Shown: in pieces, positions 1 through 64,000 of the stretch
How the letters are laid out: each line of letters opens with the position of its first letter
How positions within the stretch are numbered: position 1 is the first letter of the stretch
DNA from: an uncultured Clostridia bacterium
GTDB lineage: Bacteria > Bacillota > Clostridia > Oscillospirales > CAG-272
Length of the DNA stretch: 64,000 bases
Reading direction: 5' to 3'
Assembly (NCBI GenBank): GCA_947630015.1
Contig: CANRFY010000007.1
Location: 2,526 to 66,525, forward strand
The notes under the pieces: generated by a model
Databases searched by the model: none
What the model saw: the letters and a program-made list of their open reading frames with translations, nothing else
Told to the model about the DNA's origin: nothing
Program-made: the position numbers and the translations under genes

Positions 1-1
1 G

Positions 2-391
2 ATGCGCGCCGTCGTCCCGATCGTACTCTTATACGGCGCATACGTGCTTCTGTTCGGGCATCTGTCCCCGGGCGGCGGATTCTCGGGCGGAGCCGTGATC
101 GGCGCGGCGCTCATCATGATCGCGTCCGCGTATGGCGAGGACGTATCGGGAAGGATACTGACCGAGCGCGTATTCAAAACGGTGACGACGTGCGCGTTGT
201 CGTTTTACTGTCTCGGCAAAAGCTACACGTTTTATACGGGCGCGAACGGTCTGCACAGCGTGATCGGAAACGGCACGCCGGGCAACATTTTGAGCGCGGG
301 ACTCATAATGCCGCTCAATGTCGCCGTCGGCATGGTGGTCGCGTGTACGATATACGGAATGTACAGGATGATAGGGCAAAGGAGGTTTTGA
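2..391 (+). CDS. Mrp/Mnh-type antiporter subunit B-like membrane protein (N-terminus may lie upstream of window)
   Basis: Frame open to window start; hydrophobic 129-aa product with HLSPGGGFSGGAV motif as in MnhB/MrpB-type subunits; directly precedes C- and D-like subunits. Confidence 0.65.
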   Translation: MRAVVPIVLLYGAYVLLFGHLSPGGGFSGGAVIGAALIMIASAYGEDVSGRILTERVFKTVTTCALSFYCLGKSYTFYTGANGLHSVIGNGTPGNILSAGLIMPLNVAVGMVVACTIYGMYRMIGQRRF

Positions 392-395
392 AACG

Positions 396-773
396 ATGGA
401 GAATCTGTTTCGCAATTACGAGGAAGCCGTCGCGCTCATACTGTTTTCGATCGGATTTATGACGCTGCTGTTCCATAAAAATCTCCTGCGCAAGCTGATA
501 GGGATGAACATAATGGATTCGGGCGTATATCTGTTTCTCGCGTCGATGGGATACATATACGGCCGCCGCGCCCCGATCGTGGAAAACGGCGATCTAAGCG
601 CGGAGCGCTATATAAATCCCGTTCCCGCGTCGCTCGTTCTGACAGGGATCGTCGTATCCGTCTCCGTGACGGCGGTGATGCTGTCGCTGTCGATAAGACT
701 GTACGAGCGGTATCACACGCTCGATCTCGACGTCATCTACGCCGCCGCGCGGAGCCGCAGAGAGCATAGATAA
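396..773 (+). CDS. Mrp/Mnh antiporter subunit C (NuoK-like)
   Basis: 125 aa, about three TM segments, LIGMNIMDSGVYLF region resembles MnhC/NuoK; 4-nt gap after subunit B ORF. Confidence 0.8.
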   Translation: MENLFRNYEEAVALILFSIGFMTLLFHKNLLRKLIGMNIMDSGVYLFLASMGYIYGRRAPIVENGDLSAERYINPVPASLVLTGIVVSVSVTAVMLSLSIRLYERYHTLDLDVIYAAARSRREHR

Positions 774-818
774 GGGCGGGACGGTCGAGAAACTTTCCCC
801 GATATAAGGATAATTTTT

Positions 819-2339
819 ATGGAGTTTATCAGAAATTTCCCGTTTTTTTCGGTGGCGGTGTTTCTGTTTTCCGCGGTCATATGCTCGGTATTAAAGCCGA
901 GGGCGGCGCGGATCTGGACGACGGCCGCCGAGGCGGTCGTCTTGGCGTTTTCGCTGTCGGTGCTTATATATACGACGTCGGGCGACACGTTCTTCCGCTA
1001 TAATATGGGCCATTTCGACGCGCCGTGGAGCAATCAGCTCCGCGCCGGACCCGTCGAGGCGCTCGCGGCGACGTCGTTTTCATATGTGCTTTTGATGTCG
1101 CACATAGGCGGGATCAGATACGCGAAGGCCGATATCGAGCCGAAAAAGCAGTCCGCGTACTGCACGCTTCTGAATCTCGTCGGCGCGGCGCTGATGGCGC
1201 TTTCGTACACGAACGATCTGTTCACGGGGTACGTATTCCTTGAAATACTGACGCTTTCGTCGTGTGGCGTACTCGTCATAAGACGCGCGGGCAGAACGGC
1301 GCTCGCGGCGACGCGCTACATGGTGATAAATCTGCTCGGCTCGGGGCTTTTCCTGCTCGGGACGTGCCTTTTCTACGGGATCACGGGCCATCTTTTGATG
1401 GAATACATCCGCGACGGAGTCGCGACGCTCGAGGTGACGGGCGACTACGCGGTCCCGCTGACGGTGACGATCGGACTCGTATGCGCGGGACTTGCGATCA
1501 AATCGGGGCTGTTCCCGTTCCATACGTGGATGCCGGACACATACGGCACGGCGACGCCGACATCGTCGGCGGTGCTGTCCGGAATCGTGTCGAAGGGGTA
1601 CATATTCCTTTTGATAAAGATCATATACCGCGTCGTCGGCGTCGACAGCGCGGCGATGACGTCGGCGCGCCATATCCTGTACGTGTTCGGCATAGCGGGC
1701 ATAATAATGGGATCGATATGGGCGATGCAGTCCGCGCATCTGAACCGCATGATAGCGTATTCGTCGGCGGCGCAGATCGGATACGTTTTCGTCGGGATCG
1801 GCCTCGGCGGACAGGCGGGCTTCACGGCGGCGCTGTTCCAGATCATAGCGCACGGACTGTGCAAGCCGCTTCTGTTCCTCTCCGGCGCGAGACTGTCCGA
1901 GGCGTCCGGCGACAGCACCGAATTTGCCGATCTGCAAGGCGCCGCGCACCGGAATAAGCCGGCGGGACTTGCGTTTGCGGTCGGCGCGCTTTCGATGGTC
2001 GGCATCCCTACGCTGGCGGGATTTGCCGTCAAGCTGTTTTTCGCCGCTGCCGCCGTCGAGCATGGACTTCTCGTCGATATCGCGACGCTGACGGCGCTCG
2101 CGTTAAGCACGCTTTTGAACGCGCTCTACTTCGTCCGCACCGTGATCAGGATATACACCCCGTCGGGAAACGCGCCGACAAACGGCGCGTTCGCGCCGAC
2201 AGACGGCGAGTCCGCGCGGACGCGCGATCCGGGGCTGATCGCCGCCGCAGTCGGACTGACGGCGGGGATACTGCTGCTCGGACTTATGCCCGGGGTCGTA
2301 TCGGGGATCATATCGCGCGGACTTGCGCTTTTCGCATAA
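819..2339 (+). CDS. MrpD/NuoM-N-like proton-conducting antiporter subunit, paralog 1
   Basis: 506-aa polytopic protein; GLFPFHTWMPDTYGTATPTSSAVLSG matches the conserved W-x-P motif region of NuoL/M/N-MrpA/D subunits. Confidence 0.85.
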   Translation: MEFIRNFPFFSVAVFLFSAVICSVLKPRAARIWTTAAEAVVLAFSLSVLIYTTSGDTFFRYNMGHFDAPWSNQLRAGPVEALAATSFSYVLLMSHIGGIRYAKADIEPKKQSAYCTLLNLVGAALMALSYTNDLFTGYVFLEILTLSSCGVLVIRRAGRTALAATRYMVINLLGSGLFLLGTCLFYGITGHLLMEYIRDGVATLEVTGDYAVPLTVTIGLVCAGLAIKSGLFPFHTWMPDTYGTATPTSSAVLSGIVSKGYIFLLIKIIYRVVGVDSAAMTSARHILYVFGIAGIIMGSIWAMQSAHLNRMIAYSSAAQIGYVFVGIGLGGQAGFTAALFQIIAHGLCKPLLFLSGARLSEASGDSTEFADLQGAAHRNKPAGLAFAVGALSMVGIPTLAGFAVKLFFAAAAVEHGLLVDIATLTALALSTLLNALYFVRTVIRIYTPSGNAPTNGAFAPTDGESARTRDPGLIAAAVGLTAGILLLGLMPGVVSGIISRGLALFA

Positions 2340-2374
2340 ACGCGATATCTTTGAAATGGGGATTTAGGTGACGT

Positions 2375-3817
2375 ATGATATACATGATTCTGACAATACT
2401 TCTGCCGGCGGCGGCGGGAGCGGCGCTGCCGCTTCTTCATCTGCGGCACCGCGCGCGGTGCGCGTATGTGACGACCGCGACGGCGGCTGTGTGCGCGCTT
2501 GCGGCATCGTCGATCGCGGCGTCTTACGGCGACGGCGCGCGCGTGCTGTTTTCGATCGCGTCCGGACTCGATATCGCCGTCGCCGCCGACGGGATATCGG
2601 CGGTGTTCGCGCCGCTGTTCGCGCTCTGCTGGCTTATCGTCGCCGTTTACGCGTTTATGTATGTGAAGCATGAGGGACGCGACGACAGATTTTTTGCATT
2701 TTTCCTTTTGTCGCTCGGCGCGATGATGGCGCTGGCGTTTTCGGCGAATCTTGTGACGATGTATCTGTCGTTTGAATTTGCGACGCTTTGCTCGATGCCG
2801 CTCGTGCTTCATACGGGGACGAAGGAGGCGACGGCGGCCGCCGTCAAGTATCTGTTCTATTCGATCGCGGGCGCGTTTATGGGACTGTTCGGCATCGTGG
2901 TGCTGTTCGGCAAAACGGGGCCTGCAATGTTCGCGCTCGGCGGCGTTTTGGACGGGGAGGCGTCGGGGGGACTTATCGCCTGGGCGATAATGCTCTCGAT
3001 ACTCGGCTTCGGCACGAAGGCCGGTATGTACCCTATGCACGGATGGCTGCCGACGGCGCATCCGGCGGCTCCGGCTCCGGCGTCGGCGCTGCTGTCGGGC
3101 ATTATAGCGAAGGCGGGCGTGCTTGCCGTCATAAGAGTCGTATTTTACACGGTCGGCGAGGACGCGATACGCGGCACATGGGTGCAGACTGCATGGACGG
3201 CGCTCGCCGCCCTCACGGTGCTTGTCGGCTCGATGATGGCGTATCGCGAGGATATACTGAAAAAGCGGCTCGCGTATTCGACGGTGTCGAACATCTCGTA
3301 CATAATGCTCGGGCTGTCGACGCTGACAATGACGGGCTTCTATGGCGCGATACTCCATGTTATCGCGCACGCGTTCGCGAAATGCGCGCTGTTCTTATGC
3401 GCGGGATCGATCATATATAAGACGGAGCGAACGCGCGTATCGGAGCTTTCCGGCATAGGACGCCGTATGCCCGTGACGATGGCGGCGTTTACGGCGGCGT
3501 CGCTGTCGCTCATCGGCATACCGCCGTTTCTGGGATTTTCGTCGAAGTGGTATCTGTGCCTCGGCGGACTTGACGCCGGAGGCGCATATGCCGCCGCCGT
3601 CCCGATCGTACTCATAATATCGGCGCTTTTGACGGCGGGATATCTGCTGCCGCCTGTGATCTCGGGCTTTTTCCCGGGCGGGGACGGACGTCTGCCGAAA
3701 GCGCGGGACGAGGCTCCCGCCTCGATGACGTCGGCGTGCGTGATGTTTTCTGCGCTGTCGCTGATCGCGGGCATCGCGGGAGGCGCGCTCATGGACGTTT
3801 TAAAAACGCTTTTCTGA
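2375..3817 (+). CDS. MrpD/NuoM-like antiporter subunit, paralog 2
   Basis: 480 aa; GMYPMHGWLPTAHPAAPAPASALLSGIIAKAG motif; polytopic. Confidence 0.85.
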   Translation: MIYMILTILLPAAAGAALPLLHLRHRARCAYVTTATAAVCALAASSIAASYGDGARVLFSIASGLDIAVAADGISAVFAPLFALCWLIVAVYAFMYVKHEGRDDRFFAFFLLSLGAMMALAFSANLVTMYLSFEFATLCSMPLVLHTGTKEATAAAVKYLFYSIAGAFMGLFGIVVLFGKTGPAMFALGGVLDGEASGGLIAWAIMLSILGFGTKAGMYPMHGWLPTAHPAAPAPASALLSGIIAKAGVLAVIRVVFYTVGEDAIRGTWVQTAWTALAALTVLVGSMMAYREDILKKRLAYSTVSNISYIMLGLSTLTMTGFYGAILHVIAHAFAKCALFLCAGSIIYKTERTRVSELSGIGRRMPVTMAAFTAASLSLIGIPPFLGFSSKWYLCLGGLDAGGAYAAAVPIVLIISALLTAGYLLPPVISGFFPGGDGRLPKARDEAPASMTSACVMFSALSLIAGIAGGALMDVLKTLF

Positions 3818-3823
3818 ACCGAT

Positions 3824-5269
3824 ATGAACGAATTTCGTCTGCTTTTACCGATACTGATACCGATCGCGGGAGCCGTCGCGATCTGGTTTCTGCGCGGCGG
3901 CCTCATATGGCGCTCGGCGGTGATCGAAGCTGTCGTTTTGCTAAACGCCGCCGCGTCGTGGCAGCTGATCTTTTATCGGCCTGATGCGCCGCTGCCGCTG
4001 TTTTCGTTCAGCGAATCGTTTTTGCTGACGCTTCGCCTCGACGGACTCGGGAGCTTTTTCCTCGGGATGGCGTCGACGCTCTGGATATTCGTCTCGATCT
4101 ACGCGTTTTCGTACATGAAGGACGAGGCGCATCAGAGGATGTTCTTCTCGTTTTTCGTCATGTCGCTCGCGGCGACGGACGGGATCGCGCTGTCGGGGAA
4201 TCTCATAACGCTCTATTTCTTCTATGAAATGCTGACCGTCGTGACGATCCCGCTCGTCATGCACGGCTGCGGCCGCGAGGATATGCGTGCGGGCTACATA
4301 TACGCGGCGTATCAGCTCGGCGGAGCCGCTTTCGCGTTCGTCGGGATCGTGTATCTGACGATGAACTTCGGCGGTGGCGCGTTCGTACTCGGCGGCTACA
4401 TAGACGGCGGCTCCCCGACGCTGCCGCTCGTATGGCTCGTGATGCTGCTCGGATTCGGCGTCAAGGCGTGCATTTTCCCGTTCTATAAATGGCTGCCGAC
4501 GGCGTCGGTCGCCCCGACGCCCGTAACGGCGCTGCTTCACGCGGCCGCCGTCGTGAAGGCGGGCATATTCGCGATCGTGCGCCTTTCGTACTTCAGCTTC
4601 TCGCCCGATTCGATCTCCAAAACGGACGCAGCGGACGTGGGATTTATGCTCGCGTGCTTCACCGCCGTTTTCGCCGCCGTGATGGCGGTCAGGGAGGGCC
4701 ATTTCAAGCGCCGGCTCGCGTATTCGACGGTGAGCAATCTTTCCTATATCCTGATCGGGGTTTTGTCGTTCACGCCGGCGGGACTGGCGGCGGGGCTGTG
4801 CCATATGCTGTTCCACGCGATCATAAAAATGAACGGATTTCTGTCGTGCGGCTCGTTTATGAAGATGAGCGGCAAATCGACGATATACGAGCTTGACGGG
4901 ATGGGGAAACGGATGCCGGCGACGTTTGCGTGCTTCACCGTATCGGCGCTCGCGTTGTCGGGAGTACCGCTGACGAACGGATTCGTCTCAAAATGGATGC
5001 TCTTGTCGTCGATGCCGAAGATGGGGAGCGGCGCGCTCGCCGCCGTCGGTATGGGAGCGCTGCTTATAAGCTCGCTTTTGTGCGCCGTATACATGATGAC
5101 GCCCGCGATCAGGGCGTGGTTTTTGCGCGGCGGCGGGAATGAAAGCTGCGAGGCCCCGCTCGGGATGACGGCGCCGATGGCGGCGTTTGCCGCCGCAAGC
5201 GTGGCGCTCGGCATATTCTCGCAGCCGATAGTGAACCTCTGCGTCGATATCGCGACGGGGGCGTTCTGA
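3824..5269 (+). CDS. MrpD/NuoM-like antiporter subunit, paralog 3
   Basis: 481 aa; IFPFYKWLPTASVAPTPVTALLHAAAVVKAG motif; polytopic. Confidence 0.85.
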   Translation: MNEFRLLLPILIPIAGAVAIWFLRGGLIWRSAVIEAVVLLNAAASWQLIFYRPDAPLPLFSFSESFLLTLRLDGLGSFFLGMASTLWIFVSIYAFSYMKDEAHQRMFFSFFVMSLAATDGIALSGNLITLYFFYEMLTVVTIPLVMHGCGREDMRAGYIYAAYQLGGAAFAFVGIVYLTMNFGGGAFVLGGYIDGGSPTLPLVWLVMLLGFGVKACIFPFYKWLPTASVAPTPVTALLHAAAVVKAGIFAIVRLSYFSFSPDSISKTDAADVGFMLACFTAVFAAVMAVREGHFKRRLAYSTVSNLSYILIGVLSFTPAGLAAGLCHMLFHAIIKMNGFLSCGSFMKMSGKSTIYELDGMGKRMPATFACFTVSALALSGVPLTNGFVSKWMLLSSMPKMGSGALAAVGMGALLISSLLCAVYMMTPAIRAWFLRGGGNESCEAPLGMTAPMAAFAAASVALGIFSQPIVNLCVDIATGAF

Positions 5270-5317
5270 CGCAGGTACGGATATGACTCTGATTAAAGCT
5301 TTTTTGGGAGGCGCGAT

Positions 5318-7270
5318 ATGACGTTTACATTGTCGGGCGCGCTTTTGACGCTGCTCGTGTTTCTGCCGATCGCATCCGCGCCCGTGTGCGCGTATGCGGC
5401 GCGCGGGAACAGGCGCGGATTTTATGCCGTATCGGCCGTATGCGCTGTCGAATGCGCGGCCGCCGTGGGAGCGGCGGCTATGGCGGGATCGGCGAATATA
5501 TTCGGGCTGTCGTTTGAATCGGGCGGATTTCACGGCTTATACGCCGTCGTCGCGGCGTATGCGTTTCTCACCTCGGCTGTGTTTTCGGTCGAATATTTCG
5601 CGCATTATAAAAATCACGCGCGGTACGCGTTTTTCTATATGCTGACGTTCGGGGCCGTCGAGGGCGTGTTCCTCTCGGTCGATCTCGGCACGACGTTCGT
5701 CTTTTTCGAGATCGTATCGTTTGCGTCGTTTGTGTGGGTGCTGCACGACGAAAGCGACGGCGCGATATCGGCGGCGAAAACGTATCTTGCCGTGGCCGTA
5801 TTCGGCGGGATGGCGCTTTTGGGCGGCCTGCTCCTTCTTTATTCAAAATACGGGACGCTGTCGCTTACGGACCCCGCGCCGTCGGACGCGCTTCCGTATC
5901 TGACCGGCTCGCTTCTGCTCGTCGGATTCGGCGCGAAGGCCGGTATGTTCCCGCTTCACATATGGCTGCCGAAGGCGCATCCCGTCGCGCCCGCGCCCGC
6001 AAGCGCGATATTGTCGGGAGTTTTGACTAAGATCGGCGTCTACGGCATCATCGCCGTGACGGTGAGATTTTATTCCGGCGACGCCGCGTGGGGAGCCGCG
6101 CTCATGACGATCGGATGCATAACGCTTCTGCTCGGAGCGTTCCTCGCGCTTTTATCCGCCGATATAAAACGTACCTTGGCCTGCTCGTCGATGTCGCAGA
6201 TCGGATTCATCATGACAGGTATCGCGGCCGTTTCGATACTCGGCGAGGGCGGCGCGATGGCGGCGGCGGGAGTCGTCCTATATATGCTGAATCACACGAT
6301 GATGAAGCTCATACTGTTCTCGATCGCGGGCGTCGTGCATATGGATCTGCACAAGCTCGATCTGAATTCGATACGCGGCTGGGGCCGCGGCAGGTGGGGG
6401 ATGGCGGCGCTGTTCGCATGGGGAGGCGCAGGTCTTGCCGGCGTCCCGGGTACGTGCGGATATATCGCAAAAACGCTGATACACGAGGCGATCACGGAGA
6501 GCGCGGAGTCGGTCCCGCTTGCGGGCGTCGTCGAATGGCTGTTCCTTTTCGGCGGCGGCTGCACGCTTGCATATATGATAAAGCTGTTCGTTGTGCTGTT
6601 CGTCGAGAAGCCGGAAATCGCGCATGAAAAGCGCCGCGCTGGCGCGTTTACGGCTGCGGCGCTCACGATGGCGGCGCTTCCGACGGCGGCTGCCGGCGTC
6701 CCCGCGCTCGCGGGCAGGATTGCGTCGCTCGGGTGGGAATTTGCCGGAGCGCCTGCGGGATCACGCTTTCACGATGTGGGATTTTTCCGTTGGGGGTGCC
6801 TGTCGGGAGCCGTCATAACGGCGTCGATAGGGATCGCGGTCTATTTCCTGTTCGTGAGGACCGTGACGCGGAAGCGCGGCGAATATCGCGATCCGCTGCC
6901 CGCATGGGCCGATCTGGAGCGATCCGTATACGTTCCCGCGATAAAAGCGCTGACGCGCGCCGGCGGCGCTGTGGCGCGGCTGTTCGGCGAAAACGTTGTT
7001 ACGTCGCGCGTCTGCAAGTACGGATTTGCGGCGGCGAAGACAGTATGCGCGGCCGCATCCTCGGCGCTTGACGCCGCCGTATATGCTCTGCGCAGCACCG
7101 TGCTGCGCGCCTCTGACGGGAAAAACGTCCGTCGTCCGAAACGCAGATTCCCGATCCTGCACGCCATTTACCGCGAGCGCCGCACCGACAATTTCTCGTA
7201 TTCGCTGATCATAACCGCGCTCGGCGTCTGCGTGATTCTCATTTTCATATTCATCGCGCCATATGTGTGA
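5318..7270 (+). CDS. MrpA/NuoL-like antiporter subunit with C-terminal extension
   Basis: 650 aa; GMFPLHIWLPKAHPVAPAPASAILSG motif plus about 150-aa extension ending in a TM anchor, like the NuoL/MrpA lateral helix. Confidence 0.8.
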   Translation: MTFTLSGALLTLLVFLPIASAPVCAYAARGNRRGFYAVSAVCAVECAAAVGAAAMAGSANIFGLSFESGGFHGLYAVVAAYAFLTSAVFSVEYFAHYKNHARYAFFYMLTFGAVEGVFLSVDLGTTFVFFEIVSFASFVWVLHDESDGAISAAKTYLAVAVFGGMALLGGLLLLYSKYGTLSLTDPAPSDALPYLTGSLLLVGFGAKAGMFPLHIWLPKAHPVAPAPASAILSGVLTKIGVYGIIAVTVRFYSGDAAWGAALMTIGCITLLLGAFLALLSADIKRTLACSSMSQIGFIMTGIAAVSILGEGGAMAAAGVVLYMLNHTMMKLILFSIAGVVHMDLHKLDLNSIRGWGRGRWGMAALFAWGGAGLAGVPGTCGYIAKTLIHEAITESAESVPLAGVVEWLFLFGGGCTLAYMIKLFVVLFVEKPEIAHEKRRAGAFTAAALTMAALPTAAAGVPALAGRIASLGWEFAGAPAGSRFHDVGFFRWGCLSGAVITASIGIAVYFLFVRTVTRKRGEYRDPLPAWADLERSVYVPAIKALTRAGGAVARLFGENVVTSRVCKYGFAAAKTVCAAASSALDAAVYALRSTVLRASDGKNVRRPKRRFPILHAIYRERRTDNFSYSLIITALGVCVILIFIFIAPYV

Positions 7271-7287
7271 CGCGGAGGGGGCAAAGG

Positions 7288-8030
7288 CGGAGCCTTTGCG
7301 AGCCACGCTATCCCTCAGTTATAACTTTTGCAAAGTTAAAAACCGTTAAGGGTCTCTTTGCCGGCCGGCAAAGAGACGCGAGAGCAAAGGTTGAGCCTTT
7401 GCAATCCTATCTTTTACTTTTCACAAACTTTTTCAAAGTTTTTAAATTTTGTTAAGGGCCTCTTTCTCGCAAGAAAGAGGCCCTTAACGATCCCGAAAGA
7501 GGCTCCCGTGTGGCGTCGACGTTATTCAATCGGCGGAAAGAGGGGTTTGGGGCGTAAAACCGCGATATTATTTCATCAAACGCATCCGTGCCTCCGCGCG
7601 GCGGGTCGAGAGCGATGTTATTCTGTCTTGGTCAATTGATTACTGACAGCGTCAGATTTCGCTCGTGTCGTGCGAACAAATGGGATTCACAACGAGATAC
7701 GAGACGGTTCGCACCGGTTGGCGCGCAGTGTCGTGCATCCGTGAGGGTTTATTTCAGGGCGAACGCGATATCGTCCCTGCTAACAGCTCCCACGCGGACT
7801 TATTCGACTGCGCCGCCGAAATTTCGCGATCGATCCGACGCTGGCAGCGACGGACATCGCACGCGCGTGGTGCGCGTAGGTGAGGCTGGAAAGCCTACGG
7901 CACAGGGGGTGATGTGCGGCGAGAGAGGGAGCGCACCGCGATGAGCTGTTCGCGCACACCTTCAGCGCGTTGTTCTTTTCTTGAGGAGTGTGGGGAAGAA
8001 CTTTTTCTTTAGTGCGAAGAAATCCTCCTC
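7288..8030 (+). repeat. Mosaic intergenic repeat copy R1 (alpha-long, beta, gamma1, delta); degenerate tail to about 8190
   Basis: Hairpin H1 7352-7377, hairpin H2 7451-7488, beta core 7489-7767, gamma1 7768-7932; aligns by eye with the six other loci. Confidence 0.9.
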
Positions 8031-8175
8031 CGCAACAACTCTATCCTCACAAAATAACTTTACAAAATCTCACCCCTGACTAAAACTATCCTCTAAAATT
8101 TGGCAACAATAACAAGGAGCCGTTCCCGTATCCATTACAAAAACTATCGTTGCGGCCTCCCCTCTATTGTCCCCC

Positions 8176-8204
8176 TTGACAAGCGGCTAATTATGTGCTA
8201 TCAT
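8176..8204 (+). promoter_or_regulatory. Candidate sigma-A promoter of rnj (TTGACA-N17-TGcTATCAT), giving a ~185-nt leader
   Basis: Exact -35 TTGACA 8176-8181, 17-nt spacer, extended -10 TGC-TATCAT 8196-8204. Confidence 0.45.
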
Positions 8205-8391
8205 TATCATGGTTGATTACGTACTAAACGCGAACTGACGCGTTTACATATATCCCGCGCGCTTAAAATCCCCTGCGCGCACCACTTGACCCCTGTTATT
8301 GCGGGAGGAACCGACGCGGCGCCCCACCGGCGGCGTTTGCGCTTTCCTCTCTTTTCCGCGTGCCTGCGGCATATCATAAGAAAGGAACTAT

Positions 8392-10074
8392 ATGGCAAGA
8401 AAGAAGAAAACAAAATTAGGCAAGGTAAGAGTCGCCGCCCTCGGCGGCATTGACGAGATCGGAAAAAATCTGTACGTCATCGAATATGAATCCGACATCA
8501 TCGTTGTTGACTGCGGGCTGGGATTTCCCGATGAGGAAATGCCCGGCGTTGATCTTGTGATCCCCGATATCACATACCTTGAAAAGAATGCGGATCGCGT
8601 GCGCGGCATCTATATCACGCACGGACACGAGGATCATATCGGCGCGCTGCCTTATGTGCTGCGCACCCTCCATGTCCCCGTCTACGGGACCCGCCTCACG
8701 CTCGGCATCCTCGAAAGCAAGCTCGCCGAGCATAAGCTCGACTATAAGCCGGAGCTGAACTGCGTCGCCGCCGGCGACGTCATCGCGGCTGGCGAACTCA
8801 CCGTCGAGTTCATCCGCGTCAATCACAGCATCGCGGACGCGTGCGCGCTCGCGATCAAAACGCCGCTCGGGTACATCATCCATACCGGCGACTTCAAATT
8901 TGATCTGTCCCCCATCGACGGCGAGGTCATGGATGTAAAACGTCTCGCCGAGATCGGCGCGGAGGGAGTCCTGCTTCTGATGTGCGACTCCACCAACGCC
9001 GAACGTCCCGGATATACGCCGTCCGAACGCACCGTCGGGACGTCGTTTGATCATATTTTCGCATCGCACACGATGCAGCGCATCATAATCGCGACATTCT
9101 CCTCTAACGTGCATCGCGTTCAGCAGGTCATAGATTGCAGCATCCGTCACGGACGCAAGGTCGCGATCACGGGACGCAGTATGCTGACCGTTGTCGGCGC
9201 GGCCGAACGGCTCGGATACATGGATTTCCCGAAGGGCGCCATCATCGATATAAACGATATCAAAAAATACCCCGACAGCCGCGTCACCATCATCACGACT
9301 GGCTCGCAGGGCGAGCCTATGTCGGCGCTGTCGCGTATGGCGTTCGGCGATCATTCGAGCGTCACGGTCGGGAAAAACGACATCGTCGTCATCTCCGCAA
9401 ACGCGATCCCGGGCAACGAAAAGCTTGTCGGAAAGACTGTAAACGAGCTTTATCGCTGCGGCGCCGAGGTCTATAACGACACCTCGACGCAGATTCACGT
9501 CTCCGGCCACGCGTGCCAGGAGGACCTCAAATTCATGCACGCGCTCACAAAGCCGCGCTATTTTATGCCGATCCACGGCGAACGCCGTCATTTAATGGAG
9601 CATCGAAAGCTCGCCATCTTCATGGGAGAAGCGCCGGAAAACATCTTTGTTCCCGAGACCGGCAAGGTGCTTGAGATCGACGAGGCCGGAGCGAGATGGG
9701 CGGGGACCGTCCCGTCGGGACGTCTTCTCGTCGACGGCACCGGCGTCGGAGACGTCGGCTCCGTTGTGCTGCGCGACAGAATTCTTTTGTCTCAGGACGG
9801 ATTGATAGTCGTATCGGCGGCGATCGATCCTTTGGCGCGCGACATTGTGACGCCGCCCGACATTTACACGCGCGGATTCATTTATGTAAAGGAATCCGAG
9901 GATCTGATGGAGGAAATGCGCGCCGTATCGCTCGATGCGCTGGAGCGCGCCGTGACAGATTATAAGGCGGACATTTCGGACATCAAGAACGAGGTTCGGG
10001 ACTCGCTCTCCAAATTCATATCGAAGCGGGTGAAACGCCGCCCGATAATATTGCCGATCATTTTGGAGGTATAA
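8392..10074 (+). CDS. rnj: Ribonuclease J
   Basis: 560 aa; N-terminal KVRVAALGGIDEIGKN, metallo-beta-lactamase HGHEDHIG motif, beta-CASP layout; ATG preceded by AAAGGAA. Confidence 0.95.
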   Translation: MARKKKTKLGKVRVAALGGIDEIGKNLYVIEYESDIIVVDCGLGFPDEEMPGVDLVIPDITYLEKNADRVRGIYITHGHEDHIGALPYVLRTLHVPVYGTRLTLGILESKLAEHKLDYKPELNCVAAGDVIAAGELTVEFIRVNHSIADACALAIKTPLGYIIHTGDFKFDLSPIDGEVMDVKRLAEIGAEGVLLLMCDSTNAERPGYTPSERTVGTSFDHIFASHTMQRIIIATFSSNVHRVQQVIDCSIRHGRKVAITGRSMLTVVGAAERLGYMDFPKGAIIDINDIKKYPDSRVTIITTGSQGEPMSALSRMAFGDHSSVTVGKNDIVVISANAIPGNEKLVGKTVNELYRCGAEVYNDTSTQIHVSGHACQEDLKFMHALTKPRYFMPIHGERRHLMEHRKLAIFMGEAPENIFVPETGKVLEIDEAGARWAGTVPSGRLLVDGTGVGDVGSVVLRDRILLSQDGLIVVSAAIDPLARDIVTPPDIYTRGFIYVKESEDLMEEMRAVSLDALERAVTDYKADISDIKNEVRDSLSKFISKRVKRRPIILPIILEV

Positions 10075-10132
10075 CTGAGACGCCTCCGGCGTTCGGCGAA
10101 ATTCAAATCCATACGTAAGAGGAAGCAAAGCT

Positions 10133-10432
10133 ATGGTAAAGCACGTAATTTTATGGCGTCTGCGCCGTGATCACGACGAGGATGATCTGATGAAGAAGAT
10201 CGCGTTCTGTGAGGAGGGATTCGCGCGGCTTGTCGGCGTGATCCCCGGGCTTTTGTCCATCAAGCTCTACACGCGTCCGCTGCCGACGTCGAATTGTGAC
10301 TTGATGCTTGACGCGGTGTTTGAGAGCGAGGCGGCGTATTCCGTCTACAAATCAGCGCCGGAGCATATATCCGTGGCGAGCGTGATCCGTCCTCTTGTAG
10401 AGGACAGGATCTGTATGGACTGTGAGATGTAA
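10133..10432 (+). CDS. Dabb (stress-responsive alpha/beta-barrel) family protein
   Basis: 99 aa, MVKHVILW... pattern of Dabb domain; followed by canonical terminator. Confidence 0.7.
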   Translation: MVKHVILWRLRRDHDEDDLMKKIAFCEEGFARLVGVIPGLLSIKLYTRPLPTSNCDLMLDAVFESEAAYSVYKSAPEHISVASVIRPLVEDRICMDCEM

Positions 10433-10456
10433 AAAGGGGGCGCAAGCCCCCTTTTG
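10431..10456 (+). terminator. Rho-independent terminator after Dabb gene
   Basis: AAAAAGGGGGC-GCAA-GCCCCCTTTTG. Confidence 0.8.
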
Positions 10457-10469
10457 TGCTGCCCCTGCG

Positions 10470-11180
10470 GCTGCGACAAAGATTTTCTTTGGCGATGCGC
10501 CACTTCTAATCTAAAACTTTTGCAAAGTTAAAAAAGCGTTAAGGGTCTCTTTGCTGGCCGGCAAAGAGACGCGCGCGCAAAGGATTCTCCTTTGCAATCC
10601 TATCCATTCCTTTTCACAAACTTTTTCAAAGTTTTTAAATTTTGTTAAGGGCCTCTTTCTCGCAAGAAAGAGGCCCTTAACGATCCCGAAAGAGGCTCCC
10701 GTGTGGCGTCAATTCGGCTCAAGTCGGCGGAAAGAATCGCTTGGGGCGTAAACCGCGATTTTATTTTAGCAAACAGTTTCGTGCCTCCGCGCGGCGGGTC
10801 GAGATCGATGCGATCCTGTCTTGGTTAATAGATCACTGATATCGTCAGATTCCGCTTGTGTCGTGCGAACAGCTCCGATTCACAATGAGATACGCGACGG
10901 TTCGCACCGGTTGGCGCGCAATATCGTGCATCCGTGAGGGGTTATGTCAGTGCGAACGCGGGGTTGATTTTGCAAAAATTGTTAGGGCTACGCCGCGAAC
11001 GGATCGAGATCAAAGCGTCAGCGTCGTGGTTAATCGGTTGCTGAGATGGCCAGATCAACCTTGCTTAGTGCGAACAAACGGAACGCACAAAGGGTAACGC
11101 CAGTGTCGCTTTGGCTGGCGTAGGTGGAACAAGGCAACCAGCGATTGCTTACTTTTTGCCACGCAAACGGTAACACGTTT
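10470..11180 (+). repeat. Mosaic repeat copy R2 (alpha-long, beta, gamma2)
   Basis: H2 10644-10681; beta to 10960; gamma2 shared with 27211-27440 and (inverted) 61400-61615. Confidence 0.9.
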
Positions 11181-11231
11181 TTTGTGGACACAGTTTTCCT
11201 CAATATAAATTTTTACAGCAACCGTGACTCA

Positions 11232-11870
11232 ACCCCTCTCGTCGCACCTCATTCCCTGTGCCGTAGGCTTCCCAGCCTCACCTGCGCGCACCGTGCGCGT
11301 GCGATGTCCGTCGCTGCCAGCGTCGGATCGATTGCGACGTTTTGGCGGCGCAGTCGAATAAGTCCGCGTGGGAGCTGTTAGCTGTTAGTGGGATCGCGTT
11401 CGCCCTGACATAAACCCTCACGGAAGCACAAAACTGCACGCCAACCGGTGCAAACCGTCGCGTATCTCATTGTGAATCCCATTTGTTCGCACGACACGAG
11501 CGGAATCTGACGATACCGGCCTCACCCCGTTTGCGACGCTGACGCCTCGATCTCGACCCGCCGCGCGGAGGTACAAAGCTGTTTACCAAAATAATATCGC
11601 GGTTTACGCCCTAAACAATTCTTTCCGCCGATTGAATAACATCGACGCCACACGGGAGCCTCTTTCGGGATCGTTAAGGGCCTCTTTCTTGCGAGAAAGA
11701 GGCCCTTAACATTATTTAAAAACTTTGTAAAGTTTGCAGAAAAGGAAACGATATGATTGCAAAGGAAGCTCCTTTGCGCGGACGCCTCTTTGCCGGCCAG
11801 CAAAGAGGCCCTTAACTCTTTTTTAAACTTTGCAAAAGTTATAGCTTTAGACTGGCGCGAATCGCCTGAA
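11232..11870 (-). repeat. Mosaic repeat copy R3 (alpha-long, beta, gamma1), convergent with R2
   Basis: Reverse complement of the R1-type sequence; H2 11673-11710, H1 11784-11816. Confidence 0.9.
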
Positions 11871-11889
11871 CCCCGCCCCACGTCCCCTT

Positions 11890-12483
11890 TCACTTCAGTG
11901 AAAGATACTTGCTGTACGCCGCAGCGTAATTGACCCCGCTCCACACCGTCATCACGGTCATGAACGCGAGCGTCGCATACGAAAGAATGTGATATTCCGC
12001 AACGACGTCGACGAAGGGGGTGCTCCCGAACAGCACCGGCTCCAACAGCGCGGTTAGAATGAACGTGATCTGCGACACGGTCTTGACCTTGCCGAGCCAG
12101 TTTGCGGCCAGCGTCGTCGCCGACGCCTTCCCCGACACCACCATCCGGAGCGAGGTGATCCCAAGCTCGCGGAATATGACGATCAGCGTCGCCACAAGCA
12201 GAAACGGCTTCATGTACGAGAACGGATCGCAATACAGCATCGTGATCAGCGCGGCGAACACCATGAATTTGTCTGCGACGGGGTCCATAAGCTTGCCGAA
12301 ATCGGTGATAAGATCGTATTTGCGCGCGATCTTGCCGTCGAGCATATCGGTCAGCGACGTGATCCCGAACACGGCCGCCGCGATCAGATTCACATACGGA
12401 TACGGGATGCCGACCGTCATGACGACGACGAAAACAGGCACGAGCGCGACGCGCAGAAGCGTCAATTTATTCGGTAGATTCAT
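11890..12483 (-). CDS. pgsA: CDP-diacylglycerol--glycerol-3-phosphate 3-phosphatidyltransferase
   Basis: 197 aa; CDP-alcohol phosphatidyltransferase motif DMLDGKIARKYDLITDFGKLMDPVADK; downstream of rimO as in many Firmicutes. Confidence 0.92.
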   Translation of the reverse strand: MNLPNKLTLLRVALVPVFVVVMTVGIPYPYVNLIAAAVFGITSLTDMLDGKIARKYDLITDFGKLMDPVADKFMVFAALITMLYCDPFSYMKPFLLVATLIVIFRELGITSLRMVVSGKASATTLAANWLGKVKTVSQITFILTALLEPVLFGSTPFVDVVAEYHILSYATLAFMTVMTVWSGVNYAAAYSKYLSLK

Positions 12484-12532
12484 ATTGCTTTTTCCTTTCA
12501 GCAGAGAACGTCGGGAATCGATATCGAACCGT

Positions 12533-13861
12533 TTACGAAACGACCTCGCCGCGCAGATCGTAATCGAGCGTTTCGGTGATCTTCACGCGGATATGAGTCC
12601 CCGGCTCGGGGCGTTTTTTCTCGGGCAGAGTGAAATACACCATCCCGTCGACGTCGGGGGCGTCCCACTGTGTTCGGCCGTAGCACGAATCGGCGACGTA
12701 ATCGTAGCCCTCGTAGATGACGTCGAGGACTTTTCCGACGCGGCGCGCGTTTATCTTCGCCGAGATAGGCAGCTGCGCCGCCATGATCCTGTCGTAGCGA
12801 TCCTGTTTTACCTGCTCGTCGATCTGATCGGGGAAATCGTATGCGGGCGTTCCCTCCTCGCGGGAATATTTGAACGCACCGAATTTATCGAATTTCACCT
12901 CGTGGACGAACTCGAGCAGCTCGTCAAATTCGGCCTCGGTCTCGCCCGGGAAGCCGACGATCGCAGTCGTGCGGATCGCGATATTCGGTATTCCGCTGCG
13001 GAGCCTGTTGACCGCGTCGCGGACGCAGGCGGCGCCGCCGTGGCGGTTCATGCGGGAAAGCACGGTATCGGCGACGTGCTGGATCGGCAGGTCGATGTAT
13101 TTGACGACTCGCGGATTGTCGCGTATTTCGCGGATCAGCTCGTCGGTGATCTTATCGGGATAGCAGTACATGATGCGGAGCCACGGGATCGAGGTCTCCT
13201 CCGTTATCCTGTGCAAAAGCTCGGCGAGCTTGTATTCACCGTACAGATCGATCCCGTAACGCGTCGTGTCCTGTGCGACGAGGATGAGTTCGCCGACTCC
13301 GAGGGAGTCGAGCGATTTTGCCTCCTCGATAATATCCTCCATCGTGCGGGAGCGGTGGCGGCCGCGTATGTACGGTATCGCGCAGTAGGAGCAGCGATTG
13401 TCGCAACCCTCCGCGATCTTGAGATACGCGAACGCGTCCGTCGTTACGACGCGTTCGCCGCCGAGCGGCGCCGAATCGCGGTCGCCGTATGCGGCGAATT
13501 TGCCGCCGGCCTCGACGGCGCGAACCGCGTCCACGATCTCATGCACCGAACCGACGCCGAGAACGGCGTCGACCTCCGGCATCTCCTTCATGATCTCGTC
13601 GCGGTAACGCTCCGGCAGACATCCCGTCACTATTATGCCGCGCAGACCGCGGTTCTCCTTGAGCCACGCCACGTCGAGAATGCTGTCGATGGCCTCCCGC
13701 CGCGCTTCCTCTAAAAACGCGCACGTGTTCACGATCATGATGTCAGCCTCCGTGTCCTCCGGCGTGATCTCGTATCCCGCGTCGGTCAGAAGCTTTAACA
13801 TCACCTCTGTGTCCATCAAATTCTTCGCACATCCGAGAGATATGAAGCCAATTTTGGTCAT
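12533..13861 (-). CDS. rimO: Ribosomal protein S12 methylthiotransferase RimO
   Basis: 442 aa; KIGFISLGCAKN N-terminus, radical-SAM CDNRCSYC, C-terminal TRAM-like part. Confidence 0.88.
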   Translation of the reverse strand: MTKIGFISLGCAKNLMDTEVMLKLLTDAGYEITPEDTEADIMIVNTCAFLEEARREAIDSILDVAWLKENRGLRGIIVTGCLPERYRDEIMKEMPEVDAVLGVGSVHEIVDAVRAVEAGGKFAAYGDRDSAPLGGERVVTTDAFAYLKIAEGCDNRCSYCAIPYIRGRHRSRTMEDIIEEAKSLDSLGVGELILVAQDTTRYGIDLYGEYKLAELLHRITEETSIPWLRIMYCYPDKITDELIREIRDNPRVVKYIDLPIQHVADTVLSRMNRHGGAACVRDAVNRLRSGIPNIAIRTTAIVGFPGETEAEFDELLEFVHEVKFDKFGAFKYSREEGTPAYDFPDQIDEQVKQDRYDRIMAAQLPISAKINARRVGKVLDVIYEGYDYVADSCYGRTQWDAPDVDGMVYFTLPEKKRPEPGTHIRVKITETLDYDLRGEVVS

Positions 13862-13876
13862 TTTATTTTATTTTGA

Positions 13877-13935
13877 GAGGAACTTTTTGAAAAAAGTTCC
13901 CCTCAAACTCCCTTCAAAAACTTTTATTACAAGGG
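13877..13935 (-). repeat. Palindrome family P, copy P1 (immediately 5' of rimO ATG)
   Basis: GAGGAACTTTTTGAAAAAAGTTCCCCTC plus flank CCTTCAAAAACTTTTATTACAAGGG. Confidence 0.85.
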
Positions 13936-14337
13936 TTATTTTTAGATAAATCAAAAACATTTGCTGTCTTCAGGGATAGCTTAAGATAAACACGATTTGG
14001 TCCGCTTTTGGAAGGGAACATCTCCTCGCTTTGCTCGGAGCTGTCACACTTTTCGCGTAGCGGAAAGTGTCCTTTCTACAAAAAGGTTCCTCGCAAACAA
14101 AAAAGTTGCCTCAAGTAAAAGCTTTTTGCTGCTAATATATCAACTATAACAATTCAATCAAAAAATGTTTCTCTCTCGCAACCGTCCGCTCATTCCAATA
14201 TCGTTCTCATCCCTGCGCGCAGATGAAAACGATGCAAATCGTTTTCTCGACTTCGTCCGCGCTGTGAATCGACAGCTCCGCAAAGCCTGATCGCATATAT
14301 CCCCCGCATAACAATCGCCGTTTCCCTCACGCAAACG

Positions 14338-14601
14338 CTATTCCCCGTCGACGCGTCCGCCGCAGTACGGGCAGAACCGCCCCGACACGGGAAGCACTTT
14401 TCCGCAGTGCGGACATTTTCGTAACGCGAGCCTCATCGCCGCGCCCGCGATCAACGCCAAAAATCCCGCCGCCGCGATATAGGCGCAGACGGCGACGCCG
14501 TCGTAATTTCCGTCCGCGATCATAAGTCCCATCGCGAGCAGATCCGTGACAAGGACAAAAACGGCGGCCGCGATCGTTATAATCGCTGCTTTTTTCATCA
14601 T
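14338..14601 (-). CDS. Small membrane protein with C-terminal zinc ribbon
   Basis: 87 aa; two hydrophobic helices then CPHCG...CPYCGG; start overlaps recX stop (ATGA). Confidence 0.55.
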   Translation of the reverse strand: MMKKAAIITIAAAVFVLVTDLLAMGLMIADGNYDGVAVCAYIAAAGFLALIAGAAMRLALRKCPHCGKVLPVSGRFCPYCGGRVDGE

Positions 14602-15236
14602 TCCATCCCGTTTAATTTCAAGAGCGCGTGTCGTATGTCTTCGCCGCTGAAGCCCTGACGGAACAGATACGACATCATCCGCCTGCGCTCGTCAGGCTCC
14701 GTGCGCGGCGGGAACCCGCCGCGCCGCTCGATGGCGCTTGCGCATACGGCGGCGAAATCGATATCGCATTTCTCGTCGAACCATTCGTCGATATCTTCGC
14801 GCTCATAGCCGAGCGCGCACAGCTCGGCGGCGATGCGCCGCCGTCCGCGCAGCCGCTGATATGCAAGCGCGTGCGCGCGGCGCTCGATCTGTTCGCCCTC
14901 CGTGATAAGGCCGACGACATAGAGCTTCTCGGCGGCTTCCTCGGCGATATCGCGGGGGAATCCGCGTTCGCGGAGCTTTGCCGCAAGCTGCTTTTTCGAT
15001 TTATCCGAATACGACAAAAGGCGAAGTCCGGCGCGGTACGCGTCATAGACGCGCGCGGCGCGCTCTAATTTTTCCTCGTTTTCGTCGGTGATCACATATC
15101 CGATCCGCGCGCCGATCACCTCGATTATATGCGGCAGCACCGTATATTTGCGGCGAGCGCGCGTCTCGGGATCGACGACGGTGACGTCGGCGGTCAGCGG
15201 TCCGTATGTGATATCTTCTATGTATGAATTTATCAA
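14598..15236 (-). CDS. recX: Recombination regulator RecX
   Basis: 212 aa; RecX helical repeats (KSKKQLAAKLRERGFPRDIAEEAAEKL); 2-nt gap downstream of recA. Confidence 0.88.
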   Translation of the reverse strand: MINSYIEDITYGPLTADVTVVDPETRARRKYTVLPHIIEVIGARIGYVITDENEEKLERAARVYDAYRAGLRLLSYSDKSKKQLAAKLRERGFPRDIAEEAAEKLYVVGLITEGEQIERRAHALAYQRLRGRRRIAAELCALGYEREDIDEWFDEKCDIDFAAVCASAIERRGGFPPRTEPDERRRMMSYLFRQGFSGEDIRHALLKLNGME

Positions 15237-15238
15237 GC

Positions 15239-16354
15239 TCAGATCTCGCCCTCGCCGTCTATGTCGAGAAGTCTTATATCGAGATCGTCGTCAAGCTCGT
15301 CGGGATCGATGCCCTCCTCGTCGCTTTCGTCGGCAAGAAGCTTTTCCTTGACCTTTGCCTCGACCTCGGCGGCAAGCGCCTCGTCCGATTCAAATACCTT
15401 TCTCGCCGCGTCGCGTCCCTGCGCCAGTCTGTTGCCGTCGTAGGAGAACCACGACCCGCTCTTCTGGATCACACCGGCTTCGACGCCGAGATCGACAAGC
15501 TCGCTCGATTTCGAGATGCCGCGTCCGTACAGCATATCGAATTCCGCCGTCTTGAACGGCGGCGCGACCTTGTTTTTGACGACCTTGACGCGCGTTCTGC
15601 TGCCGATCACCTCGGAGCCGTTCTTGATCGCTTCGATCTTGCGCACGTCGAGACGCACCGACGCGTAAAATTTGAGCGCGCGGCCGCCCGTCGTCGTCTC
15701 GGGATTGCCGTACATGACATTGATCTTTTCGCGGAGCTGGTTTATAAATATTACGATGCAGTTCGTCTTGGAGATCGATCCCGACAACTTGCGGAGCGCC
15801 TGCGACATCAGTCTCGCCTGAAGTCCCACCGTCGCGCTTCCCATCTCGCCCTCTATCTCCTGCTGCGGAACGAGCGCCGCAACGGAGTCGATGACGATAA
15901 TATCGATCGCGCCGGATAAAACGAGCGCTTCCGTGATGGCGAGCGCCTGCTCGCCCGAATCTGGCTGCGATACGAGCAGCTGATCTATATCGACGCCGAG
16001 CGCCTTCGCATATACGGGATCGAGCGCGTGTTCCGCGTCGATGAAGGCGGCCTCGCCGCCCGCTTTCTGTACCTCCGCCACCGCGTGCAGCGCAAGCGTC
16101 GTTTTACCTGACGATTCGGGACCGTATATTTCGATGATGCGTCCCTTCGGATAACCGCCGATGCCGAGCGCAAGATCGAGCGTGATCGAGCCGGACGGCG
16201 ACGCCGATACGTTTAAATGCTGCGTCTCGCCCAGCTTCATTATCGAGCCGCTGCCGTAATCCTTCGTTATCTGTAAAAGCGCCGCTTCAAGCGCTTTCTG
16301 TTTGTCGTCGGCGGGCGCCGCTTTGACTGTCACCGTCTTCTTTGTCTTTGCCAT
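15239..16354 (-). CDS. recA: Recombinase RecA
   Basis: 371 aa; Walker [30 protein letters not shown], acidic C-tail; GAGG RBS. Confidence 0.98.
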
Positions 16355-16375
16355 TACAATACCTCATCATAAAAA

Positions 16376-16387
16376 GAACATTTGTTT
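16376..16387 (-). promoter_or_regulatory. LexA (Cheo/SOS) box-like site upstream of recA
   Basis: GAACATTTGTTT vs Firmicutes GAAC-N4-GTTC (one core mismatch), just downstream of candidate -10. Confidence 0.5.
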
Positions 16388-16392
16388 TCTAT

Positions 16393-16421
16393 ATTGTAAC
16401 AGATATGTGGGAATAAATCAA
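16393..16421 (-). promoter_or_regulatory. Candidate recA promoter TTGATT-N17-TACAAT
   Basis: Read on minus strand: TTGATT tattcccacatatctgt TACAAT. Confidence 0.45.
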
Positions 16422-16681
16422 TATCTTTTTGAAAAATTCTTGCCCATAAAAAATATGGGGAAAATTTGCCGATGCCGCGGCAAACTCCAAACCTCGCTCC
16501 GCTCGGCGATGCTCGCATTCAAATGCAAGTCAAATGTACCGCACCCCCGAATATACTGTTCAGTTTCCTCTTTCGCCTTTGCAAATCTATCGTTTCTCAG
16601 CGCAGACGAAGTCGAGCATCGAACGTCCCGCACCATCCTCACCCATGTGCAGAGATAATTATTGACAGTAAGACCATTTTT

Positions 16682-16753
16682 CATAAAAGTTTTTGAAAAA
16701 GAGGGGGGTCTGGGGGGAGAAAAAACTTTTTTCAAAAAGTTTTTCCTCCCCCC
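16682..16753 (+). repeat. Palindrome family P, copy P2 (terminator position after lipoprotein gene)
   Basis: flank CATAAAAGTTTTTGAAAAAGAGGGG plus GGGGGGAGAAAAAACTTTTTTCAAAAAGTTTTTCCTCCCCCC. Confidence 0.85.
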
Positions 16754-16768
16754 TATTAAATTCAAAAA

Positions 16769-17395
16769 CTAATACGTAGGAGAGTCGAGGCGCCAGCCGG
16801 AGGGTTCGAGGCGGACGGTGACGGTGACGGTGACGGCGGGGTCGTTTTCGGCGGGGAGCGAGGTGATCTCGGCTCTGATCAAATTTTTCGTGGTAGAGAC
16901 AATGCGGACGGAGTCGAAGTCATAGCCGCGCGGCGGGAATATATCCACGTCGTCCGCGATCCGCATCGTGAGTCTGTCGCCGTTTTCGATATAGCGGGCG
17001 TAGACGGCCTTTTCGCCGCTGCTGTAGCCCGTCAGAAACGTCCGGAACAGATAGCCGGCGTAATCGCTCGTGAATACCTCAAGCGTACCCTCGCGCAGCG
17101 CCGCCTCCGTCAAATACGGCGCGTCGTCCGCAACATACGCGTATAGGATCGCGTCCTCGTCGTCGCGTACCGGCATCCCTTCGCCGAAATATATATCGTT
17201 CAGCGGCAAGGACGCCTCCACAAGCTCCCGCACGATCTCCACCGCCTCATCCTCCGGCACCCCGCCCCCGCAGGACGTCAGGAGGAGGAGGATGGTCAGG
17301 AGCAGGGGGAAGAGTGGGGGAAAAACTTTTTGAAAAAAGTTTTTCCCCCACACCCCCTTTTCAAAAACTTTTATTACATTATTTTTATTATTCAT
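16769..17395 (-). CDS. Putative lipoprotein, unknown function
   Basis: Lipobox LLLTSC after hydrophobic stretch; chosen ATG 17395 overlaps the gyrA stop; the N-terminal region is encoded by palindrome P3, so the start is uncertain. Confidence 0.5.
   Translation of the reverse strand: MNNKNNVIKVFEKGVWGKNFFQKVFPPLFPLLLTILLLLTSCGGGVPEDEAVEIVRELVEASLPLNDIYFGEGMPVRDDEDAILYAYVADDAPYLTEAALREGTLEVFTSDYAGYLFRTFLTGYSSGEKAVYARYIENGDRLTMRIADDVDIFPPRGYDFDSVRIVSTTKNLIRAEITSLPAENDPAVTVTVTVRLEPSGWRLDSPTY
17326..17380 (-). repeat. Palindrome family P, copy P3 (inside 5' end of lipoprotein ORF, just 3' of gyrA)
   Basis: GGGGGAAAAACTTTTTGAAAAAAGTTTTTCCCCC plus flank CCCCCTTTTCAAAAACTTTTATTACATT. Confidence 0.85.
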
Positions 17396-19961
17396 AATCG
17401 TTTGCGTCGTCGATGCCCGTTTCCTCGACAATGTCGGCAATGTCGACATCGTCGACATCGTCGACATCGTCCTCGGCGTCCTCCTGCTCGGTCAGCTCGA
17501 CCTTCGCGACCTCGGCGTCCTCATCGCGTTCGACTATGGCGAAATTCGCCACCTTCGATTCGCCCGTCCGCATCACGATCACTCCCGACGCCGCGCGGCG
17601 GTATGTGCTGATGTCGTCGGCGCGCGTGCGGATCATGACGCCCGCATCCGTGATGAGCATGATGTCCTCATCCTCGCCGACCGACGCGATCCCGATAAGA
17701 GCGCCCGTGCGCGGCGTGATGTTGTGACAGAATATGCCGCGTCCGCCGCGGTTCTTGACCTCGAACAGATCGAATTCAGTGCGCTTGCCGAATCCGTTCT
17801 CGGTCACGGTCAGAAGCGTCTTTCCGTCCTCGACGACAGTCGCGCCGACGACGCGCTCGCCCTCGCGCAGACGGATTCCGCGCACGCCGTGCGCGGTCCT
17901 GCCCTGACTGCGGACGCGGCTCTCGCTGAATCTGACGGCGCGTCCCGACGAGGACGCGATTATGATGTCGCGTTCGCCGTCCGTGCAGCCGACGTAGAGA
18001 AGCTCGTCGCCCTCGTCGAGCGTGATGGCGCGCTTGCCGCCCTTGCGCTGATATTCAAATTCGGAAAGCGGCGTGCGCTTTACGGTGCCGTTTCTCGTCA
18101 CCATCGTGAGATAGCCGCTCTTGTAGCCGTCGCCGTCGGCGTCGTTGACGGCGACGAACGCGGTCACGTTCTCATTCGGCTCGATCTCGATAATGTTGGC
18201 GAGATTCGTGCCGCGCGACGTGCGTCCCGATTCGGGTATCTGATACGCGCGGCGCGTGAACACCTTGCCCGTATCGGTGAACATCAACAAGTCGCTGTGG
18301 CTGTCCGCCGCGATCACGCGCTCGATGAAGTCCTCCTCCTTCGTCGACATGGCGATAATGCCCTTGCCGCCGCGCTTCTGCGCGGAGTAGACGTCGGCGC
18401 GCTGGCGCTTGATGTAGCCCGCGTGGGTGACTGTGATGAGGCAGTTGTGGCGCTCGATCAAATCCTCGGTCAGAATCTCATCCTCGACCGGCACGATCTC
18501 GGTGCGTCTGTCGTCCGCGTATTTGTCGCGGATCGCCGTCATCTCGGTCTTGATGAGCGCTTTGAGCTTGTTTTCGTCGGCGAGGATGCCCTCGATGTAG
18601 TCGATCTCCTCGTAAAGCTTCGCGAGTCTGTCCTCGACCTTCTGGCGCTCGAGGCCGGTCAGTCTGCCGAGCGTCATATCCACGATCGCCTGCGCCTGAA
18701 TGTCGTCGAGGCCGAATCTGTCGCAGAGTGAAATCTTCGCGTCCGCGATCGAGGATGCGGCGCGGATGAGCTTCACGATCTCGTCGATGTAATCGAGCGC
18801 GATCTTGTAGCCCTCGTAGATATGTGCCTCGCGCTTCGCGCGCGCAAGATCGAACCGCAGACGACGCGTTACGACGTCCTCCTGGTGCCTGATGTACTCG
18901 ACGAGGATATCCTTGAGCGTACACGTCTTCGGCTCGCCGCCGACGAGCGCGACCATATTGACCGCGCACGTGTCCTGGAGCTGCGTATAGCGGAAAAGCT
19001 GATTGAGAAGCACCTGCGGATTTACGTCGCGGCGGTAATCGATCACGATCTTCATGCCGTGGCGTCCGGATTCGTCGCGGAGTCCCGTCATGCCGTCGAC
19101 GCGCTTTTCTTCCTTGAGCGCCCATATCGACTTTACAAGCTCGCTCTTATTGACGCCGAACGGAATCTCCGTCGCGGTGATGCGGTGATGCTCCTCGTCG
19201 ATCTCGCACCGCGAGCGGACGGTGATATGCCCGCGTCCCGTCGCATACGCCTCGTAAATCCCCGACGTGCCGTATATGATCGCGCCCGTCGGGAAATCGG
19301 GACCCTTCACGTACTGCATCAGCTCGCCCGTCGTCGCGTCGGGATGATCCATCAGATAAAGCGTGCCGTCTATCGTCTCGGCTAAATTGTGCGTCGGGAT
19401 GTTAGTCGCCATTCCGACCGCGATCCCCATGCTGCCGTTGACGAGCAGATTCGGGAAACGGGACGGCAAAACGACAGGCTCGTTCATCGTGTTGTCGTAG
19501 TTCGGCCTGAAATCGACGACATCCTTGCCGATGTCGGCGATCATTTCCTCCGCCAATTTCGCGAGCTTCGTTTCGGTGTAACGCATCGCGGCGGGCGGGT
19601 CGCCGTCGACGGTGCCGTAGTTGGAATCGCAGAATACGAGCGGGTAACGATACGAGAACGGCTGCGCCATCCTCATCAGCGCGAAATATATCGACGCGTC
19701 GCCGTGCGGGTGATAGTTTCCCATGACGGCGCCGACGATCTTCGCCGACTTCGGTATCGGCCGGTCATAGGTGAATTTCTCCTCGAACATCGAATATAAA
19801 ATTCGCCTCTGCACCGGCTTCATGCCGTCCCTGACGTCCGGCAAAGCCCTGCTCGTTATAACGCTCATCGAGTACGCAATAAAGGACTTCTTGACCTCCT
19901 CATGCATCTCGACGTCAATTATCTTCTGATCCGGAAAATCTACTCTCTCTTGTTCTTTCAT
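17388..19961 (-). CDS. gyrA: DNA gyrase subunit A
   Basis: 857 aa; SRALPDVRDGMKPVQRRILY, AAMRYTE active-site region, beta-pinwheel CTD, acidic tail. Confidence 0.98.
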   Translation of the reverse strand: MKEQERVDFPDQKIIDVEMHEEVKKSFIAYSMSVITSRALPDVRDGMKPVQRRILYSMFEEKFTYDRPIPKSAKIVGAVMGNYHPHGDASIYFALMRMAQPFSYRYPLVFCDSNYGTVDGDPPAAMRYTETKLAKLAEEMIADIGKDVVDFRPNYDNTMNEPVVLPSRFPNLLVNGSMGIAVGMATNIPTHNLAETIDGTLYLMDHPDATTGELMQYVKGPDFPTGAIIYGTSGIYEAYATGRGHITVRSRCEIDEEHHRITATEIPFGVNKSELVKSIWALKEEKRVDGMTGLRDESGRHGMKIVIDYRRDVNPQVLLNQLFRYTQLQDTCAVNMVALVGGEPKTCTLKDILVEYIRHQEDVVTRRLRFDLARAKREAHIYEGYKIALDYIDEIVKLIRAASSIADAKISLCDRFGLDDIQAQAIVDMTLGRLTGLERQKVEDRLAKLYEEIDYIEGILADENKLKALIKTEMTAIRDKYADDRRTEIVPVEDEILTEDLIERHNCLITVTHAGYIKRQRADVYSAQKRGGKGIIAMSTKEEDFIERVIAADSHSDLLMFTDTGKVFTRRAYQIPESGRTSRGTNLANIIEIEPNENVTAFVAVNDADGDGYKSGYLTMVTRNGTVKRTPLSEFEYQRKGGKRAITLDEGDELLYVGCTDGERDIIIASSSGRAVRFSESRVRSQGRTAHGVRGIRLREGERVVGATVVEDGKTLLTVTENGFGKRTEFDLFEVKNRGGRGIFCHNITPRTGALIGIASVGEDEDIMLITDAGVMIRTRADDISTYRRAASGVIVMRTGESKVANFAIVERDEDAEVAKVELTEQEDAEDDVDDVDDVDIADIVEETGIDDANDYE

Positions 19962-19969
19962 GTTATTTT

Positions 19970-20029
19970 CTGGGGAAACTTTTTGTAAAAAGTTTCCCCA
20001 GACCCCTTCAAAAACTTTCCTTACAAATT
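19970..20029 (-). repeat. Palindrome family P, copy P4 (immediately 5' of gyrA ATG)
   Basis: CTGGGGAAACTTTTTGTAAAAAGTTTCCCCAG plus flank ACCCCTTCAAAAACTTTCCTTACAAATT. Confidence 0.85.
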
Positions 20030-20064
20030 ATTTTATTTTGCTTTATTCAAATCGTTTCAAAAAC

Positions 20065-20131
20065 CTGTAATAAAAATTTTTGAAACGGGGGGCGCGGGGG
20101 GAGAAACTTTTTATAAAAAGTTTCTCCCCCC
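20065..20131 (+). repeat. Palindrome family P, copy P5 (terminator position after gyrB)
   Basis: flank CTGTAATAAAAATTTTTGAAACGGGGGG plus GGGGGGAGAAACTTTTTATAAAAAGTTTCTCCCCCC. Confidence 0.85.
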
Positions 20132-20142
20132 GCAAAAGAAAC

Positions 20143-22143
<2,001 letters not shown>

Positions 22144-22383
22144 TCACTGCATAAATCTGCCGAGCAGCGACGAGGATGAAAACTGCGACAGCGTTACCAT
22201 ATCGTCGCAGGTCAAAATAAAGCTTTTCGGCAGCTCGTATGACGTGCTGATTACGCGTCCCTCGCGCTGGGAACGCGCGAGAAATTCTTTCGTTTCGGCG
22301 GCGACCGTCGCGGAATCCATATCGAAGATGCCGATTATCTCCTCCGCGCGGAGCAGCCGTCCGTTTCCGGCGTGAATAAACAT
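22144..22383 (-). CDS. DUF370 / RemB(YaaB)-like protein
   Basis: MFIHAGNGRLLRAEEIIGIFDMD resembles B. subtilis RemB; sits between recF and gyrB; the longer track ORF (to 22494) overlaps recF and is rejected. Confidence 0.75.
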   Translation of the reverse strand: MFIHAGNGRLLRAEEIIGIFDMDSATVAAETKEFLARSQREGRVISTSYELPKSFILTCDDMVTLSQFSSSSLLGRFMQ

Positions 22384-22412
22384 GAAATCGATCCTTTCGG
22401 TAAAAGGCGCGG

Positions 22413-23528
22413 CTACGAGCCGCGCGTCCATGCGCCGTCCCGAACGCAGTAGCATAAGCCGTCCTTGATGCGGCGGCGGACCGAGGTGTCGCACGAGGTG
22501 ATGATGACCTGCCTGTCCTTTATCCCGCCGACGACGTAGGAGCGCCGCGCCGGATCAAGCTCCGATAAAATATCGTCGAGGAGGAACACGGGATATTCGC
22601 CCGTTTCGATTCGGGAATATTCGCCCTCCGACAGCTTCATCGTCAAAACGATGCTTCTCTGCTGTCCCTGCGACGCGAACAGCTTCGCCTCTCTGCCGTC
22701 AAGCTCGATGTCCATGTCGTCCTTGTGGATCCCGTACTGCGTCGAGCCGAGCAGAATTTCGCGTCCGACGTTTTCGGTGAGCTGACGCTTATAGATATCA
22801 AAGACGCGGCGCTCGTCGCCGTAATCGCCGCCGATCTTGGAGCTGCCGTGATAGCGGAGCGTGATCCGCTCGCGGCTGCCGGTCATATCGGAGTAAAGCT
22901 CGGAGGCGATATTCGACATACGCTCCGCGTACTGAGCCCTTACGACCGCGATCTTTGCGGCGTATTCGGCGAGCTGGAGGCTCCACGCCTCGAGCGTGTC
23001 AGGCACGCGGTCAGATTCGCCCTTCGCGCTTTTGAGCAGCGCGTTGCGCTGGAGAAGGATCGCGTTGTAGCGCTGGAGTGTGCGCATATAGACGGGACGC
23101 AGCTGCGAGATCGCGGCGTCGAGAAACGATCTGCGCTCCGACGGCGATCCCTTCACAATCGATAAATGCTCGGGCGAAAACAGCACGGCGCGGAAGTTTC
23201 CTATCAACTCCGACATCCTGTCGAGCCTGACGCCGTTTTTGTACGGCGTCTTGCGCCGTCCGCGGCACAGCTCGAACGAAAGCGTGCTGTCGTATCCGCC
23301 CGATCTGTACGAAAGCGTCATCGTGGAGGATTCGGCGCCGAACTTTATCAGCTCCTCCTCGACTCTTGCGCGGTGGCTCTTGCCCTGCGCGAACATATAG
23401 ACTCCTTCGATGATGTTTGTCTTTCCCTGCGCGTTTTTCCCGTACAGGATCGTGGTGCCGGACGAAAACTCGATCTTACCGGCCTCGATATTGCGGTAAT
23501 TGCGGTATTCGATTGACTTACAGATCAT
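22413..23528 (-). CDS. recF: DNA replication/repair protein RecF
   Basis: 371 aa; Walker A GKNAQGKTN, signature SQGQQRS, Walker B LLDDILSELD. Confidence 0.95.
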   Translation of the reverse strand: MICKSIEYRNYRNIEAGKIEFSSGTTILYGKNAQGKTNIIEGVYMFAQGKSHRARVEEELIKFGAESSTMTLSYRSGGYDSTLSFELCRGRRKTPYKNGVRLDRMSELIGNFRAVLFSPEHLSIVKGSPSERRSFLDAAISQLRPVYMRTLQRYNAILLQRNALLKSAKGESDRVPDTLEAWSLQLAEYAAKIAVVRAQYAERMSNIASELYSDMTGSRERITLRYHGSSKIGGDYGDERRVFDIYKRQLTENVGREILLGSTQYGIHKDDMDIELDGREAKLFASQGQQRSIVLTMKLSEGEYSRIETGEYPVFLLDDILSELDPARRSYVVGGIKDRQVIITSCDTSVRRRIKDGLCYCVRDGAWTRGS

Positions 23529-23583
23529 TCACAATAAATCCGGCTTTTTTGTATTTTCAGAGCGGACAGATTTCCTCCCGCGT

Positions 23584-24744
23584 TTATTCCTTCATTCTGA
23601 CCGGCATCACGAAAAACAGGAAGCTGCCCTCGTCCTCGGGACGGCTGTCGGAATCGCTGTCGGTGATAGATACGCCCATGAGAGGCGAGATAAGCTCGAT
23701 CTTGACCGTATCCGCGTCAGCGGCGCGCACGGCGTCCAAAAGGAATCTGCAATTGAAGCCGATACGGATGTCGGCGCCCGTCTTTTCAATCGGAATTTCG
23801 TCGTAGACGGAGCCGGATACGCTGTCGGCGGTGATGACGAGTCTGTCGCCGTCGAAGGTGCAGGCGACGTGGCCGCGGCTCGCGCTCGATTTTTCCTCGA
23901 TCATGAGCGAGGCGCGCTCGAGGGACGCGCACAGAAGCGCGCGGTCGATATTGACGGTCGTTTCGTGCGACGTCGGGATGATGCGGTCGTAGTCGATGTA
24001 TTCGCCGTCGATGAGGCGCGAGAAGAATATGATATTCCCGATCGTGAATATGACGTGGCGGCGCGTCAGCGATACGGAGACGGTGTCCTCGGTGTCGGAG
24101 AGCAGCTTTCCAAGCTCGGCGAGCATTTTGCCCGGAACGTTGAAGCCGACCCCGTCGATCGTGTCGATGCCGCGCACATTGTCGGGAACGCGGCTCGAGG
24201 TGCATTTCGACAGCCTGTTCCCGTCGCAGGATACGACCGTCATGCCGCCCTCGTTAATGCGGAAATACGCGCCCGTGAATATGGGACGCTGATCCTTCTG
24301 CGCGACGGCGAACGACGTCTGCGCGATGAATTTCTTCAAAAGATGCTGTGGCAGCTCAAATCCGCGTTCGCCCGACAGCGTCGGGAGCGACGGGAAATCG
24401 GAACCGGGCAAGGCGTGAAGCTCAAAGCTCGACCTTCCGCTCTCGATCTTGACGTTCATCTTCTCGCTTACGGTGACGGTGATCTCCTCGCTCGGCATCA
24501 TTCTTATTATGGAATAGAATTTCTGCGCGTTTATGATATAGCTGCCGCCCTCGCGAACCTCGGCCTCGACGGAGGTGCGGATGCCCTTTTCATTGTCGTA
24601 TGCCGTAATGACGCATTCTCCCGTCCCCTCCTCGGCGTTGAAGAGAAGACCGTCGATCGCGGTAAGCGTGTTTTTATTGGATGTTGCGTTCATCGCCGGC
24701 GTTACGGCCGCGATAAGAGGCGTTTTTTCAAATATAAGCTTCAT
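23584..24744 (-). CDS. dnaN: DNA polymerase III beta sliding clamp
   Basis: 386 aa; three-domain clamp pattern; position between dnaA and recF. Confidence 0.93.
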   Translation of the reverse strand: MKLIFEKTPLIAAVTPAMNATSNKNTLTAIDGLLFNAEEGTGECVITAYDNEKGIRTSVEAEVREGGSYIINAQKFYSIIRMMPSEEITVTVSEKMNVKIESGRSSFELHALPGSDFPSLPTLSGERGFELPQHLLKKFIAQTSFAVAQKDQRPIFTGAYFRINEGGMTVVSCDGNRLSKCTSSRVPDNVRGIDTIDGVGFNVPGKMLAELGKLLSDTEDTVSVSLTRRHVIFTIGNIIFFSRLIDGEYIDYDRIIPTSHETTVNIDRALLCASLERASLMIEEKSSASRGHVACTFDGDRLVITADSVSGSVYDEIPIEKTGADIRIGFNCRFLLDAVRAADADTVKIELISPLMGVSITDSDSDSRPEDEGSFLFFVMPVRMKE

Positions 24745-25248
24745 TTCGTTGTCTGCCTTTCTTATTAAATCATAATTTCAAAGTCGAACGTGATCAGCAT
24801 TTTTTCGGTATGTGGAAAAAAAGATAAAATCTCCGCTCGCGAATACATATATATAAATATATTTTAGAATAGTAGAAGTAGAAGAAGTAGGGGATGTGGA
24901 AATGTGGGAAAACGTGAAAAATATCGGTATTGTCGGGTGTATCGGGGTTTTTTATGCGGTCTTTGGCTGTTTTTTTTCGGTGGCTTTTTTGTGGAAAACG
25001 GACGGGAAAATTGGGCGCGATTGTGTATAAATTCCTGTGATCTTTGCGGATGAGGCCGTTTTTTTCGTTTTCAACAGCGGTCGGGAGCCGCTTTTCAAAC
25101 GATTTAAACGGCTGCCGGTTTGGCGCGCAGTCTGTAAAATCGGAGTCGGGACGGGGGAGAGTCCGTGTTTACATGGCGCGTTTTCCACAGGGTTTTCCAC
25201 AGCTTGTTGAAAATATGCGTTTGCCGAATAGAATTTTTACATACGCCG
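24745..25248. promoter_or_regulatory. oriC-like dnaA-dnaN spacer with DnaA-box cluster
   Basis: TGTGGAAAA 24811, TGTGGAAAT 24895, TGTGGGAAA 24903, TGTGGAAAA 24990, TGTGTATAA 25022, TTTTCCACA 25181 and 25193 (TTWTNCACA-type boxes). Confidence 0.7.
24844..24912. promoter_or_regulatory. Candidate unwinding module: AT-rich tract, DnaA-trio run, GC cluster, two DnaA boxes
   Basis: TACATATATATAAATATATTTTAGAA then TAG TAG AAG TAG AAG AAG TAG (24870-24890), GGG, TGTGGAAAT-GTGGGAAA. Confidence 0.55.
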
Positions 25249-26613
25249 TTATATGTCGATCGAGTTGATGAGTTCGTTCATTTCGACGGCGAACGACGGA
25301 TTCGACTGAATCTCGCGCTCGATGAGGTTCGACGAGTATAGGATCGTGGAATGATCGCGGCCGAATACGTTTCCGATCGCTGGCAGCGACATATCGGTCC
25401 GCTTGCGCAGTATATAGATCGCGACGTGGCGCGCCCACACAAGCTCGCGGGTCCGTTTTTTGCCCTTCAGATCGGCCTCCTCAAAGCCGTATTTCGCCGA
25501 TACCTCGCGCAGCACCTTTGCGATCTTGACCGAAAGCGGAATTTCCTCCGATACGATGTCGGTAAGACTGCCGGCGGCAGTCTCGACCGTGATCTCCTTC
25601 TCGGTCAAAAGCGAGATCGCCTTGAGCCGTTTTAATGCTCCCTCGATCTGGCGGACGTTGCTCTTGAGCTTTTCGGCGAGATATGCGATCACGTCGGGTT
25701 CGAGGGTGATCCCGAGCGATTCGGATTTGTTTTTGATGATGGCGGCGCGCAGCTCGAGATCGGGAGGCTGCACGTCGGCAAGAAGTCCCCATTCAAACCG
25801 CGTCTTTAATCTGTCCTCGAGGACCTTGATCTCCTTCGGCGGTCGGTCGGAGGTCAAAATGATCTGCTTGTGGTTTTCATAAAGCGCGTTGAAGGTGTGG
25901 AAGAATTCCTCCTGCGTCGATTCCTTTCCGCCTATGAACTGGACGTCGTCGATGATGAGAACGTCCGTCGTTCTGTAATGCTCGCGGAAGGAGGCGGTGC
26001 TTTTTGTCGAGATCGCCTCGATTAACTCGTTTGTGAACTGTTCGCCCTTGACGTAGATGAGACTGATATAGGGATTGCGGCGCAGAAGCTCGTTCGTCAC
26101 CGCGTACATGAGATGCGTTTTACCGAGTCCGCTCGGCCCGTAAATGAAAAGGGGGTTATAGGCCTCGCCGGGGTTATTTGCGACGGCGGTACACGCGGCG
26201 TGCGCGAACTTATTCGAGCCGCCGACGATGAAATTGTCGAACGTGTATTCGTTGTGATATCCGAAGTCGTCGGTGCGGACGGCGACGTCGGAATCCAACT
26301 CCTCCAGCTCGCCGATGTAGGATTTGGACGTCTCCGCAGCCGCCTCGACGGGAAGCTCAAGGGTGAGGGTGACGTCGACGCTGCAGCCTAAAACGGCGGA
26401 CAGCGCGTCCGCGATCGTATCCTTATGGCGGTTCGATATTATGTTGTATTTCAGCTCGTTATTGCAGCTGACGACGGCGGTATGGGACGCGTCGTCGACG
26501 GAGACGAGCTTTAAAACTGGGATCCAGAGATCGTATGAGGCGGACGAGAACCGCTTGCCAAGCTCCTCTTTTGTAAGCTCCCAGATGTTGTTTATATCAC
26601 TCTGCTTCATCAT
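25249..26613 (-). CDS. dnaA: Chromosomal replication initiator DnaA
   Basis: AAA+ Walker A GPSGLGKTHL; C-terminal DnaA-box binding region (VWARHVAIYILR, DHSTILYS); track ORF extends to 26661 but MMKQSD at 26613 is the likely start. Confidence 0.95.
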   Translation of the reverse strand: MMKQSDINNIWELTKEELGKRFSSASYDLWIPVLKLVSVDDASHTAVVSCNNELKYNIISNRHKDTIADALSAVLGCSVDVTLTLELPVEAAAETSKSYIGELEELDSDVAVRTDDFGYHNEYTFDNFIVGGSNKFAHAACTAVANNPGEAYNPLFIYGPSGLGKTHLMYAVTNELLRRNPYISLIYVKGEQFTNELIEAISTKSTASFREHYRTTDVLIIDDVQFIGGKESTQEEFFHTFNALYENHKQIILTSDRPPKEIKVLEDRLKTRFEWGLLADVQPPDLELRAAIIKNKSESLGITLEPDVIAYLAEKLKSNVRQIEGALKRLKAISLLTEKEITVETAAGSLTDIVSEEIPLSVKIAKVLREVSAKYGFEEADLKGKKRTRELVWARHVAIYILRKRTDMSLPAIGNVFGRDHSTILYSSNLIEREIQSNPSFAVEMNELINSIDI

Positions 26614-26699
26614 TTTCGGGCTTTTTTCACATAACATTATATTATATATATTATACCACAAAATCGATAAAATTTCAAGAGCGTATTTAGGGATTGAGG

Positions 26700-27440
26700 A
26701 TTAAAACCTTTGTAAAGGTTTAAATGAAACTTTCTCTTTTGCGATTCTCGCTGTTCCTTATCGAAAACCTTTGAAAAGGTTAAAAATAGTTAAGGGTCTC
26801 TTTGCTGGCCGGCAAAGAGACGCGTGCGCAAAGGATTTTCCTTTGCGATCCTATCGTTTCCTTTTCTGCAAACTTTACAAAGTTTTTAAATTTTGTTAAG
26901 GGCCTCTTTCTCGCAAGAAAGAGGCCCTTAACGATCCCGAAAGAGGCTCCCGTGTGGCGTCGACGTTATTCAATCGGCGGAAAGAATTGTTTCGGGCGTA
27001 AACCGCGATATTATTTTGACAAACAGTTTCGTGCTTCCGCGCGGCGGGTCGAGAGCGAGTTTATTCTGTCTTGGTAAATCGATTCCTGACAGCGTAAGAT
27101 TCCGCTCGTGTCGTGCGAACAGCTCCGATTCACAAAGAGATACAAGACGGCTCGCACCGGTTGGCGCGCAATATCGTGCATCCGTGAGTGTTTATGTCAG
27201 TGCGATCGCGGGGTCACGTTGATAAAAACGTTAGGGCTGCATCGCGAACGGGTCGATATTAAAGCGTCAGCGTCGCAAACGGAATGTGGCTTGTATAGCC
27301 GGATTATCCTCGCGTGGTGCGAACAGCTCTGACGCACAAAGGGAAACGCCAATTTTGCTGGGTAGGCGTAGATGGAACAGGGCAACCAGCGATTGATTGC
27401 TTTTCGCCAAGCAAGTGGACAACAAACAATTACAAATTTC
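26700..27440 (+). repeat. Mosaic repeat copy R4 (alpha-long, beta, gamma2)
   Basis: H1 26789-26822, H2 26895-26932, beta to 27210. Confidence 0.9.
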
Positions 27441-27960
27441 TTGCCAAGAAAACGGGCGTTGTGTTTCTTTTCTTGAGGGTGTTTGAGGGAGGTTCTTTTC
27501 TTTCCCAAAGAAAAGAATCTCACCTCAAAATTAACGGTTCTTTTCTTTTTCAAAGAAAAGAAGCTCACCTCGTAAAAAAGTGGCGCTGGAATTTATATGC
27601 CTTATGGATTTTAGCGCGTCAATGAAAGCAAACGTCCCGCGAAGAGCTGTTCGCACACAGCGAACGCGCGTTGTTCTTTTGGAGAGGGGGTTCGGGGGAG
27701 GACCCTTTCTTTTGAAGAAAGGGTCCTCATCCACAACTGAATCTTTGCAAGAAATGGTCTTCATCCCACACCGGCTCTTTACAAGAAAAGGTCCTCATCC
27801 CAGACCGCATTATTGTGCGAAAAGTCCTCATTCCGATGCGATTTTTAACGAAACTCCTCATCCTGAAACTGTCTTTTAACGAAGAAATCCTCATCCCGAA
27901 TCGGCTTTTATGCGTAAAGAGAACCGCTGATATAATTTCAAATTTTTATAAGAGTTTAGA
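27441..27960 (+). repeat. Mosaic interior: small hairpins (TTCTTTTCTTT-N-AAAGAAAAGAA), delta module and periodic tail
   Basis: delta CCGCGAAGAGCTGTTCGCAC...GAGGACCCTTTCTTTTGAAGAAAGGGTCCTC at 27636-27735, also at 31750-31850 and 53541-53633. Confidence 0.8.
27715..27930 (+). repeat. Six-unit tandem array, period 30-34 nt, core TCCTCATCC
   Basis: Cores at 27724, 27758, 27792, 27825, 27855, 27888; each unit ends CTTT.CAA/TTTAAC + GAAA. Confidence 0.8.
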
Positions 27961-28075
27961 CAATGCATGGCGAGTATTGCAATGGAAAATTCTTTACTCA
28001 CGCGCCTCTTTGCCGGCCAGCAAAGAGACCCTTAACTCTTTTTTAACTTTGCAAAAGTTATAGCTGAGATATGGC
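27960..28075 (-). repeat. Solo inverted alpha fragment (H1 plus outer palindrome)
   Basis: H1 28004-28036, AACTTTGCAAAAGTT 28045-28059. Confidence 0.85.
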
Positions 28076-28095
28076 GAGAATCGCGAAGGAATCCC

Positions 28096-28314
28096 CTATC
28101 GGCGATACTCGAGCAGATCGCCGGGCTGGCAGTCGAGGACCTCGCAGAGCTTCGTCAACGTCGAAACCCTGATCGCCTTCGCCTTCCCATTTTTGAGAAT
28201 AGAAATATTCGCCATCGTTATACCGACTCTGTCGGAAAGCTCCGTTACCGACATTTTGCGCTTCGCGAGCATGACGTCGATATTGAAAATAAGTTCGCCT
28301 GACGGTTCGTTCAT
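28096..28314 (-). CDS. YozG-like XRE-family HTH transcriptional regulator
   Basis: 72 aa; MSVTELSDRVGITMANISILKNGKAKAIRVSTL HTH. Confidence 0.85.
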   Translation of the reverse strand: MNEPSGELIFNIDVMLAKRKMSVTELSDRVGITMANISILKNGKAKAIRVSTLTKLCEVLDCQPGDLLEYRR

Positions 28315-28790
28315 ATTGTAAGCTCACTTTCCTCCTCGAGCGCGGCGGCTTTATAGACGAGATGCGACAGCACGGACGCCACGACGGCGACTGCGGCCGC
28401 GGCAAAAACCGCGAACATCGAGGCCAAAACTATGCTCGGATGGCTCTTTCCGAGGATGAGGAAAACGACGTTTCCCGCAAAGAAGTAGACGCCGTCGACG
28501 GCGGCCGCGATCGCGATATACTTCAAATACCGCGCGTTCGATACGGAAAACGATCTGTCGCGGCCTATATTGACCGCCACCATCCACGCAAACGCGAATC
28601 CGACCGCGCACGGCAGCGCCGTCCCGCTCACGAACGCGAGCCACGGCGCGTACCATCCGCCGAACTCGGGATACTGATCCAGAATGACGCGGCCGATCTC
28701 CGGCACGATGTAGGCGTATACGACGACGCCGCACAAGAGCAGCCCCGTTAAGATCAGTTTCAGACTTAATGCAAGCGTTGATTGTTTCAT
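28311..28790 (-). CDS. DUF2975-like membrane protein
   Basis: About four TM helices; ATG 28790 with GGAGG RBS; 4-nt overlap with the HTH gene, a commonly seen pairing. Confidence 0.7.
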   Translation of the reverse strand: MKQSTLALSLKLILTGLLLCGVVVYAYIVPEIGRVILDQYPEFGGWYAPWLAFVSGTALPCAVGFAFAWMVAVNIGRDRSFSVSNARYLKYIAIAAAVDGVYFFAGNVVFLILGKSHPSIVLASMFAVFAAAAVAVVASVLSHLVYKAAALEEESELTI

Positions 28791-28847
28791 AATAAACACC
28801 TCCTTCGATGCTTCAACTATACCACAGTCGGCATCGAATGTCAAGTG

Positions 28848-29522
28848 TTATTTATCGAAAATCGATAATTTTTCGCCGCCGAATATAATCTTGTATAAAT
28901 CGGCGAAATCGCGAGCGCACGCAAACGGCGCGCACCAGTCCCCGTTCGCGCCGGCAGAGGACGCGCCTGTGGCGCGTACACCTATTGCAAAAGCGCCGAG
29001 CGCCGCCGCCGCGGACAGATTTCTCATCCTGTCGTCCGCGAACGCGCAATCGCCTATATCGACGCCGATCCTCTCCGCCGCGAGGCGGAAGAATCTCTCG
29101 TCCGGCTTCTTTTTCCCGACCTCGCCGCTGACGCAGACGGCGTCGAAATATTTTGAAAGCTCGAATTTTTCCCGCAGATAGCGGCTCCAGCCCGCGCAGT
29201 CGTTCGACAAAAGCGCCAGCTTTACGCCGCGCGCGCGGCACGCGTCAGCGAACGAGTAAAAGCCTTTATTTATCCGCAGCGTTTCGAGGTATTCCCGCTC
29301 CGTCCGCTCGGGGTCCGAAAACCCGAGCCGCCGCCAGATTTCGAGCGAATCTATCCGCCCGATCTCGGACTCGAACCACGGCTTGTATATCTGCTCCGAG
29401 GTCAGCTCCGGCTTTCTTCTCTGCACGAACGGGACGAAATCGTCCCCCGTCTGCTCTATCACAACGCCGTACATATCGAGTATCACGCCGCCGACGGCGA
29501 GCTTTCCCGCGCTCTTTGTCAT
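28848..29522 (-). CDS. HAD-superfamily hydrolase
   Basis: VILDMYGVV (motif I-like), LLSND, KKPDERFF, ADD; ATG 29522 has AAGGAGG RBS (track ORF begins at upstream GTG). Confidence 0.8.
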   Translation of the reverse strand: MTKSAGKLAVGGVILDMYGVVIEQTGDDFVPFVQRRKPELTSEQIYKPWFESEIGRIDSLEIWRRLGFSDPERTEREYLETLRINKGFYSFADACRARGVKLALLSNDCAGWSRYLREKFELSKYFDAVCVSGEVGKKKPDERFFRLAAERIGVDIGDCAFADDRMRNLSAAAALGAFAIGVRATGASSAGANGDWCAPFACARDFADLYKIIFGGEKLSIFDK

Positions 29523-29706
29523 CCCGTTCGCCTCCTTATCGTTCACACCTTTATTTTATCATACAAAACGGGCGGCCGCAACCCTCTGTCGGCCGAATCG
29601 GCGGTACTATATTCCGATATATTAACAGAATGTAAATTTTTGACCGCGGCGCTTGAAAAAACCGCGGCCGTTTGATATACTTGATGTAATATCGGAGAGG
29701 TAAAAA

Positions 29707-31050
29707 ATGAAAAAATTCGCAAAAGCATCGCTTGCGCTCTGCGCGCTTTTATTAACGGCCGCCGCCGCTTTATTTTTGAATTCGTGCGAGGGCGGCACAT
29801 ACGGCGTCAGATTCGAGGTATACGACGATCACGCCGCCGTCGTCAAATATGTCGGGGAATCCGCGAACGTGAGGATCGACGCCGAATACAAGGGCGTCCC
29901 CGTGACCGAGGTCGCCGACAACGCGTTCCTTGACGAATTCGTTTCGTCCGTTTCGCTGCCGGATACGGTGACGAGGATCGGGAACGGCGCGTTTACAGGC
30001 TCGAAGAATTTGAAATCTGTCTCGCTCGGCTCGGGCGTCACAGAGATCGGGGAAAGCGCGTTTTCGGGCTGTTCGTCGCTTGAAACGCTTTCGGTGCCGG
30101 AGGGTGCGGTCAAAATCGGCGATAACGCATTCTACAACTGCACCTCGCTCGGTTCGATCTCGCTTCCGTCGACGCTGACCGATATCGGGCAGGGCGCGTT
30201 CCACGGCTGCTCGTCGCTTTCATCAGTCACGCTGCCGGACGCGATCAAATCGATCCCGTCGGGGCTGTTCTGGGGATGCACGTCGCTTGCGTCCGCAAGC
30301 GCCTCCGGCGTTTTTGAGATCGGGCAGGGCGCGTTCTCCGACTGCCGCTCGCTTGTCGAGTTTTCCATTCCCGACGCGGTCACCACGATCGGCACCGCCG
30401 CGTTCATGAACTGCTCGTCGCTCGAGGCCGTCGTCATCCCCTCGGGGATATCGGCGATATCTGATCAGCTCTTCTACGGCTGCTCCACGCTTGCGCGCTG
30501 CCGTCTTCCCGACACGATCGTTTCGATCGGGCGCGAAGCGTTCATGAACTGCACGTCGCTTTCCGACATATCGCTGCCGAAATCGCTGTCCTCGCTCGGC
30601 GAGAGCGCGTTTTACGGATGCCAGTCGCTGCGGACGATCGAGATACCGACGGGGATCACGTCGATACCGAAGACAGCGTTCACGGATTGCAGATCGCTTA
30701 CGAGCGTCAAATTCCACGACGCCGTCGAAAAGATCGGATCGTCCGCGTTCGCGCGCTGCTCGTCGCTCTCCGAGCTTGTGATCCCCGAGTCGGTGACGAG
30801 TCTCACGATCGACGTTTTCGCGAAATGCTCGAGTTTGAAGTCCGTCACGTTCGGCGAAAACATCACCTCGATCACGCTGTCGACGTTTGAAGGGTGCGGC
30901 AATTTTCTCGTCCGCGTTCTCGACGGGTCGTATGCTCAATACTGGGCGGAGTCGCTCGGGAAGCCGACGGAGGTTTACGGCGTTGCGAAAAACGCGTACA
31001 CGCCGCCGGATGTGCCGGAATTTGCGCCGCACACCGGCGAGGAGGAATAG
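29707..31050 (+). CDS. BspA-type leucine-rich-repeat surface lipoprotein
   Basis: Signal peptide plus lipobox LFLNSC; about 14 repeats of IP..V..IG..AF..C.SL..V.LP. Confidence 0.85.
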   Translation: MKKFAKASLALCALLLTAAAALFLNSCEGGTYGVRFEVYDDHAAVVKYVGESANVRIDAEYKGVPVTEVADNAFLDEFVSSVSLPDTVTRIGNGAFTGSKNLKSVSLGSGVTEIGESAFSGCSSLETLSVPEGAVKIGDNAFYNCTSLGSISLPSTLTDIGQGAFHGCSSLSSVTLPDAIKSIPSGLFWGCTSLASASASGVFEIGQGAFSDCRSLVEFSIPDAVTTIGTAAFMNCSSLEAVVIPSGISAISDQLFYGCSTLARCRLPDTIVSIGREAFMNCTSLSDISLPKSLSSLGESAFYGCQSLRTIEIPTGITSIPKTAFTDCRSLTSVKFHDAVEKIGSSAFARCSSLSELVIPESVTSLTIDVFAKCSSLKSVTFGENITSITLSTFEGCGNFLVRVLDGSYAQYWAESLGKPTEVYGVAKNAYTPPDVPEFAPHTGEEE

Positions 31051-31074
31051 GATTTTCCTTTTGAAAAAGGGGGA

Positions 31075-31945
31075 AAAGGGATGGGGAAGGTTTCTCCTTG
31101 GCGATTCTATCCATTACTCATCTAAAACTTTTACAAAGTTAAGAAAGAGTTAAGGGTCTCTTTGCTGGCCGGCAAAGAGACCCTTAACAATCCGAGAAAA
31201 CGGCGTGCCGGTGGCGTCGATTCCGCTCCAGTCGGCGGCAGGGGCGTTTCGGGCGTAGACCGCGATATTATTTCGTCAAGCGCGTCCGTTCCTCCGCGCG
31301 GCGCGTCGAGATCGAGGCGTCAGCGTCGCAAACGGAATGAGACTGGTATCGTTAGATTTCGCTCGTTTCGTGCGAACAAATGGGATTCACAACGAGATAC
31401 GAGACGGTTCGCACCGGTTGGCGCGCAATATCGTGCATCTGTGAGGGTTTATGTCAGTGCGAACGCGATATCGCCAACAGCTAACAGCTCCCACGCGGAC
31501 TGATTTGACTGCGCCGAATGAAATGTCGCGACCGATCCGACGCTGGCAGCGACGGGCATCGCACGCGCGTTGTGCGCGTAGGTGAGGCTGTAAAGCCTAC
31601 GGCACGGTGGGTGAGGTGCGGCGAGAGAGGGAGTGATTTGTGGTAGGTGTAAAAACTTATGCCAAAGAAAATTGCGCCCACCGAAGTGAGCGCATTGTTT
31701 TTAGATATCTGATTTGTTTGCGCGTTGATGGCACTTGCGCGATAAAAACAAACGCTCCGCGAAGAGCTGTTCGCACCCAGCAAACGCGCGTTGTTCTTTT
31801 GGAGAGGGGGTATGGGGGAGGACCTTTTCTTTTAAGAAAGGGTCCTCATCCCTAACCGCATCTTTGCAAGAAAAGATTCACATTTCAGACAATCAATTTT
31901 CGCAAAAAGCACTTATCTATGGCTGTCTTCAAAAATTCAAGTAAC
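31075..31945 (+). repeat. Mosaic repeat copy R5 (alpha-short, beta, gamma1, J, delta, tail)
   Basis: Single 40-nt perfect hairpin 31149-31188; beta to 31467; gamma1 to 31632. Confidence 0.9.
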
Positions 31946-32003
31946 GAAGCATTTTTGATGAATGGAAAATACAGATAATATTCCTTCCTTACCGGAACAA
32001 CAA

Positions 32004-32023
32004 CCGGAGGCTGTCGCCTCCGG
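32004..32023 (-). terminator. Terminator-like hairpin after MORN gene
   Basis: CCGGAGGC-tgtc-GCCTCCGG with T-rich flanks on both strands. Confidence 0.5.
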
Positions 32024-32027
32024 TTTA

Positions 32028-32837
32028 TTATTCCTCTACCCTTACGATCTCGCCGTTGATGAAATGCCCCGTATATGACCGGCCGTCAGGCCACGAATAC
32101 GTCCCCTCGCCGTTCATCAGATTGTTCGCGAACTGACCCGTGTACGACTCGCCGTTCACCCATTTGTACGTCCCGATCCCCGATCTGACGTCGGCCTCGA
32201 ATTCCCCGTCATAGACGTCGCCGTTCACGTAAACGTAAACGCCGCGCCCATGCTTGAGATCGTCCACATAATCGCCCTCGTATGAGCTGCCGTCAGCCCA
32301 TTTGTAGCTGCCGTGTCCGTTTTTGCGGTCGGACGCAAAGCCGCCCTCATAGACGCTCCCGTCCGCCCATGTATATTTGCCCGTCCCGCTCTTCTCGCCG
32401 GCGCGGAATCCGCCCTCGTAGACGTCGCCGTTCGCATAGGAATATTTCCCCTGCCCCGAAATGACGCCAGCCTCGAACTGACCCTCGTAGACGTCGCCGT
32501 TGGCAAGATGAAGCACTCCGTATCCGTCGCGCTGAAGATCGGATAGACCGCCGTCATAGACGTCGCCGTTTGAATATGATATGCGCCCCGTCTTTGCGTC
32601 CACCGTCGCCGTCATGCCGTTTGCATAGACGAGCTGGCCGCGGTACGGCTTGCCAGATTTGTCGACAATGCCGAAAAATTTGTCGACGCCGCCGGATTCT
32701 GTCGCGGACGGGACGCGGATATAACGCACGCCGTAGGCGTAGAGCGCGCCGATCACAACGCCGACGGCGGCTGCCGCCGCGACGATGATGATGAGCAGCA
32801 CTATAATAGGTTTGAATCTCGAATTCTTGATTGCCAT
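32028..32837 (-). CDS. MORN-repeat protein with N-terminal TM anchor
   Basis: Repeated Y.G.F..G...G.G.Y.. units (YANGDVYEGGFRAGEKSGTGKYTW); ATG 32837 with AAGGAG RBS; longer track ORF rejected. Confidence 0.85.
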   Translation of the reverse strand: MAIKNSRFKPIIVLLIIIVAAAAAVGVVIGALYAYGVRYIRVPSATESGGVDKFFGIVDKSGKPYRGQLVYANGMTATVDAKTGRISYSNGDVYDGGLSDLQRDGYGVLHLANGDVYEGQFEAGVISGQGKYSYANGDVYEGGFRAGEKSGTGKYTWADGSVYEGGFASDRKNGHGSYKWADGSSYEGDYVDDLKHGRGVYVYVNGDVYDGEFEADVRSGIGTYKWVNGESYTGQFANNLMNGEGTYSWPDGRSYTGHFINGEIVRVEE

Positions 32838-32860
32838 TATATGGGATTCTCCTTTGGGCG

Positions 32861-33418
32861 TTATCTGCCCGTTGAAAGAAGCGTGATGAAATTGTCCACG
32901 AGCGTTATAAGCTCGGGGATCACGACGAGAGCGGCGAACGCCGCGACTGCGAAGATGAGAACGCAGGTCCCGAGCGCGATAAGATCGGTCCCGCGCCTCG
33001 CATATCGAACCTCGGCGCCGTATTTCTTTTCCTCGGGGATGTAGAACCGCGCGTAAGAAAAATCGATGTCCTCGCGGCGGTTCTTCCAGCCGCGCGTATC
33101 GACGGGAAGCTCGTCCTCGTCGCGGACGCGCGTCACATAGCGGCGCAGCACAGTGTCGGAGCGGAGTGCGTTTTTGATAACCCAATCCTTCCCGTAGCCG
33201 AGATCGACGAGCGTTTTCGCATCCTTCTCCGAAAGACAACCCTGCGCCAGAACGTCCTTCACAAAGCCGCCGATAACGCGCTTATTGTAGACCGCCATAA
33301 GCGCCGCCAGCACAAACCCGATGAACATCGCCCATACGATGAGCTTCACCGAGATGAACGGATTATACAGCTCAAAATTGTTATACAGCGCGAGCATTGT
33401 GAGAAAACGTCCTTTCAT
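32861..33418 (-). CDS. Membrane protein, unknown function
   Basis: 185 aa, TM helices at both ends, charged central domain. Confidence 0.55.
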   Translation of the reverse strand: MKGRFLTMLALYNNFELYNPFISVKLIVWAMFIGFVLAALMAVYNKRVIGGFVKDVLAQGCLSEKDAKTLVDLGYGKDWVIKNALRSDTVLRRYVTRVRDEDELPVDTRGWKNRREDIDFSYARFYIPEEKKYGAEVRYARRGTDLIALGTCVLIFAVAAFAALVVIPELITLVDNFITLLSTGR

Positions 33419-33430
33419 TAAGAATAAATG

Positions 33431-34717
33431 TTACTTCTTCGGATATATCGCATCACAATCCATATACTTGCGAAGCGGTTCAGGGATCGCGACGCTGCCG
33501 TCTGCGCGCAGATTGTTCTCCAAAAGCGCGATCAGCATACGCGGCGGAGCCGCGACCGTATTGTTCAGCGTATGCGGCAGATACGTCTTGCCGTCCGCGC
33601 CCTTGACGCGGATCTTGAGCCGCCTTGCCTGCGCGTCGCCTAAATTCGAGCAGGAGCAAACCTCGAAATACTTTCGCTGACGCGGACTCCATGCCTCGAT
33701 ATCGCACGATTTCACCTTAAGATCGGCAAGATCGCCCGAGCAGCACTCGAGCTGGCGCACGGGAATATCCATCGAGCGGAACAGCTCGACCGAATATCTC
33801 CACATCCGCTCGTACCACTCCATCGATTCCTCCGGCTTGCAGACGACGATCATCTCCTGCTTCTCGAACTGGTGGATGCGGTAAACGCCGCGCTCCTCGA
33901 GTCCGTGCGCGCCCTTCTCCTTGCGGAAGCACGGCGAATAGCTCGTCAGCGTGTACGGAAGCTCCGCTTCCGGCACGATCTGATCGATGAAACGGCCTAT
34001 CATTGAATGCTCGCTCGTCCCGATCAGATAAAGGTCCTCGCCTTCGATCTTGTACATCATCGCGTCCATCTCGGCAAAGCTCATGACGCCGGAAACGACG
34101 CGGCCGCGGATCATGAACGGCGGCACGCAGTACGTGAAGCCCTTCTTGATCATGAATTCGCGCGCATACGTCAAAACGGACGAATGAAGCCGAGCGATGT
34201 CGCCCATCAGATAATAAAATCCGTTGCCCGCGACGCGGTGCGCGGCGTCCAGATCGATGCCGCAGAACGATTCCATGATGTCGGTGTGATACGGTACCTC
34301 GAAATCCGGTACGACAGGCTCGCCGAAGCGCTCAACCTCGACGTTTTCGCTATCGTCGCGGCCGATCGGCACCGATTTGTCGATTATGTTCGGCAGACGC
34401 ATCAAAATCGCCGTCATTTTTTCCTCGGCTTCGTCCGCCAGCTTTGATTCTTCCTCAAGCTTTGCAGCGAATGCCGCGACCTGCTTTTTCGCTTCCTCCG
34501 CTTCCTCGCGCTTGCCCTGTCCCATAAGCGCGCCGATCTGTTTCGATATGCGGTTGCGATCAGCCTGCAATTGCTCGCGCGCGCCGATGTGGGCGCGGCG
34601 CTCGCTGTCGAGCGCGATCACCTCGTCCACGAGCGGCAGCTTTTCATCCTGAAATTTGTTTTTGATGTTCTGTTTTACAACGTCGGGATTTTCCCGCACA
34701 AATTTTATGTCAAGCAT
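33431..34717 (-). CDS. serS: Seryl-tRNA synthetase
   Basis: 428 aa; N-terminal coiled-coil MLDIKFVRENP, class II motifs (FRKEKGAHG, GDLADLK..DIEAW, LNNTVAAPPRMLIALLEN). Confidence 0.97.
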   Translation of the reverse strand: MLDIKFVRENPDVVKQNIKNKFQDEKLPLVDEVIALDSERRAHIGAREQLQADRNRISKQIGALMGQGKREEAEEAKKQVAAFAAKLEEESKLADEAEEKMTAILMRLPNIIDKSVPIGRDDSENVEVERFGEPVVPDFEVPYHTDIMESFCGIDLDAAHRVAGNGFYYLMGDIARLHSSVLTYAREFMIKKGFTYCVPPFMIRGRVVSGVMSFAEMDAMMYKIEGEDLYLIGTSEHSMIGRFIDQIVPEAELPYTLTSYSPCFRKEKGAHGLEERGVYRIHQFEKQEMIVVCKPEESMEWYERMWRYSVELFRSMDIPVRQLECCSGDLADLKVKSCDIEAWSPRQRKYFEVCSCSNLGDAQARRLKIRVKGADGKTYLPHTLNNTVAAPPRMLIALLENNLRADGSVAIPEPLRKYMDCDAIYPKK

Positions 34718-34887
34718 AACGTTCTCCTATAAATGAAAATGATGAAAATGTATGATCTGCGGCATTCTCCACACAGTGCGATTGTTTAAATAATATCTGT
34801 GATAGAGGTGTCCGCACCCCGCGCTGATACTTTTTCCCCGCTCGAACGCGCGATGCAGAGATGAACACACTTGCCAATTAACCCATG

Positions 34888-34962
34888 TCATAAAAGTTTT
34901 GAGGGGTTCTTAGGGGGACTTTTGTAAAAGTCCCCCTAAGCGGGGTGCGGGGCAGCGCCCCG
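34888..34962 (+). repeat. Palindrome family P, copy P6 plus adjacent GC hairpin (after parB, before serS)
   Basis: flank GTCATAAAAGTTTTGAGGGG, CTTAGGGGGACTTTTGTAAAAGTCCCCCTAAG, then CGGGGC-agc-GCCCCG. Confidence 0.8.
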
Positions 34963-34967
34963 TATTA

Positions 34968-35867
34968 TTAAATATTATCAATTGCGTCGCCGCAGAGGAA
35001 GCGGAGAAGCGATTCGAGGTCCTTGTTGTCCTCGTAGCCGAGGGAGATATACTTTTGTTTGCCGCGCGATTTGATCAAAACGGGCCTGCCGAGCGCCTCG
35101 CGCGCTTTGTCCTCGAGGACGCGCACATAATCCACATCGACGCGGGAATCGGACGCGTTCATGTCCTGTTCGGCGTTAGCATCGCGCGCCGACGCTCTGT
35201 TCATCGATTTCGCCGCAGTTTCAGCCGTGCGCACCGACATCCCCTCGCCGATTATGCGATCGGCTAAAATCGGGATGTTGAGGCGATCCGACAGAGAGAG
35301 AAGCGCGCGCGCGTGTCCCGCCGTGATCTCCCCAGACCGCAGAAACGGCACCACCGAAGGCGGAAGATCGAGCAGCCGCAGCGAATTTGCAACCGACGAA
35401 CGCGATTTTCCTATCCTCGACGACAATTCCTCCTGCGTGAGACCGAACCGATCAATGAGCGCCGCATACGCTTCCGCTTCTTCATATGCGTTTAAATCCT
35501 CACGCTGCACATTTTCCACAAGCGATATCTCCGCCGTCGACATTTCATCGGCGTCAAGCACGATCGCGGGAATCTCGGAAAGCCCCGCAAGGCGCGCCGC
35601 GCGCCATCTGCGTTCGCCGGCGATTATGACGTATGCGTCCGGCGCTGTTTCGGATACGAGGATCGGTTGAAGCACTCCGTGCGCCGAGATCGATTCCGAA
35701 AGCTGGCGCAGCGATTCTTCGTCAAATGTTTTGCGCGGCTGATCAGTCCTCGGCTCGACGGACGATATCGGCAGCTTGTAAACGCGATCGGCGGATAAAA
35801 GATCGCTGCCGGATGTGTTGTCGATGAAAATTTCGTCAAGACCGCGCCCGAGAGGTTCTCTTTTCAA
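34968..35867 (-). CDS. parB: Chromosome partitioning protein ParB/Spo0J
   Basis: 299 aa; LGRGLDEIF, GVLQPILV, IIAGERRWRAA; TTG start. Confidence 0.93.
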   Translation of the reverse strand: MKREPLGRGLDEIFIDNTSGSDLLSADRVYKLPISSVEPRTDQPRKTFDEESLRQLSESISAHGVLQPILVSETAPDAYVIIAGERRWRAARLAGLSEIPAIVLDADEMSTAEISLVENVQREDLNAYEEAEAYAALIDRFGLTQEELSSRIGKSRSSVANSLRLLDLPPSVVPFLRSGEITAGHARALLSLSDRLNIPILADRIIGEGMSVRTAETAAKSMNRASARDANAEQDMNASDSRVDVDYVRVLEDKAREALGRPVLIKSRGKQKYISLGYEDNKDLESLLRFLCGDAIDNI

Positions 35868-35978
35868 ATCATGACCGGGGGATATTTGCGAAAAAGCCCT
35901 CCCCCGGCACCCCCTTTCGAGGCTTTCCCGCGTAAATCTTACATATTATATATAGCGACATATATAGCGACCCGCGCG

Positions 35979-36740
35979 TCAGATGCGCGCGAGGATTTCA
36001 TCCGCGACGTCGAAGTAGCACTGCGATCCCTTCGAGTTTTTATCGTGGTACATGATCGGCATTCCGTAGCTCGGCGCCTCGCTCAATTTCACGTTTCGCG
36101 GGATCGGCGTCCGGAACAGCTTGTCCGAATAGTATTTTTTCAGCTCGCCGACGACCTGCATCGTGAGATTCAGCCTCGGATTGTACATTGTGAGCAGGAT
36201 GCCGGTGATCTCGAGCCGTCTGTTGTAGAGCTGCTTGATCTTGCGGATCGTGAGCATCAGCTGTGACAGCCCCTCGAGCGCGTAATATTCGCACTGCATC
36301 GGGATTATGACGCCGTTAGATGCGGTCAGGGAGTTGATCGTCAATATCCCGAGCGAGGGCGGGCAGTCGATGATGACGACGTCGTAATCGTTCGCGATCG
36401 GAGAGAGCGCGCGGGTCAGCCGCGACTGGCGCTCCGGCATATCGACGAGATCGAATTCGGCGGCGGCGAGATTGATATTTGCGGGAAGCACGGAAAGATT
36501 CTCGTACTTCGTCTCGATCACGGCCTCGCGAGCCTCGCACTGACCGAGCAGCGCTTCATACATAGTATGTCTCAGTTCGCGCTTTCCGATACCGACGCCG
36601 CTCGTCGTATTTCCCTGCGGGTCCATATCGATGAGCAGCACGCGCTTGCCGCGCGCGGCGATCGCGGCGGATACGTTGACGGCTGAGGTCGTTTTGCCGA
36701 CGCCGCCCTTCTGATTTGCAAAAGTGATAATGTAAGCCAT
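35979..36740 (-). CDS. parA: Chromosome partitioning ATPase ParA/Soj
   Basis: MAYIITFANQKGGVGKTT deviant Walker A; ATG 36740 with GGAGG RBS. Confidence 0.95.
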   Translation of the reverse strand: MAYIITFANQKGGVGKTTSAVNVSAAIAARGKRVLLIDMDPQGNTTSGVGIGKRELRHTMYEALLGQCEAREAVIETKYENLSVLPANINLAAAEFDLVDMPERQSRLTRALSPIANDYDVVIIDCPPSLGILTINSLTASNGVIIPMQCEYYALEGLSQLMLTIRKIKQLYNRRLEITGILLTMYNPRLNLTMQVVGELKKYYSDKLFRTPIPRNVKLSEAPSYGMPIMYHDKNSKGSQCYFDVADEILARI

Positions 36741-36798
36741 GTTGTCCTCCGCGAGCGTTGATATACATATTATAGCATATCTCGCGGAGATGTCAAGA

Positions 36799-36814
36799 CG
36801 TTTAACGTGAAACA
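36799..36814. promoter_or_regulatory. parS-like site 1
   Basis: CGTTTAACGTGAAACA vs TGTTNCACGTGAAACA. Confidence 0.55.
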
Positions 36815-36826
36815 TTGGCGCGCGAA

Positions 36827-36842
36827 TGTTTAACGTGAAACA
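36827..36842. promoter_or_regulatory. parS-like site 2
   Basis: TGTTTAACGTGAAACA, one mismatch to the palindromic parS consensus. Confidence 0.65.
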
Positions 36843-36849
36843 ATCGACG

Positions 36850-37659
36850 CTATCCGATCTCGATCGTCATCTTTACTTTGCCAGCCGAGGATTCGTCGCG
36901 ATCGATCAGAACGGGAACGCCTGCTCCGCGGATTATGTCGGCGGCGCGCTCGACGGAGTTGTAGAACAGGCGCAGGTCCTTGATCGCATATTTAACGCGC
37001 GGCTTTGCGCTCGACGCCGATTTCGATAACAAACCGTCTACATATCGCTCAGTCGCGGATACGTTCAGCGCGTATGCGATCACATGGCGCAGCGCGGCGA
37101 GCCTGTCGGCCTCGCCGCGTATGCGCAACAGCGCCCGCGCGTGCCGCTCGGTGAGGGAATGTTCGAGCATGAGTCCGCGTTCCGCGTCGGAGAAGCGCAG
37201 AAGCCGCAGCTTGTTCGCGATGTAGGATTGACTCACCGACAGCTTTTCCGCCGCCTCCTCCTGCGTTATGTCGTAAATCGAGATGAGGGATGCGATTGCG
37301 TCAGCCTGTTCAAAGATGTTCAAGTCCTGTCGCTGTAAGTTTTCGATAATCGCAAGCTCCGCCGATTGTTCCTCGTCTGTGTCTATCACGATCGCGGGGA
37401 TCGAGATGAAGCCCGCGTCGCACGCGGCGCGGTAGCGCCGCTCGCCAGCGACGATTTCGTATGGAGCGCCGCCGGACGCGGACGCGCGCACGGAGATGGG
37501 CTGGAGAATGCCGTAGCGGATGATGCTGTCGCGAAGCGTGCGCAGCTGATCGCGATCAAAATCGCGGCGCGGCTGGCGCGGATTCGGCGCGATATCGCCG
37601 ACGGGGATGTCGACGACGGCGCGTCCCCGACGCGCCGTATCAATTTCGGTAATGATCAT
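36850..37659 (-). CDS. ParB-like protein in the Noc position
   Basis: 269 aa; ILQPISVR, IVAGERRYRAA, HTH SVSQSYIANKLRLL; upstream of parA-parB as noc is in Firmicutes. Confidence 0.8.
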   Translation of the reverse strand: MIITEIDTARRGRAVVDIPVGDIAPNPRQPRRDFDRDQLRTLRDSIIRYGILQPISVRASASGGAPYEIVAGERRYRAACDAGFISIPAIVIDTDEEQSAELAIIENLQRQDLNIFEQADAIASLISIYDITQEEAAEKLSVSQSYIANKLRLLRFSDAERGLMLEHSLTERHARALLRIRGEADRLAALRHVIAYALNVSATERYVDGLLSKSASSAKPRVKYAIKDLRLFYNSVERAADIIRGAGVPVLIDRDESSAGKVKMTIEIG

Positions 37660-37849
37660 GGTTTTTGTCCTTTCGCTTTGTCTGTACGGTCATCATACAC
37701 CGCCGCGCGGGGAAAATCGTGGCGAGTCCGCAGCGTGAGAAATAATTTGTTTTGGCCTGCGGTGCGGATAAAGCGAGTCTTTTTGGGGAAAAGGGGGAGT
37801 TGCGCTCCCCTTGCCCCACGGTTGTAACTTTTGTAAAAGTTGGGAAAAG

Positions 37850-38690
37850 AGATTCCTTGGCGATTCACGATGCTGTTTATATAAAAGTTTTGCAAAAGTT
37901 AAGAAAAGTGTTAAGGGTCTCTTTGCTGGCCGGCAAAGAGACGCACGCGCAAAGGATGAACCTTTGCAATCCTATCTTTTACTTTTCACAAACTTTTTCA
38001 AAGTTTTTAAATTATGTTAAGGGCCTCTTTCTCGCAAGAAAGAGGCCCTTAACGATCCCGAAAGAGGCTCCCGTGTGGCGTCAATTCGGCTCCAGTCTGC
38101 GGAAAGAAGGGGTTGGGGCGTAAACCGCGATTTAAATTTAGTAAGCGCGATCGTGCCTCCGCGCGTCGGGTCGAGAGCGAGGCGATTCTGTCTTGGTTAA
38201 TCGTTTACTGACATCGTCAGATTTCGCTCGTGTCGTGCGAACAGCTCCGATTCACAAAGAGATACGAGACGGCTCGCACCGGTTGGCACGCAGTTTTGTG
38301 CATCCGTGAGTGTTTATGTCAGGGCAAACGCGATTTTATTTTTTGCTAACAGCTCCCACGCGGACTTATTTGACTGCGCCGCCTGAAATGGCGCAGTAAA
38401 TCTGACGCTGGCAGCGTCGGACATCGCACGAGTTCGGTGCGCGCAGGTGAGGCTGGGAAGCCTACGGCACAGGGGTGAGGTGCGTCGATAGAGGGGAAGA
38501 TTGGCAAATTTTGTATAAACTCATTTTAAAGAAAACTGCGTCGAACAAAGTGAGCGCATTGTTTTTCGTGGATATCAAAGTTGTTCGCGCGTTGATGGCA
38601 CTCAGGCGAAAGAATAACCATACCGCGAAGAACTATTCGCACTCAGCGTCAGCGCGGTATTCTTTTATTTCCTTTTCCGCCATACAAATC
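37850..38690 (+). repeat. Mosaic repeat copy R6 (alpha-long, beta, gamma1, J, delta-like)
   Basis: H1 37910-37942, H2 38016-38053, beta to 38332, gamma1 to 38495. Confidence 0.9.
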
Positions 38691-38731
38691 ACATATCTCT
38701 CCCCCATGTCAAGCATTATTTTATCCGCGCC

Positions 38732-38760
38732 TTGACAAACATCCGCCCCCATCGTATAAT
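38732..38760 (+). promoter_or_regulatory. Consensus sigma-A promoter for tcdA-ttcA
   Basis: TTGACA (38732-38737) - 17 nt - TATAAT (38755-38760). Confidence 0.65.
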
Positions 38761-38797
38761 ATTTCAGTATAAATCCCATCTCGATCGGGGACGAACC

Positions 38798-39523
38798 GTG
38801 TACAAAGAGCAATTTTCACGCACTGAAATAATGTTCGGCAGCGAGGCGATGGCGCGCCTTGCGGCGGCGCGCGTCGCCGTTTTCGGCATAGGCGGCGTCG
38901 GCGGCTACGCGGTCGAGGCTCTCGTCCGCTCCGGAATCGGCGCCGTCGATCTTATCGACAACGATGTCGTCTGCGAATCGAATCTCAACCGCCAGATCAT
39001 CGCGACGCACAAAACGATCGGCCAATATAAGGTCGACGCTGCCGCCGACCGTATCCGCGATATAAATCCCGACGTCAGGATCCGCACGTATAAGACGTTC
39101 TACACGCCCGAAACGTCGGGGGAATTCGACTTTTCCGAGTACGACTACATCGTCGACGCCATCGATACGGTGTCGGGGAAAATCGAATTAGCCGTGAACG
39201 CGGACAGGGCCGGCGTCCCCATCATAAGCTCGATGGGCGCCGGAAACAAGCTCGATCCCACGTCGTTTACAGTCGCGGATATTTACGAAACGTCCGTATG
39301 TCCGCTCGCGCGCGTCATGCGCCATGAGCTTAAGCTGCGCGGCGTCCGCCGTCTCCGCGTCGTCTATTCAAAGGAGCCGCCGATAAAGGCCGCCGTCGAC
39401 GACGACGCCCACGGCCGTCACGCCCCGGGCAGCAACGCGTTCGTTCCGTCCGCGGTCGGCCTCATAATCGCAGGCGAGGTCGTATGCGCGATCGCGGGAC
39501 TGCGCAAAGCGAGGGAATCATGA
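38798..39523 (+). CDS. tcdA: tRNA threonylcarbamoyladenosine dehydratase (ThiF-family, TcdA-like)
   Basis: QFSRTE..FG.EAM..L, VAVFGIGGVGGY Rossmann motif, NLNRQI; GTG 38798 chosen because the track TTG 38732 is the -35 of a promoter. Confidence 0.8.
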   Translation: MYKEQFSRTEIMFGSEAMARLAAARVAVFGIGGVGGYAVEALVRSGIGAVDLIDNDVVCESNLNRQIIATHKTIGQYKVDAAADRIRDINPDVRIRTYKTFYTPETSGEFDFSEYDYIVDAIDTVSGKIELAVNADRAGVPIISSMGAGNKLDPTSFTVADIYETSVCPLARVMRHELKLRGVRRLRVVYSKEPPIKAAVDDDAHGRHAPGSNAFVPSAVGLIIAGEVVCAIAGLRKARES

Positions 39524-40362
39524 AGGGCGAGCTTTTGCCGTATCAGGCGATAGAAAGAAGCATAACAAAACAGTTCCGGCATGAAATTTGGAATCCGTTC
39601 ATCGCCGCCGTCAAGCGCTACGAGCTTATAAGCGAGGGCGATGCGATCGCGGCCTGCATATCGGGCGGCAAGGATTCGATGCTGATGGCGAAGCTGCTTT
39701 TGATGCTGCAAAGGATCAGCGAGGTGAAATTCGACGTCGTCTGCCTCGTCATGGACCCGGGCTACAGCCCCGCCAACCGCCAAAAGATCGAGGACAACGC
39801 CAAAACGATGAATCTGCCGATCACGGTGTTCGAGACCGACGTCTTCGACGTCGCGAACAGTCAGGATAAATCGCCCTGTTATCTGTGCGCGCGGATGCGG
39901 CGCGGCCATCTGTACGCCGAGGCGCAGCGCCTCGGCTGCAATAAGATCGCGCTCGGCCATCACTTCAACGACGTGATCGAGACCACGATGCTCGGGATGC
40001 TGTACGGCTCTCAGCTGCAAGCGATGATCCCGAAGCTGCACAGCCAAAATTTCGCCGGAATGGAGCTGATCCGCCCCCTCTACTGCGTCCGTGAGGACGA
40101 TATCATCGAATGGGCGCGGTACTGCGGCCTCGATTTTATCAGATGCGCCTGCCGTTTCACTGAGAAAAACGGCGACGGCGTCGGCGATTCAAAGCGGATG
40201 CTCGTAAAACGGCTCTTATCGGAGCTGAAAAAAGACAATCCCGTCGTCGAGACGAGCGTTTTCAACAGCATCCACGCCGTCAGCCTCGATACGTTCCCCG
40301 CATATAAAACGGACGGCGAGCTTCATTCGTTCCTCGAACGGTACGGGAAAAATCAAAAATAA
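39520..40362 (+). CDS. ttcA: PP-loop ATPase, tRNA 2-thiocytidine synthase TtcA-like
   Basis: SGGKDS PP-loop, CYLCARMRRG, ALGHHFNDVIET; ATG overlaps tcdA stop (ATGA). Confidence 0.82.
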   Translation: MKGELLPYQAIERSITKQFRHEIWNPFIAAVKRYELISEGDAIAACISGGKDSMLMAKLLLMLQRISEVKFDVVCLVMDPGYSPANRQKIEDNAKTMNLPITVFETDVFDVANSQDKSPCYLCARMRRGHLYAEAQRLGCNKIALGHHFNDVIETTMLGMLYGSQLQAMIPKLHSQNFAGMELIRPLYCVREDDIIEWARYCGLDFIRCACRFTEKNGDGVGDSKRMLVKRLLSELKKDNPVVETSVFNSIHAVSLDTFPAYKTDGELHSFLERYGKNQK

Positions 40363-40365
40363 ACG

Positions 40366-40404
40366 AAAATCCGCCCCCGAAGACGCGTCTCGGAGGCGGA
40401 TTTT
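40366..40404. terminator. Bidirectional terminator between ttcA (+) and the FHA/kinase operon (-)
   Basis: AAAATCCGCC...GGCGGATTTT long hairpin with A/T runs on both sides. Confidence 0.7.
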
Positions 40405-40417
40405 GTATAGAATTTTT

Positions 40418-42052
40418 TCAGAATCTGAGTCTGAACGCCACAGAACCCATCGAAATCTCGTCGCCGCTGCGCAGACGGTTCGGCGCGTAAATGCGCATAC
40501 CGCCAAGCCTCGTCCCGTCCGGCGTGCCGAAATCCTCGATGTAGACGATCTGATCCTTTACGAATATGCGCGCGTGTACGGGCGCAACGTCGGGATTCTT
40601 CCATACGATGTCGCACTTCGGCTTGCTTCCGATCGTGAGTTCTTCGTCAAGATAAAGCGTCCTCGGTCCCGCATAGCTGCCCGCGATCACGTCGAGCTTC
40701 ATATAGATGCCCTTGCCCGCGGCAGCCGCGCCTCCGGCGCGCTTTTTATTCTTTTTGCCAGCTCTCGCAACCGCGATCACGGCGATTATGAGCAGCACGG
40801 CAACGACGCCGACGATCACCCATATAAGCACTTTATCGCCGAAGAACTTCGAGAAAAAGCTCTCCGATCCGCCCGTCTCGGCGTCGGTCTCCGCCTCCGC
40901 CGTGAAGCCGTCGGTGCCGGCGTCTGTACCGGCGTCTGTGCCGATCTCGGTCTCGCGTCCGCCGTCAGTGTCCGGCGCATCCGTCGCGGGTTCGTCGGTC
41001 GCGGGTTCATCCGTCGCCGCAGGTTCCTCGGTGCTGTCGGGTTCCTCGGTGTCGACCGTATCGATCGGATCAGCCGTATCGGCTGTATCGGAGCCCTCCG
41101 ATTCCGTATCGATCGGACGCGATGTGATCAGCATCGGAACGCCGCTCAAAACAGACGTTTTGAGCGTCACATCGCCGCCGTCCCCGTCCTTGCCCGCGAA
41201 TTCGAGCTGCACCGACTTCGTGCCTGTCAACTCGCCCGCGCCCTTGAAGCAGGCTGCGTAAAGTCCGTTCACGTACTGCGCAAGATCATGGCCTGCCTTG
41301 GCCGCCGTCATCTCAGCATTGATGAACATCCTCATGCCGTTCACGTCGTCGAGCGCCTTGAACGCGTCGCCGCCCCATTCAGCGCCAACGCAGAGCGTAT
41401 GCGCGATCACGTCGGGATGCGATGCGATCGCATCCTCGAGCGCGCTTTTCGCGCTTTTATCTATCGTCGGCACGCGGCCGTCCGAGATTATGACGAGATT
41501 GACGGCCTCGCCGTCCCTCTCGACGCCTCGCAGATACTCGTATGCCTCGACGATGCCGCCGAATACGCCCACGGCGGATTCCTCATATTTGACATTCTTT
41601 ACCGCGTTCGAGACAGCCTTTTTCCCGACGAGGCCCTCGGCCTCGATCTTTAGTCCGTTCGCGCACGTCGCGACGGCAAAGACCGCGTCCTCGGAGTCTT
41701 TCGCCAGCTCCTCCGCGAACGTCTCGGCGCTGCGCTTCACGCCCGCCATTGTCGCCGACGTATCGATAAGGATCAGATACGCCGCCGGCGTATCGCTTTC
41801 CCCGACCGTCGTAAGAGGCGACGACGCGCCCGATTTGCCGGATATTATCGACGCGCTCTCGAACGTAACGCCGCCGACAGCGCTCGCATCCGCGAATGTG
41901 TAGATGTCGGCGCCCTCGCCGTATGCGGAAACTAATTTGACGCCCGCGTTGATTCCGTCGGCGGTTATGCCGTCGCCGGCGGCGAACGCCGGCATCGCGA
42001 TGCAGATCGCGAGCATTATCGACACGACGATAAACGCTGTTTTTTTGTTCAT
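40418..42052 (-). CDS. Signal peptide - vWA-like ectodomain - TM - cytoplasmic FHA domain protein
   Basis: MNKKTAFIVVSIMLAICIAMPAFA signal; LILIDTSATM MIDAS-like; acidic T/D/E-rich linker; TM VLIWVIVGVVAVLLIIAVIAV; C-terminal FHA (LTIGSKPKCDIVW...VHARIF...IEDFGTPDGTRLGG). Confidence 0.8.
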   Translation of the reverse strand: MNKKTAFIVVSIMLAICIAMPAFAAGDGITADGINAGVKLVSAYGEGADIYTFADASAVGGVTFESASIISGKSGASSPLTTVGESDTPAAYLILIDTSATMAGVKRSAETFAEELAKDSEDAVFAVATCANGLKIEAEGLVGKKAVSNAVKNVKYEESAVGVFGGIVEAYEYLRGVERDGEAVNLVIISDGRVPTIDKSAKSALEDAIASHPDVIAHTLCVGAEWGGDAFKALDDVNGMRMFINAEMTAAKAGHDLAQYVNGLYAACFKGAGELTGTKSVQLEFAGKDGDGGDVTLKTSVLSGVPMLITSRPIDTESEGSDTADTADPIDTVDTEEPDSTEEPAATDEPATDEPATDAPDTDGGRETEIGTDAGTDAGTDGFTAEAETDAETGGSESFFSKFFGDKVLIWVIVGVVAVLLIIAVIAVARAGKKNKKRAGGAAAAGKGIYMKLDVIAGSYAGPRTLYLDEELTIGSKPKCDIVWKNPDVAPVHARIFVKDQIVYIEDFGTPDGTRLGGMRIYAPNRLRSGDEISMGSVAFRLRF

Positions 42053-42074
42053 TGATCCGTCCTCCCACAGTCCG

Positions 42075-42809
42075 TCATCTGACGATGACGGTCATTAGCG
42101 AAAGATTGTCGTTTCCGCGTCCGATGCGCGAGATCACGCGGAGCAGCAGATGCTCCGCCCAGTCGCGCGCGTCGATCGATTTCAACAGATCGAGCGGCAC
42201 TTCGTCGTCGAACAGGTATTCCCAAACGCCGTCGGAGCAGAGCAGAAACGCGTCGCCGGACATAAGCGGCTCCGGCGAGCCGCCGATATCGGGCTGATTG
42301 CGGTCAGCGCCGCCGAGCGTGCGCAGAAGATACGACTGATCCTCGTCCTGTCCGATCTGATGGCGCGTTATCTCGCCCGCCTGATACTTCTTGTACGCGA
42401 CGGAATGATCGTCCGTGACGCTCAGTATAGCGCCGTCGCGCAGATAGTAGAGGCGCGAATCGCCCACGTTGGCCCATGTCGCGCGATCGCCGTCAACGGC
42501 GAGGACGACGACGGTGCTTTTCATCGTGGCGCGGCGCTCCGTCTGGAGCTTCATGACCTCGGTATTCGCAAGCGCGATCTTATCGCGCAGCCATTCCGCG
42601 CGGTCGCCGCATTCAGTCTCGCGTTCCCATTCGGACGCAAGCGTTTCCGCGACGCAGGACGACGCAACCTCTCCGAGCTGATGGCCGCCGAGTCCGTCGG
42701 CGACGACGAATATACCGGAGCCGTCGCGGAGCCTGCACGCGACCGAATCCTCATTCTGCTCTCTGTCGCCGGCGTTTGTGTAGTAAAATACGTCTAATAT
42801 CATAGGCAT
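42075..42809 (-). CDS. PP2C-family Ser/Thr phosphatase (1)
   Basis: 244 aa; REQNEDS, VADGLGGH, CSDGV motifs. Confidence 0.9.
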   Translation of the reverse strand: MPMILDVFYYTNAGDREQNEDSVACRLRDGSGIFVVADGLGGHQLGEVASSCVAETLASEWERETECGDRAEWLRDKIALANTEVMKLQTERRATMKSTVVVLAVDGDRATWANVGDSRLYYLRDGAILSVTDDHSVAYKKYQAGEITRHQIGQDEDQSYLLRTLGGADRNQPDIGGSPEPLMSGDAFLLCSDGVWEYLFDDEVPLDLLKSIDARDWAEHLLLRVISRIGRGNDNLSLMTVIVR

Positions 42810-44203
42810 TACGAAAGCTCGACACGCATCATGTTGGCGCGGTCGCCGAGATAGAAGCTGTCGCCGGATTTAAGTCTGTACGCCATGCCCGCCACGAGCT
42901 TTGTGCCGTTCACGAGATACGTTCCGTATGTGGAGCGCAGATCGGTAAGCACGAATTCGCCCGTCGCGCGGTCATAGCTTACGGAGCAGTGACGCGTGCT
43001 GACGCCCGGGGTGCCGTCGCGGAACACGATCTGGCACGTCGCCTTGTCGCGTCCGATCAAAAGCTGCGCGCCCGTGATCGCGACTCTCATGCCGCCGTGC
43101 TGTTCGGACAGCGAACGCACCGACGGCGTCTGTGCCGGCGACGGCACACCCGCGCCGACGGCTGCGGGACCTGCTGCCGGCGTCTGAGCCGGCGTCTGGC
43201 CCTTCTTTATAAGCAGCACTACGACAACGCCTATAACGACGACGACAAGAACGCCGATGAGGACGATCGCGGCCGTGCTGATATTGAATGTGCTGGTTGT
43301 GGGTTTGACATCGATCTTCAGATCTTCAAGAATGTCCAAAACATACTCAATTTCTATCGAATACTGAGTCTTGGAGTCGCCCGACGACGAATCGGGACTC
43401 ATTGTCCAAGTATTGACGCCGACGACTCTGCCTTTTTCGTCTATAAGCGGTCCGCCCGAGTTGCCGTGGTTGATCGTCGCCGTATGCTGGATAACTCTGA
43501 CGTCGGTATCGTCGGCCGCTACCGTCGTATGAAGCGACACGATACCGCTTGTGACCGTTACCTTTTCAACGCTTGCCGCATACTCCTTGCCGGAGAAATT
43601 GCCGAGCGTCGCATCGTCTGTCGTTCCTGGGAATCCGAGCGCGTATACGGTGTCGCCCGATTCGATCTCCTCGTCCTCGGGGAGAAGCGGGAGTGCGACT
43701 CTGCCCTCCATCGGCTCCGCCGCTCTCAGAACGGCGAGGTCGGCCTCGTCCTCATCCGCCTCGTAAAGCACGCGGCACGGGATCGCGCGGCTCTTGTCAA
43801 GCTCGCCGTTGGAATCCATTGCGAAATCGTCCTTGAGCAGATAGATGCTCGTTACGCGTCCTTGGAACACGTAGTATTCGCCGTTGATCTCCTGCAATGA
43901 CGCGGTGTCTCTTTCAATTACGTGTCTGTTCGTAACGAACACGTCTGTCTCGCCGCCCGTATTGCCGACGCCGAACGCGGTGCCTGTCGACGTCATGTAG
44001 CCCGTGCCGTAATACGACAGATCGTCCGAGGCCACATCATATTTATAAACATCGCAATCGTCATAAATAGCCAAAACTCTCGCAACGCCGTTTCTCGATT
44101 CAGCCGCGATATTGTTGCCGCTCTTCCCCGTCGACGCGCATCCGGATAAAGCCAGCGCGAGTATCATCGCGATAAGTATCGCGCATACTGTTCTTTTTTT
44201 CAT
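42809..44203 (-). CDS. Lipoprotein signal - trypsin-like (S1C) protease ectodomain - TM - FHA domain protein
   Basis: LALSGCAS lipobox; TNRHV and GNSGGPLIDEKGRVVGVNT protease motifs; TM AAIVLIGVLVVVVIGVVVVLLI; C-terminal FHA (LLIGRDKATCQIVF...STRHCSV...DLRSTYGTYLNG-like). Confidence 0.82.
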   Translation of the reverse strand: MKKRTVCAILIAMILALALSGCASTGKSGNNIAAESRNGVARVLAIYDDCDVYKYDVASDDLSYYGTGYMTSTGTAFGVGNTGGETDVFVTNRHVIERDTASLQEINGEYYVFQGRVTSIYLLKDDFAMDSNGELDKSRAIPCRVLYEADEDEADLAVLRAAEPMEGRVALPLLPEDEEIESGDTVYALGFPGTTDDATLGNFSGKEYAASVEKVTVTSGIVSLHTTVAADDTDVRVIQHTATINHGNSGGPLIDEKGRVVGVNTWTMSPDSSSGDSKTQYSIEIEYVLDILEDLKIDVKPTTSTFNISTAAIVLIGVLVVVVIGVVVVLLIKKGQTPAQTPAAGPAAVGAGVPSPAQTPSVRSLSEQHGGMRVAITGAQLLIGRDKATCQIVFRDGTPGVSTRHCSVSYDRATGEFVLTDLRSTYGTYLVNGTKLVAGMAYRLKSGDSFYLGDRANMMRVELS

Positions 44204-44238
44204 TTTCTTTTTCCTGCTTTCCGTTAATTTAAAGTGGA

Positions 44239-45057
44239 TCAATAGCCGCAGTATATACACAGCGCCGTGTAGTTGTCCTGATGCTTCCTGCCCTGACGTC
44301 TGATCTCCTCGTCGATGGCGGCGCACGCCTCCGTCGGCGTCGCGCGCCCGAGATAATCGAGCATCTGGCCGTCGGTCAGAACGCCGCCGACGCCGTCCGA
44401 GCAGATCAGGAGCGCATCGTTCTCGCGGAGCGGGAACGGCGAACGGAGATAATCGACCTCATTCATCCCGTCCATCCCCAAAAACTGCGTCAGCGCGGCC
44501 TTTTCGGGATTGCTCTCGGCCGGCTCGGGGTCCATGCTTCCGTCGCGGATCGCTTCGAGGTAGAGCTGGTTTCTGTATGTATGCTCGCGGTTGAGGCGGT
44601 ACAAGTGTCCCTCGCGCTTCAACAAAATGAAGCTGTCCCCGACGCTGGCGAAATAGAGCCGTTCGCGGAATATGATGCACGCGACGACGGTGCTGCCGCC
44701 GTCTCCGCCGAGACGGGAAAGCACCTGCGCGCTCGCCTTTACGACGGCGCGGCGGAGCTGTTCCGCTATATCGCCGTCGCGGTCGAACTCGGCAAATTCT
44801 CCGCGCAGACATGAAATCGCGGTCTCGCTTGCGATCTTACCGTCCTTCATGCCTCCCATTCCGTCCGCGACGACGGCGAAGAGACCCTTATTCTTCATTT
44901 CGGTCACGTCGAGCGCGTTTACGATCAGAAACGAATCCTCCTGTCTTGCGCGCGCGCCGATCCCCTGAAGATTTGCGGCCTGATAGCTCAGGAGCCGAGG
45001 CGTCGGCGTGTTCGGCGCCGTATCCTCTGCCGGTTCCTTATGGGAGAATGGCCACAT
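44239..45057 (-). CDS. PP2C-family Ser/Thr phosphatase (2)
   Basis: 272 aa; RARQEDS, VADGMGGM, CSDGV motifs. Confidence 0.9.
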   Translation of the reverse strand: MWPFSHKEPAEDTAPNTPTPRLLSYQAANLQGIGARARQEDSFLIVNALDVTEMKNKGLFAVVADGMGGMKDGKIASETAISCLRGEFAEFDRDGDIAEQLRRAVVKASAQVLSRLGGDGGSTVVACIIFRERLYFASVGDSFILLKREGHLYRLNREHTYRNQLYLEAIRDGSMDPEPAESNPEKAALTQFLGMDGMNEVDYLRSPFPLRENDALLICSDGVGGVLTDGQMLDYLGRATPTEACAAIDEEIRRQGRKHQDNYTALCIYCGY

Positions 45058-45063
45058 ATCGTT

Positions 45064-45711
45064 TTACTCCTCTTTCGGCGCAGGCACAAGGCCGTCCGCC
45101 CATGTGAATCTCGGGCAGCAGAGCGGAACGAATACGAATTTGCTCTCGCCGAATTCGACGCAGTCATACGCGTCGAGCTTTCTCGGGATATAGACGGGTT
45201 CGTCGTTTACGTAGATGTTGTTCGTGCTGTCGGCGGGGATAAGCGTGAAATTGTTGTGGCGCGAATCATACGCGATGCGCGCGTGGCGGTCGCGGGATAT
45301 CGTCTTATCGCCCTCGATGCGGATGTCCATGCCCTCTCCGCGTCCGACCGTGTTCTGCTTATCGTAGAGATGATAATCTCTGCCCTTGTCGGGGCCGTCG
45401 ATGCAGACGAGCCATCCCGTAACGGGTTCGAGGTTCGTCTTTTTGCGGGATACGCTGACGGTCTTGTTGTCGTCGTCCTGACGCTTTCTGTATCCGGCCG
45501 GAGCGACGGTCGCGCCGGGTTCTACGCTTGCGAATGCGTCCGGAGCAGGCTGTCCGATCGGATCGGGCGAGCCGCCGCCCATATTGCCGAGGGGAGTCGT
45601 TTTGCCCGGGCCGTCAAATGAGATCGCGTTTCCGCCTCCGTTGCAGTAGGGGCAGGACGGATAAAGATCCGAGTCGTAGAGATGATCGTTTGCGCATTTT
45701 GTGAGTGCCAT
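45064..45711 (-). CDS. Zinc-ribbon - FHA domain protein
   Basis: N-terminal C....H...CPYC ribbon; C-terminal FHA (NTVGRGEGMDIRI..ISRDRHARI...NNIYVNDEP). Confidence 0.85.
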   Translation of the reverse strand: MALTKCANDHLYDSDLYPSCPYCNGGGNAISFDGPGKTTPLGNMGGGSPDPIGQPAPDAFASVEPGATVAPAGYRKRQDDDNKTVSVSRKKTNLEPVTGWLVCIDGPDKGRDYHLYDKQNTVGRGEGMDIRIEGDKTISRDRHARIAYDSRHNNFTLIPADSTNNIYVNDEPVYIPRKLDAYDCVEFGESKFVFVPLCCPRFTWADGLVPAPKEE

Positions 45712-45760
45712 GATGTTCCTCCTGAATTGTGTTTTATATATTTTTTCAGAGATAGCGTTA

Positions 45761-47125
45761 TTATGTGATCGTTACCTCGATCACGTTTGCGGGGCCGCCG
45801 ACGAATATCCTGTCGCCGGAATGTATCTTAAGCTCCGCGCCCGGTTTAACCTTGTACGTGCCGTTCAGCATCGTGCCGTATGTGGAGTTCAGATCCTTTA
45901 CGGTCCATGTGCCGTAATTATACTGGATGCTGCAATGGTGACGGCTGACGCCGGCAGCCTCCGGCGGGAATTTTACGTCGCATTCGTCGTCTCGGCCGAT
46001 CATGATCGCCTTGCCCGTCGAGGTCGTGAACGCCGTGGACTGGATGCCGCCCATGACGCATCTGACGCTTATGTTCTTTCCCCTCGGCGACGACGCGCGC
46101 GACGACGCATAATATACGGGCTGCGCCGGCGTCGGCGGCGTATATGCCATAGGCGTTACCGGCGGCGCGCCGACTGTGGCGATCTGGTGCAGGCACATCC
46201 GCGTGATCCAGAGCGTAATGATCCACAGTATGACGATGATCCCCGTATATTTGAACAGCTCAAGCGTAAAATCGTCGAACAGCGGCGTGTTCCAGAGAAA
46301 ATGGAGCGCGTTCGACGCCGCGAAGGTCAATATGAACGGGATATTGAAGAAGCTCTCGAGACCGAATTTGTTGTTTTTCATGTTAAGCGCTATCGCCGCC
46401 GCATACGGAGCGCAGTAAAGCGTATGTCCGCCGAGGGCGAAAACTCCTCTCATTATCTGATTCGTTATCATGCTGTCGATCGTCGGCATCGCGATCGCGT
46501 ACTGCACCGACTCGAACGCGCCGAAGCCCGCGCCGACGGCGGCTCCGATCACGAGTCCCGTAATGCCGTAGATGCGGCGCTTCTGCTTGAAGATCGCGAT
46601 CAGGATGATCGCCGCGATCAATTTCGCCGGTTCTTCCCTGAGCGGAGCGAAGCTCGCCGGCAGCTCATCCGGCACGACGAGCATCATGATCGCCGTCATC
46701 GCCAGCGAGATGAGCGCGCCGAGGATGAACATCCCGAACACCTCAAATATCGAGATGTTGCGCGGGATATTGAGTTCCCAGAAGAACACGAGCAGTATGA
46801 TCGGCATAACGAGCGGCGGGATTATCGACGCCATGTAAAGCAGCGCCAAAAGCTGGCCGTCGATCGCGAATATCGAGATAAGGAATATGGCGTAGATGAG
46901 AAGGACAAGAACGATTCCGCCCTTCAGCATCGGGTAAAACAGCCACGGCTTGCGCCATTTTTGCAGCATCGTCTCCTCCGACGCGGTGTCGAGCGACGTG
47001 CCTGCCAAAAGCGCGTAATCGAAATCGGTGCGCGAATGCTTCACCCTGCATTCGGAGAACACGTCGCGCCATGTTATCAGCGACGCGTCCTGCCGCGCCT
47101 TGTAGAAAAATGTCCTGTTGCTCAT
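45761..47125 (-). CDS. PrsW-like intramembrane protease fused to C-terminal FHA domain
   Basis: Polytopic; REEPAKL and GFGAFES motifs as in PrsW proteases; C-terminal FHA (IMIGRDDECDVKF..VSRHHCSI...DLNSTYGTMLNG). Confidence 0.75.
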   Translation of the reverse strand: MSNRTFFYKARQDASLITWRDVFSECRVKHSRTDFDYALLAGTSLDTASEETMLQKWRKPWLFYPMLKGGIVLVLLIYAIFLISIFAIDGQLLALLYMASIIPPLVMPIILLVFFWELNIPRNISIFEVFGMFILGALISLAMTAIMMLVVPDELPASFAPLREEPAKLIAAIILIAIFKQKRRIYGITGLVIGAAVGAGFGAFESVQYAIAMPTIDSMITNQIMRGVFALGGHTLYCAPYAAAIALNMKNNKFGLESFFNIPFILTFAASNALHFLWNTPLFDDFTLELFKYTGIIVILWIITLWITRMCLHQIATVGAPPVTPMAYTPPTPAQPVYYASSRASSPRGKNISVRCVMGGIQSTAFTTSTGKAIMIGRDDECDVKFPPEAAGVSRHHCSIQYNYGTWTVKDLNSTYGTMLNGTYKVKPGAELKIHSGDRIFVGGPANVIEVTIT

Positions 47126-48576
47126 AACGGCTCGCCCCGCTCCGTGACGGCCGCATACAGCGGCGCGTCCCGCGCCGCGTCAGCCTCCGCATATATGGCG
47201 GGCGCATCGTCCGCCGCGTCCGGCAGCGTCAAATTCGGCGCCGCCGTTTTCAGCGCGAAGCTGATGAGGAATATGAAGAATCCGAGCATCAAAAGCGCGG
47301 CCGCGGCGCACGCGACGACAAGTATCACCTTTTCGGTGCTGTTCAGCATCTGCGGACGCGGCATATTGTTCTGCCACATCATCTGATTCATCTGATTCAT
47401 CGGCTGCTGCTGATTCATTTGATTCATTTGATTCATCTGCTGCTGCTGATTCATCTGATTCATCGGCTGCTGCTGATTCATCTGATTCATCTGATTTATT
47501 TGCGGGTTCATCTGCTGTCCCGACGTCGGATTTATCTGCGCGGGCGGCGTTTGATTTGCCGCCTGTCCCGACGTCTGACCGATCCGCTGTCCCGCTCCGT
47601 TCGACGGCGCGGGCATATCGAGCGCCCTGCGGAACGCCCCCATCGTGGCGAATCTGCCGCTCACATTGACGTTCAGTCCCTGAAGCAGCGCCGCTTCCTT
47701 TGCGGGCGGTATTTCGACTCCGAGTCCGCTCGGCGGGACGAGCTTGTCGTTATCCATCCTCTCGATCGATTCCGGCGGCTTCACTCCCGTTATCGCGTAA
47801 TAATAGCTTGCGGCGAGCGAGTACACGTCCGTGTACGGCCCCTGCTTTCCGTGCCTTGAATACTGCTCCTTCGGAGCGAATCCGTGCTTGAGTACGATGT
47901 CGAGACTGCAGCTCTTATCGCCGAGGCTGTATCTCGCCGCGCCGAAATCGAGCAGCTTGACGCCGCCGCTCTTTGTGATGAAAATGTTGTCCGGCGTGAC
48001 GTCGCGGTGGATGATCCCCTCGGCGTGGACGGCGTCGAGCGCGTCCATTATCGGCAGAAGAACGCGTTCCGCGTCCCGCCATCCGATCTTTCCGCCGTGA
48101 TCGCGAATGTATTTCTGGAAGCTCTCGCCCTCGACGTAATCCATGACGAAATACGCGGTGCCGTTTTCCTCGAAATAGCTGTGTATGCGGACGATATTGT
48201 CGTTGCCGATGAATTTTGCGAGCGTTTCCGCTTCCTTTAGGAAGCATTCCTTCCCGTACTCGAAATTATCTCTGCGTTCGCCGACGTAGGACGTCACCTC
48301 GTGAGTCCCCGTCCGCGTCGCGAATTCGTCGGGGAGATACTCCTTGACCGCCATTATGCCGTCCGTCTTGTAGTCCTTGGCCACATACGTTATGCCGAAG
48401 CCGCCCTGACCGAGTACGCGGCCGAGTATGTAGCGTCCGTTCAAAACGGAGCCGTGCGGAAGCGCGAGCGGATATTCCTCCGCCGCCCCCGACGGATCGT
48501 AGCCGCAGTACGGGCAGGCGCCGCCCTCCTCCGCCTTTTCGCGAAAGCAGTTATAACAAATCAGTTTCTCGTTCAT
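47122..48576 (-). CDS. Ser/Thr protein kinase 1 (N-terminal Zn ribbon, Q/N/M-rich linker, C-terminal TM)
   Basis: CYNCF...CPYCGY; GQGGFGITY, AVKEY, HRDVTPDNI, DFGAAR; stop overlaps PrsW-FHA start (ATGA). Confidence 0.93.
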   Translation of the reverse strand: MNEKLICYNCFREKAEEGGACPYCGYDPSGAAEEYPLALPHGSVLNGRYILGRVLGQGGFGITYVAKDYKTDGIMAVKEYLPDEFATRTGTHEVTSYVGERRDNFEYGKECFLKEAETLAKFIGNDNIVRIHSYFEENGTAYFVMDYVEGESFQKYIRDHGGKIGWRDAERVLLPIMDALDAVHAEGIIHRDVTPDNIFITKSGGVKLLDFGAARYSLGDKSCSLDIVLKHGFAPKEQYSRHGKQGPYTDVYSLAASYYYAITGVKPPESIERMDNDKLVPPSGLGVEIPPAKEAALLQGLNVNVSGRFATMGAFRRALDMPAPSNGAGQRIGQTSGQAANQTPPAQINPTSGQQMNPQINQMNQMNQQQPMNQMNQQQQMNQMNQMNQQQPMNQMNQMMWQNNMPRPQMLNSTEKVILVVACAAAALLMLGFFIFLISFALKTAAPNLTLPDAADDAPAIYAEADAARDAPLYAAVTERGEPL

Positions 48577-48612
48577 ACGACATCCCTCAAGCTGTATGAT
48601 TTGCGATCGACA

Positions 48613-50991
48613 TCATATCTGCGACTGATCGGCGAGCCTTATTACCTCGGTATCGATGAGCGCCCTTCCGTAGATTCGGTACTCGTCGAGCTGACCCGTG
48701 AAATATTCGCCGCTTTCCCACGGCGCGTATCCGATAAACACGACGCTGTTGTCGCCTAAGATATCGTGCATCGTATGGTTCGCGTCGGTCACCTCCATAT
48801 TCCACTGGAGTACCCCGTTAAAATAGAATTTAAGTCTGTTCGTCTTGCTGTTGAACGAGAACGCGACATGGTGCCATTCGGGTTCGCGTCCGAATTTCGT
48901 AACGGTGTTCACCATCCACGTATAACGGCGCTGAAAGTCTGAATACTCGCAGTTGTAGTATTCGGCGTTTACCGTCGTTTCGGTTTCCAATATGCCTATA
49001 TAGCGCTCATGTTCATATATGGGGACGAGGACCTCGGCGTCCATTCCGCCGCCGACGCGCGGACCCGCGAAAAATTCCCATTTCGACGCTGCCGCGGGAG
49101 TTGTCTTAGCCCAGTACGACACAGTGAACGAATCGAGTCCCGACATAAGCGGCGAGCCGTCGGCCTTGCTGATCTCGAGCCAGAACCGGTTATTGGGGGT
49201 TCGGACGAAGTCAAGCGCGCCGTTCTTCACGCCGTCGGCTGCGAATGTCGGCGTACCGTTTACGGTCTTGACCGAAACGCCGTCGTATGAAAGACCGCTC
49301 TCCGCGTCATCGAACGTAAGCCTCATAAGAAGTCCGTCCGGCACGATAACTGTCTCGGGCGCATCCGTGCCGGCGGCCGTATTGCCGTCGGTTTCATCGC
49401 CGGTCTGCGCACCGCCGCGCGTCATTGCGACGACGACGGCAGCGACCGTGATCCCGCATACGAGAAGCGCCGCCGCGAGTATAATTATCAACGTGGCTTT
49501 GCCCTTTTTGCGCGGCTTTTCGGCGCTTGCGGCCTTTTCCGCTTTTGCGGCTTTTTTAGCCTCTGCGGCTTTTTTAGCTTCTGCGGCCTTTTTAGCCTCC
49601 GCGGCCTTTTTAGCTTCTGCGGCTTTTTTAGCCTCTGCGGCCTTTTTGGCTTCCGCAGCCTTTTTAGCTTCTGCGGCCTTTTTAGCCTCTGCGGCCTTTT
49701 TAGATTCCGCAGCCTTTTCCGCTTCTGCGAATTTTTCCGTTTCTGCGGGTTTATCTTCCTGATCGAATCCGAATTCGCGCGCGCGGACGAGTACCGTATG
49801 CCCGTCGCCGCCCTCATATCCCGCGACCGTCGGCGTAATCTCTTCCTTCTGCGGCTCCGGCTGCTGTTCCTGCTGCTGTTCAGGCTGCGTCTTTACGCGC
49901 GGCAGCTTGTGCGTCGGCGGCTCCGGCAGAGGCGCCGCCTCCTGCTGTTTCAGCTTGCGCTGCGTCTCCGGCGGCGGATCCACCATCATCGGCGGCGGGG
50001 TAACCGTCTCGGGCGTCTCGGGCGGTCTTTCGCCCGTCAGCGCCGCGTGGAAATCCGTCATGCGGCTGAATCTTTCCGCGGGCTGGACGCTCAGACCCTT
50101 GAGGATCGCGTCCTCGACGTTTTCGGGTATATCTATGCCGAGATTGCTCGGCGGGATAAGATCGTCCTCATCCATTCTTTCGACGGAATCCGGCGGCTTT
50201 TTGCCCGTGATCGCGTAGTAGAACGACGCCGCGACCGAGTACACGTCCGTGAACGGCCCCTGCCGCCCGTGTCTCGTGTACTGTTCCTTCGGCGCGAATC
50301 CGTGCTTAAGCACGATATCGAGACTGCGGCTCCTGTCGCCGAGGCTGTATCTTGCCGCGCCGAAATCGAGCAGCTTGACCTCGCCGTCGTCGGTTATTAT
50401 TATGTTGTCGGGCGTAACGTCGCGGTGGATGATCCCCTTTGAATGGACGGCGTCGAGCGCGTCCATGATCGGGATCAGGATGCGTTCTGCATCCTGCCAG
50501 CTTATCTTCCCGCCGGAGTCGGCGATGTACTTTTCAAAGCTGACGCCCTCGACGTAATCCATGACGAAGTACGCGGTGCCGTTTTCCTCAAAATAGCAGT
50601 GTACGCGAACTATATTCGGATTGCCTATGAACTGTGCGAGCGTCTCCGCTTCCTCGAGAAAGCACTTTTTTCCGTACTCGAAATTCTCGCCGCGCTTCCC
50701 GGGATGCGCCAGCACCGTCAACGGTCCCGAGCGCGTCGCGACGGCGTCGGGAAGAAATTCCTTTATCGCGACAAGCTGGCCCGTTTTCCATTCCTGCGCA
50801 ACGTATGTGATGCCGAATCCGCCCTGGCCGAGTACGCGGCCGAGAATGTACCGCCCGTTCAGTATTGTTCCGTGCGGCAGCGCGACGGGATATTCCTCGC
50901 GCTCGTGAGTCGGATCATAGCCGCAGAGCCGGCAGACGTCCTCGCCGGCCGGTAAAGCGTGAAAGCAATTATAGCAAATTCCGCTGCTCAT
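48613..50991 (-). CDS. Ser/Thr protein kinase 2 (Zn ribbon, KKAAEA repeats, TM, LamG-like ectodomain)
   Basis: CYNCF...CRLCGY; kinase motifs as above; C-terminal ...LDEYRIYGRALIDTEV typical of LamG/ConA-like jelly-roll domains. Confidence 0.9.
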   Translation of the reverse strand: MSSGICYNCFHALPAGEDVCRLCGYDPTHEREEYPVALPHGTILNGRYILGRVLGQGGFGITYVAQEWKTGQLVAIKEFLPDAVATRSGPLTVLAHPGKRGENFEYGKKCFLEEAETLAQFIGNPNIVRVHCYFEENGTAYFVMDYVEGVSFEKYIADSGGKISWQDAERILIPIMDALDAVHSKGIIHRDVTPDNIIITDDGEVKLLDFGAARYSLGDRSRSLDIVLKHGFAPKEQYTRHGRQGPFTDVYSVAASFYYAITGKKPPDSVERMDEDDLIPPSNLGIDIPENVEDAILKGLSVQPAERFSRMTDFHAALTGERPPETPETVTPPPMMVDPPPETQRKLKQQEAAPLPEPPTHKLPRVKTQPEQQQEQQPEPQKEEITPTVAGYEGGDGHTVLVRAREFGFDQEDKPAETEKFAEAEKAAESKKAAEAKKAAEAKKAAEAKKAAEAKKAAEAKKAAEAKKAAEAKKAAEAKKAAKAEKAASAEKPRKKGKATLIIILAAALLVCGITVAAVVVAMTRGGAQTGDETDGNTAAGTDAPETVIVPDGLLMRLTFDDAESGLSYDGVSVKTVNGTPTFAADGVKNGALDFVRTPNNRFWLEISKADGSPLMSGLDSFTVSYWAKTTPAAASKWEFFAGPRVGGGMDAEVLVPIYEHERYIGILETETTVNAEYYNCEYSDFQRRYTWMVNTVTKFGREPEWHHVAFSFNSKTNRLKFYFNGVLQWNMEVTDANHTMHDILGDNSVVFIGYAPWESGEYFTGQLDEYRIYGRALIDTEVIRLADQSQI
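49545..49715 (-). repeat. In-frame 18-nt tandem repeat encoding (KKAAEA)n in kinase 2
   Basis: GCGGCCTTTTTAGCYTCT units repeated about 8-9 times. Confidence 0.9.
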
Positions 50992-51033
50992 TTCTGTCCC
51001 TCGGATATGATTTTTCGTATATGTGTCAAGGCG

Positions 51034-53310
51034 TTAGTCCTTCGTCATTATGTTGCGCCAAGATTCAACGTAGCACTGACCGTAATGATTATAGCCGACC
51101 GCGACGACGGAGCCGTCTTCACGCACTCCCACGGTATGAAGCAACCCCGCAGAGACAGCGACAAGATGACTCCATTCGGATCCGTCTACCTCGGATCTGC
51201 CGAATTTGGTGCTGTCATCGCCGACTGACACAGCCGTTCCGTCAGCTTTAAGTCCGACCGTATGGAAAGCATGAGCCGAGATCATCACGATGTCGCGCCA
51301 ATCTCCGACATCGCATTGACCGTTAGAGTTGTTTCCGACGGCTACGACGGTTCCGTCGAGCTTAAGCCCGAGCGTAAAGTTTTCGCTGGCTACGATCTGT
51401 ACGATATCATGCCAATCCTCGACGTTGCACTGGCCGTAATCATTATTTCCAACCGCGACGCACGTTCCGTCTCTGAGCAGCGCGACCGTGTGGTTAAATC
51501 CCGCTGAAATCGCGATAACATCGCTCCAGCCGCCCACATTAAGATCGCCGTTAATGCCTCCGCCGACAGCGACAACTGTCCCGTCGCTTCTGAGTCCGAC
51601 CGTATGCACATTTCCTACGTCGATGGAAATTATATTGCTCCAGTCCCCAACGTTGCACTGGCCGTATTCATTATCACCTACAGCTACGCACGTTCCGTCC
51701 TCGCGCAGTCCGACCGAAAACGCGTGACAGCCGTTATCGTCGTTATAATAACCTCCGGCCGCGACCGAGATAATGTTCGTCCATCCGCCCACATCGCATT
51801 CGTTCGTTTCGTTGCATCCCGTCGCCATGACAGTGCCGTCATTTTTGATCGCGAGCGTATGCATCGGCCCTGCGGAAATTGTATTTGTGAGGTAATACCC
51901 CACCTCATAAACGACCGAACCGCTTGACGGCGGCTCCGTCTCGGGCGGATTCGTTACAGGCGGTTCCGTCTCGGGCGGGTTTGTTACAGGCGTTTCCGTT
52001 CCCTCGTTCGGCCCCGACGGAATGATCACGCCGCCGATCCTATCGGTGTCGTCGTCGTCATTGCCGTGGTTGTATCCGTCCGTGTCGTCTCTGTATGACG
52101 GCACGTAGGGTTCGTCGTCCTGCATCAGGCTTGAGACGCCGACCGCGATCAGAACCGCGATCGCAACGACGCCTGCCAATATCGCGGGGATGAGCCATTT
52201 CGGCATCTTTTTCTTCGGCTGCTGCACCGGCGGAATGAACGGCGGCAGAATGCCCTGTCCCGATCCGTATGGCGTCGTCTGCGTCGTCTGCGTGTACGGC
52301 GGCTGCACGCCCTGCGAGCCGGACATATTCTGCACGGGAGGTGCGAGAAGAGCTGCCTTGAACGCCGCCATGCGCTGGAAGCGTCCCGATTCGTTGACGC
52401 TCAGTCCCTGAAGGATCGCGGCCTCGACGTTTTTCGGTATATCGGGGCAGTATGCGCTCGGCGGGACGAGTCTGTCGTCCTCCATGCGTTCGATCGATTC
52501 CGGCGGCTTTTTGCCCGTCACGGCGTAATAGAACGTCGCCGCGAGCGCGTAAACATCGGTGAACGGCCCCTGTCTGCCGTGCTGTTTATACTGCTCCTTC
52601 GGCGCGAAGCCATGCTTCAGCACGATATCGAGACTGCAGCTTCTGTCGCCGATGCTGTATCTTGCCGCGCCGAAATCGATCAGCTTTACGCTGCCATTCG
52701 ACGTTATCATTATATTATCGGGCGTGACGTCGCGATGTATGATGCCCTCGGCATGGACGGCGTCGAGCGCGTCCATGACGGGGAACAGGAAATTCTCCGC
52801 CTCGCGCCAGCCGATCTTTCCGCCCTTGCTCTCGATATAACGCTGAAGGCTGACGCCCTCGACGTATTCCATCGCGAAATAGCCCGTCCCGTTTTCCTCG
52901 AAATAGCTTTTGACATGGACTATATTCGGATGCGAGTTGAATTTGGAGAGCATCTGAGCTTCCTTAAGGAAGCAGTCCTTCCCGTATGTAAAGTTCTCGG
53001 CGCGTTCGCCCGTATATGGGGTGATCTGGCATCCGCCCGTTCTCGATGCGAGAGAGTCGGGCATATATTCCTTTATGGCGATGAGGGATTTTGTTTTCCA
53101 TTCCTGCGCCACATATGTGATGCCGAATCCGCCCTGGCCGAGTACACGGCCCGTTATGTAGCGTCCGTTTAAAACGGAGCCGAGGGGCAATGCCGCAGGG
53201 AACAGTCCTTCATCGCGCGCCGGATCATATCCGCAGTGCGGGCAGGCTCCGGATTCCGGTTTTTCGCGAAAGCAGTTATAGCACAAGCTGGCGTTCATAT
53301 ATTTCCTCAT
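51034..53310 (-). CDS. Ser/Thr protein kinase 3 (Zn ribbon, TM, RCC1-like repeat ectodomain)
   Basis: CYNCF...CPHCGY; kinase motifs; about 7 repeats of HTVGL..DGTVVAVG.N..GQC.V..W..I. Confidence 0.9.
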   Translation of the reverse strand: MRKYMNASLCYNCFREKPESGACPHCGYDPARDEGLFPAALPLGSVLNGRYITGRVLGQGGFGITYVAQEWKTKSLIAIKEYMPDSLASRTGGCQITPYTGERAENFTYGKDCFLKEAQMLSKFNSHPNIVHVKSYFEENGTGYFAMEYVEGVSLQRYIESKGGKIGWREAENFLFPVMDALDAVHAEGIIHRDVTPDNIMITSNGSVKLIDFGAARYSIGDRSCSLDIVLKHGFAPKEQYKQHGRQGPFTDVYALAATFYYAVTGKKPPESIERMEDDRLVPPSAYCPDIPKNVEAAILQGLSVNESGRFQRMAAFKAALLAPPVQNMSGSQGVQPPYTQTTQTTPYGSGQGILPPFIPPVQQPKKKMPKWLIPAILAGVVAIAVLIAVGVSSLMQDDEPYVPSYRDDTDGYNHGNDDDDTDRIGGVIIPSGPNEGTETPVTNPPETEPPVTNPPETEPPSSGSVVYEVGYYLTNTISAGPMHTLAIKNDGTVMATGCNETNECDVGGWTNIISVAAGGYYNDDNGCHAFSVGLREDGTCVAVGDNEYGQCNVGDWSNIISIDVGNVHTVGLRSDGTVVAVGGGINGDLNVGGWSDVIAISAGFNHTVALLRDGTCVAVGNNDYGQCNVEDWHDIVQIVASENFTLGLKLDGTVVAVGNNSNGQCDVGDWRDIVMISAHAFHTVGLKADGTAVSVGDDSTKFGRSEVDGSEWSHLVAVSAGLLHTVGVREDGSVVAVGYNHYGQCYVESWRNIMTKD

Positions 53311-53352
53311 TCTTTGTCAAGAAGTTACAGACATTCTATTGTATTATACACC

Positions 53353-53382
53353 TTGCGGCATGGAGAAATCAATAGTAAATGT
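53353..53382 (-). promoter_or_regulatory. Candidate promoter of kinase/phosphatase/FHA operon (TTGATT-N18-TATAAT)
   Basis: Read on minus strand about 45 nt upstream of kinase 3 ATG, which has a GAGGA RBS. Confidence 0.45.
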
Positions 53383-53536
53383 GATTTTGGTTAATTTTTT
53401 TGTAATAGTTTGTCATTTGAAAGATGAGGAGGGGGAAGGCGAGGCTATTTTCTTTAAAAAGAAAACAACCTCACCTTGCAAAAAGGTGGGGGTTGAAAGT
53501 CTATGGCAGGGGATGTTAGTGCGTCGGTCGAAGCAA

Positions 53537-53640
53537 CCGCCCCGCGAAGAGCTGTTCGCACACAGCTTCAGCGCGTTGTTCTTTTGGAGAGGGTGTTTGG
53601 GGGAGGACCCTTTCTTTTGAAGAAAGGGTCCTCAGCCCAA
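53537..53640 (+). repeat. Solo delta module
   Basis: CCGCGAAGAGCTGTTCGCACACAGC...hairpin 53603-53633. Confidence 0.85.
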
Positions 53641-53895
53641 TCAGCCTCTTTTCCGCGAAAAGAGGCCCTTAACATAATTTAAAAACTTTATAAAGTTTAA
53701 AGAAAAGTAAACGATAGAATCGCAAAGGAAAATTCTTTGCCCTCGCACCTCTTTGCCGGCCGGCAAAGAGACCCTTAACTCATTTTAACTTTTGCAAAAG
53801 TTTTAGATGCGGAAAGGCAAGTACCGCGAAGGAAAAACTTTGCTTCAACCTTTTCTAAAGTTTGCAAAAAGGAAAGGATAGAACCCCCCCATGAA
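53640..53895 (-). repeat. Solo inverted alpha-long module plus a second alpha fragment
   Basis: H2 remnant 53645-53673, H1 53748-53780, palindrome 53787-53802, fragment 53825-53890. Confidence 0.85.
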
Positions 53896-53921
53896 TCACC
53901 TTAACACCATTCCGCCCCTTT

Positions 53922-54773
53922 TCAAATGTTAGCTTGACCCCTCGTCTCAATCGCCTCGACGGCGCGTCTGACGCCGCGGCCGAACTCGTCGATGATGCCG
54001 CAAATGAAATCTGCGGCGGGAAGCGACGGATCGTCGAGCAGCGGCATCATGTCGACGGCATAGATTACGCGATCGGTGTCGTCGACGCGGTGCGATGCGC
54101 CGAACGTGGCGTGGGCGCGCCTGCGCCCGATCACGGCGAGATCGTAGCCTTTCCCGCCCGCGATCTGGGAATCGAACGCGCGCAAAAGCTCTGCTTCAAG
54201 CTCCGGCGAGCCGCCGACGTCGAAGCTTATCTTATATTCGTCGGGGAGCCAGTCTAAATCGCGCCAGACCTCGCAGCCGTAAAAATGCTCGGGACGCCAG
54301 CCGTCGCGGCAGACGCGGCGGAGCGCCGCGACGGTGCGCAGACAGGCGGCGAGATGAGTTTCGTGGCGGTCGGCGGGATTGTGCGTATAAACGACGCGCG
54401 GACGCGCGCGCATGAGGATATCGGCAAGCTTGTCGACAGCGTCCGTGTCGGCGGGGTCCTTTATCTTTGCGGACGGGAAACCGAGCATGGCGAGCGCGCC
54501 GTAACCGCCGATGCGCGCGGCCTCCATCTGCTCGAGACGGCGTATCCCTATCATCTCCGCGTCCGTGCATGACGCGTACCTGCCCGCGCGCGGACTGCCC
54601 GCGCCGTCGGTCAGAACGACCGCGCAGAAGGAGAGCGAATCATCGCGCCGGCAGCGAAGGATCCCGTCGTAGGCCATGAATTCGATATCGTCCTCGTGCG
54701 CCGATATGGCAAGATGCGTGATTTTTGAAAGCGCAGCGTCCTCGCTCTCGCCGCTCGGAATGTAAATCTCCAT
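53922..54773 (-). CDS. PIG-L/LmbE-family deacetylase
   Basis: AISAHEDDIEF motif; ATG 54773 with GGAGG RBS, overlaps upstream stop (TAATG); longer track ORF rejected. Confidence 0.75.
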   Translation of the reverse strand: MEIYIPSGESEDAALSKITHLAISAHEDDIEFMAYDGILRCRRDDSLSFCAVVLTDGAGSPRAGRYASCTDAEMIGIRRLEQMEAARIGGYGALAMLGFPSAKIKDPADTDAVDKLADILMRARPRVVYTHNPADRHETHLAACLRTVAALRRVCRDGWRPEHFYGCEVWRDLDWLPDEYKISFDVGGSPELEAELLRAFDSQIAGGKGYDLAVIGRRRAHATFGASHRVDDTDRVIYAVDMMPLLDDPSLPAADFICGIIDEFGRGVRRAVEAIETRGQANI

Positions 54774-56092
54774 TACGGTATCTCCTCCTTTGCAGGGTCG
54801 ATCGGCAGAACGGAATTCGACCGCCGCGCCTGCTCGGCGCGGAACACGGTCTTGTGGCTCATCATCGAATCGGCGAGCGTCGCGCATGAAACAGACGGCG
54901 AGCCGCCGCGTATATAGTCGACGAAATCGAGTACGAGATGCTCGTCGCCGCCTCCGTGGCCGCCGGAGGCGCCTATCATGTCGCCGCCGACGGAAAGATC
55001 GTATGCGCGCTCGCAAAAGCCCGCTTTTGTGTGCGGAGACATCGTCCGGATCACATAGCGCGAATCCTCAAACGTCCCCTTAAGCTCGCCCTTTGTGCCG
55101 ACGATGTGGATGTTGCGTTCCGATTTCGCGCTTCCGCCTATCATCGAAAACGTGCCGAGCGCGCCTGATGAGAACCGTATCATCACGGATTGACGGTCGA
55201 CGTTGCCGCCTCTGTCAAAATCCCAGACGCAGCGCCCGTACTGATTGTCCGTCATAAGCGAACGCACCTTGTCCTCATACGTCGGCTCGCCCGCGCCCTC
55301 GAGCGGCTTCCACACGTACTGCGTCCACCGCACCGCGTCAAGATAATTCGCGCGCGAGGAGAATATGCACTCCTCCTCGAGCGGACAGTCGCAGAGGCAG
55401 CGCGTCCCCGCGCCGGCGGGCTTTCGCTCCGCGCCGAATCTGTAGTCGCCGCCAAAGCTTGAAACGTACAAAGGCGCGTCCCCGCGCAAAAGCCAGAGCA
55501 TGATGTCGATATCGTGACATGATTTCGCGAGCAGCATCGGCGCGCCGCAAAGCGCCTCCGAGCGCCATTTGCCGCGCACATACGATACGGCGAGATGGTG
55601 ATAGTTGACGTGTTCGCACATCTCGATCGTGATAATATCGCCGAGTATGCCCGAATCGACATGATCGCGGATCGCGCGGTAAAAATCCGTGTACCGCAGC
55701 ACATGGCAGACGACGACGCGGCGGCGGGTGCGCGCGGCGGCGTCGAGAAGCGCGTTCATCTCACCCTCGTTGACGGCGAACGGCTTTTCGAGCAGAAGAT
55801 CGTATCCCGCGTCCAGTATCGGGATCGAAGTTTTTACGTGCAGACTGTCCATCGTGCCGTTTATTGCGGCGTCGGCGAATTTCGGACGCGAGATGAAATC
55901 CCCGACGCTTTCAAAGCAGAATTCGTCAGGGACGCGGTAGCGTTCGGCCATTATGCCGCGCCTTACGGGATCGGGATCGACGACGCCGACGATTTTGAGC
56001 TTGTCGGGATGGGTGAGCGATACGCGCGAATACACGTCGGCTCTGTTGCCCGCGCCTACAAGCACGACGGATACAGGCTCCGAGGCTGTCAT
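54773..56092 (-). CDS. Gfo/Idh/MocA-family oxidoreductase
   Basis: VVLVGAGNRADVY Rossmann N-terminus, LLEKPFAV motif. Confidence 0.85.
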   Translation of the reverse strand: MTASEPVSVVLVGAGNRADVYSRVSLTHPDKLKIVGVVDPDPVRRGIMAERYRVPDEFCFESVGDFISRPKFADAAINGTMDSLHVKTSIPILDAGYDLLLEKPFAVNEGEMNALLDAAARTRRRVVVCHVLRYTDFYRAIRDHVDSGILGDIITIEMCEHVNYHHLAVSYVRGKWRSEALCGAPMLLAKSCHDIDIMLWLLRGDAPLYVSSFGGDYRFGAERKPAGAGTRCLCDCPLEEECIFSSRANYLDAVRWTQYVWKPLEGAGEPTYEDKVRSLMTDNQYGRCVWDFDRGGNVDRQSVMIRFSSGALGTFSMIGGSAKSERNIHIVGTKGELKGTFEDSRYVIRTMSPHTKAGFCERAYDLSVGGDMIGASGGHGGGDEHLVLDFVDYIRGGSPSVSCATLADSMMSHKTVFRAEQARRSNSVLPIDPAKEEIP

Positions 56093-56113
56093 ATCAAAAA
56101 TCCTCCGGCGGAG

Positions 56114-56809
56114 TTATTTGTCAAGCTCGCGTTCGCGTTCCTGGCGCTCCTCGAGCGCCTCGCGCATTATGTCGAGCGCGTCCCACGGCAGCGCGCCCTC
56201 CACGACGGCGGCCTCGACCTGCGAATCGATATAGTACGAGGCGTAGGGGAGAAGCACGCGGATGAAGTGATAGTCAAGCTCTCCGTCGAGGATGCGCTGG
56301 AGGATCGCGGACTTCGATCTGTCGTCGAGAAGCGGCACGAATTTACCGAGAAGCTCCTCGTCGAGCTTGTCGGGCGACGACTGCTCGAGCAGCGCTATTA
56401 CGCTTTTGTCGTTGAGATATTCCGCCAGCTTCACGACATACGATATATCGATGCCGTGCGCGGAGAAATTGGAGACGAGCTTTTCAAGCACGCTCGGGCG
56501 CAAAAGCGGAGCGACGCCCGCTATATCCTCGATCCTTGCGGGCGAGGCGTCGCCGCCCTCCGCGACGCGCGCCAGAATATCGAGTTCGCCAGGCGTCGGC
56601 TCGCCGGCGTTCAAAAGCTCCTCTGACGACACGCCGAGCGCGCCCGCAGCCTTGGAAACGACCGACATATCGGGGAAGCTTTCGCCGCGCTCCCAGCGCG
56701 TGATATCGCCGACCGTAACGCCGATAGAATCGGCGAGCGCGGCCGCCGTCATGTCGGCGTTTTTGCGCAGACGGCACAGATTTGCGCCGAATTTGATCGT
56801 ATCGAACAT
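56114..56809 (-). CDS. XRE-family HTH domain protein with C-terminal helical domain
   Basis: LCRLRKNADMTAAALADSIGVTVGDITRWERGESFP. Confidence 0.75.
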   Translation of the reverse strand: MFDTIKFGANLCRLRKNADMTAAALADSIGVTVGDITRWERGESFPDMSVVSKAAGALGVSSEELLNAGEPTPGELDILARVAEGGDASPARIEDIAGVAPLLRPSVLEKLVSNFSAHGIDISYVVKLAEYLNDKSVIALLEQSSPDKLDEELLGKFVPLLDDRSKSAILQRILDGELDYHFIRVLLPYASYYIDSQVEAAVVEGALPWDALDIMREALEERQERERELDK

Positions 56810-56992
56810 ATTGACACCTCCGACCTTCGGGGTTTGCAGTATTTATACATATATTCTATCACGCCGCCGTGCAAATGTCCAGCGCCGCCGCCGTTCCGCG
56901 GCGTACATTTTTTCCGAAAATGCGCGCGCCGCTTGCAATTCTCCCCGCCGTCGTGATATACTGTTATGGCAAACACAAACGGAGGGAATCGT

Positions 56993-57952
56993 ATGTATCT
57001 TATCGGAGTCGATCTCGGCGGGACGAAAACCGCCGTCGGCGTCGTCGACGGGCGCGGCGAAATAATCGCGAAGGCGAGCGCGCCGACGGGCGCGCACGAT
57101 CCCGAATCGATAGCGGAGAATATGGCGCGCGTGGCGCGCTTTGCGATGGGCGAGGCGGGGATCGGCTCCGACCGCATCGCGGGTATCGGCGTCGGCGTCC
57201 CGGGGACCGTATCGCGGGAAACGGGAATGCTCGAATACGCAAACAATCTCGAAATGGAAAACGTGATGCTGGCGGACTACATCCGCCCGCACACGAAGAT
57301 CGAGCATATAGTGCTTGTGAACGACGCGAACGCGGCCGCGTTCGCGGAATATAAGCTCGGCGCGGGCGCGGGCGCGCGCACGATGGTGATGATAACGCTC
57401 GGCACCGGCATCGGCGCTGGCATCGTCGCGGACGGCGAGCTTTACGAGGGCGTCAATTACGCCGCGGGCGAGCTTGGTCATACGACGATAAAATTCGACG
57501 GCGAAAAATGCGCGTGCGGACGGCGCGGCTGCTATGAGCTGTACGCGTCGACGTCGGCGCTGATAAGGGCGGCGAGAGCGGAGATGAAAAAATCGTCCGA
57601 CTCGCTTTTATGGGATATGTGCGGCGGCGACGAGGCCGCCGTGAACGGGATGCTGTTCTTCGACGCGGTCAGAGCCGGCGACGCAGCGGCGCGCCGCGTC
57701 CTTGACGCATACGTGGACTGCGTCGCCGTCGGCGTCCTCGACGTGGTGAATATGTACGAACCGGAGCTGATCTGCATCGGAGGCGGCATCAGCCGCGAGC
57801 ATGAGCTTTTGATAAAGCCGCTGCGCGAGCGCGTCACGGCCGAGAATTATTCGCGGCTGTCGCGCGTCACGACGCGCATCGAGGCGGCGCGCCTCGGCAA
57901 CGACGCCGGCATAATAGGCGCGGCGCTGCTCGCCGAAAAACACGCGAGGTGA
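56993..57952 (+). CDS. ROK-family sugar kinase
   Basis: MYLIGVDLGGTK, GELGH, C.CG..GC zinc motif; ATG 56993 with GGAGGG RBS. Confidence 0.88.
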   Translation: MYLIGVDLGGTKTAVGVVDGRGEIIAKASAPTGAHDPESIAENMARVARFAMGEAGIGSDRIAGIGVGVPGTVSRETGMLEYANNLEMENVMLADYIRPHTKIEHIVLVNDANAAAFAEYKLGAGAGARTMVMITLGTGIGAGIVADGELYEGVNYAAGELGHTTIKFDGEKCACGRRGCYELYASTSALIRAARAEMKKSSDSLLWDMCGGDEAAVNGMLFFDAVRAGDAAARRVLDAYVDCVAVGVLDVVNMYEPELICIGGGISREHELLIKPLRERVTAENYSRLSRVTTRIEAARLGNDAGIIGAALLAEKHAR

Positions 57953-57956
57953 CATC

Positions 57957-60647
57957 GTGGACTGCGAGCTTTTGCCGCTTTGGGGGCCGTATTCAAAAAA
58001 ATACATGGGCGTCAGCCGTCCCTTATACGATTCGCCGATAACGGGCGCGCGCTTCGACTGCGTCGTTCATCCGGCTGAGGCGAACATGAATCAGCCCGCG
58101 CCGAACGTAACGTTCCCGTCGTCGTGGCATATGTGGGACGCGGCGGCCGATCTGTCGTACTATTCGTACAGGGTCGAGATGGAGTGGCGCGACCGCCTTT
58201 ACGCCGACGTCGCGTTCTGCCGCGCGGACGATCATACGTGCCTGATACGAACCGAATATCACAACGACACCGATCTTGACCGAAACTGCGTACTCAATTA
58301 TTATCTCGCGATCGAGTATCCGCGAAAGCGGATCGTCGATATCGTATGCGGGGGCGGATATGCGGCGGAGAGCTTCGCCGACCGCGTATCGATGAAGTAC
58401 GCGCACCCGCGTCCGTGGGAGCATTTAATGCCGGACGGACTGCACAGAGGCGAATTCCTCGACGAGAATTTCTGCGGCGGGCGCGGCTTCGGCGAGCGCG
58501 CCAAAATGCCCGATTATGTGCCGCGCAGGCGGTTCGGCGAGGACGCGGGCGACACGGTGACGGTAAAATTTGACGCGGACGGAACGTTTGACGCCCTGAC
58601 GGTGCGGTACCGCACGACGTCGGAGGCGGACGGCATATTTGATATGACGATCGAATGCGGCGGCGCGCCGCAGACCTCGGCGCTCACGCTGCCCGCGTCG
58701 GCCGCTCTCACGACGGCGGCGACATTGATAACGCCCGTGTCGGGCGCGGCGACGTTGACGTTGACGTCGCGCGGTGGCGGCGGCGTCGAGCTGGACGCGG
58801 CGGTTCTGCACCGTTCCGGCGACGCCGTATCGTTTTCGGCGCGCGAGCCGGAATTTAAGCCTCTGTTGACAGAAACGGAGAACGGCGACGTCCTCGCGTA
58901 TGCGGATGTCGGCGAGCGGATCGGATTTTCGCTTTTGACCGATTCTTACCGCGTGAGGCGGCTCGAATCGGGGACGATAGAGGACGCGCTGCCGTCGAGA
59001 CTGTCGCAGGCGGACCCGTCGTTTGACCGCCTGCGTGAGACGTTCTCCAAATCGTTCGAGCGCAAAAGGAGCGACGCGGGATTTTACAGGAACTACATCG
59101 TTCATTCGATCTTCATCGGCGCGCGATCGAGACACGTCGAATATGCGCTCGTATGCGACGGCGAGCCGCGATCCCTCACACGAGATGAGGCTGAGGCGAT
59201 CTATGAGCGCGCCCGCGAGGGCGCGTGCAAAATGGGATACAACGCCGACGGGGAGCCGTATGAATTCGGCGCGCGAATGATGAATACGGCGCTGCTCACG
59301 AACGTGGTCTATCCCGTTTACAGGCACGGCGAATATGTAAAGCACCACACGCCCGGCAAGCGGTGGGACAGCTTTTATACGTGGGATTCGGGCTTCATCG
59401 GCCTCGGCCTTTTGGAAACGGACAGGCGCCTTGCGCGCTATGTGCTGGAAATGTATCTGTCCGAACCCGATAACGACGATTTCGCGTTTCTGATGCACGG
59501 CTCGCCGGTGCCGGTGCAAATATATCTCTTCCTCGAGCTTTTGCAGCGCGAAAACGACAAATCGGCGCTTGCGGCGCTTTATCCGCGCGCAAGGCGTATG
59601 TACCGATATCTTGCCGGTCTTGACGAAGGCTCCGCGACGGATATGTTTAAAAGCGGCCTTTGCAGCACGTTTACATACTTTTACAATTGCAGCGGGATGG
59701 ACGATCTGCCGCCGCAGGTGAAAATGCACGCGGAGGGGATGGAGGACAGGTGCGCGCCGGCGCTGACGACGTCGCAGATAATAAGGGCGGCGAAGATACT
59801 GCGCATGGTCTCACTCGAACTCGGCTTCAACGCGGACGCGGACGAATACGACCGCGACATAAAAAAGCGCGCGGACGCGCTTTTGCGGTATGCGTGGGAC
59901 GGGGAGAGCGGATACTTCGGCTACGTCGTCCACGACTGCGGCGGCGAGCCTGTCGGGATATACAGGACAGAGTCGGGGGAGAATCTGTCGCGCGGCATGG
60001 ACGGCGTTTATCCGCTCGTCGCGGGCATATGCACACGCGAGCAGGAGACGCGCATCCTCTCGCACATTTTCTCCGAGCGCGAGATGTGGTCGCGAGTCGG
60101 CGTGAGCGCCGTCGATATGTCCGCGAGCTATTACGTCGACGACGGCTACTGGAACGGGAATGTGTGGTTCTCGCATCAGTGGTTTTTGTGGAAGACGATG
60201 CTCGATCTCGGACGCGGCGAGCTTGCGTATAAGATCGCGAAGCGCGCCCTCGACTGCTGGTCGAGGGAGGTCGGCGCGACGTATTACACGTTCGAGATGC
60301 TGAATATTAAGACGGGGCGCGGCGGCTGGTACCATCATTTCGGCGGGCTGTCCTCGCCGATTTCGATTTGGGGCGCCGCGTACTTTCGCGCGGGGACGGT
60401 CACGTGCGGATTCGATATGTGGATATCGGAGCAGCATTATGACGCGGCGTGCGACGCGATTTTCGTGACGGCGACGAGCCACGCGCCGCGTCCGTCCACG
60501 GTGATTTTGACGCTTAAGCACGCGCGCGGCGCGCGCGTATACGTAAACGGTGAGCCGACGGAGCCGCAAATTCGCACGGACGGAGCTTTGGAGGTAACTG
60601 TTCCTGCTCACGCCCGCATGGTCAAAATCGAGGCCTCGGGCGCGTGA
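57957..60647 (+). CDS. Large glycoside-hydrolase-like protein, (alpha/alpha)6 barrel type (GH63/MGH1-like), family uncertain
   Basis: 896 aa; RWDSFYTWDSGFIGLGL and DGYWNGNVWFSHQWF segments resemble six-hairpin glycosidases; GTG start with GAGGTG RBS. Confidence 0.55.
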   Translation: MDCELLPLWGPYSKKYMGVSRPLYDSPITGARFDCVVHPAEANMNQPAPNVTFPSSWHMWDAAADLSYYSYRVEMEWRDRLYADVAFCRADDHTCLIRTEYHNDTDLDRNCVLNYYLAIEYPRKRIVDIVCGGGYAAESFADRVSMKYAHPRPWEHLMPDGLHRGEFLDENFCGGRGFGERAKMPDYVPRRRFGEDAGDTVTVKFDADGTFDALTVRYRTTSEADGIFDMTIECGGAPQTSALTLPASAALTTAATLITPVSGAATLTLTSRGGGGVELDAAVLHRSGDAVSFSAREPEFKPLLTETENGDVLAYADVGERIGFSLLTDSYRVRRLESGTIEDALPSRLSQADPSFDRLRETFSKSFERKRSDAGFYRNYIVHSIFIGARSRHVEYALVCDGEPRSLTRDEAEAIYERAREGACKMGYNADGEPYEFGARMMNTALLTNVVYPVYRHGEYVKHHTPGKRWDSFYTWDSGFIGLGLLETDRRLARYVLEMYLSEPDNDDFAFLMHGSPVPVQIYLFLELLQRENDKSALAALYPRARRMYRYLAGLDEGSATDMFKSGLCSTFTYFYNCSGMDDLPPQVKMHAEGMEDRCAPALTTSQIIRAAKILRMVSLELGFNADADEYDRDIKKRADALLRYAWDGESGYFGYVVHDCGGEPVGIYRTESGENLSRGMDGVYPLVAGICTREQETRILSHIFSEREMWSRVGVSAVDMSASYYVDDGYWNGNVWFSHQWFLWKTMLDLGRGELAYKIAKRALDCWSREVGATYYTFEMLNIKTGRGGWYHHFGGLSSPISIWGAAYFRAGTVTCGFDMWISEQHYDAACDAIFVTATSHAPRPSTVILTLKHARGARVYVNGEPTEPQIRTDGALEVTVPAHARMVKIEASGA

Positions 60648-60694
60648 TATGCGCCCGAGGCCCGCGCGGGCGGGGGTTTGATGCACACACCTGC

Positions 60695-61400
60695 GAAAGC
60701 TTTTGCAAAGTTAGAAAGGCGTTAGGGCGATTCCTTGGCGGTACGCGCCGGTCCTTATCTAAACTTTTGCAAAGGTTTTAGTTAAATTTTCTCTTTCGCG
60801 ATACTCCCCAGTCCTCATCTAACACTTTTTCAAAGTTTAAAAAGAGTTAAGGGTCTCTTTGCTGGCCGGCAAAGAGACCCTTAACAATCCCAGAAAACGG
60901 CGTGCCGGTGGCGTCGATACGGCTCCAGTCGGCGGAAAGAATTGTTTCGGGCGTAAACCGCGATCTTATTTTGGCAAACAGTTTCGTGCTTCCGCGCGGC
61001 GCGTCGAGATCGATGTTATTATGTCTTGGTTAATTGATTCCTGACAGTGTTAGATTCCGCTCGTGTCGTGCGAACAGATGGGATTCACAAAGAGATACGC
61101 GACGGTTTGTTCCGGTTGGCGCGCAGTTTCGTGCATCCGTGAGTGTTTGTGTCAGTGCGAACGCGATCTCGTCAACTGCAAACAGCTCCCACGCGGACTT
61201 ATTCGACTGCGCCGCCGAAACGTCGCGATCGATCCGACACTGGTAGCGACGGACATCGCACGCGCGTAGTGCGCGCAGGTGAGGCTGGAAAGCCTACGGC
61301 ACAGGGGATGAGGTGCATCGAGAGGGGGATGTGGCGCGGTTGCTGTAAAACTAATGTTGAGGCAAGTTGCGCGCACTCGCAAATAAGCGCGTTGCCGTTC
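60695..61400 (+). repeat. Mosaic repeat copy R8 (triplicated outer palindrome, alpha-short, beta, gamma1, J)
   Basis: Hairpin 60846-60885; beta to 61165; gamma1 to 61330. Confidence 0.9.
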
Positions 61401-61975
61401 GCGTGGCTATAAGCAATCATCCGCTGGTTGCCCTGCTCCATACACGCCCACCAAAGCAAAACTGGCGTTTCCCTTTGTGCGTTCAATTTGTTCACACTAC
61501 GCGAGGATTATTTGACCATCCATGCTACATTTCGTTTGCGACGCTGACGCCTTAATATCGACCGGTTCGCGTCGAAGTCCTATCGCTTTTGCCAACACAA
61601 CCCCGCGTTTGCCCTGACACAAACCCTCACGGATGCACGACACTGCACGCCAACCGGCACGAACCGTCTTGTATCTCTTTGTGAATTAGAGCTGTTCGCA
61701 CGACACGAGCGGAATCTGACGCTGTCAGCCTCATCCCGTTTGCGACGCTGACACATTGCTCTCGACCCGCCGCGCGGAGGCACGAAACTGTTTATCAGGA
61801 TTATATCGCGGTTTACGCCCCAAACAATTCTTTCCGCCGACTGGAGCCGAATTGACGCCACCGGCACGCCGTTTTCTCGGATTGTTAAGGGTCTCTTTGC
61901 CGGCCAGCAAAGAGACCCTTAACTCTTTTTTTAACTTTGCAAAAGTTACAGATGAGGAATGTATAGAATCGCGTA
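61400..61975 (-). repeat. Mosaic repeat copy R9 (alpha-short, beta, gamma2), convergent with R8
   Basis: Hairpin 61884-61923, palindrome 61933-61947. Confidence 0.9.
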
Positions 61976-61998
61976 AGAGAAAGTTACCCCTCAATTGC

Positions 61999-62751
61999 TC
62001 ACCTATCTTGGCGAAGCCCCGACTTCACGATCTGCGCGTACCGCCGCGGATACGCCGCCGGCGTCGCGGACGTCTTTTTCATTTCGGCGATCGAACGCGA
62101 AACCGTTTTGCCGCCGACGGGATCGCGAAGCTCGAACGCGGTGATCGCGACGCGGTCAAAGCCGAGCGCCGCAGGCAAAGCGCCGCATTCCGCGGCCTCG
62201 GATTCCGTTTGCGCGGCCGGTCCCTTCATCGCCAAAAGCGAACCGCCGACGCGGATGAATCCCGCCGCAAGCTCGCACAAAATGCGGAGCCGCGACACGG
62301 CACGCGCCGTCACAATGTCGAAGGATTCGCGATATTCGCGGAGCCGCGCAAGCTCCTCCGCCCTTCCCGATACGGCGGAGACGTTCGATAGTCCGAGCGC
62401 AAGCGCGGCGTCGTTGACGAACGATGCTTTTTTTGCCGTCGCGTCGAGCGCAAAAACGGCGATATCGGGGCGCAGGGCTGCGATCGGGATCGAGGGAAAG
62501 CCCGCGCCGCATCCGAGATCGAGAATGCGCGCGCCGGCCGGCAGATACGGGACGATCGCGAGCGAATCGATCAGATGCAGAAGCATAAAATCGCGCGTCT
62601 CCGTGATCGCGGTGAGATTGTATTTTTCGTTTTCGCGAAGGACCGCGCGCGCAAATTCGCACAGCGTATCGGCGGCGTCCCCGCCGATAGGAACGCCGTT
62701 TTCTTCGGCGAGCGCGACGAGCGCGGAACGGGAAAAATCAGATTCCTGCAT
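61999..62751 (-). CDS. rsmG: 16S rRNA (guanine527-N7)-methyltransferase RsmG (GidB)
   Basis: 250 aa; YNLTAI, HLIDSL, DLGCGAGFPSIPIA SAM motif. Confidence 0.92.
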   Translation of the reverse strand: MQESDFSRSALVALAEENGVPIGGDAADTLCEFARAVLRENEKYNLTAITETRDFMLLHLIDSLAIVPYLPAGARILDLGCGAGFPSIPIAALRPDIAVFALDATAKKASFVNDAALALGLSNVSAVSGRAEELARLREYRESFDIVTARAVSRLRILCELAAGFIRVGGSLLAMKGPAAQTESEAAECGALPAALGFDRVAITAFELRDPVGGKTVSRSIAEMKKTSATPAAYPRRYAQIVKSGLRQDR

Positions 62752-62755
62752 AGTT

Positions 62756-64000
62756 TTACGACAGATAGATCATCAAAACGGATACGTCGGCGGGTGTGAC
62801 GCCCGGGATGCGGGACGCTTCCCCGACCGAGATCGGACGGTGGGACGACAGCTTTTCGACGGCCTCGATCGACAAACCGCGGATCGCGGAGTAGTCGATG
62901 GCGTCGGGGAGGATCATATTCTCGCGCCTGCGCGCCTTTTCGACCTCGAGCATCTGCTTTTTTATATAGCCCTCGTATTTCACCGACGTCTCGACGGTGC
63001 GGACGACGGCGGGCGGCAGCTCGGGACGCTCCGCGTCGAGCGGAGAAAGCGCCGAATAATCGAGTTCGGGACGGCGCAGAAGCTCCGAAAGCCGCGCCCC
63101 CGCAGTTATGGGAGCCGATCCCTTTGAGATGAGATATTCGTTCGCGGATTCGGACGGCGAAACTCCCGTATGGTCGAGACGCGCGATCTCGTCCGCGATC
63201 TGTTTTTGCTTCAGTCTGAAATCTGCCATGCGCGGCTCGGGAATAAGACCGGCCTCATACGCGATACCCGTCAGCCGTTCGTCGGCGTTGTCCTGCCTCA
63301 TGCAGAGCCTGTATTCGGACCGCGACGTCATGATCCTGTACGGTTCGTTCGTTCCCTTTGTGACGAGATCGTCGATCATGATGCCGATATAGGAGCTGGA
63401 GCGCGGGATCAGAAGCGGCGGCCTCCCCATCGCGTACAGCGCCGCGTTCGCGCCGGCGACGACGCCTTGCGCGGCAGCTTCCTCATATCCCGACGTGCCG
63501 TTCGACTGACCCGCCGAATAAAGGCCGGCAATCCCGCGCACCGACAGCGTCGGCGTCAGCGCCGACGGCGAAATGCAGTCGTATTCGATCGCGTATGCGT
63601 GGCGCGTTATGTGCGCGCGGCCGAAGCCGTCAAGGGTGTGGAGCATCTCATACTGCACGTCGACCGGCATCGACGTCGAAAATCCGCCGATATAGAGTTC
63701 GTTTGAATTCTTCCCGATCGGCTCGACGAAAAGCTGATGGCGCTCCTTGTCGGCGAATCGGACGAGCTTATCCTCGATTGAGGGGCAATAGCGCGGGCCG
63801 CGCCCGCTTATATTGCCGGAATACATGGCGGAGCGCGTCAGATTGCGGCGGATGACGTCGTGCGTATCGGCGTTTGTGTAGACGGTGTGACACGGCGACT
63901 GCGGCACGCCGTCCATATATGATTCGGGCGTATAATATGAAAACGGGATCGGATGCTCCTCGCCGTCCTGCCTTTGCATACGCGAAAAATCGACGGTCGA
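62756..64000 (-). CDS. mnmG: tRNA uridine 5-carboxymethylaminomethyl modification enzyme MnmG (GidA), 3' part; 5' end beyond window
   Basis: Frame open to window end; GPRYCPSIEDK, QINGTSGYEEAAAQG-like (GQSNGTSGYEEAAAQG), C-terminal helical domain. Confidence 0.93.
   Translation of the reverse strand, partial: STVDFSRMQRQDGEEHPIPFSYYTPESYMDGVPQSPCHTVYTNADTHDVIRRNLTRSAMYSGNISGRGPRYCPSIEDKLVRFADKERHQLFVEPIGKNSNELYIGGFSTSMPVDVQYEMLHTLDGFGRAHITRHAYAIEYDCISPSALTPTLSVRGIAGLYSAGQSNGTSGYEEAAAQGVVAGANAALYAMGRPPLLIPRSSSYIGIMIDDLVTKGTNEPYRIMTSRSEYRLCMRQDNADERLTGIAYEAGLIPEPRMADFRLKQKQIADEIARLDHTGVSPSESANEYLISKGSAPITAGARLSELLRRPELDYSALSPLDAERPELPPAVVRTVETSVKYEGYIKKQMLEVEKARRRENMILPDAIDYSAIRGLSIEAVEKLSSHRPISVGEASRIPGVTPADVSVLMIYLS

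Follow-up and report, generated by a model that had tools for sequence, protein, structure and literature searches.

What does a run of genes for Ser/Thr kinases, PP2C phosphatases and FHA-domain proteins control, and does it belong to a system already described? We examined one such block in a 64,000-nucleotide stretch of DNA from an uncultured Clostridia bacterium (the window). The block consists of nine tightly packed minus-strand ORFs at 40418-53310, encoding three Ser/Thr kinases of receptor type, two phosphatases of the PP2C class and four proteins with FHA domains; of these four, three are membrane proteases or resemble an adhesin. Intergenic gaps along the block measure 42, 36, -4, 49, 6, 35, -1 and 22 nt, with two stop/start overlaps, at 47122-47125 and 42809; the ORF coordinates thus bear out the compact arrangement recorded in the first-pass annotation of this DNA. 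Its domain calls were likewise confirmed by Pfam for the kinases (Pkinase E-values of 2e-34 to 3e-31), PP2Cs, PrsW, trypsin and FHA domains. The idea that writers, erasers and readers of phosphothreonine are combined in one unit stands on these domain calls and on the packing. Coordinates are collected in Table 1.

Table 1. Features of the nine-gene block and its boundaries
Feature	Coordinates	Strand	Description
g1, receptor kinase 1	51034-53310	-	Zn ribbon, kinase, T-rich linker, TM, RCC1-type beta-propeller
g2, receptor kinase 2	48613-50991	-	Zn ribbon, kinase, AEAKKA-repeat spacer, TM, extracellular Laminin_G_3/ConA-like lectin
g3, kinase 3	47122-48576	-	Zn ribbon, kinase, Q/N/M-rich repeat, TM, short external tail
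g4, PrsW-family intramembrane protease + FHA	45761-47125	-	Pfam PrsW-protease and FHA; about 8 TM helices
g5, soluble Zn-knuckle-linker-FHA protein	45064-45711	-	Pfam FHA; C-x3-H-x9-CPxC knuckle
g6, PP2C phosphatase 1	44239-45057	-	PP2C/PP2C_2 (Pfam)
g7, lipoprotein trypsin-TM-FHA	42809-44203	-	Trypsin_2 1e-20; FHA 2e-14 (Pfam)
g8, PP2C phosphatase 2	42075-42809	-	PP2C/PP2C_2 (Pfam); short, soluble, all motifs present
g9, divergent vWA-TM-FHA	40418-42052	-	Signal peptide, extracellular vWA, acidic linker, TM, FHA
Candidate sigma-70-type promoter	53343-53372	-	TTGATT-18-TATAAT, upstream of g1; consensus match only
Intrinsic terminator, bidirectional	40366-40404	both	16-pair stem, 8 GC pairs, flanking A and T runs

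We predict that the block is a single operon, bounded by a strong terminator and a good promoter match; its operon-like packing stands. The terminator had been called bidirectional, and it does carry T-runs on both strands, being common to the block and to a convergent PP-loop gene. No second terminator of comparable strength occurs in any intergenic gap of the block. A promoter had been placed at 53353-53382, and a candidate does overlap these coordinates, but the match actually runs from 53372 to 53343. With 10 of 12 consensus matches, it is the top minus-strand match of the 610-nt intergenic region, yet it remains a candidate only, because promoter-like matches are common in the region (16 found versus 7.9 expected). 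Translation of g1 probably starts at the second ATG, 53298, which has GAGGA 5 nt upstream; the metagenome gene call is 754 aa. For g7 the start is most likely 44203 (MKKRT..., 464 aa) and not the GTG at 44326, which would overlap g6; on metagenome contigs the gene is called from MKKRT..., also at 464 aa. An Rfam scan of the whole window returned no matches.

The three kinases are paralogues whose cytoplasmic Zn-ribbon-kinase modules are 66-70% identical, while their ectodomains are unrelated (RCC1 propeller, LamG lectin and none). By Pfam, g1 combines Pkinase (2e-34) with six RCC1_2 repeats (6e-44) and g2 combines Pkinase (2e-31) with Laminin_G_3 (1e-14), whereas g3 matches Pkinase (3.5e-31) and has no sensor domain outside. 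In g1, an N-terminal CxxC..CxxC Zn ribbon precedes a kinase domain with an HRDVTPDN loop, a TQTTQTTP linker, one TM helix and the extracellular propeller; the g2 gene contains an 18-nt repeat at 49528-49736. All three belong to a large kinase clade marked by a Zn ribbon at the N-terminus and a catalytic loop of the form HRD-[VI]-[TSA]-PDN. The G-loop, the lysine of the VAIK motif (AIKE here), HRD and DFG are kept; however, the catalytic-loop lysine is replaced across the clade (116 of 120 close homologues), so that kinase activity and residue specificity are only predicted. Both PP2Cs keep the metal-binding motifs, which are ED, DGMGG, GDS, SDG and DN in g6, which scores 115 bits against the NCBIfam Stp1 model (cut-off 230).

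Two of the FHA proteins are proteases. The PrsW match of g4 (PF13367, E 1.7e-16) retains the catalytic EE, E and H, and residues E164, E165, E205, H234 and H275 are invariant in 17 homologues. An AlphaFold2 model (pLDDT 84.8) has about 8 TM helices and therefore places the N-terminus and the FHA domain on the same side of the membrane. In a fold search, the FHA part of this model matched OdhI, GarA, ArnA and FhaA, known phosphothreonine readers, at TM-scores of 0.8-0.86; the matches were confined to this part, and no solved PrsW-like structure ranked. In g7, a lipobox (LSGC) is followed by an extracellular serine protease of trypsin/HtrA-like type, whose H-D-S triad is intact, and then by a TM helix, a TP-rich linker and a cytoplasmic FHA domain. 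The FHA domains of g4, g5 and g7 keep the GR and SxxH residues, as do 82-100% of relatives per class. Signal peptide, lipobox, TM helices and flanking charges together predict that the protease, vWA and sensor domains lie outside the cell and the kinase and FHA domains inside.

The soluble protein g5 bears on the earlier remark that the block has no obvious substrate gene. Its closest solved FHA domains are those of GarA, OdhI and FhaA, and it carries a T-T-P-L motif at 45589-45600, the one canonical TxPL motif in the window's copy. Across the g5 family, T-x-P-[LVIM] motifs number 117 against 7.0 ± 2.7 in shuffles, and in kinase juxtamembrane segments 20 against 6.4 expected, although kinship among the sequences inflates the z-scores of both enrichments. 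The repetition of this motif in the Zn-knuckle-FHA family makes g5 a likely substrate and hub within the operon. We therefore soften the earlier remark: g5 is probably an in-operon phospho-substrate and adaptor.

The last gene, g9, had been called a vWA-FHA protein. Its FHA domain is found by Pfam, but its vWA domain falls below threshold (VWA_2, 17.5 bits; cut-off 27). A homologue search among 5.8 billion proteins returned only g9 itself; support for the vWA call therefore comes from hhalign and from scanning syntenic relatives with Pfam. In that scan, vWA models were matched by each of the 10 relatives (best E 3.6e-15), the sub-threshold ectodomain of g9 being the 11th sequence. Profile comparison by hhalign aligns the g9 ectodomain with their vWA domains (93.8%, E 1.8e-7). 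An AlphaFold2 model of g9 made without an alignment (pLDDT 40) was unusable for a fold search. The MIDAS is reduced to DxSxT, with the threonine of the second motif lost, and the FHA domain lacks both the GR arginine and the SxxH serine. Judged by these residues, g9 of this genome is degenerate in both its MIDAS and its phosphothreonine-binding site, and at least one FHA reader is therefore not a reader in this genome.

A survey of gene neighbourhoods, which the first-pass annotation had recommended, showed the block to be conserved. The survey covered 79 genomic loci that carry PrsW-FHA, from Lachnospiraceae, Oscillospiraceae and other groups. A kinase is present in 71 of them, and 68 have both a kinase and a PP2C on the same strand; since this combination recurs in so many independent loci, the grouping of kinase, PP2C and FHA genes is not due to chance. 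A four-part core, adding ZnR-FHA, occurs in 56 loci, and all six protein kinds in 23. FHA proteins number a median of four per locus. We define the cluster by four parts in the same orientation: a gene for PrsW-FHA, one for Zn-knuckle-FHA, one or more for ZnR Hanks kinases (HRD-x-[STA]-PDN) and one or more for PP2Cs; the block in the window contains every one of these parts. On gene content, the block belongs to an uncharacterised family of gene clusters that is conserved across gut Clostridia. Cultured carriers include Enterocloster lavalensis, [Clostridium] asparagiforme DSM 15981, Dorea acetigenes, Blautia sp. MSJ-9 and Murimonas intestini. A literature search for PrsW with FHA and for protease-FHA neighbourhoods found no description. 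Extra 'TM-FHA' proteins in relatives have ectodomains without a Pfam domain, whose similarity to the trypsin profile is marginal.

Several known systems share parts of this inventory, and the first-pass annotation had compared the block with two, the PpkA/PppA/Fha1 checkpoint of type VI secretion and the actinobacterial FhaA/FhaB cluster. The comparison holds as an analogy of logic; membership does not follow. Like the block, the T6SS PpkA/PppA/Fha1(TagH) set co-encodes a membrane Hanks kinase, a PP2C and an FHA reader and has an extracytoplasmic vWA domain, which PpkA carries itself (PMC1262709). In this threonine-phosphorylation pathway, phosphothreonine-dependent FHA docking licenses a membrane machine. 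The block differs in its Gram-positive host and in FHA domains fused to proteases and a vWA protein instead of a soluble scaffold; no T6SS genes lie in the flanks, and the TagH model (TIGR03354, cut-off 120) gives 34-39 bits.

A comparison within the same phylum is offered by type VII secretion. The T7SS variants c-j have a kit of membrane kinase, PPM phosphatase, FHA and vWA proteins, and threonine phosphorylation has been proposed to gate their assembly (Garrett et al. 2024, PMC11217815). By analogy, the block might regulate a type VII-like secretion system, or a system of interbacterial antagonism, whose genes lie elsewhere in the genome, a reading suggested by the T7SSc/d/e/f/j loci of Bacillota (PMC11217815) and by one distant relative, L075, in which a gene for an EssC-like FHA-TM-FtsK/SpoIIIE ATPase of 1494 aa follows immediately downstream of the genes for the kinase, PP2C and PrsW-FHA. 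We find it highly improbable. That locus is the only one of the 79 with an EssC-like gene within 10 kb of the cluster, the defining EssC/TsxC ATPase being absent from the window and from the other 78 relatives; a phmmer search with the L075 protein against the ORFs of the window and 82 loci (including the 79 genome loci) retrieved only itself. The window has no ORF of at least 1000 aa, the two largest outside the block encoding GyrA and a glycoside hydrolase, and PrsW and trypsin components are described in no T7SS, including those of PMC11217815. The earlier view that the module is coupled to proteases rather than to a secretion or cell-wall machine is upheld: no such machine is linked to it in the window, and one is in just a single relative.

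The actinobacterial FhaA/FhaB-PstP-RodA-PbpA-PknA/PknB cluster is likewise a single operon with several kinases and a PP2C, and it encodes more than one FHA protein, among them one of TM-plus-FHA type, but proteases stand in the block where cell-wall synthases stand there, and PASTA, RodA and PbpA are lacking. Might the block nevertheless control envelope growth or division, as an analogue of PknB/PrkC-PstP-FhaA/FhaB, or envelope stress through PrsW, as in sigma-W activation? The TM-plus-FHA tails do resemble FhaB/FipA, PrsW is a site-1 protease of anti-sigma factors whose catalytic residues are present in g4, and in an 11-locus sub-clade a divergent membrane histidine kinase and a LuxR-type regulator adjoin the cluster. 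Yet PASTA domains are absent from the window kinases (Pfam) and from the kinase tails of the 79 relatives, and neither the block nor its flanks contain a SEDS (RodA), PBP (PbpA), sigma or anti-sigma gene; RodA/PbpA genes and a cognate sigma/anti-sigma pair are not recurrent among relatives either. Every NCBIfam equivalog score is far under its cut-off (PknB_PASTA_kin, 143-171 bits versus 450; FhaB/FipA NF049868, 30-50 versus 125). We regard such an envelope role as decidedly unlikely.

At the level of architecture, g5 shares its Zn finger plus FHA with ArnA, whose FHA domain is a structural match, and the Sulfolobus ArnA/ArnB system likewise pairs a Zn-finger-FHA protein with a vWA protein, under the control of Hanks kinases (ArnC/D) and a phosphatase, PP2A (PMC5007285). 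ArnB, however, is cytoplasmic and binds ArnA through its phosphorylated tail to repress archaellum genes, whereas the vWA domain of g9 is predicted to be extracellular (signal peptide, then TM and FHA), and the block has no DNA-binding output.

The four-part co-encoding of vWA, STPK, FHA and FHA-PP2C in Deinococcus DRA0331-DRA0334, and the GAP1-N2 theme of Zn-ribbon kinases linked to PP2C and vWA (Kaur et al. 2020), recall the block but are without protease-FHA fusions. The association of kinase, PP2C and vWA with conflict systems, invoked in the first-pass annotation, has indeed been described, but as an accessory of GTPase/GAP1 systems in actinobacteria (Kaur et al. 2020); that GTPase centre is absent here, since no GTPase/GAP1 domain scores above threshold in the nine proteins (the sole match, to GAP1-N2 at 16 bits against a cut-off of 24, covers the Zn ribbon of g2). 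Judged by a defining feature of each, the block is not part of any of the T6SS, T7SS, PknB/FhaA or ArnA/B systems, nor of GAP1-N2.

A conflict or immune function against phage or competitors, with diversifying kinase sensors detecting the invader and FHA-linked proteases as effectors, is quite unlikely in our judgement, though several features suit it. Kinase paralogues are expanded (1-4 per locus); their kinase modules are conserved but their ectodomains exchanged, and in relatives the ectodomains are highly variable repeat binders, among them DUF5050 (30 of 79 loci), BspA-type LRR (22 of 79), RCC1, MORN and choline-binding repeats. The layout recalls the pairing, in plants, of LRR receptor kinases with KAPP, an FHA-PP2C protein. 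Conservation does not extend to the flanks, where the sole recurrent neighbours are the histidine kinase and response regulator of the 11 loci; in some genomes the cluster is present twice (C. asparagiforme, with L022 and L058, is an example), and a TIR-LRR protein follows the cluster in L081. Against this, PADLOC-DB v2 matches are to generic domains only (kinases to PD-T4-6 and mad6, the trypsin domain to RT-Protease), leaving g6 and the PrsW-FHA (g4), ZnR-FHA (g5) and vWA-FHA (g9) proteins unmatched. In the window, the block has a GC content like that of the host and is surrounded by housekeeping genes, with parAB/noc/gyrA/serS nearby, and full-length PrsW-FHA was found in none of 72,556 plasmids, 50,697 phage records and 2.9 million viral contigs, which gave FHA-less PrsW or nothing.

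A different precedent comes from single effectors. In the Rv1747 ABC transporter with PknF, Bdellovibrio DgcB and GarA/OdhI, an enzyme or transporter is switched by an FHA domain reading phosphothreonine in a disordered linker. Like GarA and OdhI, g5 has a linker with threonine motifs followed by an FHA domain, even though it scores 37 bits against the OdhI model (cut-off 200); in the block the gated activities would be an intramembrane and an extracellular protease. FHA-gated effectors (DgcB, Rv1747, GarA/OdhI) appear among the solved structures matching the g4 model, which we take to be a precedent for gating.

We lean, with modest confidence, towards a self-contained envelope phosphothreonine module in which the receptor kinases make phosphothreonine sites, these sites recruit envelope proteases by their FHA tails or gate them, and the PP2Cs reset the system. 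The three paralogous receptor kinases, each crossing the membrane once, share a cytoplasmic module and would display different extracellular ligand-binding domains, or none in the case of g3. Once activated, they would phosphorylate T-x-P-[LV] repeats in the linker of g5, as well as TP/TxP sites next to the kinase TM helices (juxtamembrane) and in the linkers of those FHA proteins that sit in the membrane. These sites would be read by the cytoplasmic FHA tails of g4 and g7 and, in relatives, by the vWA protein as well, so that kinase activity may assemble, position or gate a proteolytic complex working within and outside the membrane. In this scheme g5 would be a multivalent adaptor or a GarA-like competitor, and removal of the phosphothreonine marks by the two PP2Cs would return the system to its starting state. 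The FHA tails could equally serve to make their proteins kinase substrates instead of acting as docking modules.

More speculatively, the family may form a hitherto unrecognised class of surface-surveillance systems in which kinases with swappable LRR, beta-propeller or lectin ectodomains detect extracellular ligands such as phage, competitor or host glycans and license an extracellular serine protease and an intramembrane protease through phosphothreonine-FHA contacts. We think this unlikely, but if true, bacteria would have a counterpart of the receptor-kinase/KAPP logic of plants in which the effectors are proteases, and in gut Lachnospiraceae and Oscillospiraceae it is widespread.

To our knowledge, Ser/Thr kinase-FHA signalling in Firmicutes is known almost solely from PASTA kinases of the PrkC/IreK type. 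The cluster joins another, very large clade of kinases to FHA-fused intramembrane and extracellular proteases through conserved linkage of their genes, which implies that phosphorylation gates proteolysis at the envelope of anaerobes that are abundant in the gut. It offers a compact and complete parts list, comprising sensor, writer, eraser, readers, a candidate substrate motif and effectors, and because the cluster is present in cultured strains, the hypothesis of an envelope phosphothreonine module is directly testable.

The nine minus-strand ORFs of the kinase, PP2C and FHA block, g1 (kinase 1) to g9 (vWA-FHA), are spaced by 42, 36, -4, 49, 6, 35, -1 and 22 nt. The block belongs to a conserved clostridial cluster that we found described in no publication, and whose domain content, topology and conservation were established here. 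Pfam bore out the kinase, PP2C, PrsW, trypsin and FHA domains named in the first-pass annotation. The start of g7 was corrected to match metagenome gene calls, and g1 probably begins at its own corrected start, with GAGGA upstream. At the end of the block, a 16-pair hairpin with T-runs on both strands is the region's strongest terminator-like element, in agreement with the bidirectional terminator called earlier; no intergenic gap of the block holds a comparable one. The earlier promoter has a TATAAT-type match, but stands as a candidate only, because such matches are frequent in the region. With the GC content of its neighbours, the block lies among housekeeping genes near the origin: one flank holds gyrA, serS, parA, two parB/noc genes and ThiF and PP-loop genes, the other PIG-L and GFO/IDH/MocA genes and an HTH gene. 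Between the PIG-L gene and g1 is a 610-nt non-coding stretch with several hairpins and imperfect direct repeats, in which Rfam found no match.

Positions and Pfam domains of the block, with features of relatives (L-numbers denote loci of relatives; other positions are those of the window)
Feature	Position	Pfam domains or detail
Block	40418-53310	minus strand
g1, kinase 1	start 53298	Pkinase, RCC1_2 x6
g2, kinase 2		Pkinase, Laminin_G_3
g3, kinase 3		Pkinase
g4, PrsW-FHA		PrsW-protease, FHA
g5, Zn-knuckle-FHA		FHA
g6, PP2C 1		PP2C
g7, lipoprotein trypsin-FHA	start 44203	Trypsin_2, FHA; MKKRT, 464 aa
g8, PP2C 2		PP2C
g9, vWA-FHA		FHA
Terminator-like hairpin	40404-40366	
Candidate promoter	53372-53343	TTGATT-18-TATAAT
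PIG-L/g1 gap	53311-53921	
Direct repeats in gap	53659-53682, 53765-53788	83% identity
21-nt arms in gap	53596-53640	
g2 cytoplasmic spacer	49528-49736	18-nt unit, AEAKKA, ~11 copies
g3 cytoplasmic spacer	47379-47503	9- and 63-nt units, QMNQMN
g1 repeat (TQTTQTT linker)	~52263-52299	site of ~37-nt deletion at L001 4864
g5 canonical motif	45589-45600	TTPL
Extra TM-FHA proteins	L014 11512-12933; L005 11766-13094	
EssC-like protein	L075 11553-16037	FHA, TM, FtsK/SpoIIIE, 1494 aa
Flanking proteins	L081 696-5765, 12232-14430	

By sequence comparison, PrsW-FHA proteins are a separate family, with both domains in more than 270 clusters formed at 90% identity, and with 582 representatives at 50% identity (E<=1e-30). 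The gene-neighbourhood survey proposed in the first-pass annotation covered 79 genomic loci with a PrsW-FHA gene, from Lachnospiraceae, Oscillospiraceae, Acutalibacteraceae, Monoglobus, Enterocloster, Blautia, Dorea and Murimonas, whose ORFs were searched with profiles from the window's domains, counting same-strand matches within 10 kb. The block proved conserved: a kinase occurred in 71/79 loci, kinase and PP2C in 68, these two with Zn-knuckle-FHA in 56, at least two PP2Cs in 52, trypsin-FHA in 32, vWA-FHA in 32, and the window's full set of six kinds in 23; partnerless loci were mostly short contigs. The closest relatives, L004 and L007, keep the order PrsW-FHA, ZnR-FHA, PP2C, trypsin-FHA, PP2C, vWA-FHA. 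Flanking genes are not conserved, so the block behaves like a self-contained module. Only one pair of neighbours recurs, in 11/79 loci forming one sub-clade: a gene for a membrane histidine kinase (~460-525 aa) with one for a LuxR/GerE-type response regulator. The pair lies directly upstream, mostly divergent (L034, L042, L050, L052, L056, L061, L066 and L068 are among them).

Many relatives encode a kinase-FHA fusion and more TM-FHA proteins, neither of which is present in the window. The extra TM-FHA proteins (41/79 loci) consist of a signal peptide, a beta-rich ectodomain without any Pfam domain, a TM helix, a TxP-rich linker and FHA; they may be pseudo-proteases, a few having marginal similarity to the trypsin profile. 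Variant loci L016, L020 and L022 (Enterocloster / [Clostridium] asparagiforme) run PP2C-TM, stand-alone vWA, kinase, PP2C with Zn ribbon, two genes without assigned role, an M48/Sel1-like protein, a radical-SAM/SPASM enzyme and then PrsW-FHA; their genomes hold the full cluster as well (L058, L064). Full or near-full clusters on contigs labelled as Desulfobacter or Bacteroides MAGs (L046, L019, L071) probably reflect mis-binning or transfer from Clostridia.

The three kinases are paralogues: their Zn-ribbon-kinase modules, each starting with an N-terminal CxxC..CxxC ribbon, share 66-70% identity, and their tails are unrelated. All three have the catalytic loop HRDVTPDN, in which Thr occupies the position of the Lys of canonical Hanks kinases. 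HRDISPDN predominates among cluster-linked kinases of relatives and 116/120 close homologues have [TSA] at this position, so that the non-Lys loop is a clade signature; the clade itself is large, comprising no fewer than 2891 clusters at 90% identity (E<=1e-20). From the charge distribution flanking single TM helices, the kinase domains are predicted to be cytoplasmic, and RCC1 and LamG extracellular. In kinase tails of relatives (n=79), DUF5050 (30) and BspA-type LRR_5 (22) are the main domains, with RCC1, MORN, DUF285, choline-binding, Sel1 and Ig-like domains in addition and PASTA in none, a pattern indicative of a conserved kinase module with a variable repeat-type ligand binder. The cytoplasmic spacers of g2 and g3 contain in-frame tandem repeats. 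On the conspecific metagenome contig L001, kinase 1 is called as two ORFs at a deletion in the g1 repeat, which may be an assembly error, coverage being only 3.3x.

A candidate substrate inside the operon is g5, whose FHA has GarA, OdhI and FhaA as its closest matches. Across 60 sequences, the g5 family combines a C-x3-H-x9-CPxC knuckle with a linker of repeated G-x-T-x-P-[LV] motifs (117 observed vs 7.0 +/- 2.7 in shuffles), at least one of them within 40 residues of the knuckle in 49/60 proteins (8% expected). The same Thr-motif is enriched in kinase juxtamembrane segments (20 vs 6.4 expected) and trypsin-FHA linkers (6 vs 1.5). For all these enrichments, including that in the g5 family, shared ancestry of the sequences inflates the z-scores. 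Many FHA domains prefer a hydrophobic residue at pT+3, which the motif fits; the window's g5 has a single canonical copy.

Both proteases keep their catalytic residues. In g7, a lipobox (LSGC) and a complete H/D/S triad precede a second TM helix and an FHA predicted to be cytoplasmic. Modelled by AF2 (pLDDT 84.8), g4 has ~8 TM helices and, beyond a disordered linker (residues 322-348), an FHA that superposes on OdhI, GarA, ArnA, FhaA and DgcB (TM-scores 0.8-0.86); the catalytic residues of its PrsW domain do not vary among 17 homologues. FHA-less PrsW proteins from Listeria and Staphylococcus plasmids and phage-labelled records (H1-H16) align from g4 residue ~10-20 to 282 at ~30% identity, and the conserved N-terminal segment is therefore common to a wider PrsW subfamily. 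No PrsW-FHA fusion was found in plasmid, phage or viral-contig collections.

The remaining FHA protein, g9, has a signal peptide, ectodomain, TM helix and FHA. Its earlier vWA assignment fell below the Pfam cut-off (17.5 bits against 27) but was upheld by profile comparison: a profile of relatives' g9-type ectodomains matches PDB vWA domains, and g9 matches that profile with 93.8% probability (E 1.8e-7). The vWA model matched 10/10 syntenic relatives scanned (best E 3.6e-15), the window's copy being a sub-threshold eleventh. Where relatives have the MIDAS DxSGS...T...SDG, g9 has DxSxT and lacks the middle Thr; its FHA has neither the GR arginine nor the SxxH serine, both kept in 85% of relatives' vWA-FHA proteins. 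A homologue search detected no close homologue, and g9 looks like a fast-evolving, partly degenerate copy.

Several known systems follow similar logic. One is the PpkA/PppA/Fha1 pathway of T6SS, but T6SS genes are absent here, as are the PASTA, RodA and PbpA of the actinobacterial Fha/PstP/Pkn cluster; the vWA is extracellular, whereas that of ArnA/ArnB is cytoplasmic (PMC5007285); DRA0331-0334 is also similar. Less probably than the reading given below, the block may be T7SS-linked, as T7SS variants c-j include kinase, PPM phosphatase, FHA and vWA components (PMC11217815), but an EssC-like gene is absent from the window and occurs among the 79 loci in L075 only. In this distant relative, the sole T7SS link, it lies directly downstream of kinase, Zn-knuckle, PP2C and PrsW-FHA genes. 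GAP1-N2 systems have a Zn-ribbon-kinase/PP2C/vWA accessory theme (PMC7159879), but their GTPase is absent here. An immune-like role of the block is likewise a less probable reading; PADLOC gave generic matches only. In L081, another distant relative, the flanks encode a TIR-LRR protein and a 1689-aa protein bearing a ubiquitin-like domain and GLUG repeats, the two of them with a conflict-system flavour. Membership in any of these six systems was rejected, each failing on a defining feature. All NCBIfam equivalog scores were far under cut-offs, and the literature, incompletely covered, yielded no description of PrsW-FHA or this cluster.

A pThr-dependent membrane signalosome is the reading with the best support; its phosphorylation sites, FHA docking and proteolytic output are what we infer. 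Receptor kinases would phosphorylate Thr residues of the Zn-knuckle-FHA hub and of linkers, and these marks would be read by the FHA tails of both proteases, PrsW and trypsin-like, and in relatives by that of the vWA protein too. Intramembrane and extracellular proteolysis would thereby be assembled or gated, and the PP2Cs would remove the marks. The block described in the first-pass annotation is real and its interpretation sound; what is new here is FHA/Hanks-kinase/PP2C signalling tied to proteases.

What the first reader, a model, noticed from the sequence alone, without database searches (positions are those of the whole stretch)
40418..47125. Three 'extracytoplasmic enzyme/adhesin - TM - cytoplasmic FHA' proteins, two of them proteases
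The vWA-like ectodomain protein (40418-42052), the trypsin-like S1C lipoprotein (42809-44203) and the PrsW-type intramembrane protease (45761-47125) each end in an FHA domain on the cytoplasmic side. FHA fused to PrsW, and FHA fused to an exported serine protease, are not combinations I know as characterised proteins. The arrangement suggests that kinase autophosphorylation recruits or gates proteases across the membrane, giving phospho-dependent proteolysis or clustering.
Basis: inference. Interest (0 to 1): 0.65.

Follow-up and report, generated by a model that had tools for sequence, protein, structure and literature searches.

The report
FHA-tailed membrane proteases in kinase operon
A gut Clostridia-type bacterium carries a nine-gene operon in which an intramembrane protease, an exported serine protease and an adhesin-like protein each have a cytoplasmic phosphothreonine-reader (FHA) tail and sit beside three receptor kinases and two phosphatases; the cassette is widespread in Lachnospiraceae and relatives, has not been studied experimentally, and probably links kinase signalling to proteolysis at the cell surface.

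Summary
On the minus strand, 40418-42052, 42809-44203 and 45761-47125 encode signal peptide + vWA-like domain + TM + FHA, lipoprotein signal + trypsin-like domain + TM + FHA, and 8-TM PrsW + FHA. Both refutation tests fail. The FHA tails are predicted cytoplasmic, and both proteases keep their catalytic residues, which are invariant across relatives.

Two corrections apply to the window's vWA-like protein. Its metal-binding (MIDAS) site is degenerate, and its FHA has lost the canonical phosphothreonine-contacting Arg and Ser.

The three genes belong to a nine-gene operon (40418-53310): three zinc-ribbon receptor Hanks kinases, two PP2C phosphatases and a soluble zinc-ribbon-FHA protein. The cassette is conserved and modular in Lachnospiraceae and other Clostridia. 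All 31 sufficiently long related loci hold a kinase and a PP2C. PrsW-FHA alone spans about 600 clusters at 50% identity.

The best explanation is a phosphothreonine-wired membrane module that plugs FHA-tailed effectors into receptor kinases. That part is supported by conservation; the gating mechanism is inferred only.

The PrsW-FHA fusion was noted in silico in 2012 (PMC3482391). I found no description of the cassette or the trypsin-TM-FHA architecture, and no experiments. Verdict: new variant of a known kind, moderate to high interest.

The parts
53343..53372 (-). Promoter-like site (TTGATT-18-TATAAT) directly upstream of the first kinase gene
   Evidence: 10 of 12 matches; sequence. This is a consensus match only.
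51034..53310 (-). Receptor Hanks kinase 3: N-terminal CxxC..CxxC zinc ribbon, kinase domain, one TM (about 374-392) and an RCC1-repeat beta-propeller ectodomain
   Evidence: Pkinase 2.1e-34, RCC1_2 6.3e-44 with 6 repeats; TM; sequence. The catalytic loop is HRDVTPDN.
48613..50991 (-). Receptor Hanks kinase 2: zinc ribbon, kinase domain, (KKAAEA)n helical spacer, TM (about 502-520) and a LamG/ConA-like ectodomain
   Evidence: Pkinase 2.2e-31, Laminin_G_3 1.3e-14; (18-bp tandem repeat at 49528-49736).
47122..48576 (-). Hanks kinase 1: zinc ribbon, kinase domain, Q/N/M-rich linker, TM (about 417-435) and a short ectodomain of about 45 aa. Its stop overlaps the PrsW-FHA start by 4 nt.
   Evidence: Pkinase 3.5e-31; (repeat at 47379-47503).
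45761..47125 (-). PrsW-family intramembrane protease: conserved cytoplasmic N-terminal region of about 60 aa, 8 TM helices, a disordered linker (321-348) and a C-terminal cytoplasmic FHA (351-453)
   Evidence: PrsW 60.8 bits against cut-off 23.5; FHA 59.5 bits. (invariant E164 E165 P166 K168, F201/F204/E205, H234, H275; FHA G377 R378 S394 H397 S414 G417 T418). (AF2, pLDDT 84). (Foldseek FHA hits). (K+R 9 against 0).
45064..45711 (-). Soluble 215-aa protein: N-terminal CxxxH...CxxC zinc ribbon plus a variant FHA domain. It is a conserved core member of the cassette.
   Evidence: FHA 2.4e-10; no TM; alignment of 30 of the 43 small FHA-only ORFs collected: most share the zinc ribbon, GR, [S/G]RExH and a C-terminal FVPLCG motif.
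44239..45057 (-). PP2C phosphatase b (272 aa, no TM)
   Evidence: PP2C_2 2.8e-11; Stp1/IreP-type 4.4e-33, below the equivalog cut-off. The DGMGG, GDS, SDG and DN motifs are visible in the sequence.
42809..44203 (-). Exported trypsin-like (Trypsin_2, S1) protease with a lipoprotein signal (lipobox LSGC), no PDZ domain, one TM and a cytoplasmic FHA tail
   Evidence: Trypsin_2 75.3 bits, FHA 54.1 bits. (invariant H94, D155, S249 in GNSGGPL; FHA G384 R385 S402 H405 S424 G427 T428)..
42075..42809 (-). PP2C phosphatase a (244 aa). Its first base overlaps the stop of the trypsin-FHA gene.
   Evidence: PP2C_2 6.4e-15; Stp1/IreP-type 3.1e-46.
40418..42052 (-). Signal peptide + divergent vWA-like ectodomain (degenerate MIDAS) + acidic T/D/E/P-rich stalk + TM + cytoplasmic FHA fold with a degenerate pThr pocket
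40366..40404 (-). Intrinsic-terminator-like hairpin (16-bp stem, 8 G-C pairs, T tail) 14 nt after the last gene

Best explanation
The three proteins are 'FHA-tailed' transmembrane effectors of a self-contained Ser/Thr phospho-signalling operon (40418-53310).

Proposed mechanism, with each step marked:
1. Three single-pass receptor Hanks kinases with different ectodomains (RCC1 propeller, LamG, short stub) sense something outside the cell and phosphorylate Thr residues on the cytoplasmic face. Inferred.
2. The cytoplasmic FHA domains of the PrsW protease and the exported S1 protease, which keep the full phosphothreonine-binding residue set, dock on those pThr sites. Docking residues are shown; partners are inferred.
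3. Docking brings the PrsW active site, and the extracellular serine protease and vWA module, next to the activated kinase complex. By AF2 helix positions and the inferred topology, the PrsW active site lies near the outer leaflet. Docking either gates their activity or chooses their substrates. Inferred.
4. The two PP2Cs reset the system. The small zinc-ribbon-FHA protein acts as a soluble adaptor or competitor. Inferred.

The cassette is modular. A core of small FHA + 2 PP2C + kinase(s) accepts different FHA-tailed effectors (trypsin, PrsW, vWA, unknown ectodomains). That is the strongest argument that the FHA tail is a generic plug into the kinase/phosphatase core.
For: Architecture and topology:
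- PrsW has 9 K+R on the N-in/C-in side and 0 on the other.
- The AF2 model of PrsW-FHA has pLDDT 84, 8 TM helices and a flexible linker followed by FHA. The FHA fold is confirmed by Foldseek.

Catalytic competence:
- All four PrsW motifs are invariant in 21 sequences.
- The His-Asp-Ser triad is invariant in 20 sequences.
- The pThr-binding residues GR / SxxH / S..GT are conserved in both protease FHA tails.

Operon structure:
- Gene gaps run from -4 to 49 nt.
- There is a promoter-like site upstream and a strong terminator downstream.

Conservation:
- Full-length fusion families were found. About 618 clusters at 50% identity reach E<=1e-30 for PrsW-FHA.
- 48 genome loci were recovered, mostly Lachnospiraceae. 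Named species and strains (not MAGs) include Dorea acetigenes, Enterocloster lavalensis, [Clostridium] asparagiforme and Blautia sp. MSJ-9; the Roseburia hominis locus is from a MAG.
- 31 of 31 loci of at least 18 kb carry a kinase and a PP2C, with a mean of 4.6 FHA genes per locus.
- The cassette also occurs without PrsW.

Flanking genes differ between genomes, so the cassette is self-contained.

Precedent: Zhang et al. 2012 predicted that PrsW-FHA fusions are 'signaling peptidases'. Solved FHA-enzyme and FHA-kinase complexes appear among the structural neighbours, namely DgcB, GarA-PknB and FhaA-MviN.
Against: - There is no direct evidence of phosphorylation, FHA-pThr pairing or proteolysis.
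- The window kinases lack Thr in the activation loop.
- Kinase juxtamembrane linkers and TM-to-FHA linkers across the family are not Thr-enriched: 6.4% and 4.5%, against 5.3-6.2% elsewhere. No docking site could be named.
- The kinases have an atypical catalytic loop, HRDx[S/T]PDN, with no Lys. Their activity is assumed, not shown.
- The FHA of the window's vWA-like protein has lost the canonical Arg and Ser. The small FHA protein has a non-canonical S-R-D-R-H spacing. Not all FHA folds here need to read pThr.
- No protease substrate is identifiable from sequence.
Confidence: 0.55

Rival explanations
1. The FHA-tailed proteins are substrates that switch themselves. The kinases phosphorylate Thr in the proteins' own cytoplasmic segments: the TP-rich TM-to-FHA linkers, or the conserved 60-aa N-terminus of PrsW-FHA. 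The FHA then binds that pThr in cis or in trans. The result is auto-inhibition or oligomerisation, as in GarA/OdhI or Bdellovibrio DgcB, rather than docking on the kinase.
For: - The linkers in the window contain repeated TP motifs: 'VTPMAYTPPTPA' in PrsW-FHA and 'QTPAQTP...AQTPS' in trypsin-FHA.
- PrsW-FHA has a strongly conserved cytoplasmic N-terminal region containing 'AGTSLxTATE'.
- GarA, OdhI and DgcB FHA structures bound to their own phosphorylated tails are among the closest structural matches.
Against: - The Thr positions in the PrsW N-terminal region are not invariant.
- TM-to-FHA linkers across the family are not Thr-enriched (4.5% T).
- This rival is not exclusive of the main explanation.
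Confidence: 0.2
2. PrsW-FHA is an ordinary site-1 protease of an ECF anti-sigma factor encoded elsewhere, as B. subtilis PrsW is for RsiW. The FHA only modulates this. The trypsin and vWA proteins are unrelated envelope proteins that happen to share the operon.
For: - PrsW family membership is clear, with an intact active site.
- In one related genome an ECF sigma factor and an unknown 324-aa protein lie directly downstream of the cassette.
Against: - An ECF sigma factor within 10 kb was found in only one genome (three copies of the same locus: L003, L004 and L005 of the 52 loci held) plus two weak hits. None lies next to the window cassette.
- Kinases and PP2Cs are present in 31 of 31 long loci.
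- The trypsin-FHA and vWA-FHA proteins recur in the same cassette across distant genomes.
Confidence: 0.1
3. The cassette is a biological-conflict (for example anti-phage) or surface-surveillance system. Variable kinase ectodomains would detect invaders or competitors, and the proteases would be effectors.
For: - There are several paralogous receptor kinases per locus with very different ectodomains: RCC1, LamG, DUF285, lectin-like, LRP1-propeller and YARHG.
- vWA, trypsin-like, FHA and kinase domains recur in predicted conflict systems (PMC7159879).
- PADLOC kinase and protease models give domain-level hits.
Against: - The PADLOC hits are generic kinase or trypsin domain matches. The FHA, PrsW and vWA proteins hit nothing.
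- The window context is housekeeping and oriC-proximal, with ParA/ParB and SerRS. No mobile-element or defence-island genes were seen among the flanking ORFs scanned.
- No NTPase or nuclease effector is present.
Confidence: 0.08
4. The module regulates assembly of a secretion or pilus machine. This would parallel the PpkA-PppA-Fha1 threonine-phosphorylation pathway of type VI secretion, or the FHA domains of T3SS YscD and T7SS EssC.
For: - The combination of Hanks kinase + PP2C + FHA is the same.
- PpkA carries a periplasmic vWA domain (own knowledge).
- Pfam Yop-YscD_cpl and NCBIfam TagH (VI_FHA) give partial matches to the FHA tails.
Against: - No secretion-system or pilus genes lie in the window flanks or in the related loci examined.
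- The YscD and TagH matches are FHA-fold matches below the family cut-offs.
Confidence: 0.04

Closest known systems
Bacillus subtilis PrsW (YpdC), site-1 protease of the anti-sigma-W factor RsiW (Pfam PF13367)
   Same: The Pfam match is well above threshold. There are eight TM helices and all four family motifs (EExxK, FxxxE, H, HxxxN), all invariant across relatives. The 8-TM and four-motif description comes from PMC3482391.
   Different: The window protein has an extra conserved cytoplasmic N-terminus of about 60 aa and a C-terminal FHA domain. It is encoded with kinases and PP2Cs, not with an ECF sigma/anti-sigma pair. Its substrate is unknown.
PrsW-FHA 'signalling peptidases' listed by Zhang, de Souza, Anantharaman, Iyer and Aravind 2012 (Biol Direct 7:18, PMC3482391)
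   Same: The domain fusion and the functional guess are the same: cleavage coupled to a signal read by the fused domain.
   Different: That paper gives one sentence and no gene-neighbourhood, topology or family analysis. It does not describe the multi-effector cassette with trypsin-FHA, vWA-FHA, zinc-ribbon-FHA, two PP2Cs and several kinases.
Type VI secretion threonine-phosphorylation pathway: PpkA (Hanks kinase with periplasmic vWA), PppA (PP2C) and Fha1
   Same: A receptor Hanks kinase, a PP2C and an FHA reader are encoded together, and a vWA domain sits outside the membrane. This comparison rests on established knowledge, not on a test here.
   Different: There are no T6SS genes and the organism is Gram-positive-type. 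The FHA domains are fused directly to enzymes, and the vWA is on a separate FHA-tailed protein rather than on the kinase.
Mycobacterial fhaA-fhaB(fipA)-pstP-rodA-pbpA-pknA-pknB operon
   Same: Membrane-anchored TM+FHA proteins are encoded together with a PP2C and two Hanks kinases. The NCBIfam FhaB/FipA model aligns to the last TM + linker + FHA of PrsW-FHA (profile 2-145 of 158) and of trypsin-FHA. FhaA FHA structures are top sequence hits.
   Different: Scores are far below the FhaB equivalog cut-off (48-50 bits against 125). There is no RodA, PbpA or PASTA domain. The window proteins carry enzymatic or adhesive ectodomains that FipA lacks.
Sulfolobus ArnA (zinc finger + FHA) / ArnB (vWA) with kinases ArnC/ArnD and phosphatase PP2A; also Deinococcus DRA0331-0334 (vWA, kinase, FHA, PP2C)
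   Same: Zinc-ribbon-FHA, vWA, kinase and phosphatase are encoded together. ArnA (5a8i) is hit by the vWA-FHA family profile and by the PrsW-FHA model; 8s05, deposited only as 'conserved protein' and taken from memory to be an ArnA/ArnB complex, is hit by the family profile. The literature is listed.
   Different: Those vWA proteins are cytoplasmic and regulate archaellum expression or the DNA-damage response. Here the vWA is exported and tethered across the membrane to the FHA.
Membrane-anchored S1 proteases DegS, HtrA and MarP
   Same: The S1 fold has a TNxHV / D / GNSGGP triad, is placed outside the membrane and is anchored to it. NCBIfam gives partial hits to DegP/HtrA, DegS and MarP.
   Different: There is no PDZ domain. 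Scores are far below all the equivalog cut-offs. Anchoring is by an N-terminal lipobox plus a C-terminal TM, and the cytoplasmic FHA tail replaces PDZ as the likely regulatory module.

Membership tests
PrsW intramembrane protease family (PF13367) | Profile match above the curated threshold | tested here: met
   60.8 bits against a cut-off of 23.5, covering residues 131-301.
PrsW intramembrane protease family (PF13367) | Four conserved active-site motifs (EExxK/R, FxxxE, H, HxxxN/D) in TM helices | tested here: met
   E164 E165 P166 K168, F201/F204/E205, H234 and H275 are invariant, and N279 is at least 90% conserved, in 21 sequences.
PrsW intramembrane protease family (PF13367) | Eight transmembrane helices | tested here: met
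   The AF2 model has 8 long helices between residues 63 and 319, with pLDDT mostly 85-97.
PrsW intramembrane protease family (PF13367) | Site-1 cleavage of an anti-sigma factor | not testable with these tools
   No ECF sigma/anti-sigma gene lies in cis in the window, and an ECF sigma is found in cis in only one related genome (plus two weak hits). This needs biochemistry.
Trypsin-like serine peptidase (PF13365 Trypsin_2, clan PA, S1) | Profile match above threshold and a His-Asp-Ser triad | tested here: met
   75.3 bits against a cut-off of 27.6. H94, D155 and S249 are invariant in 20 sequences.
HtrA/DegP/DegS (S1C) family | One or two C-terminal PDZ domains, and a score above the equivalog or subfamily cut-off | tested here: not met
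   No PDZ hit. TIGR02037 scores 67.9 bits against a cut-off of 416, and DegS scores 42 against 423. It is S1C-like in sequence, not an HtrA-family member.
Bacterial lipoprotein | Signal peptide ending in the lipobox [LVI][ASTVI][GAS]C | tested here: met
   MKKRTVCAILIAMILALALS-G-C, with the Cys at position 22. The Cys is present in only some relatives, so lipidation is not a family trait.
FHA domain (PF00498), phosphothreonine reader | Profile match and FHA beta-sandwich fold | tested here: met
   Four proteins score 41-59 bits against a cut-off of 20.7. The AF2 model of the PrsW tail matches solved FHA domains with TM-scores up to 0.86.
FHA domain (PF00498), phosphothreonine reader | Canonical pThr-contacting residues (G-R, S-x-x-H, N-G/T) | tested here: met
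   Met for PrsW-FHA (R378, S394, H397) and for trypsin-FHA (R385, S402, H405). Not met for the window's vWA-like protein (GS, APVH, DGT). Atypical spacing in the 215-aa protein (SRDRH).
von Willebrand factor A domain | Profile match above threshold | tested here: inconclusive
   The window sequence alone gives VWA_2 E=0.0078, 17.3 bits against a cut-off of 27. A profile of 23 orthologs including the window protein hits solved vWA domains at 2e-11 to 1e-5. The single-sequence AF2 model was unusable (pLDDT 37).
von Willebrand factor A domain | Intact MIDAS (DxSxS ... T ... D) | tested here: not met
   The window has D97-T-S99-A-T101 and lacks the MIDAS Thr ('SAVGVF' where orthologs have 'EDTNLY'). 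D191 is kept. 21 of the 22 other aligned orthologs have DxSGS (one has DISGT) and all 22 keep the Thr.
Hanks-type Ser/Thr kinase | GxGxxG, VAIK Lys, HRDxKxxN catalytic loop and DFG | tested here: inconclusive
   Pkinase scores 109-120 bits. GQGGFG, AxK and DFG are present. The catalytic-loop Lys is replaced (HRDVTPDN), as in more than 80 cassette kinases with HRDISPDN. Activity was not tested.
T6SS threonine-phosphorylation pathway (PpkA/PppA/Fha1/TagH) | Linkage to T6SS core genes, and TagH/Fha above the cut-off | tested here: not met
   VI_FHA scores 34-39 bits against a cut-off of 120. No T6SS genes lie in the window flanks or related loci.

The most novel reading that the evidence does not exclude
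The cassette is a bacterial 'receptor-kinase shedding / inside-out proteolysis' machine.

- Thr-phosphorylated receptor kinases have the same N-in/C-out single-pass topology as RsiW, the known PrsW substrate.
- They recruit PrsW through its FHA tail and are themselves clipped in their extracellular stalk.
- In parallel, cytoplasmic phosphorylation controls an extracellular serine protease and a vWA adhesin across the membrane through their FHA tails.

This would be a new principle: FHA-mediated transmembrane coupling of Ser/Thr phosphorylation to regulated intramembrane and extracellular proteolysis. It would be widespread in human- and animal-gut Lachnospiraceae.
Probability: 0.15. Interest if true: 0.85.

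Novelty: new variant of a known kind. Interest (0 to 1): 0.58.

Why it matters
Hanks kinases, PP2C phosphatases and FHA readers are known in bacteria mostly from Actinobacteria, pathogens and type VI secretion. Their outputs there are cytoplasmic: metabolism, cell division, machine assembly.

Here the reader domain is fused directly to two different membrane-spanning proteases and an adhesin-like module. The cassette is conserved and modular, and it is common in dominant gut commensals. Loci were found in Dorea, Blautia and Enterocloster strains and in MAGs assigned to Roseburia, Faecalibacterium and Oscillospiraceae.

If the wiring is real, it gives a direct and testable route from extracellular sensing by variable receptor kinases to regulated proteolysis at the cell surface. 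It would also offer a second, phosphorylation-based way to control a PrsW-type site-1 protease, whose activation signal is still poorly understood even in B. subtilis.

Several carriers are named strains rather than MAGs, and one ([Clostridium] asparagiforme DSM 15981) is a culture-collection strain, so experiments are feasible.

Tried and rejected
1. The word-index homolog search with the full vWA-like protein found only itself. The low-complexity acidic stalk probably swamped the word candidates. Orthologs were taken from related loci instead.

2. A single-sequence AlphaFold run on the vWA-like ectodomain gave pLDDT 37 and was unusable. Orthologs from loci could not be submitted.

3. I looked for Thr enrichment in kinase juxtamembrane linkers and TM-to-FHA linkers as a sign of FHA docking sites. 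There was none: 6.4% and 4.5% T against 5.3-6.2% in the domains. No docking site could be named.

4. I looked for a cis-encoded ECF sigma/anti-sigma partner for PrsW. One was found in only one related genome, plus two weak hits. None lies among the window genes scanned next to the cassette. The classical PrsW pairing is therefore not supported.

5. NCBIfam gave no specific family. All hits were domain-level and below the cut-offs.

6. PADLOC gave only generic kinase, PP2C and trypsin domain hits. The PrsW, FHA and vWA proteins had none. A defence-system assignment is rejected as unsupported.

7. Foldseek of the PrsW-FHA model against the PDB returned only FHA domains in the top 50. No solved PrsW-like membrane core was retrieved.

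8. Literature searches combining PrsW with FHA, and FHA with Lachnospiraceae, trypsin and intramembrane protease, found only the 2012 one-sentence mention and a 2008 FHA-FHA-trypsin listing. There are no experimental papers in the searchable library. Subscription journals are not covered.

Full report
**What is in the sequence**

The region lies in a run of nine tightly packed minus-strand genes from 53310 down to 40418. Gene gaps run from -4 to 49 nt. A promoter-like site lies at 53372-53343. A strong terminator-like hairpin (16-bp stem plus T tail) lies at 40404-40366.

Pfam gives, in order of transcription:
- Three Hanks kinases: 51034-53310 with six RCC1 repeats, 48613-50991 with a LamG-type domain, and 47122-48576.
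- PrsW + FHA: 45761-47125.
- A soluble FHA protein: 45064-45711.
- PP2C: 44239-45057.
- Trypsin_2 + FHA: 42809-44203.
- PP2C: 42075-42809.
- A 544-aa protein with a C-terminal FHA: 40418-42052.

All three kinases and the small FHA protein begin with a Cys/His zinc-ribbon motif. The flanks are housekeeping and origin-proximal: ParA, two ParB-like genes, SerRS, a ThiF-like gene and a PP-loop ATPase on one side, and a PIG-L deacetylase and a GFO/IDH/MocA oxidoreductase on the other. The only adjustment is that the mechanical ORF of the protease runs to a GTG at 44326.

**Topology**

The vWA-like protein has an N-terminal signal-type hydrophobic segment and one TM (peak 408-426) followed by AGKKNKKR. 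The protease has MKKR...LALSGC (a lipobox) and one TM (peak 313-331) followed by K-K. Both ectodomains are therefore predicted to be outside the cell and both FHA domains inside.

For PrsW-FHA, an AlphaFold model built from 21 family members has mean pLDDT 84. It shows eight long helices (63-88, 93-117, 126-147, 161-180, 187-212, 216-247, 262-279, 286-319), a disordered linker at 321-348 and an FHA beta-sandwich at 351-453. With eight TM helices both termini lie on the same side. Lys and Arg close to the membrane number 9 on the N-in/C-in side and 0 on the other. Foldseek matches the C-terminal domain to many solved FHA domains.

**Catalytic residues**

In 21 PrsW-FHA proteins of 36-59% identity, the invariant columns include E164-E165-P166-x-K168, F201/F204/E205, H234 and H275. 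N279 is nearly invariant. These are the four motifs that define the family (described in PMC3482391).

In 20 trypsin-TM-FHA proteins of 28-52% identity, H94 (TNRHV), D155 (DLAVL) and S249 (GNSGGPL) are invariant. The second refutation test also fails.

With this topology and the AF2 helix boundaries, E164/E165, E205 and H275 lie towards the outer-leaflet ends of their helices. That is across the membrane from the FHA. This placement is an inference from helix positions, not a measurement.

**The vWA-like protein needs two corrections**

On its own the ectodomain reaches only E=0.0078 for VWA_2, which is below threshold. However, it is 33% identical along its whole length to an ortholog in a related cassette. 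A profile of 23 orthologs matches solved vWA domains: ITIH1 2e-11, collagen VI 7e-10 and integrin alpha-M 2e-6. The fold assignment is therefore reasonable.

Orthologs carry a canonical MIDAS (DxSGS, 'EDTNLY', 'SDG'). The window copy has DTSAT and has lost the MIDAS Thr.

Its FHA, together with those of its two nearest orthologs, has replaced the canonical pThr-contacting residues: GR becomes GS, SxxH becomes APVH and NGT becomes DGT. This tail has the FHA fold but probably does not read phosphothreonine in the usual way.

The PrsW and trypsin tails keep the full set.

**It is a conserved, modular cassette**

- Both fusions are large full-length families. Nearly all of the best 120 hits for each carry both domains, and their only names are generic.
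- An exhaustive profile search finds 618 clusters at 50% identity with E<=1e-30 for PrsW-FHA. The best 150 are mostly full length.
- A scan of one genome per species returned 48 loci, mostly Lachnospiraceae. They include Dorea acetigenes, a Roseburia hominis MAG, Enterocloster lavalensis, [Clostridium] asparagiforme DSM 15981 (two copies) and Blautia sp. MSJ-9. MAGs labelled Oscillospiraceae, Acutalibacteraceae, Monoglobus and Faecalibacterium also appear.
- I scanned all ORFs of these loci with HMMs built from the window's own domains. Every one of the 31 loci with at least 18 kb of sequence has at least one Hanks kinase and at least one PP2C within 10 kb. The mean is 4.6 FHA-bearing genes per locus.
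- Among those 31 loci, vWA-TM-FHA occurs in 21, trypsin-TM-FHA in 13, a cytoplasmic kinase-FHA fusion in 20, and other FHA-only proteins (the small soluble FHA and signal-peptide + unknown ectodomain + TM + FHA proteins) in 28.
- Precomputed Pfam annotation of independent contigs shows the same picture.
- Cassettes without PrsW also exist: small FHA, PP2C, PP2C, trypsin-FHA, kinase, kinase.
- Neighbouring genes differ from genome to genome.

The picture is a core of small zinc-ribbon-FHA, two PP2Cs and one or more kinases. Different FHA-tailed membrane effectors are attached to this core.

**How it most likely works**

Shown:
- The domain architecture, predicted topology, catalytic residues and operon structure.
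- The pThr-binding residues in two of the tails.
- The strict co-occurrence of the fusions with kinases and PP2Cs.

Inferred:
- The kinases phosphorylate Thr on themselves or on cassette partners.
- The FHA tails of PrsW and the S1 protease dock there.
- Docking positions or gates proteolysis on the outer face of the membrane.
- The PP2Cs reset the system.
- The small FHA protein acts as a soluble adaptor or competitor.

I could not name the docking sites. The window kinases have Ser but no Thr in the activation loop. Linkers across the family are not Thr-enriched.

The main rival is a GarA/DgcB-type self-switch, in which the FHA binds a pThr in the protein's own linker or N-terminus. This remains open. 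The window linkers are TP-rich, and PrsW-FHA has a strongly conserved 60-aa cytoplasmic N-terminus.

The classical PrsW role, cleaving an ECF anti-sigma factor, is not supported in cis. An ECF sigma is adjacent in one related genome only, plus two weak hits. I found no support for a secretion-system regulator or for a known defence system.

**Comparison with what is known**

- The closest single protein is B. subtilis PrsW.
- The closest systems are the PpkA/PppA/Fha1 pathway of type VI secretion, the mycobacterial fhaA-fhaB-pstP-pknA-pknB operon, and the archaeal ArnA (zinc finger-FHA) / ArnB (vWA) pair with its kinases and phosphatase.
- The NCBIfam FhaB/FipA model aligns to the last TM + linker + FHA of the two proteases, but far below its cut-off.
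- The S1 domain resembles HtrA/DegS/MarP but has no PDZ domain and scores far below their cut-offs. It should not be filed as an HtrA-family member.
- The PrsW-FHA fusion itself was listed in 2012, together with PilZ, cNMP-binding and zinc-ribbon fusions, as likely 'signaling peptidases' (PMC3482391).
- A 2008 survey listed one FHA-FHA-trypsin protein in Bacteroides thetaiotaomicron, with the opposite domain order (PMC2605481).
- I found no paper describing the trypsin-TM-FHA architecture, the cassette as a whole, or any experiment on it. The library does not cover most subscription journals.

**Verdict**

Architecture, topology, catalytic competence and kinase linkage hold. The recruitment or gating mechanism is plausible but untested, and its docking sites are unknown.

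This is a new variant of a known kind, namely Hanks kinase / PP2C / FHA signalling with transmembrane proteases as fused outputs. It is common in gut Clostridia and open to experiment in culturable strains. Interest is about 0.58.

Noticed in passing
window 47122-53310 (three kinases); related loci L001-L052: The cassette kinases lack the conserved catalytic-loop Lys of Hanks kinases. The window has HRDVTPDN in all three, and more than 80 of about 100 kinases in related loci have HRDISPDN. The loop resembles RIO/Bud32-type loops (own knowledge), and one cassette kinase has a weak Pfam RIO1 hit. The window activation loops have Ser but no Thr.
   Followed up: partly
window 49528-49736 and 47379-47503: There are in-frame tandem DNA repeats in the cytoplasmic linkers of two kinases. 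An 18-bp unit x 11 encodes (KKAAEA)n in kinase 2. A 9/63-bp repeat encodes a Q/N/M-rich (QMN)n low-complexity stretch in kinase 1. These may be length-variable spacers or clustering regions.
   Followed up: no
window 40909-41017 (within 40418-42052): Short 12- and 15-bp repeats encode the acidic T/D/E/P-rich stalk between the vWA-like domain and the TM. This stalk probably caused the word-index homolog search to return only the query.
   Followed up: no
window 45064-45711; about 40 homologs in related loci: The small soluble FHA protein belongs to a conserved family. It has an N-terminal C-x3-H-x9-10-C-x2-C zinc ribbon, a variant FHA (GR, [S/G]-R-E/D-x-H, no S-x-N-G-T) and a conserved C-terminal 'FVPLCG[ED]' motif. 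It recalls archaeal ArnA (zinc finger + FHA).
   Followed up: partly
window 45761-47125, residues 1-62 and 116-123: PrsW-FHA proteins share a strongly conserved cytoplasmic N-terminal region (invariant S24, H30, G42, M53, W57, P60). They also share an invariant cytoplasmic loop, W-E-x-N-I-P-x-N, between TM2 and TM3. The function of both is unknown. They may form a regulatory surface or a phospho-acceptor region.
   Followed up: no
related loci L001, L006, L007, L012-L016 and others: Many cassettes hold components that the window lacks. These include a cytoplasmic kinase-FHA fusion (20 of 31 long loci), a PP2C with an N-terminal TM and extension, and 400-550-aa signal peptide + unknown ectodomain + TM + FHA proteins with no Pfam hit in the ectodomain.
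   Followed up: partly
L046, L049, L050, L051; L015, L016, L018: Variant PrsW-FHA proteins of about 645-650 aa continue after the FHA with another TM and a C-terminal extension. Some loci have two tandem PrsW-FHA genes.
   Followed up: no
L003/L004/L005 16989-18562: In the closest named relative (an uncultured Lachnospiraceae MAG), an ECF sigma factor, an unknown 324-aa protein and an ABC transporter follow the cassette directly. This adjacency is not conserved elsewhere.
   Followed up: yes
window 32028-33239 and 34968-37659: A MORN-repeat protein (403 aa) lies next to SerRS. A ParB-like / ParA / ParB-like trio follows, suggesting that the window is close to the chromosomal origin.
   Followed up: no
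window 53922-55016 versus 54773-56092: The 364-aa TTG ORF with a PIG-L domain overlaps the upstream oxidoreductase gene by about 240 nt. Its Arg-rich first ~100 residues precede the domain, which starts at residue 102. The real start is probably further downstream.
   Followed up: no
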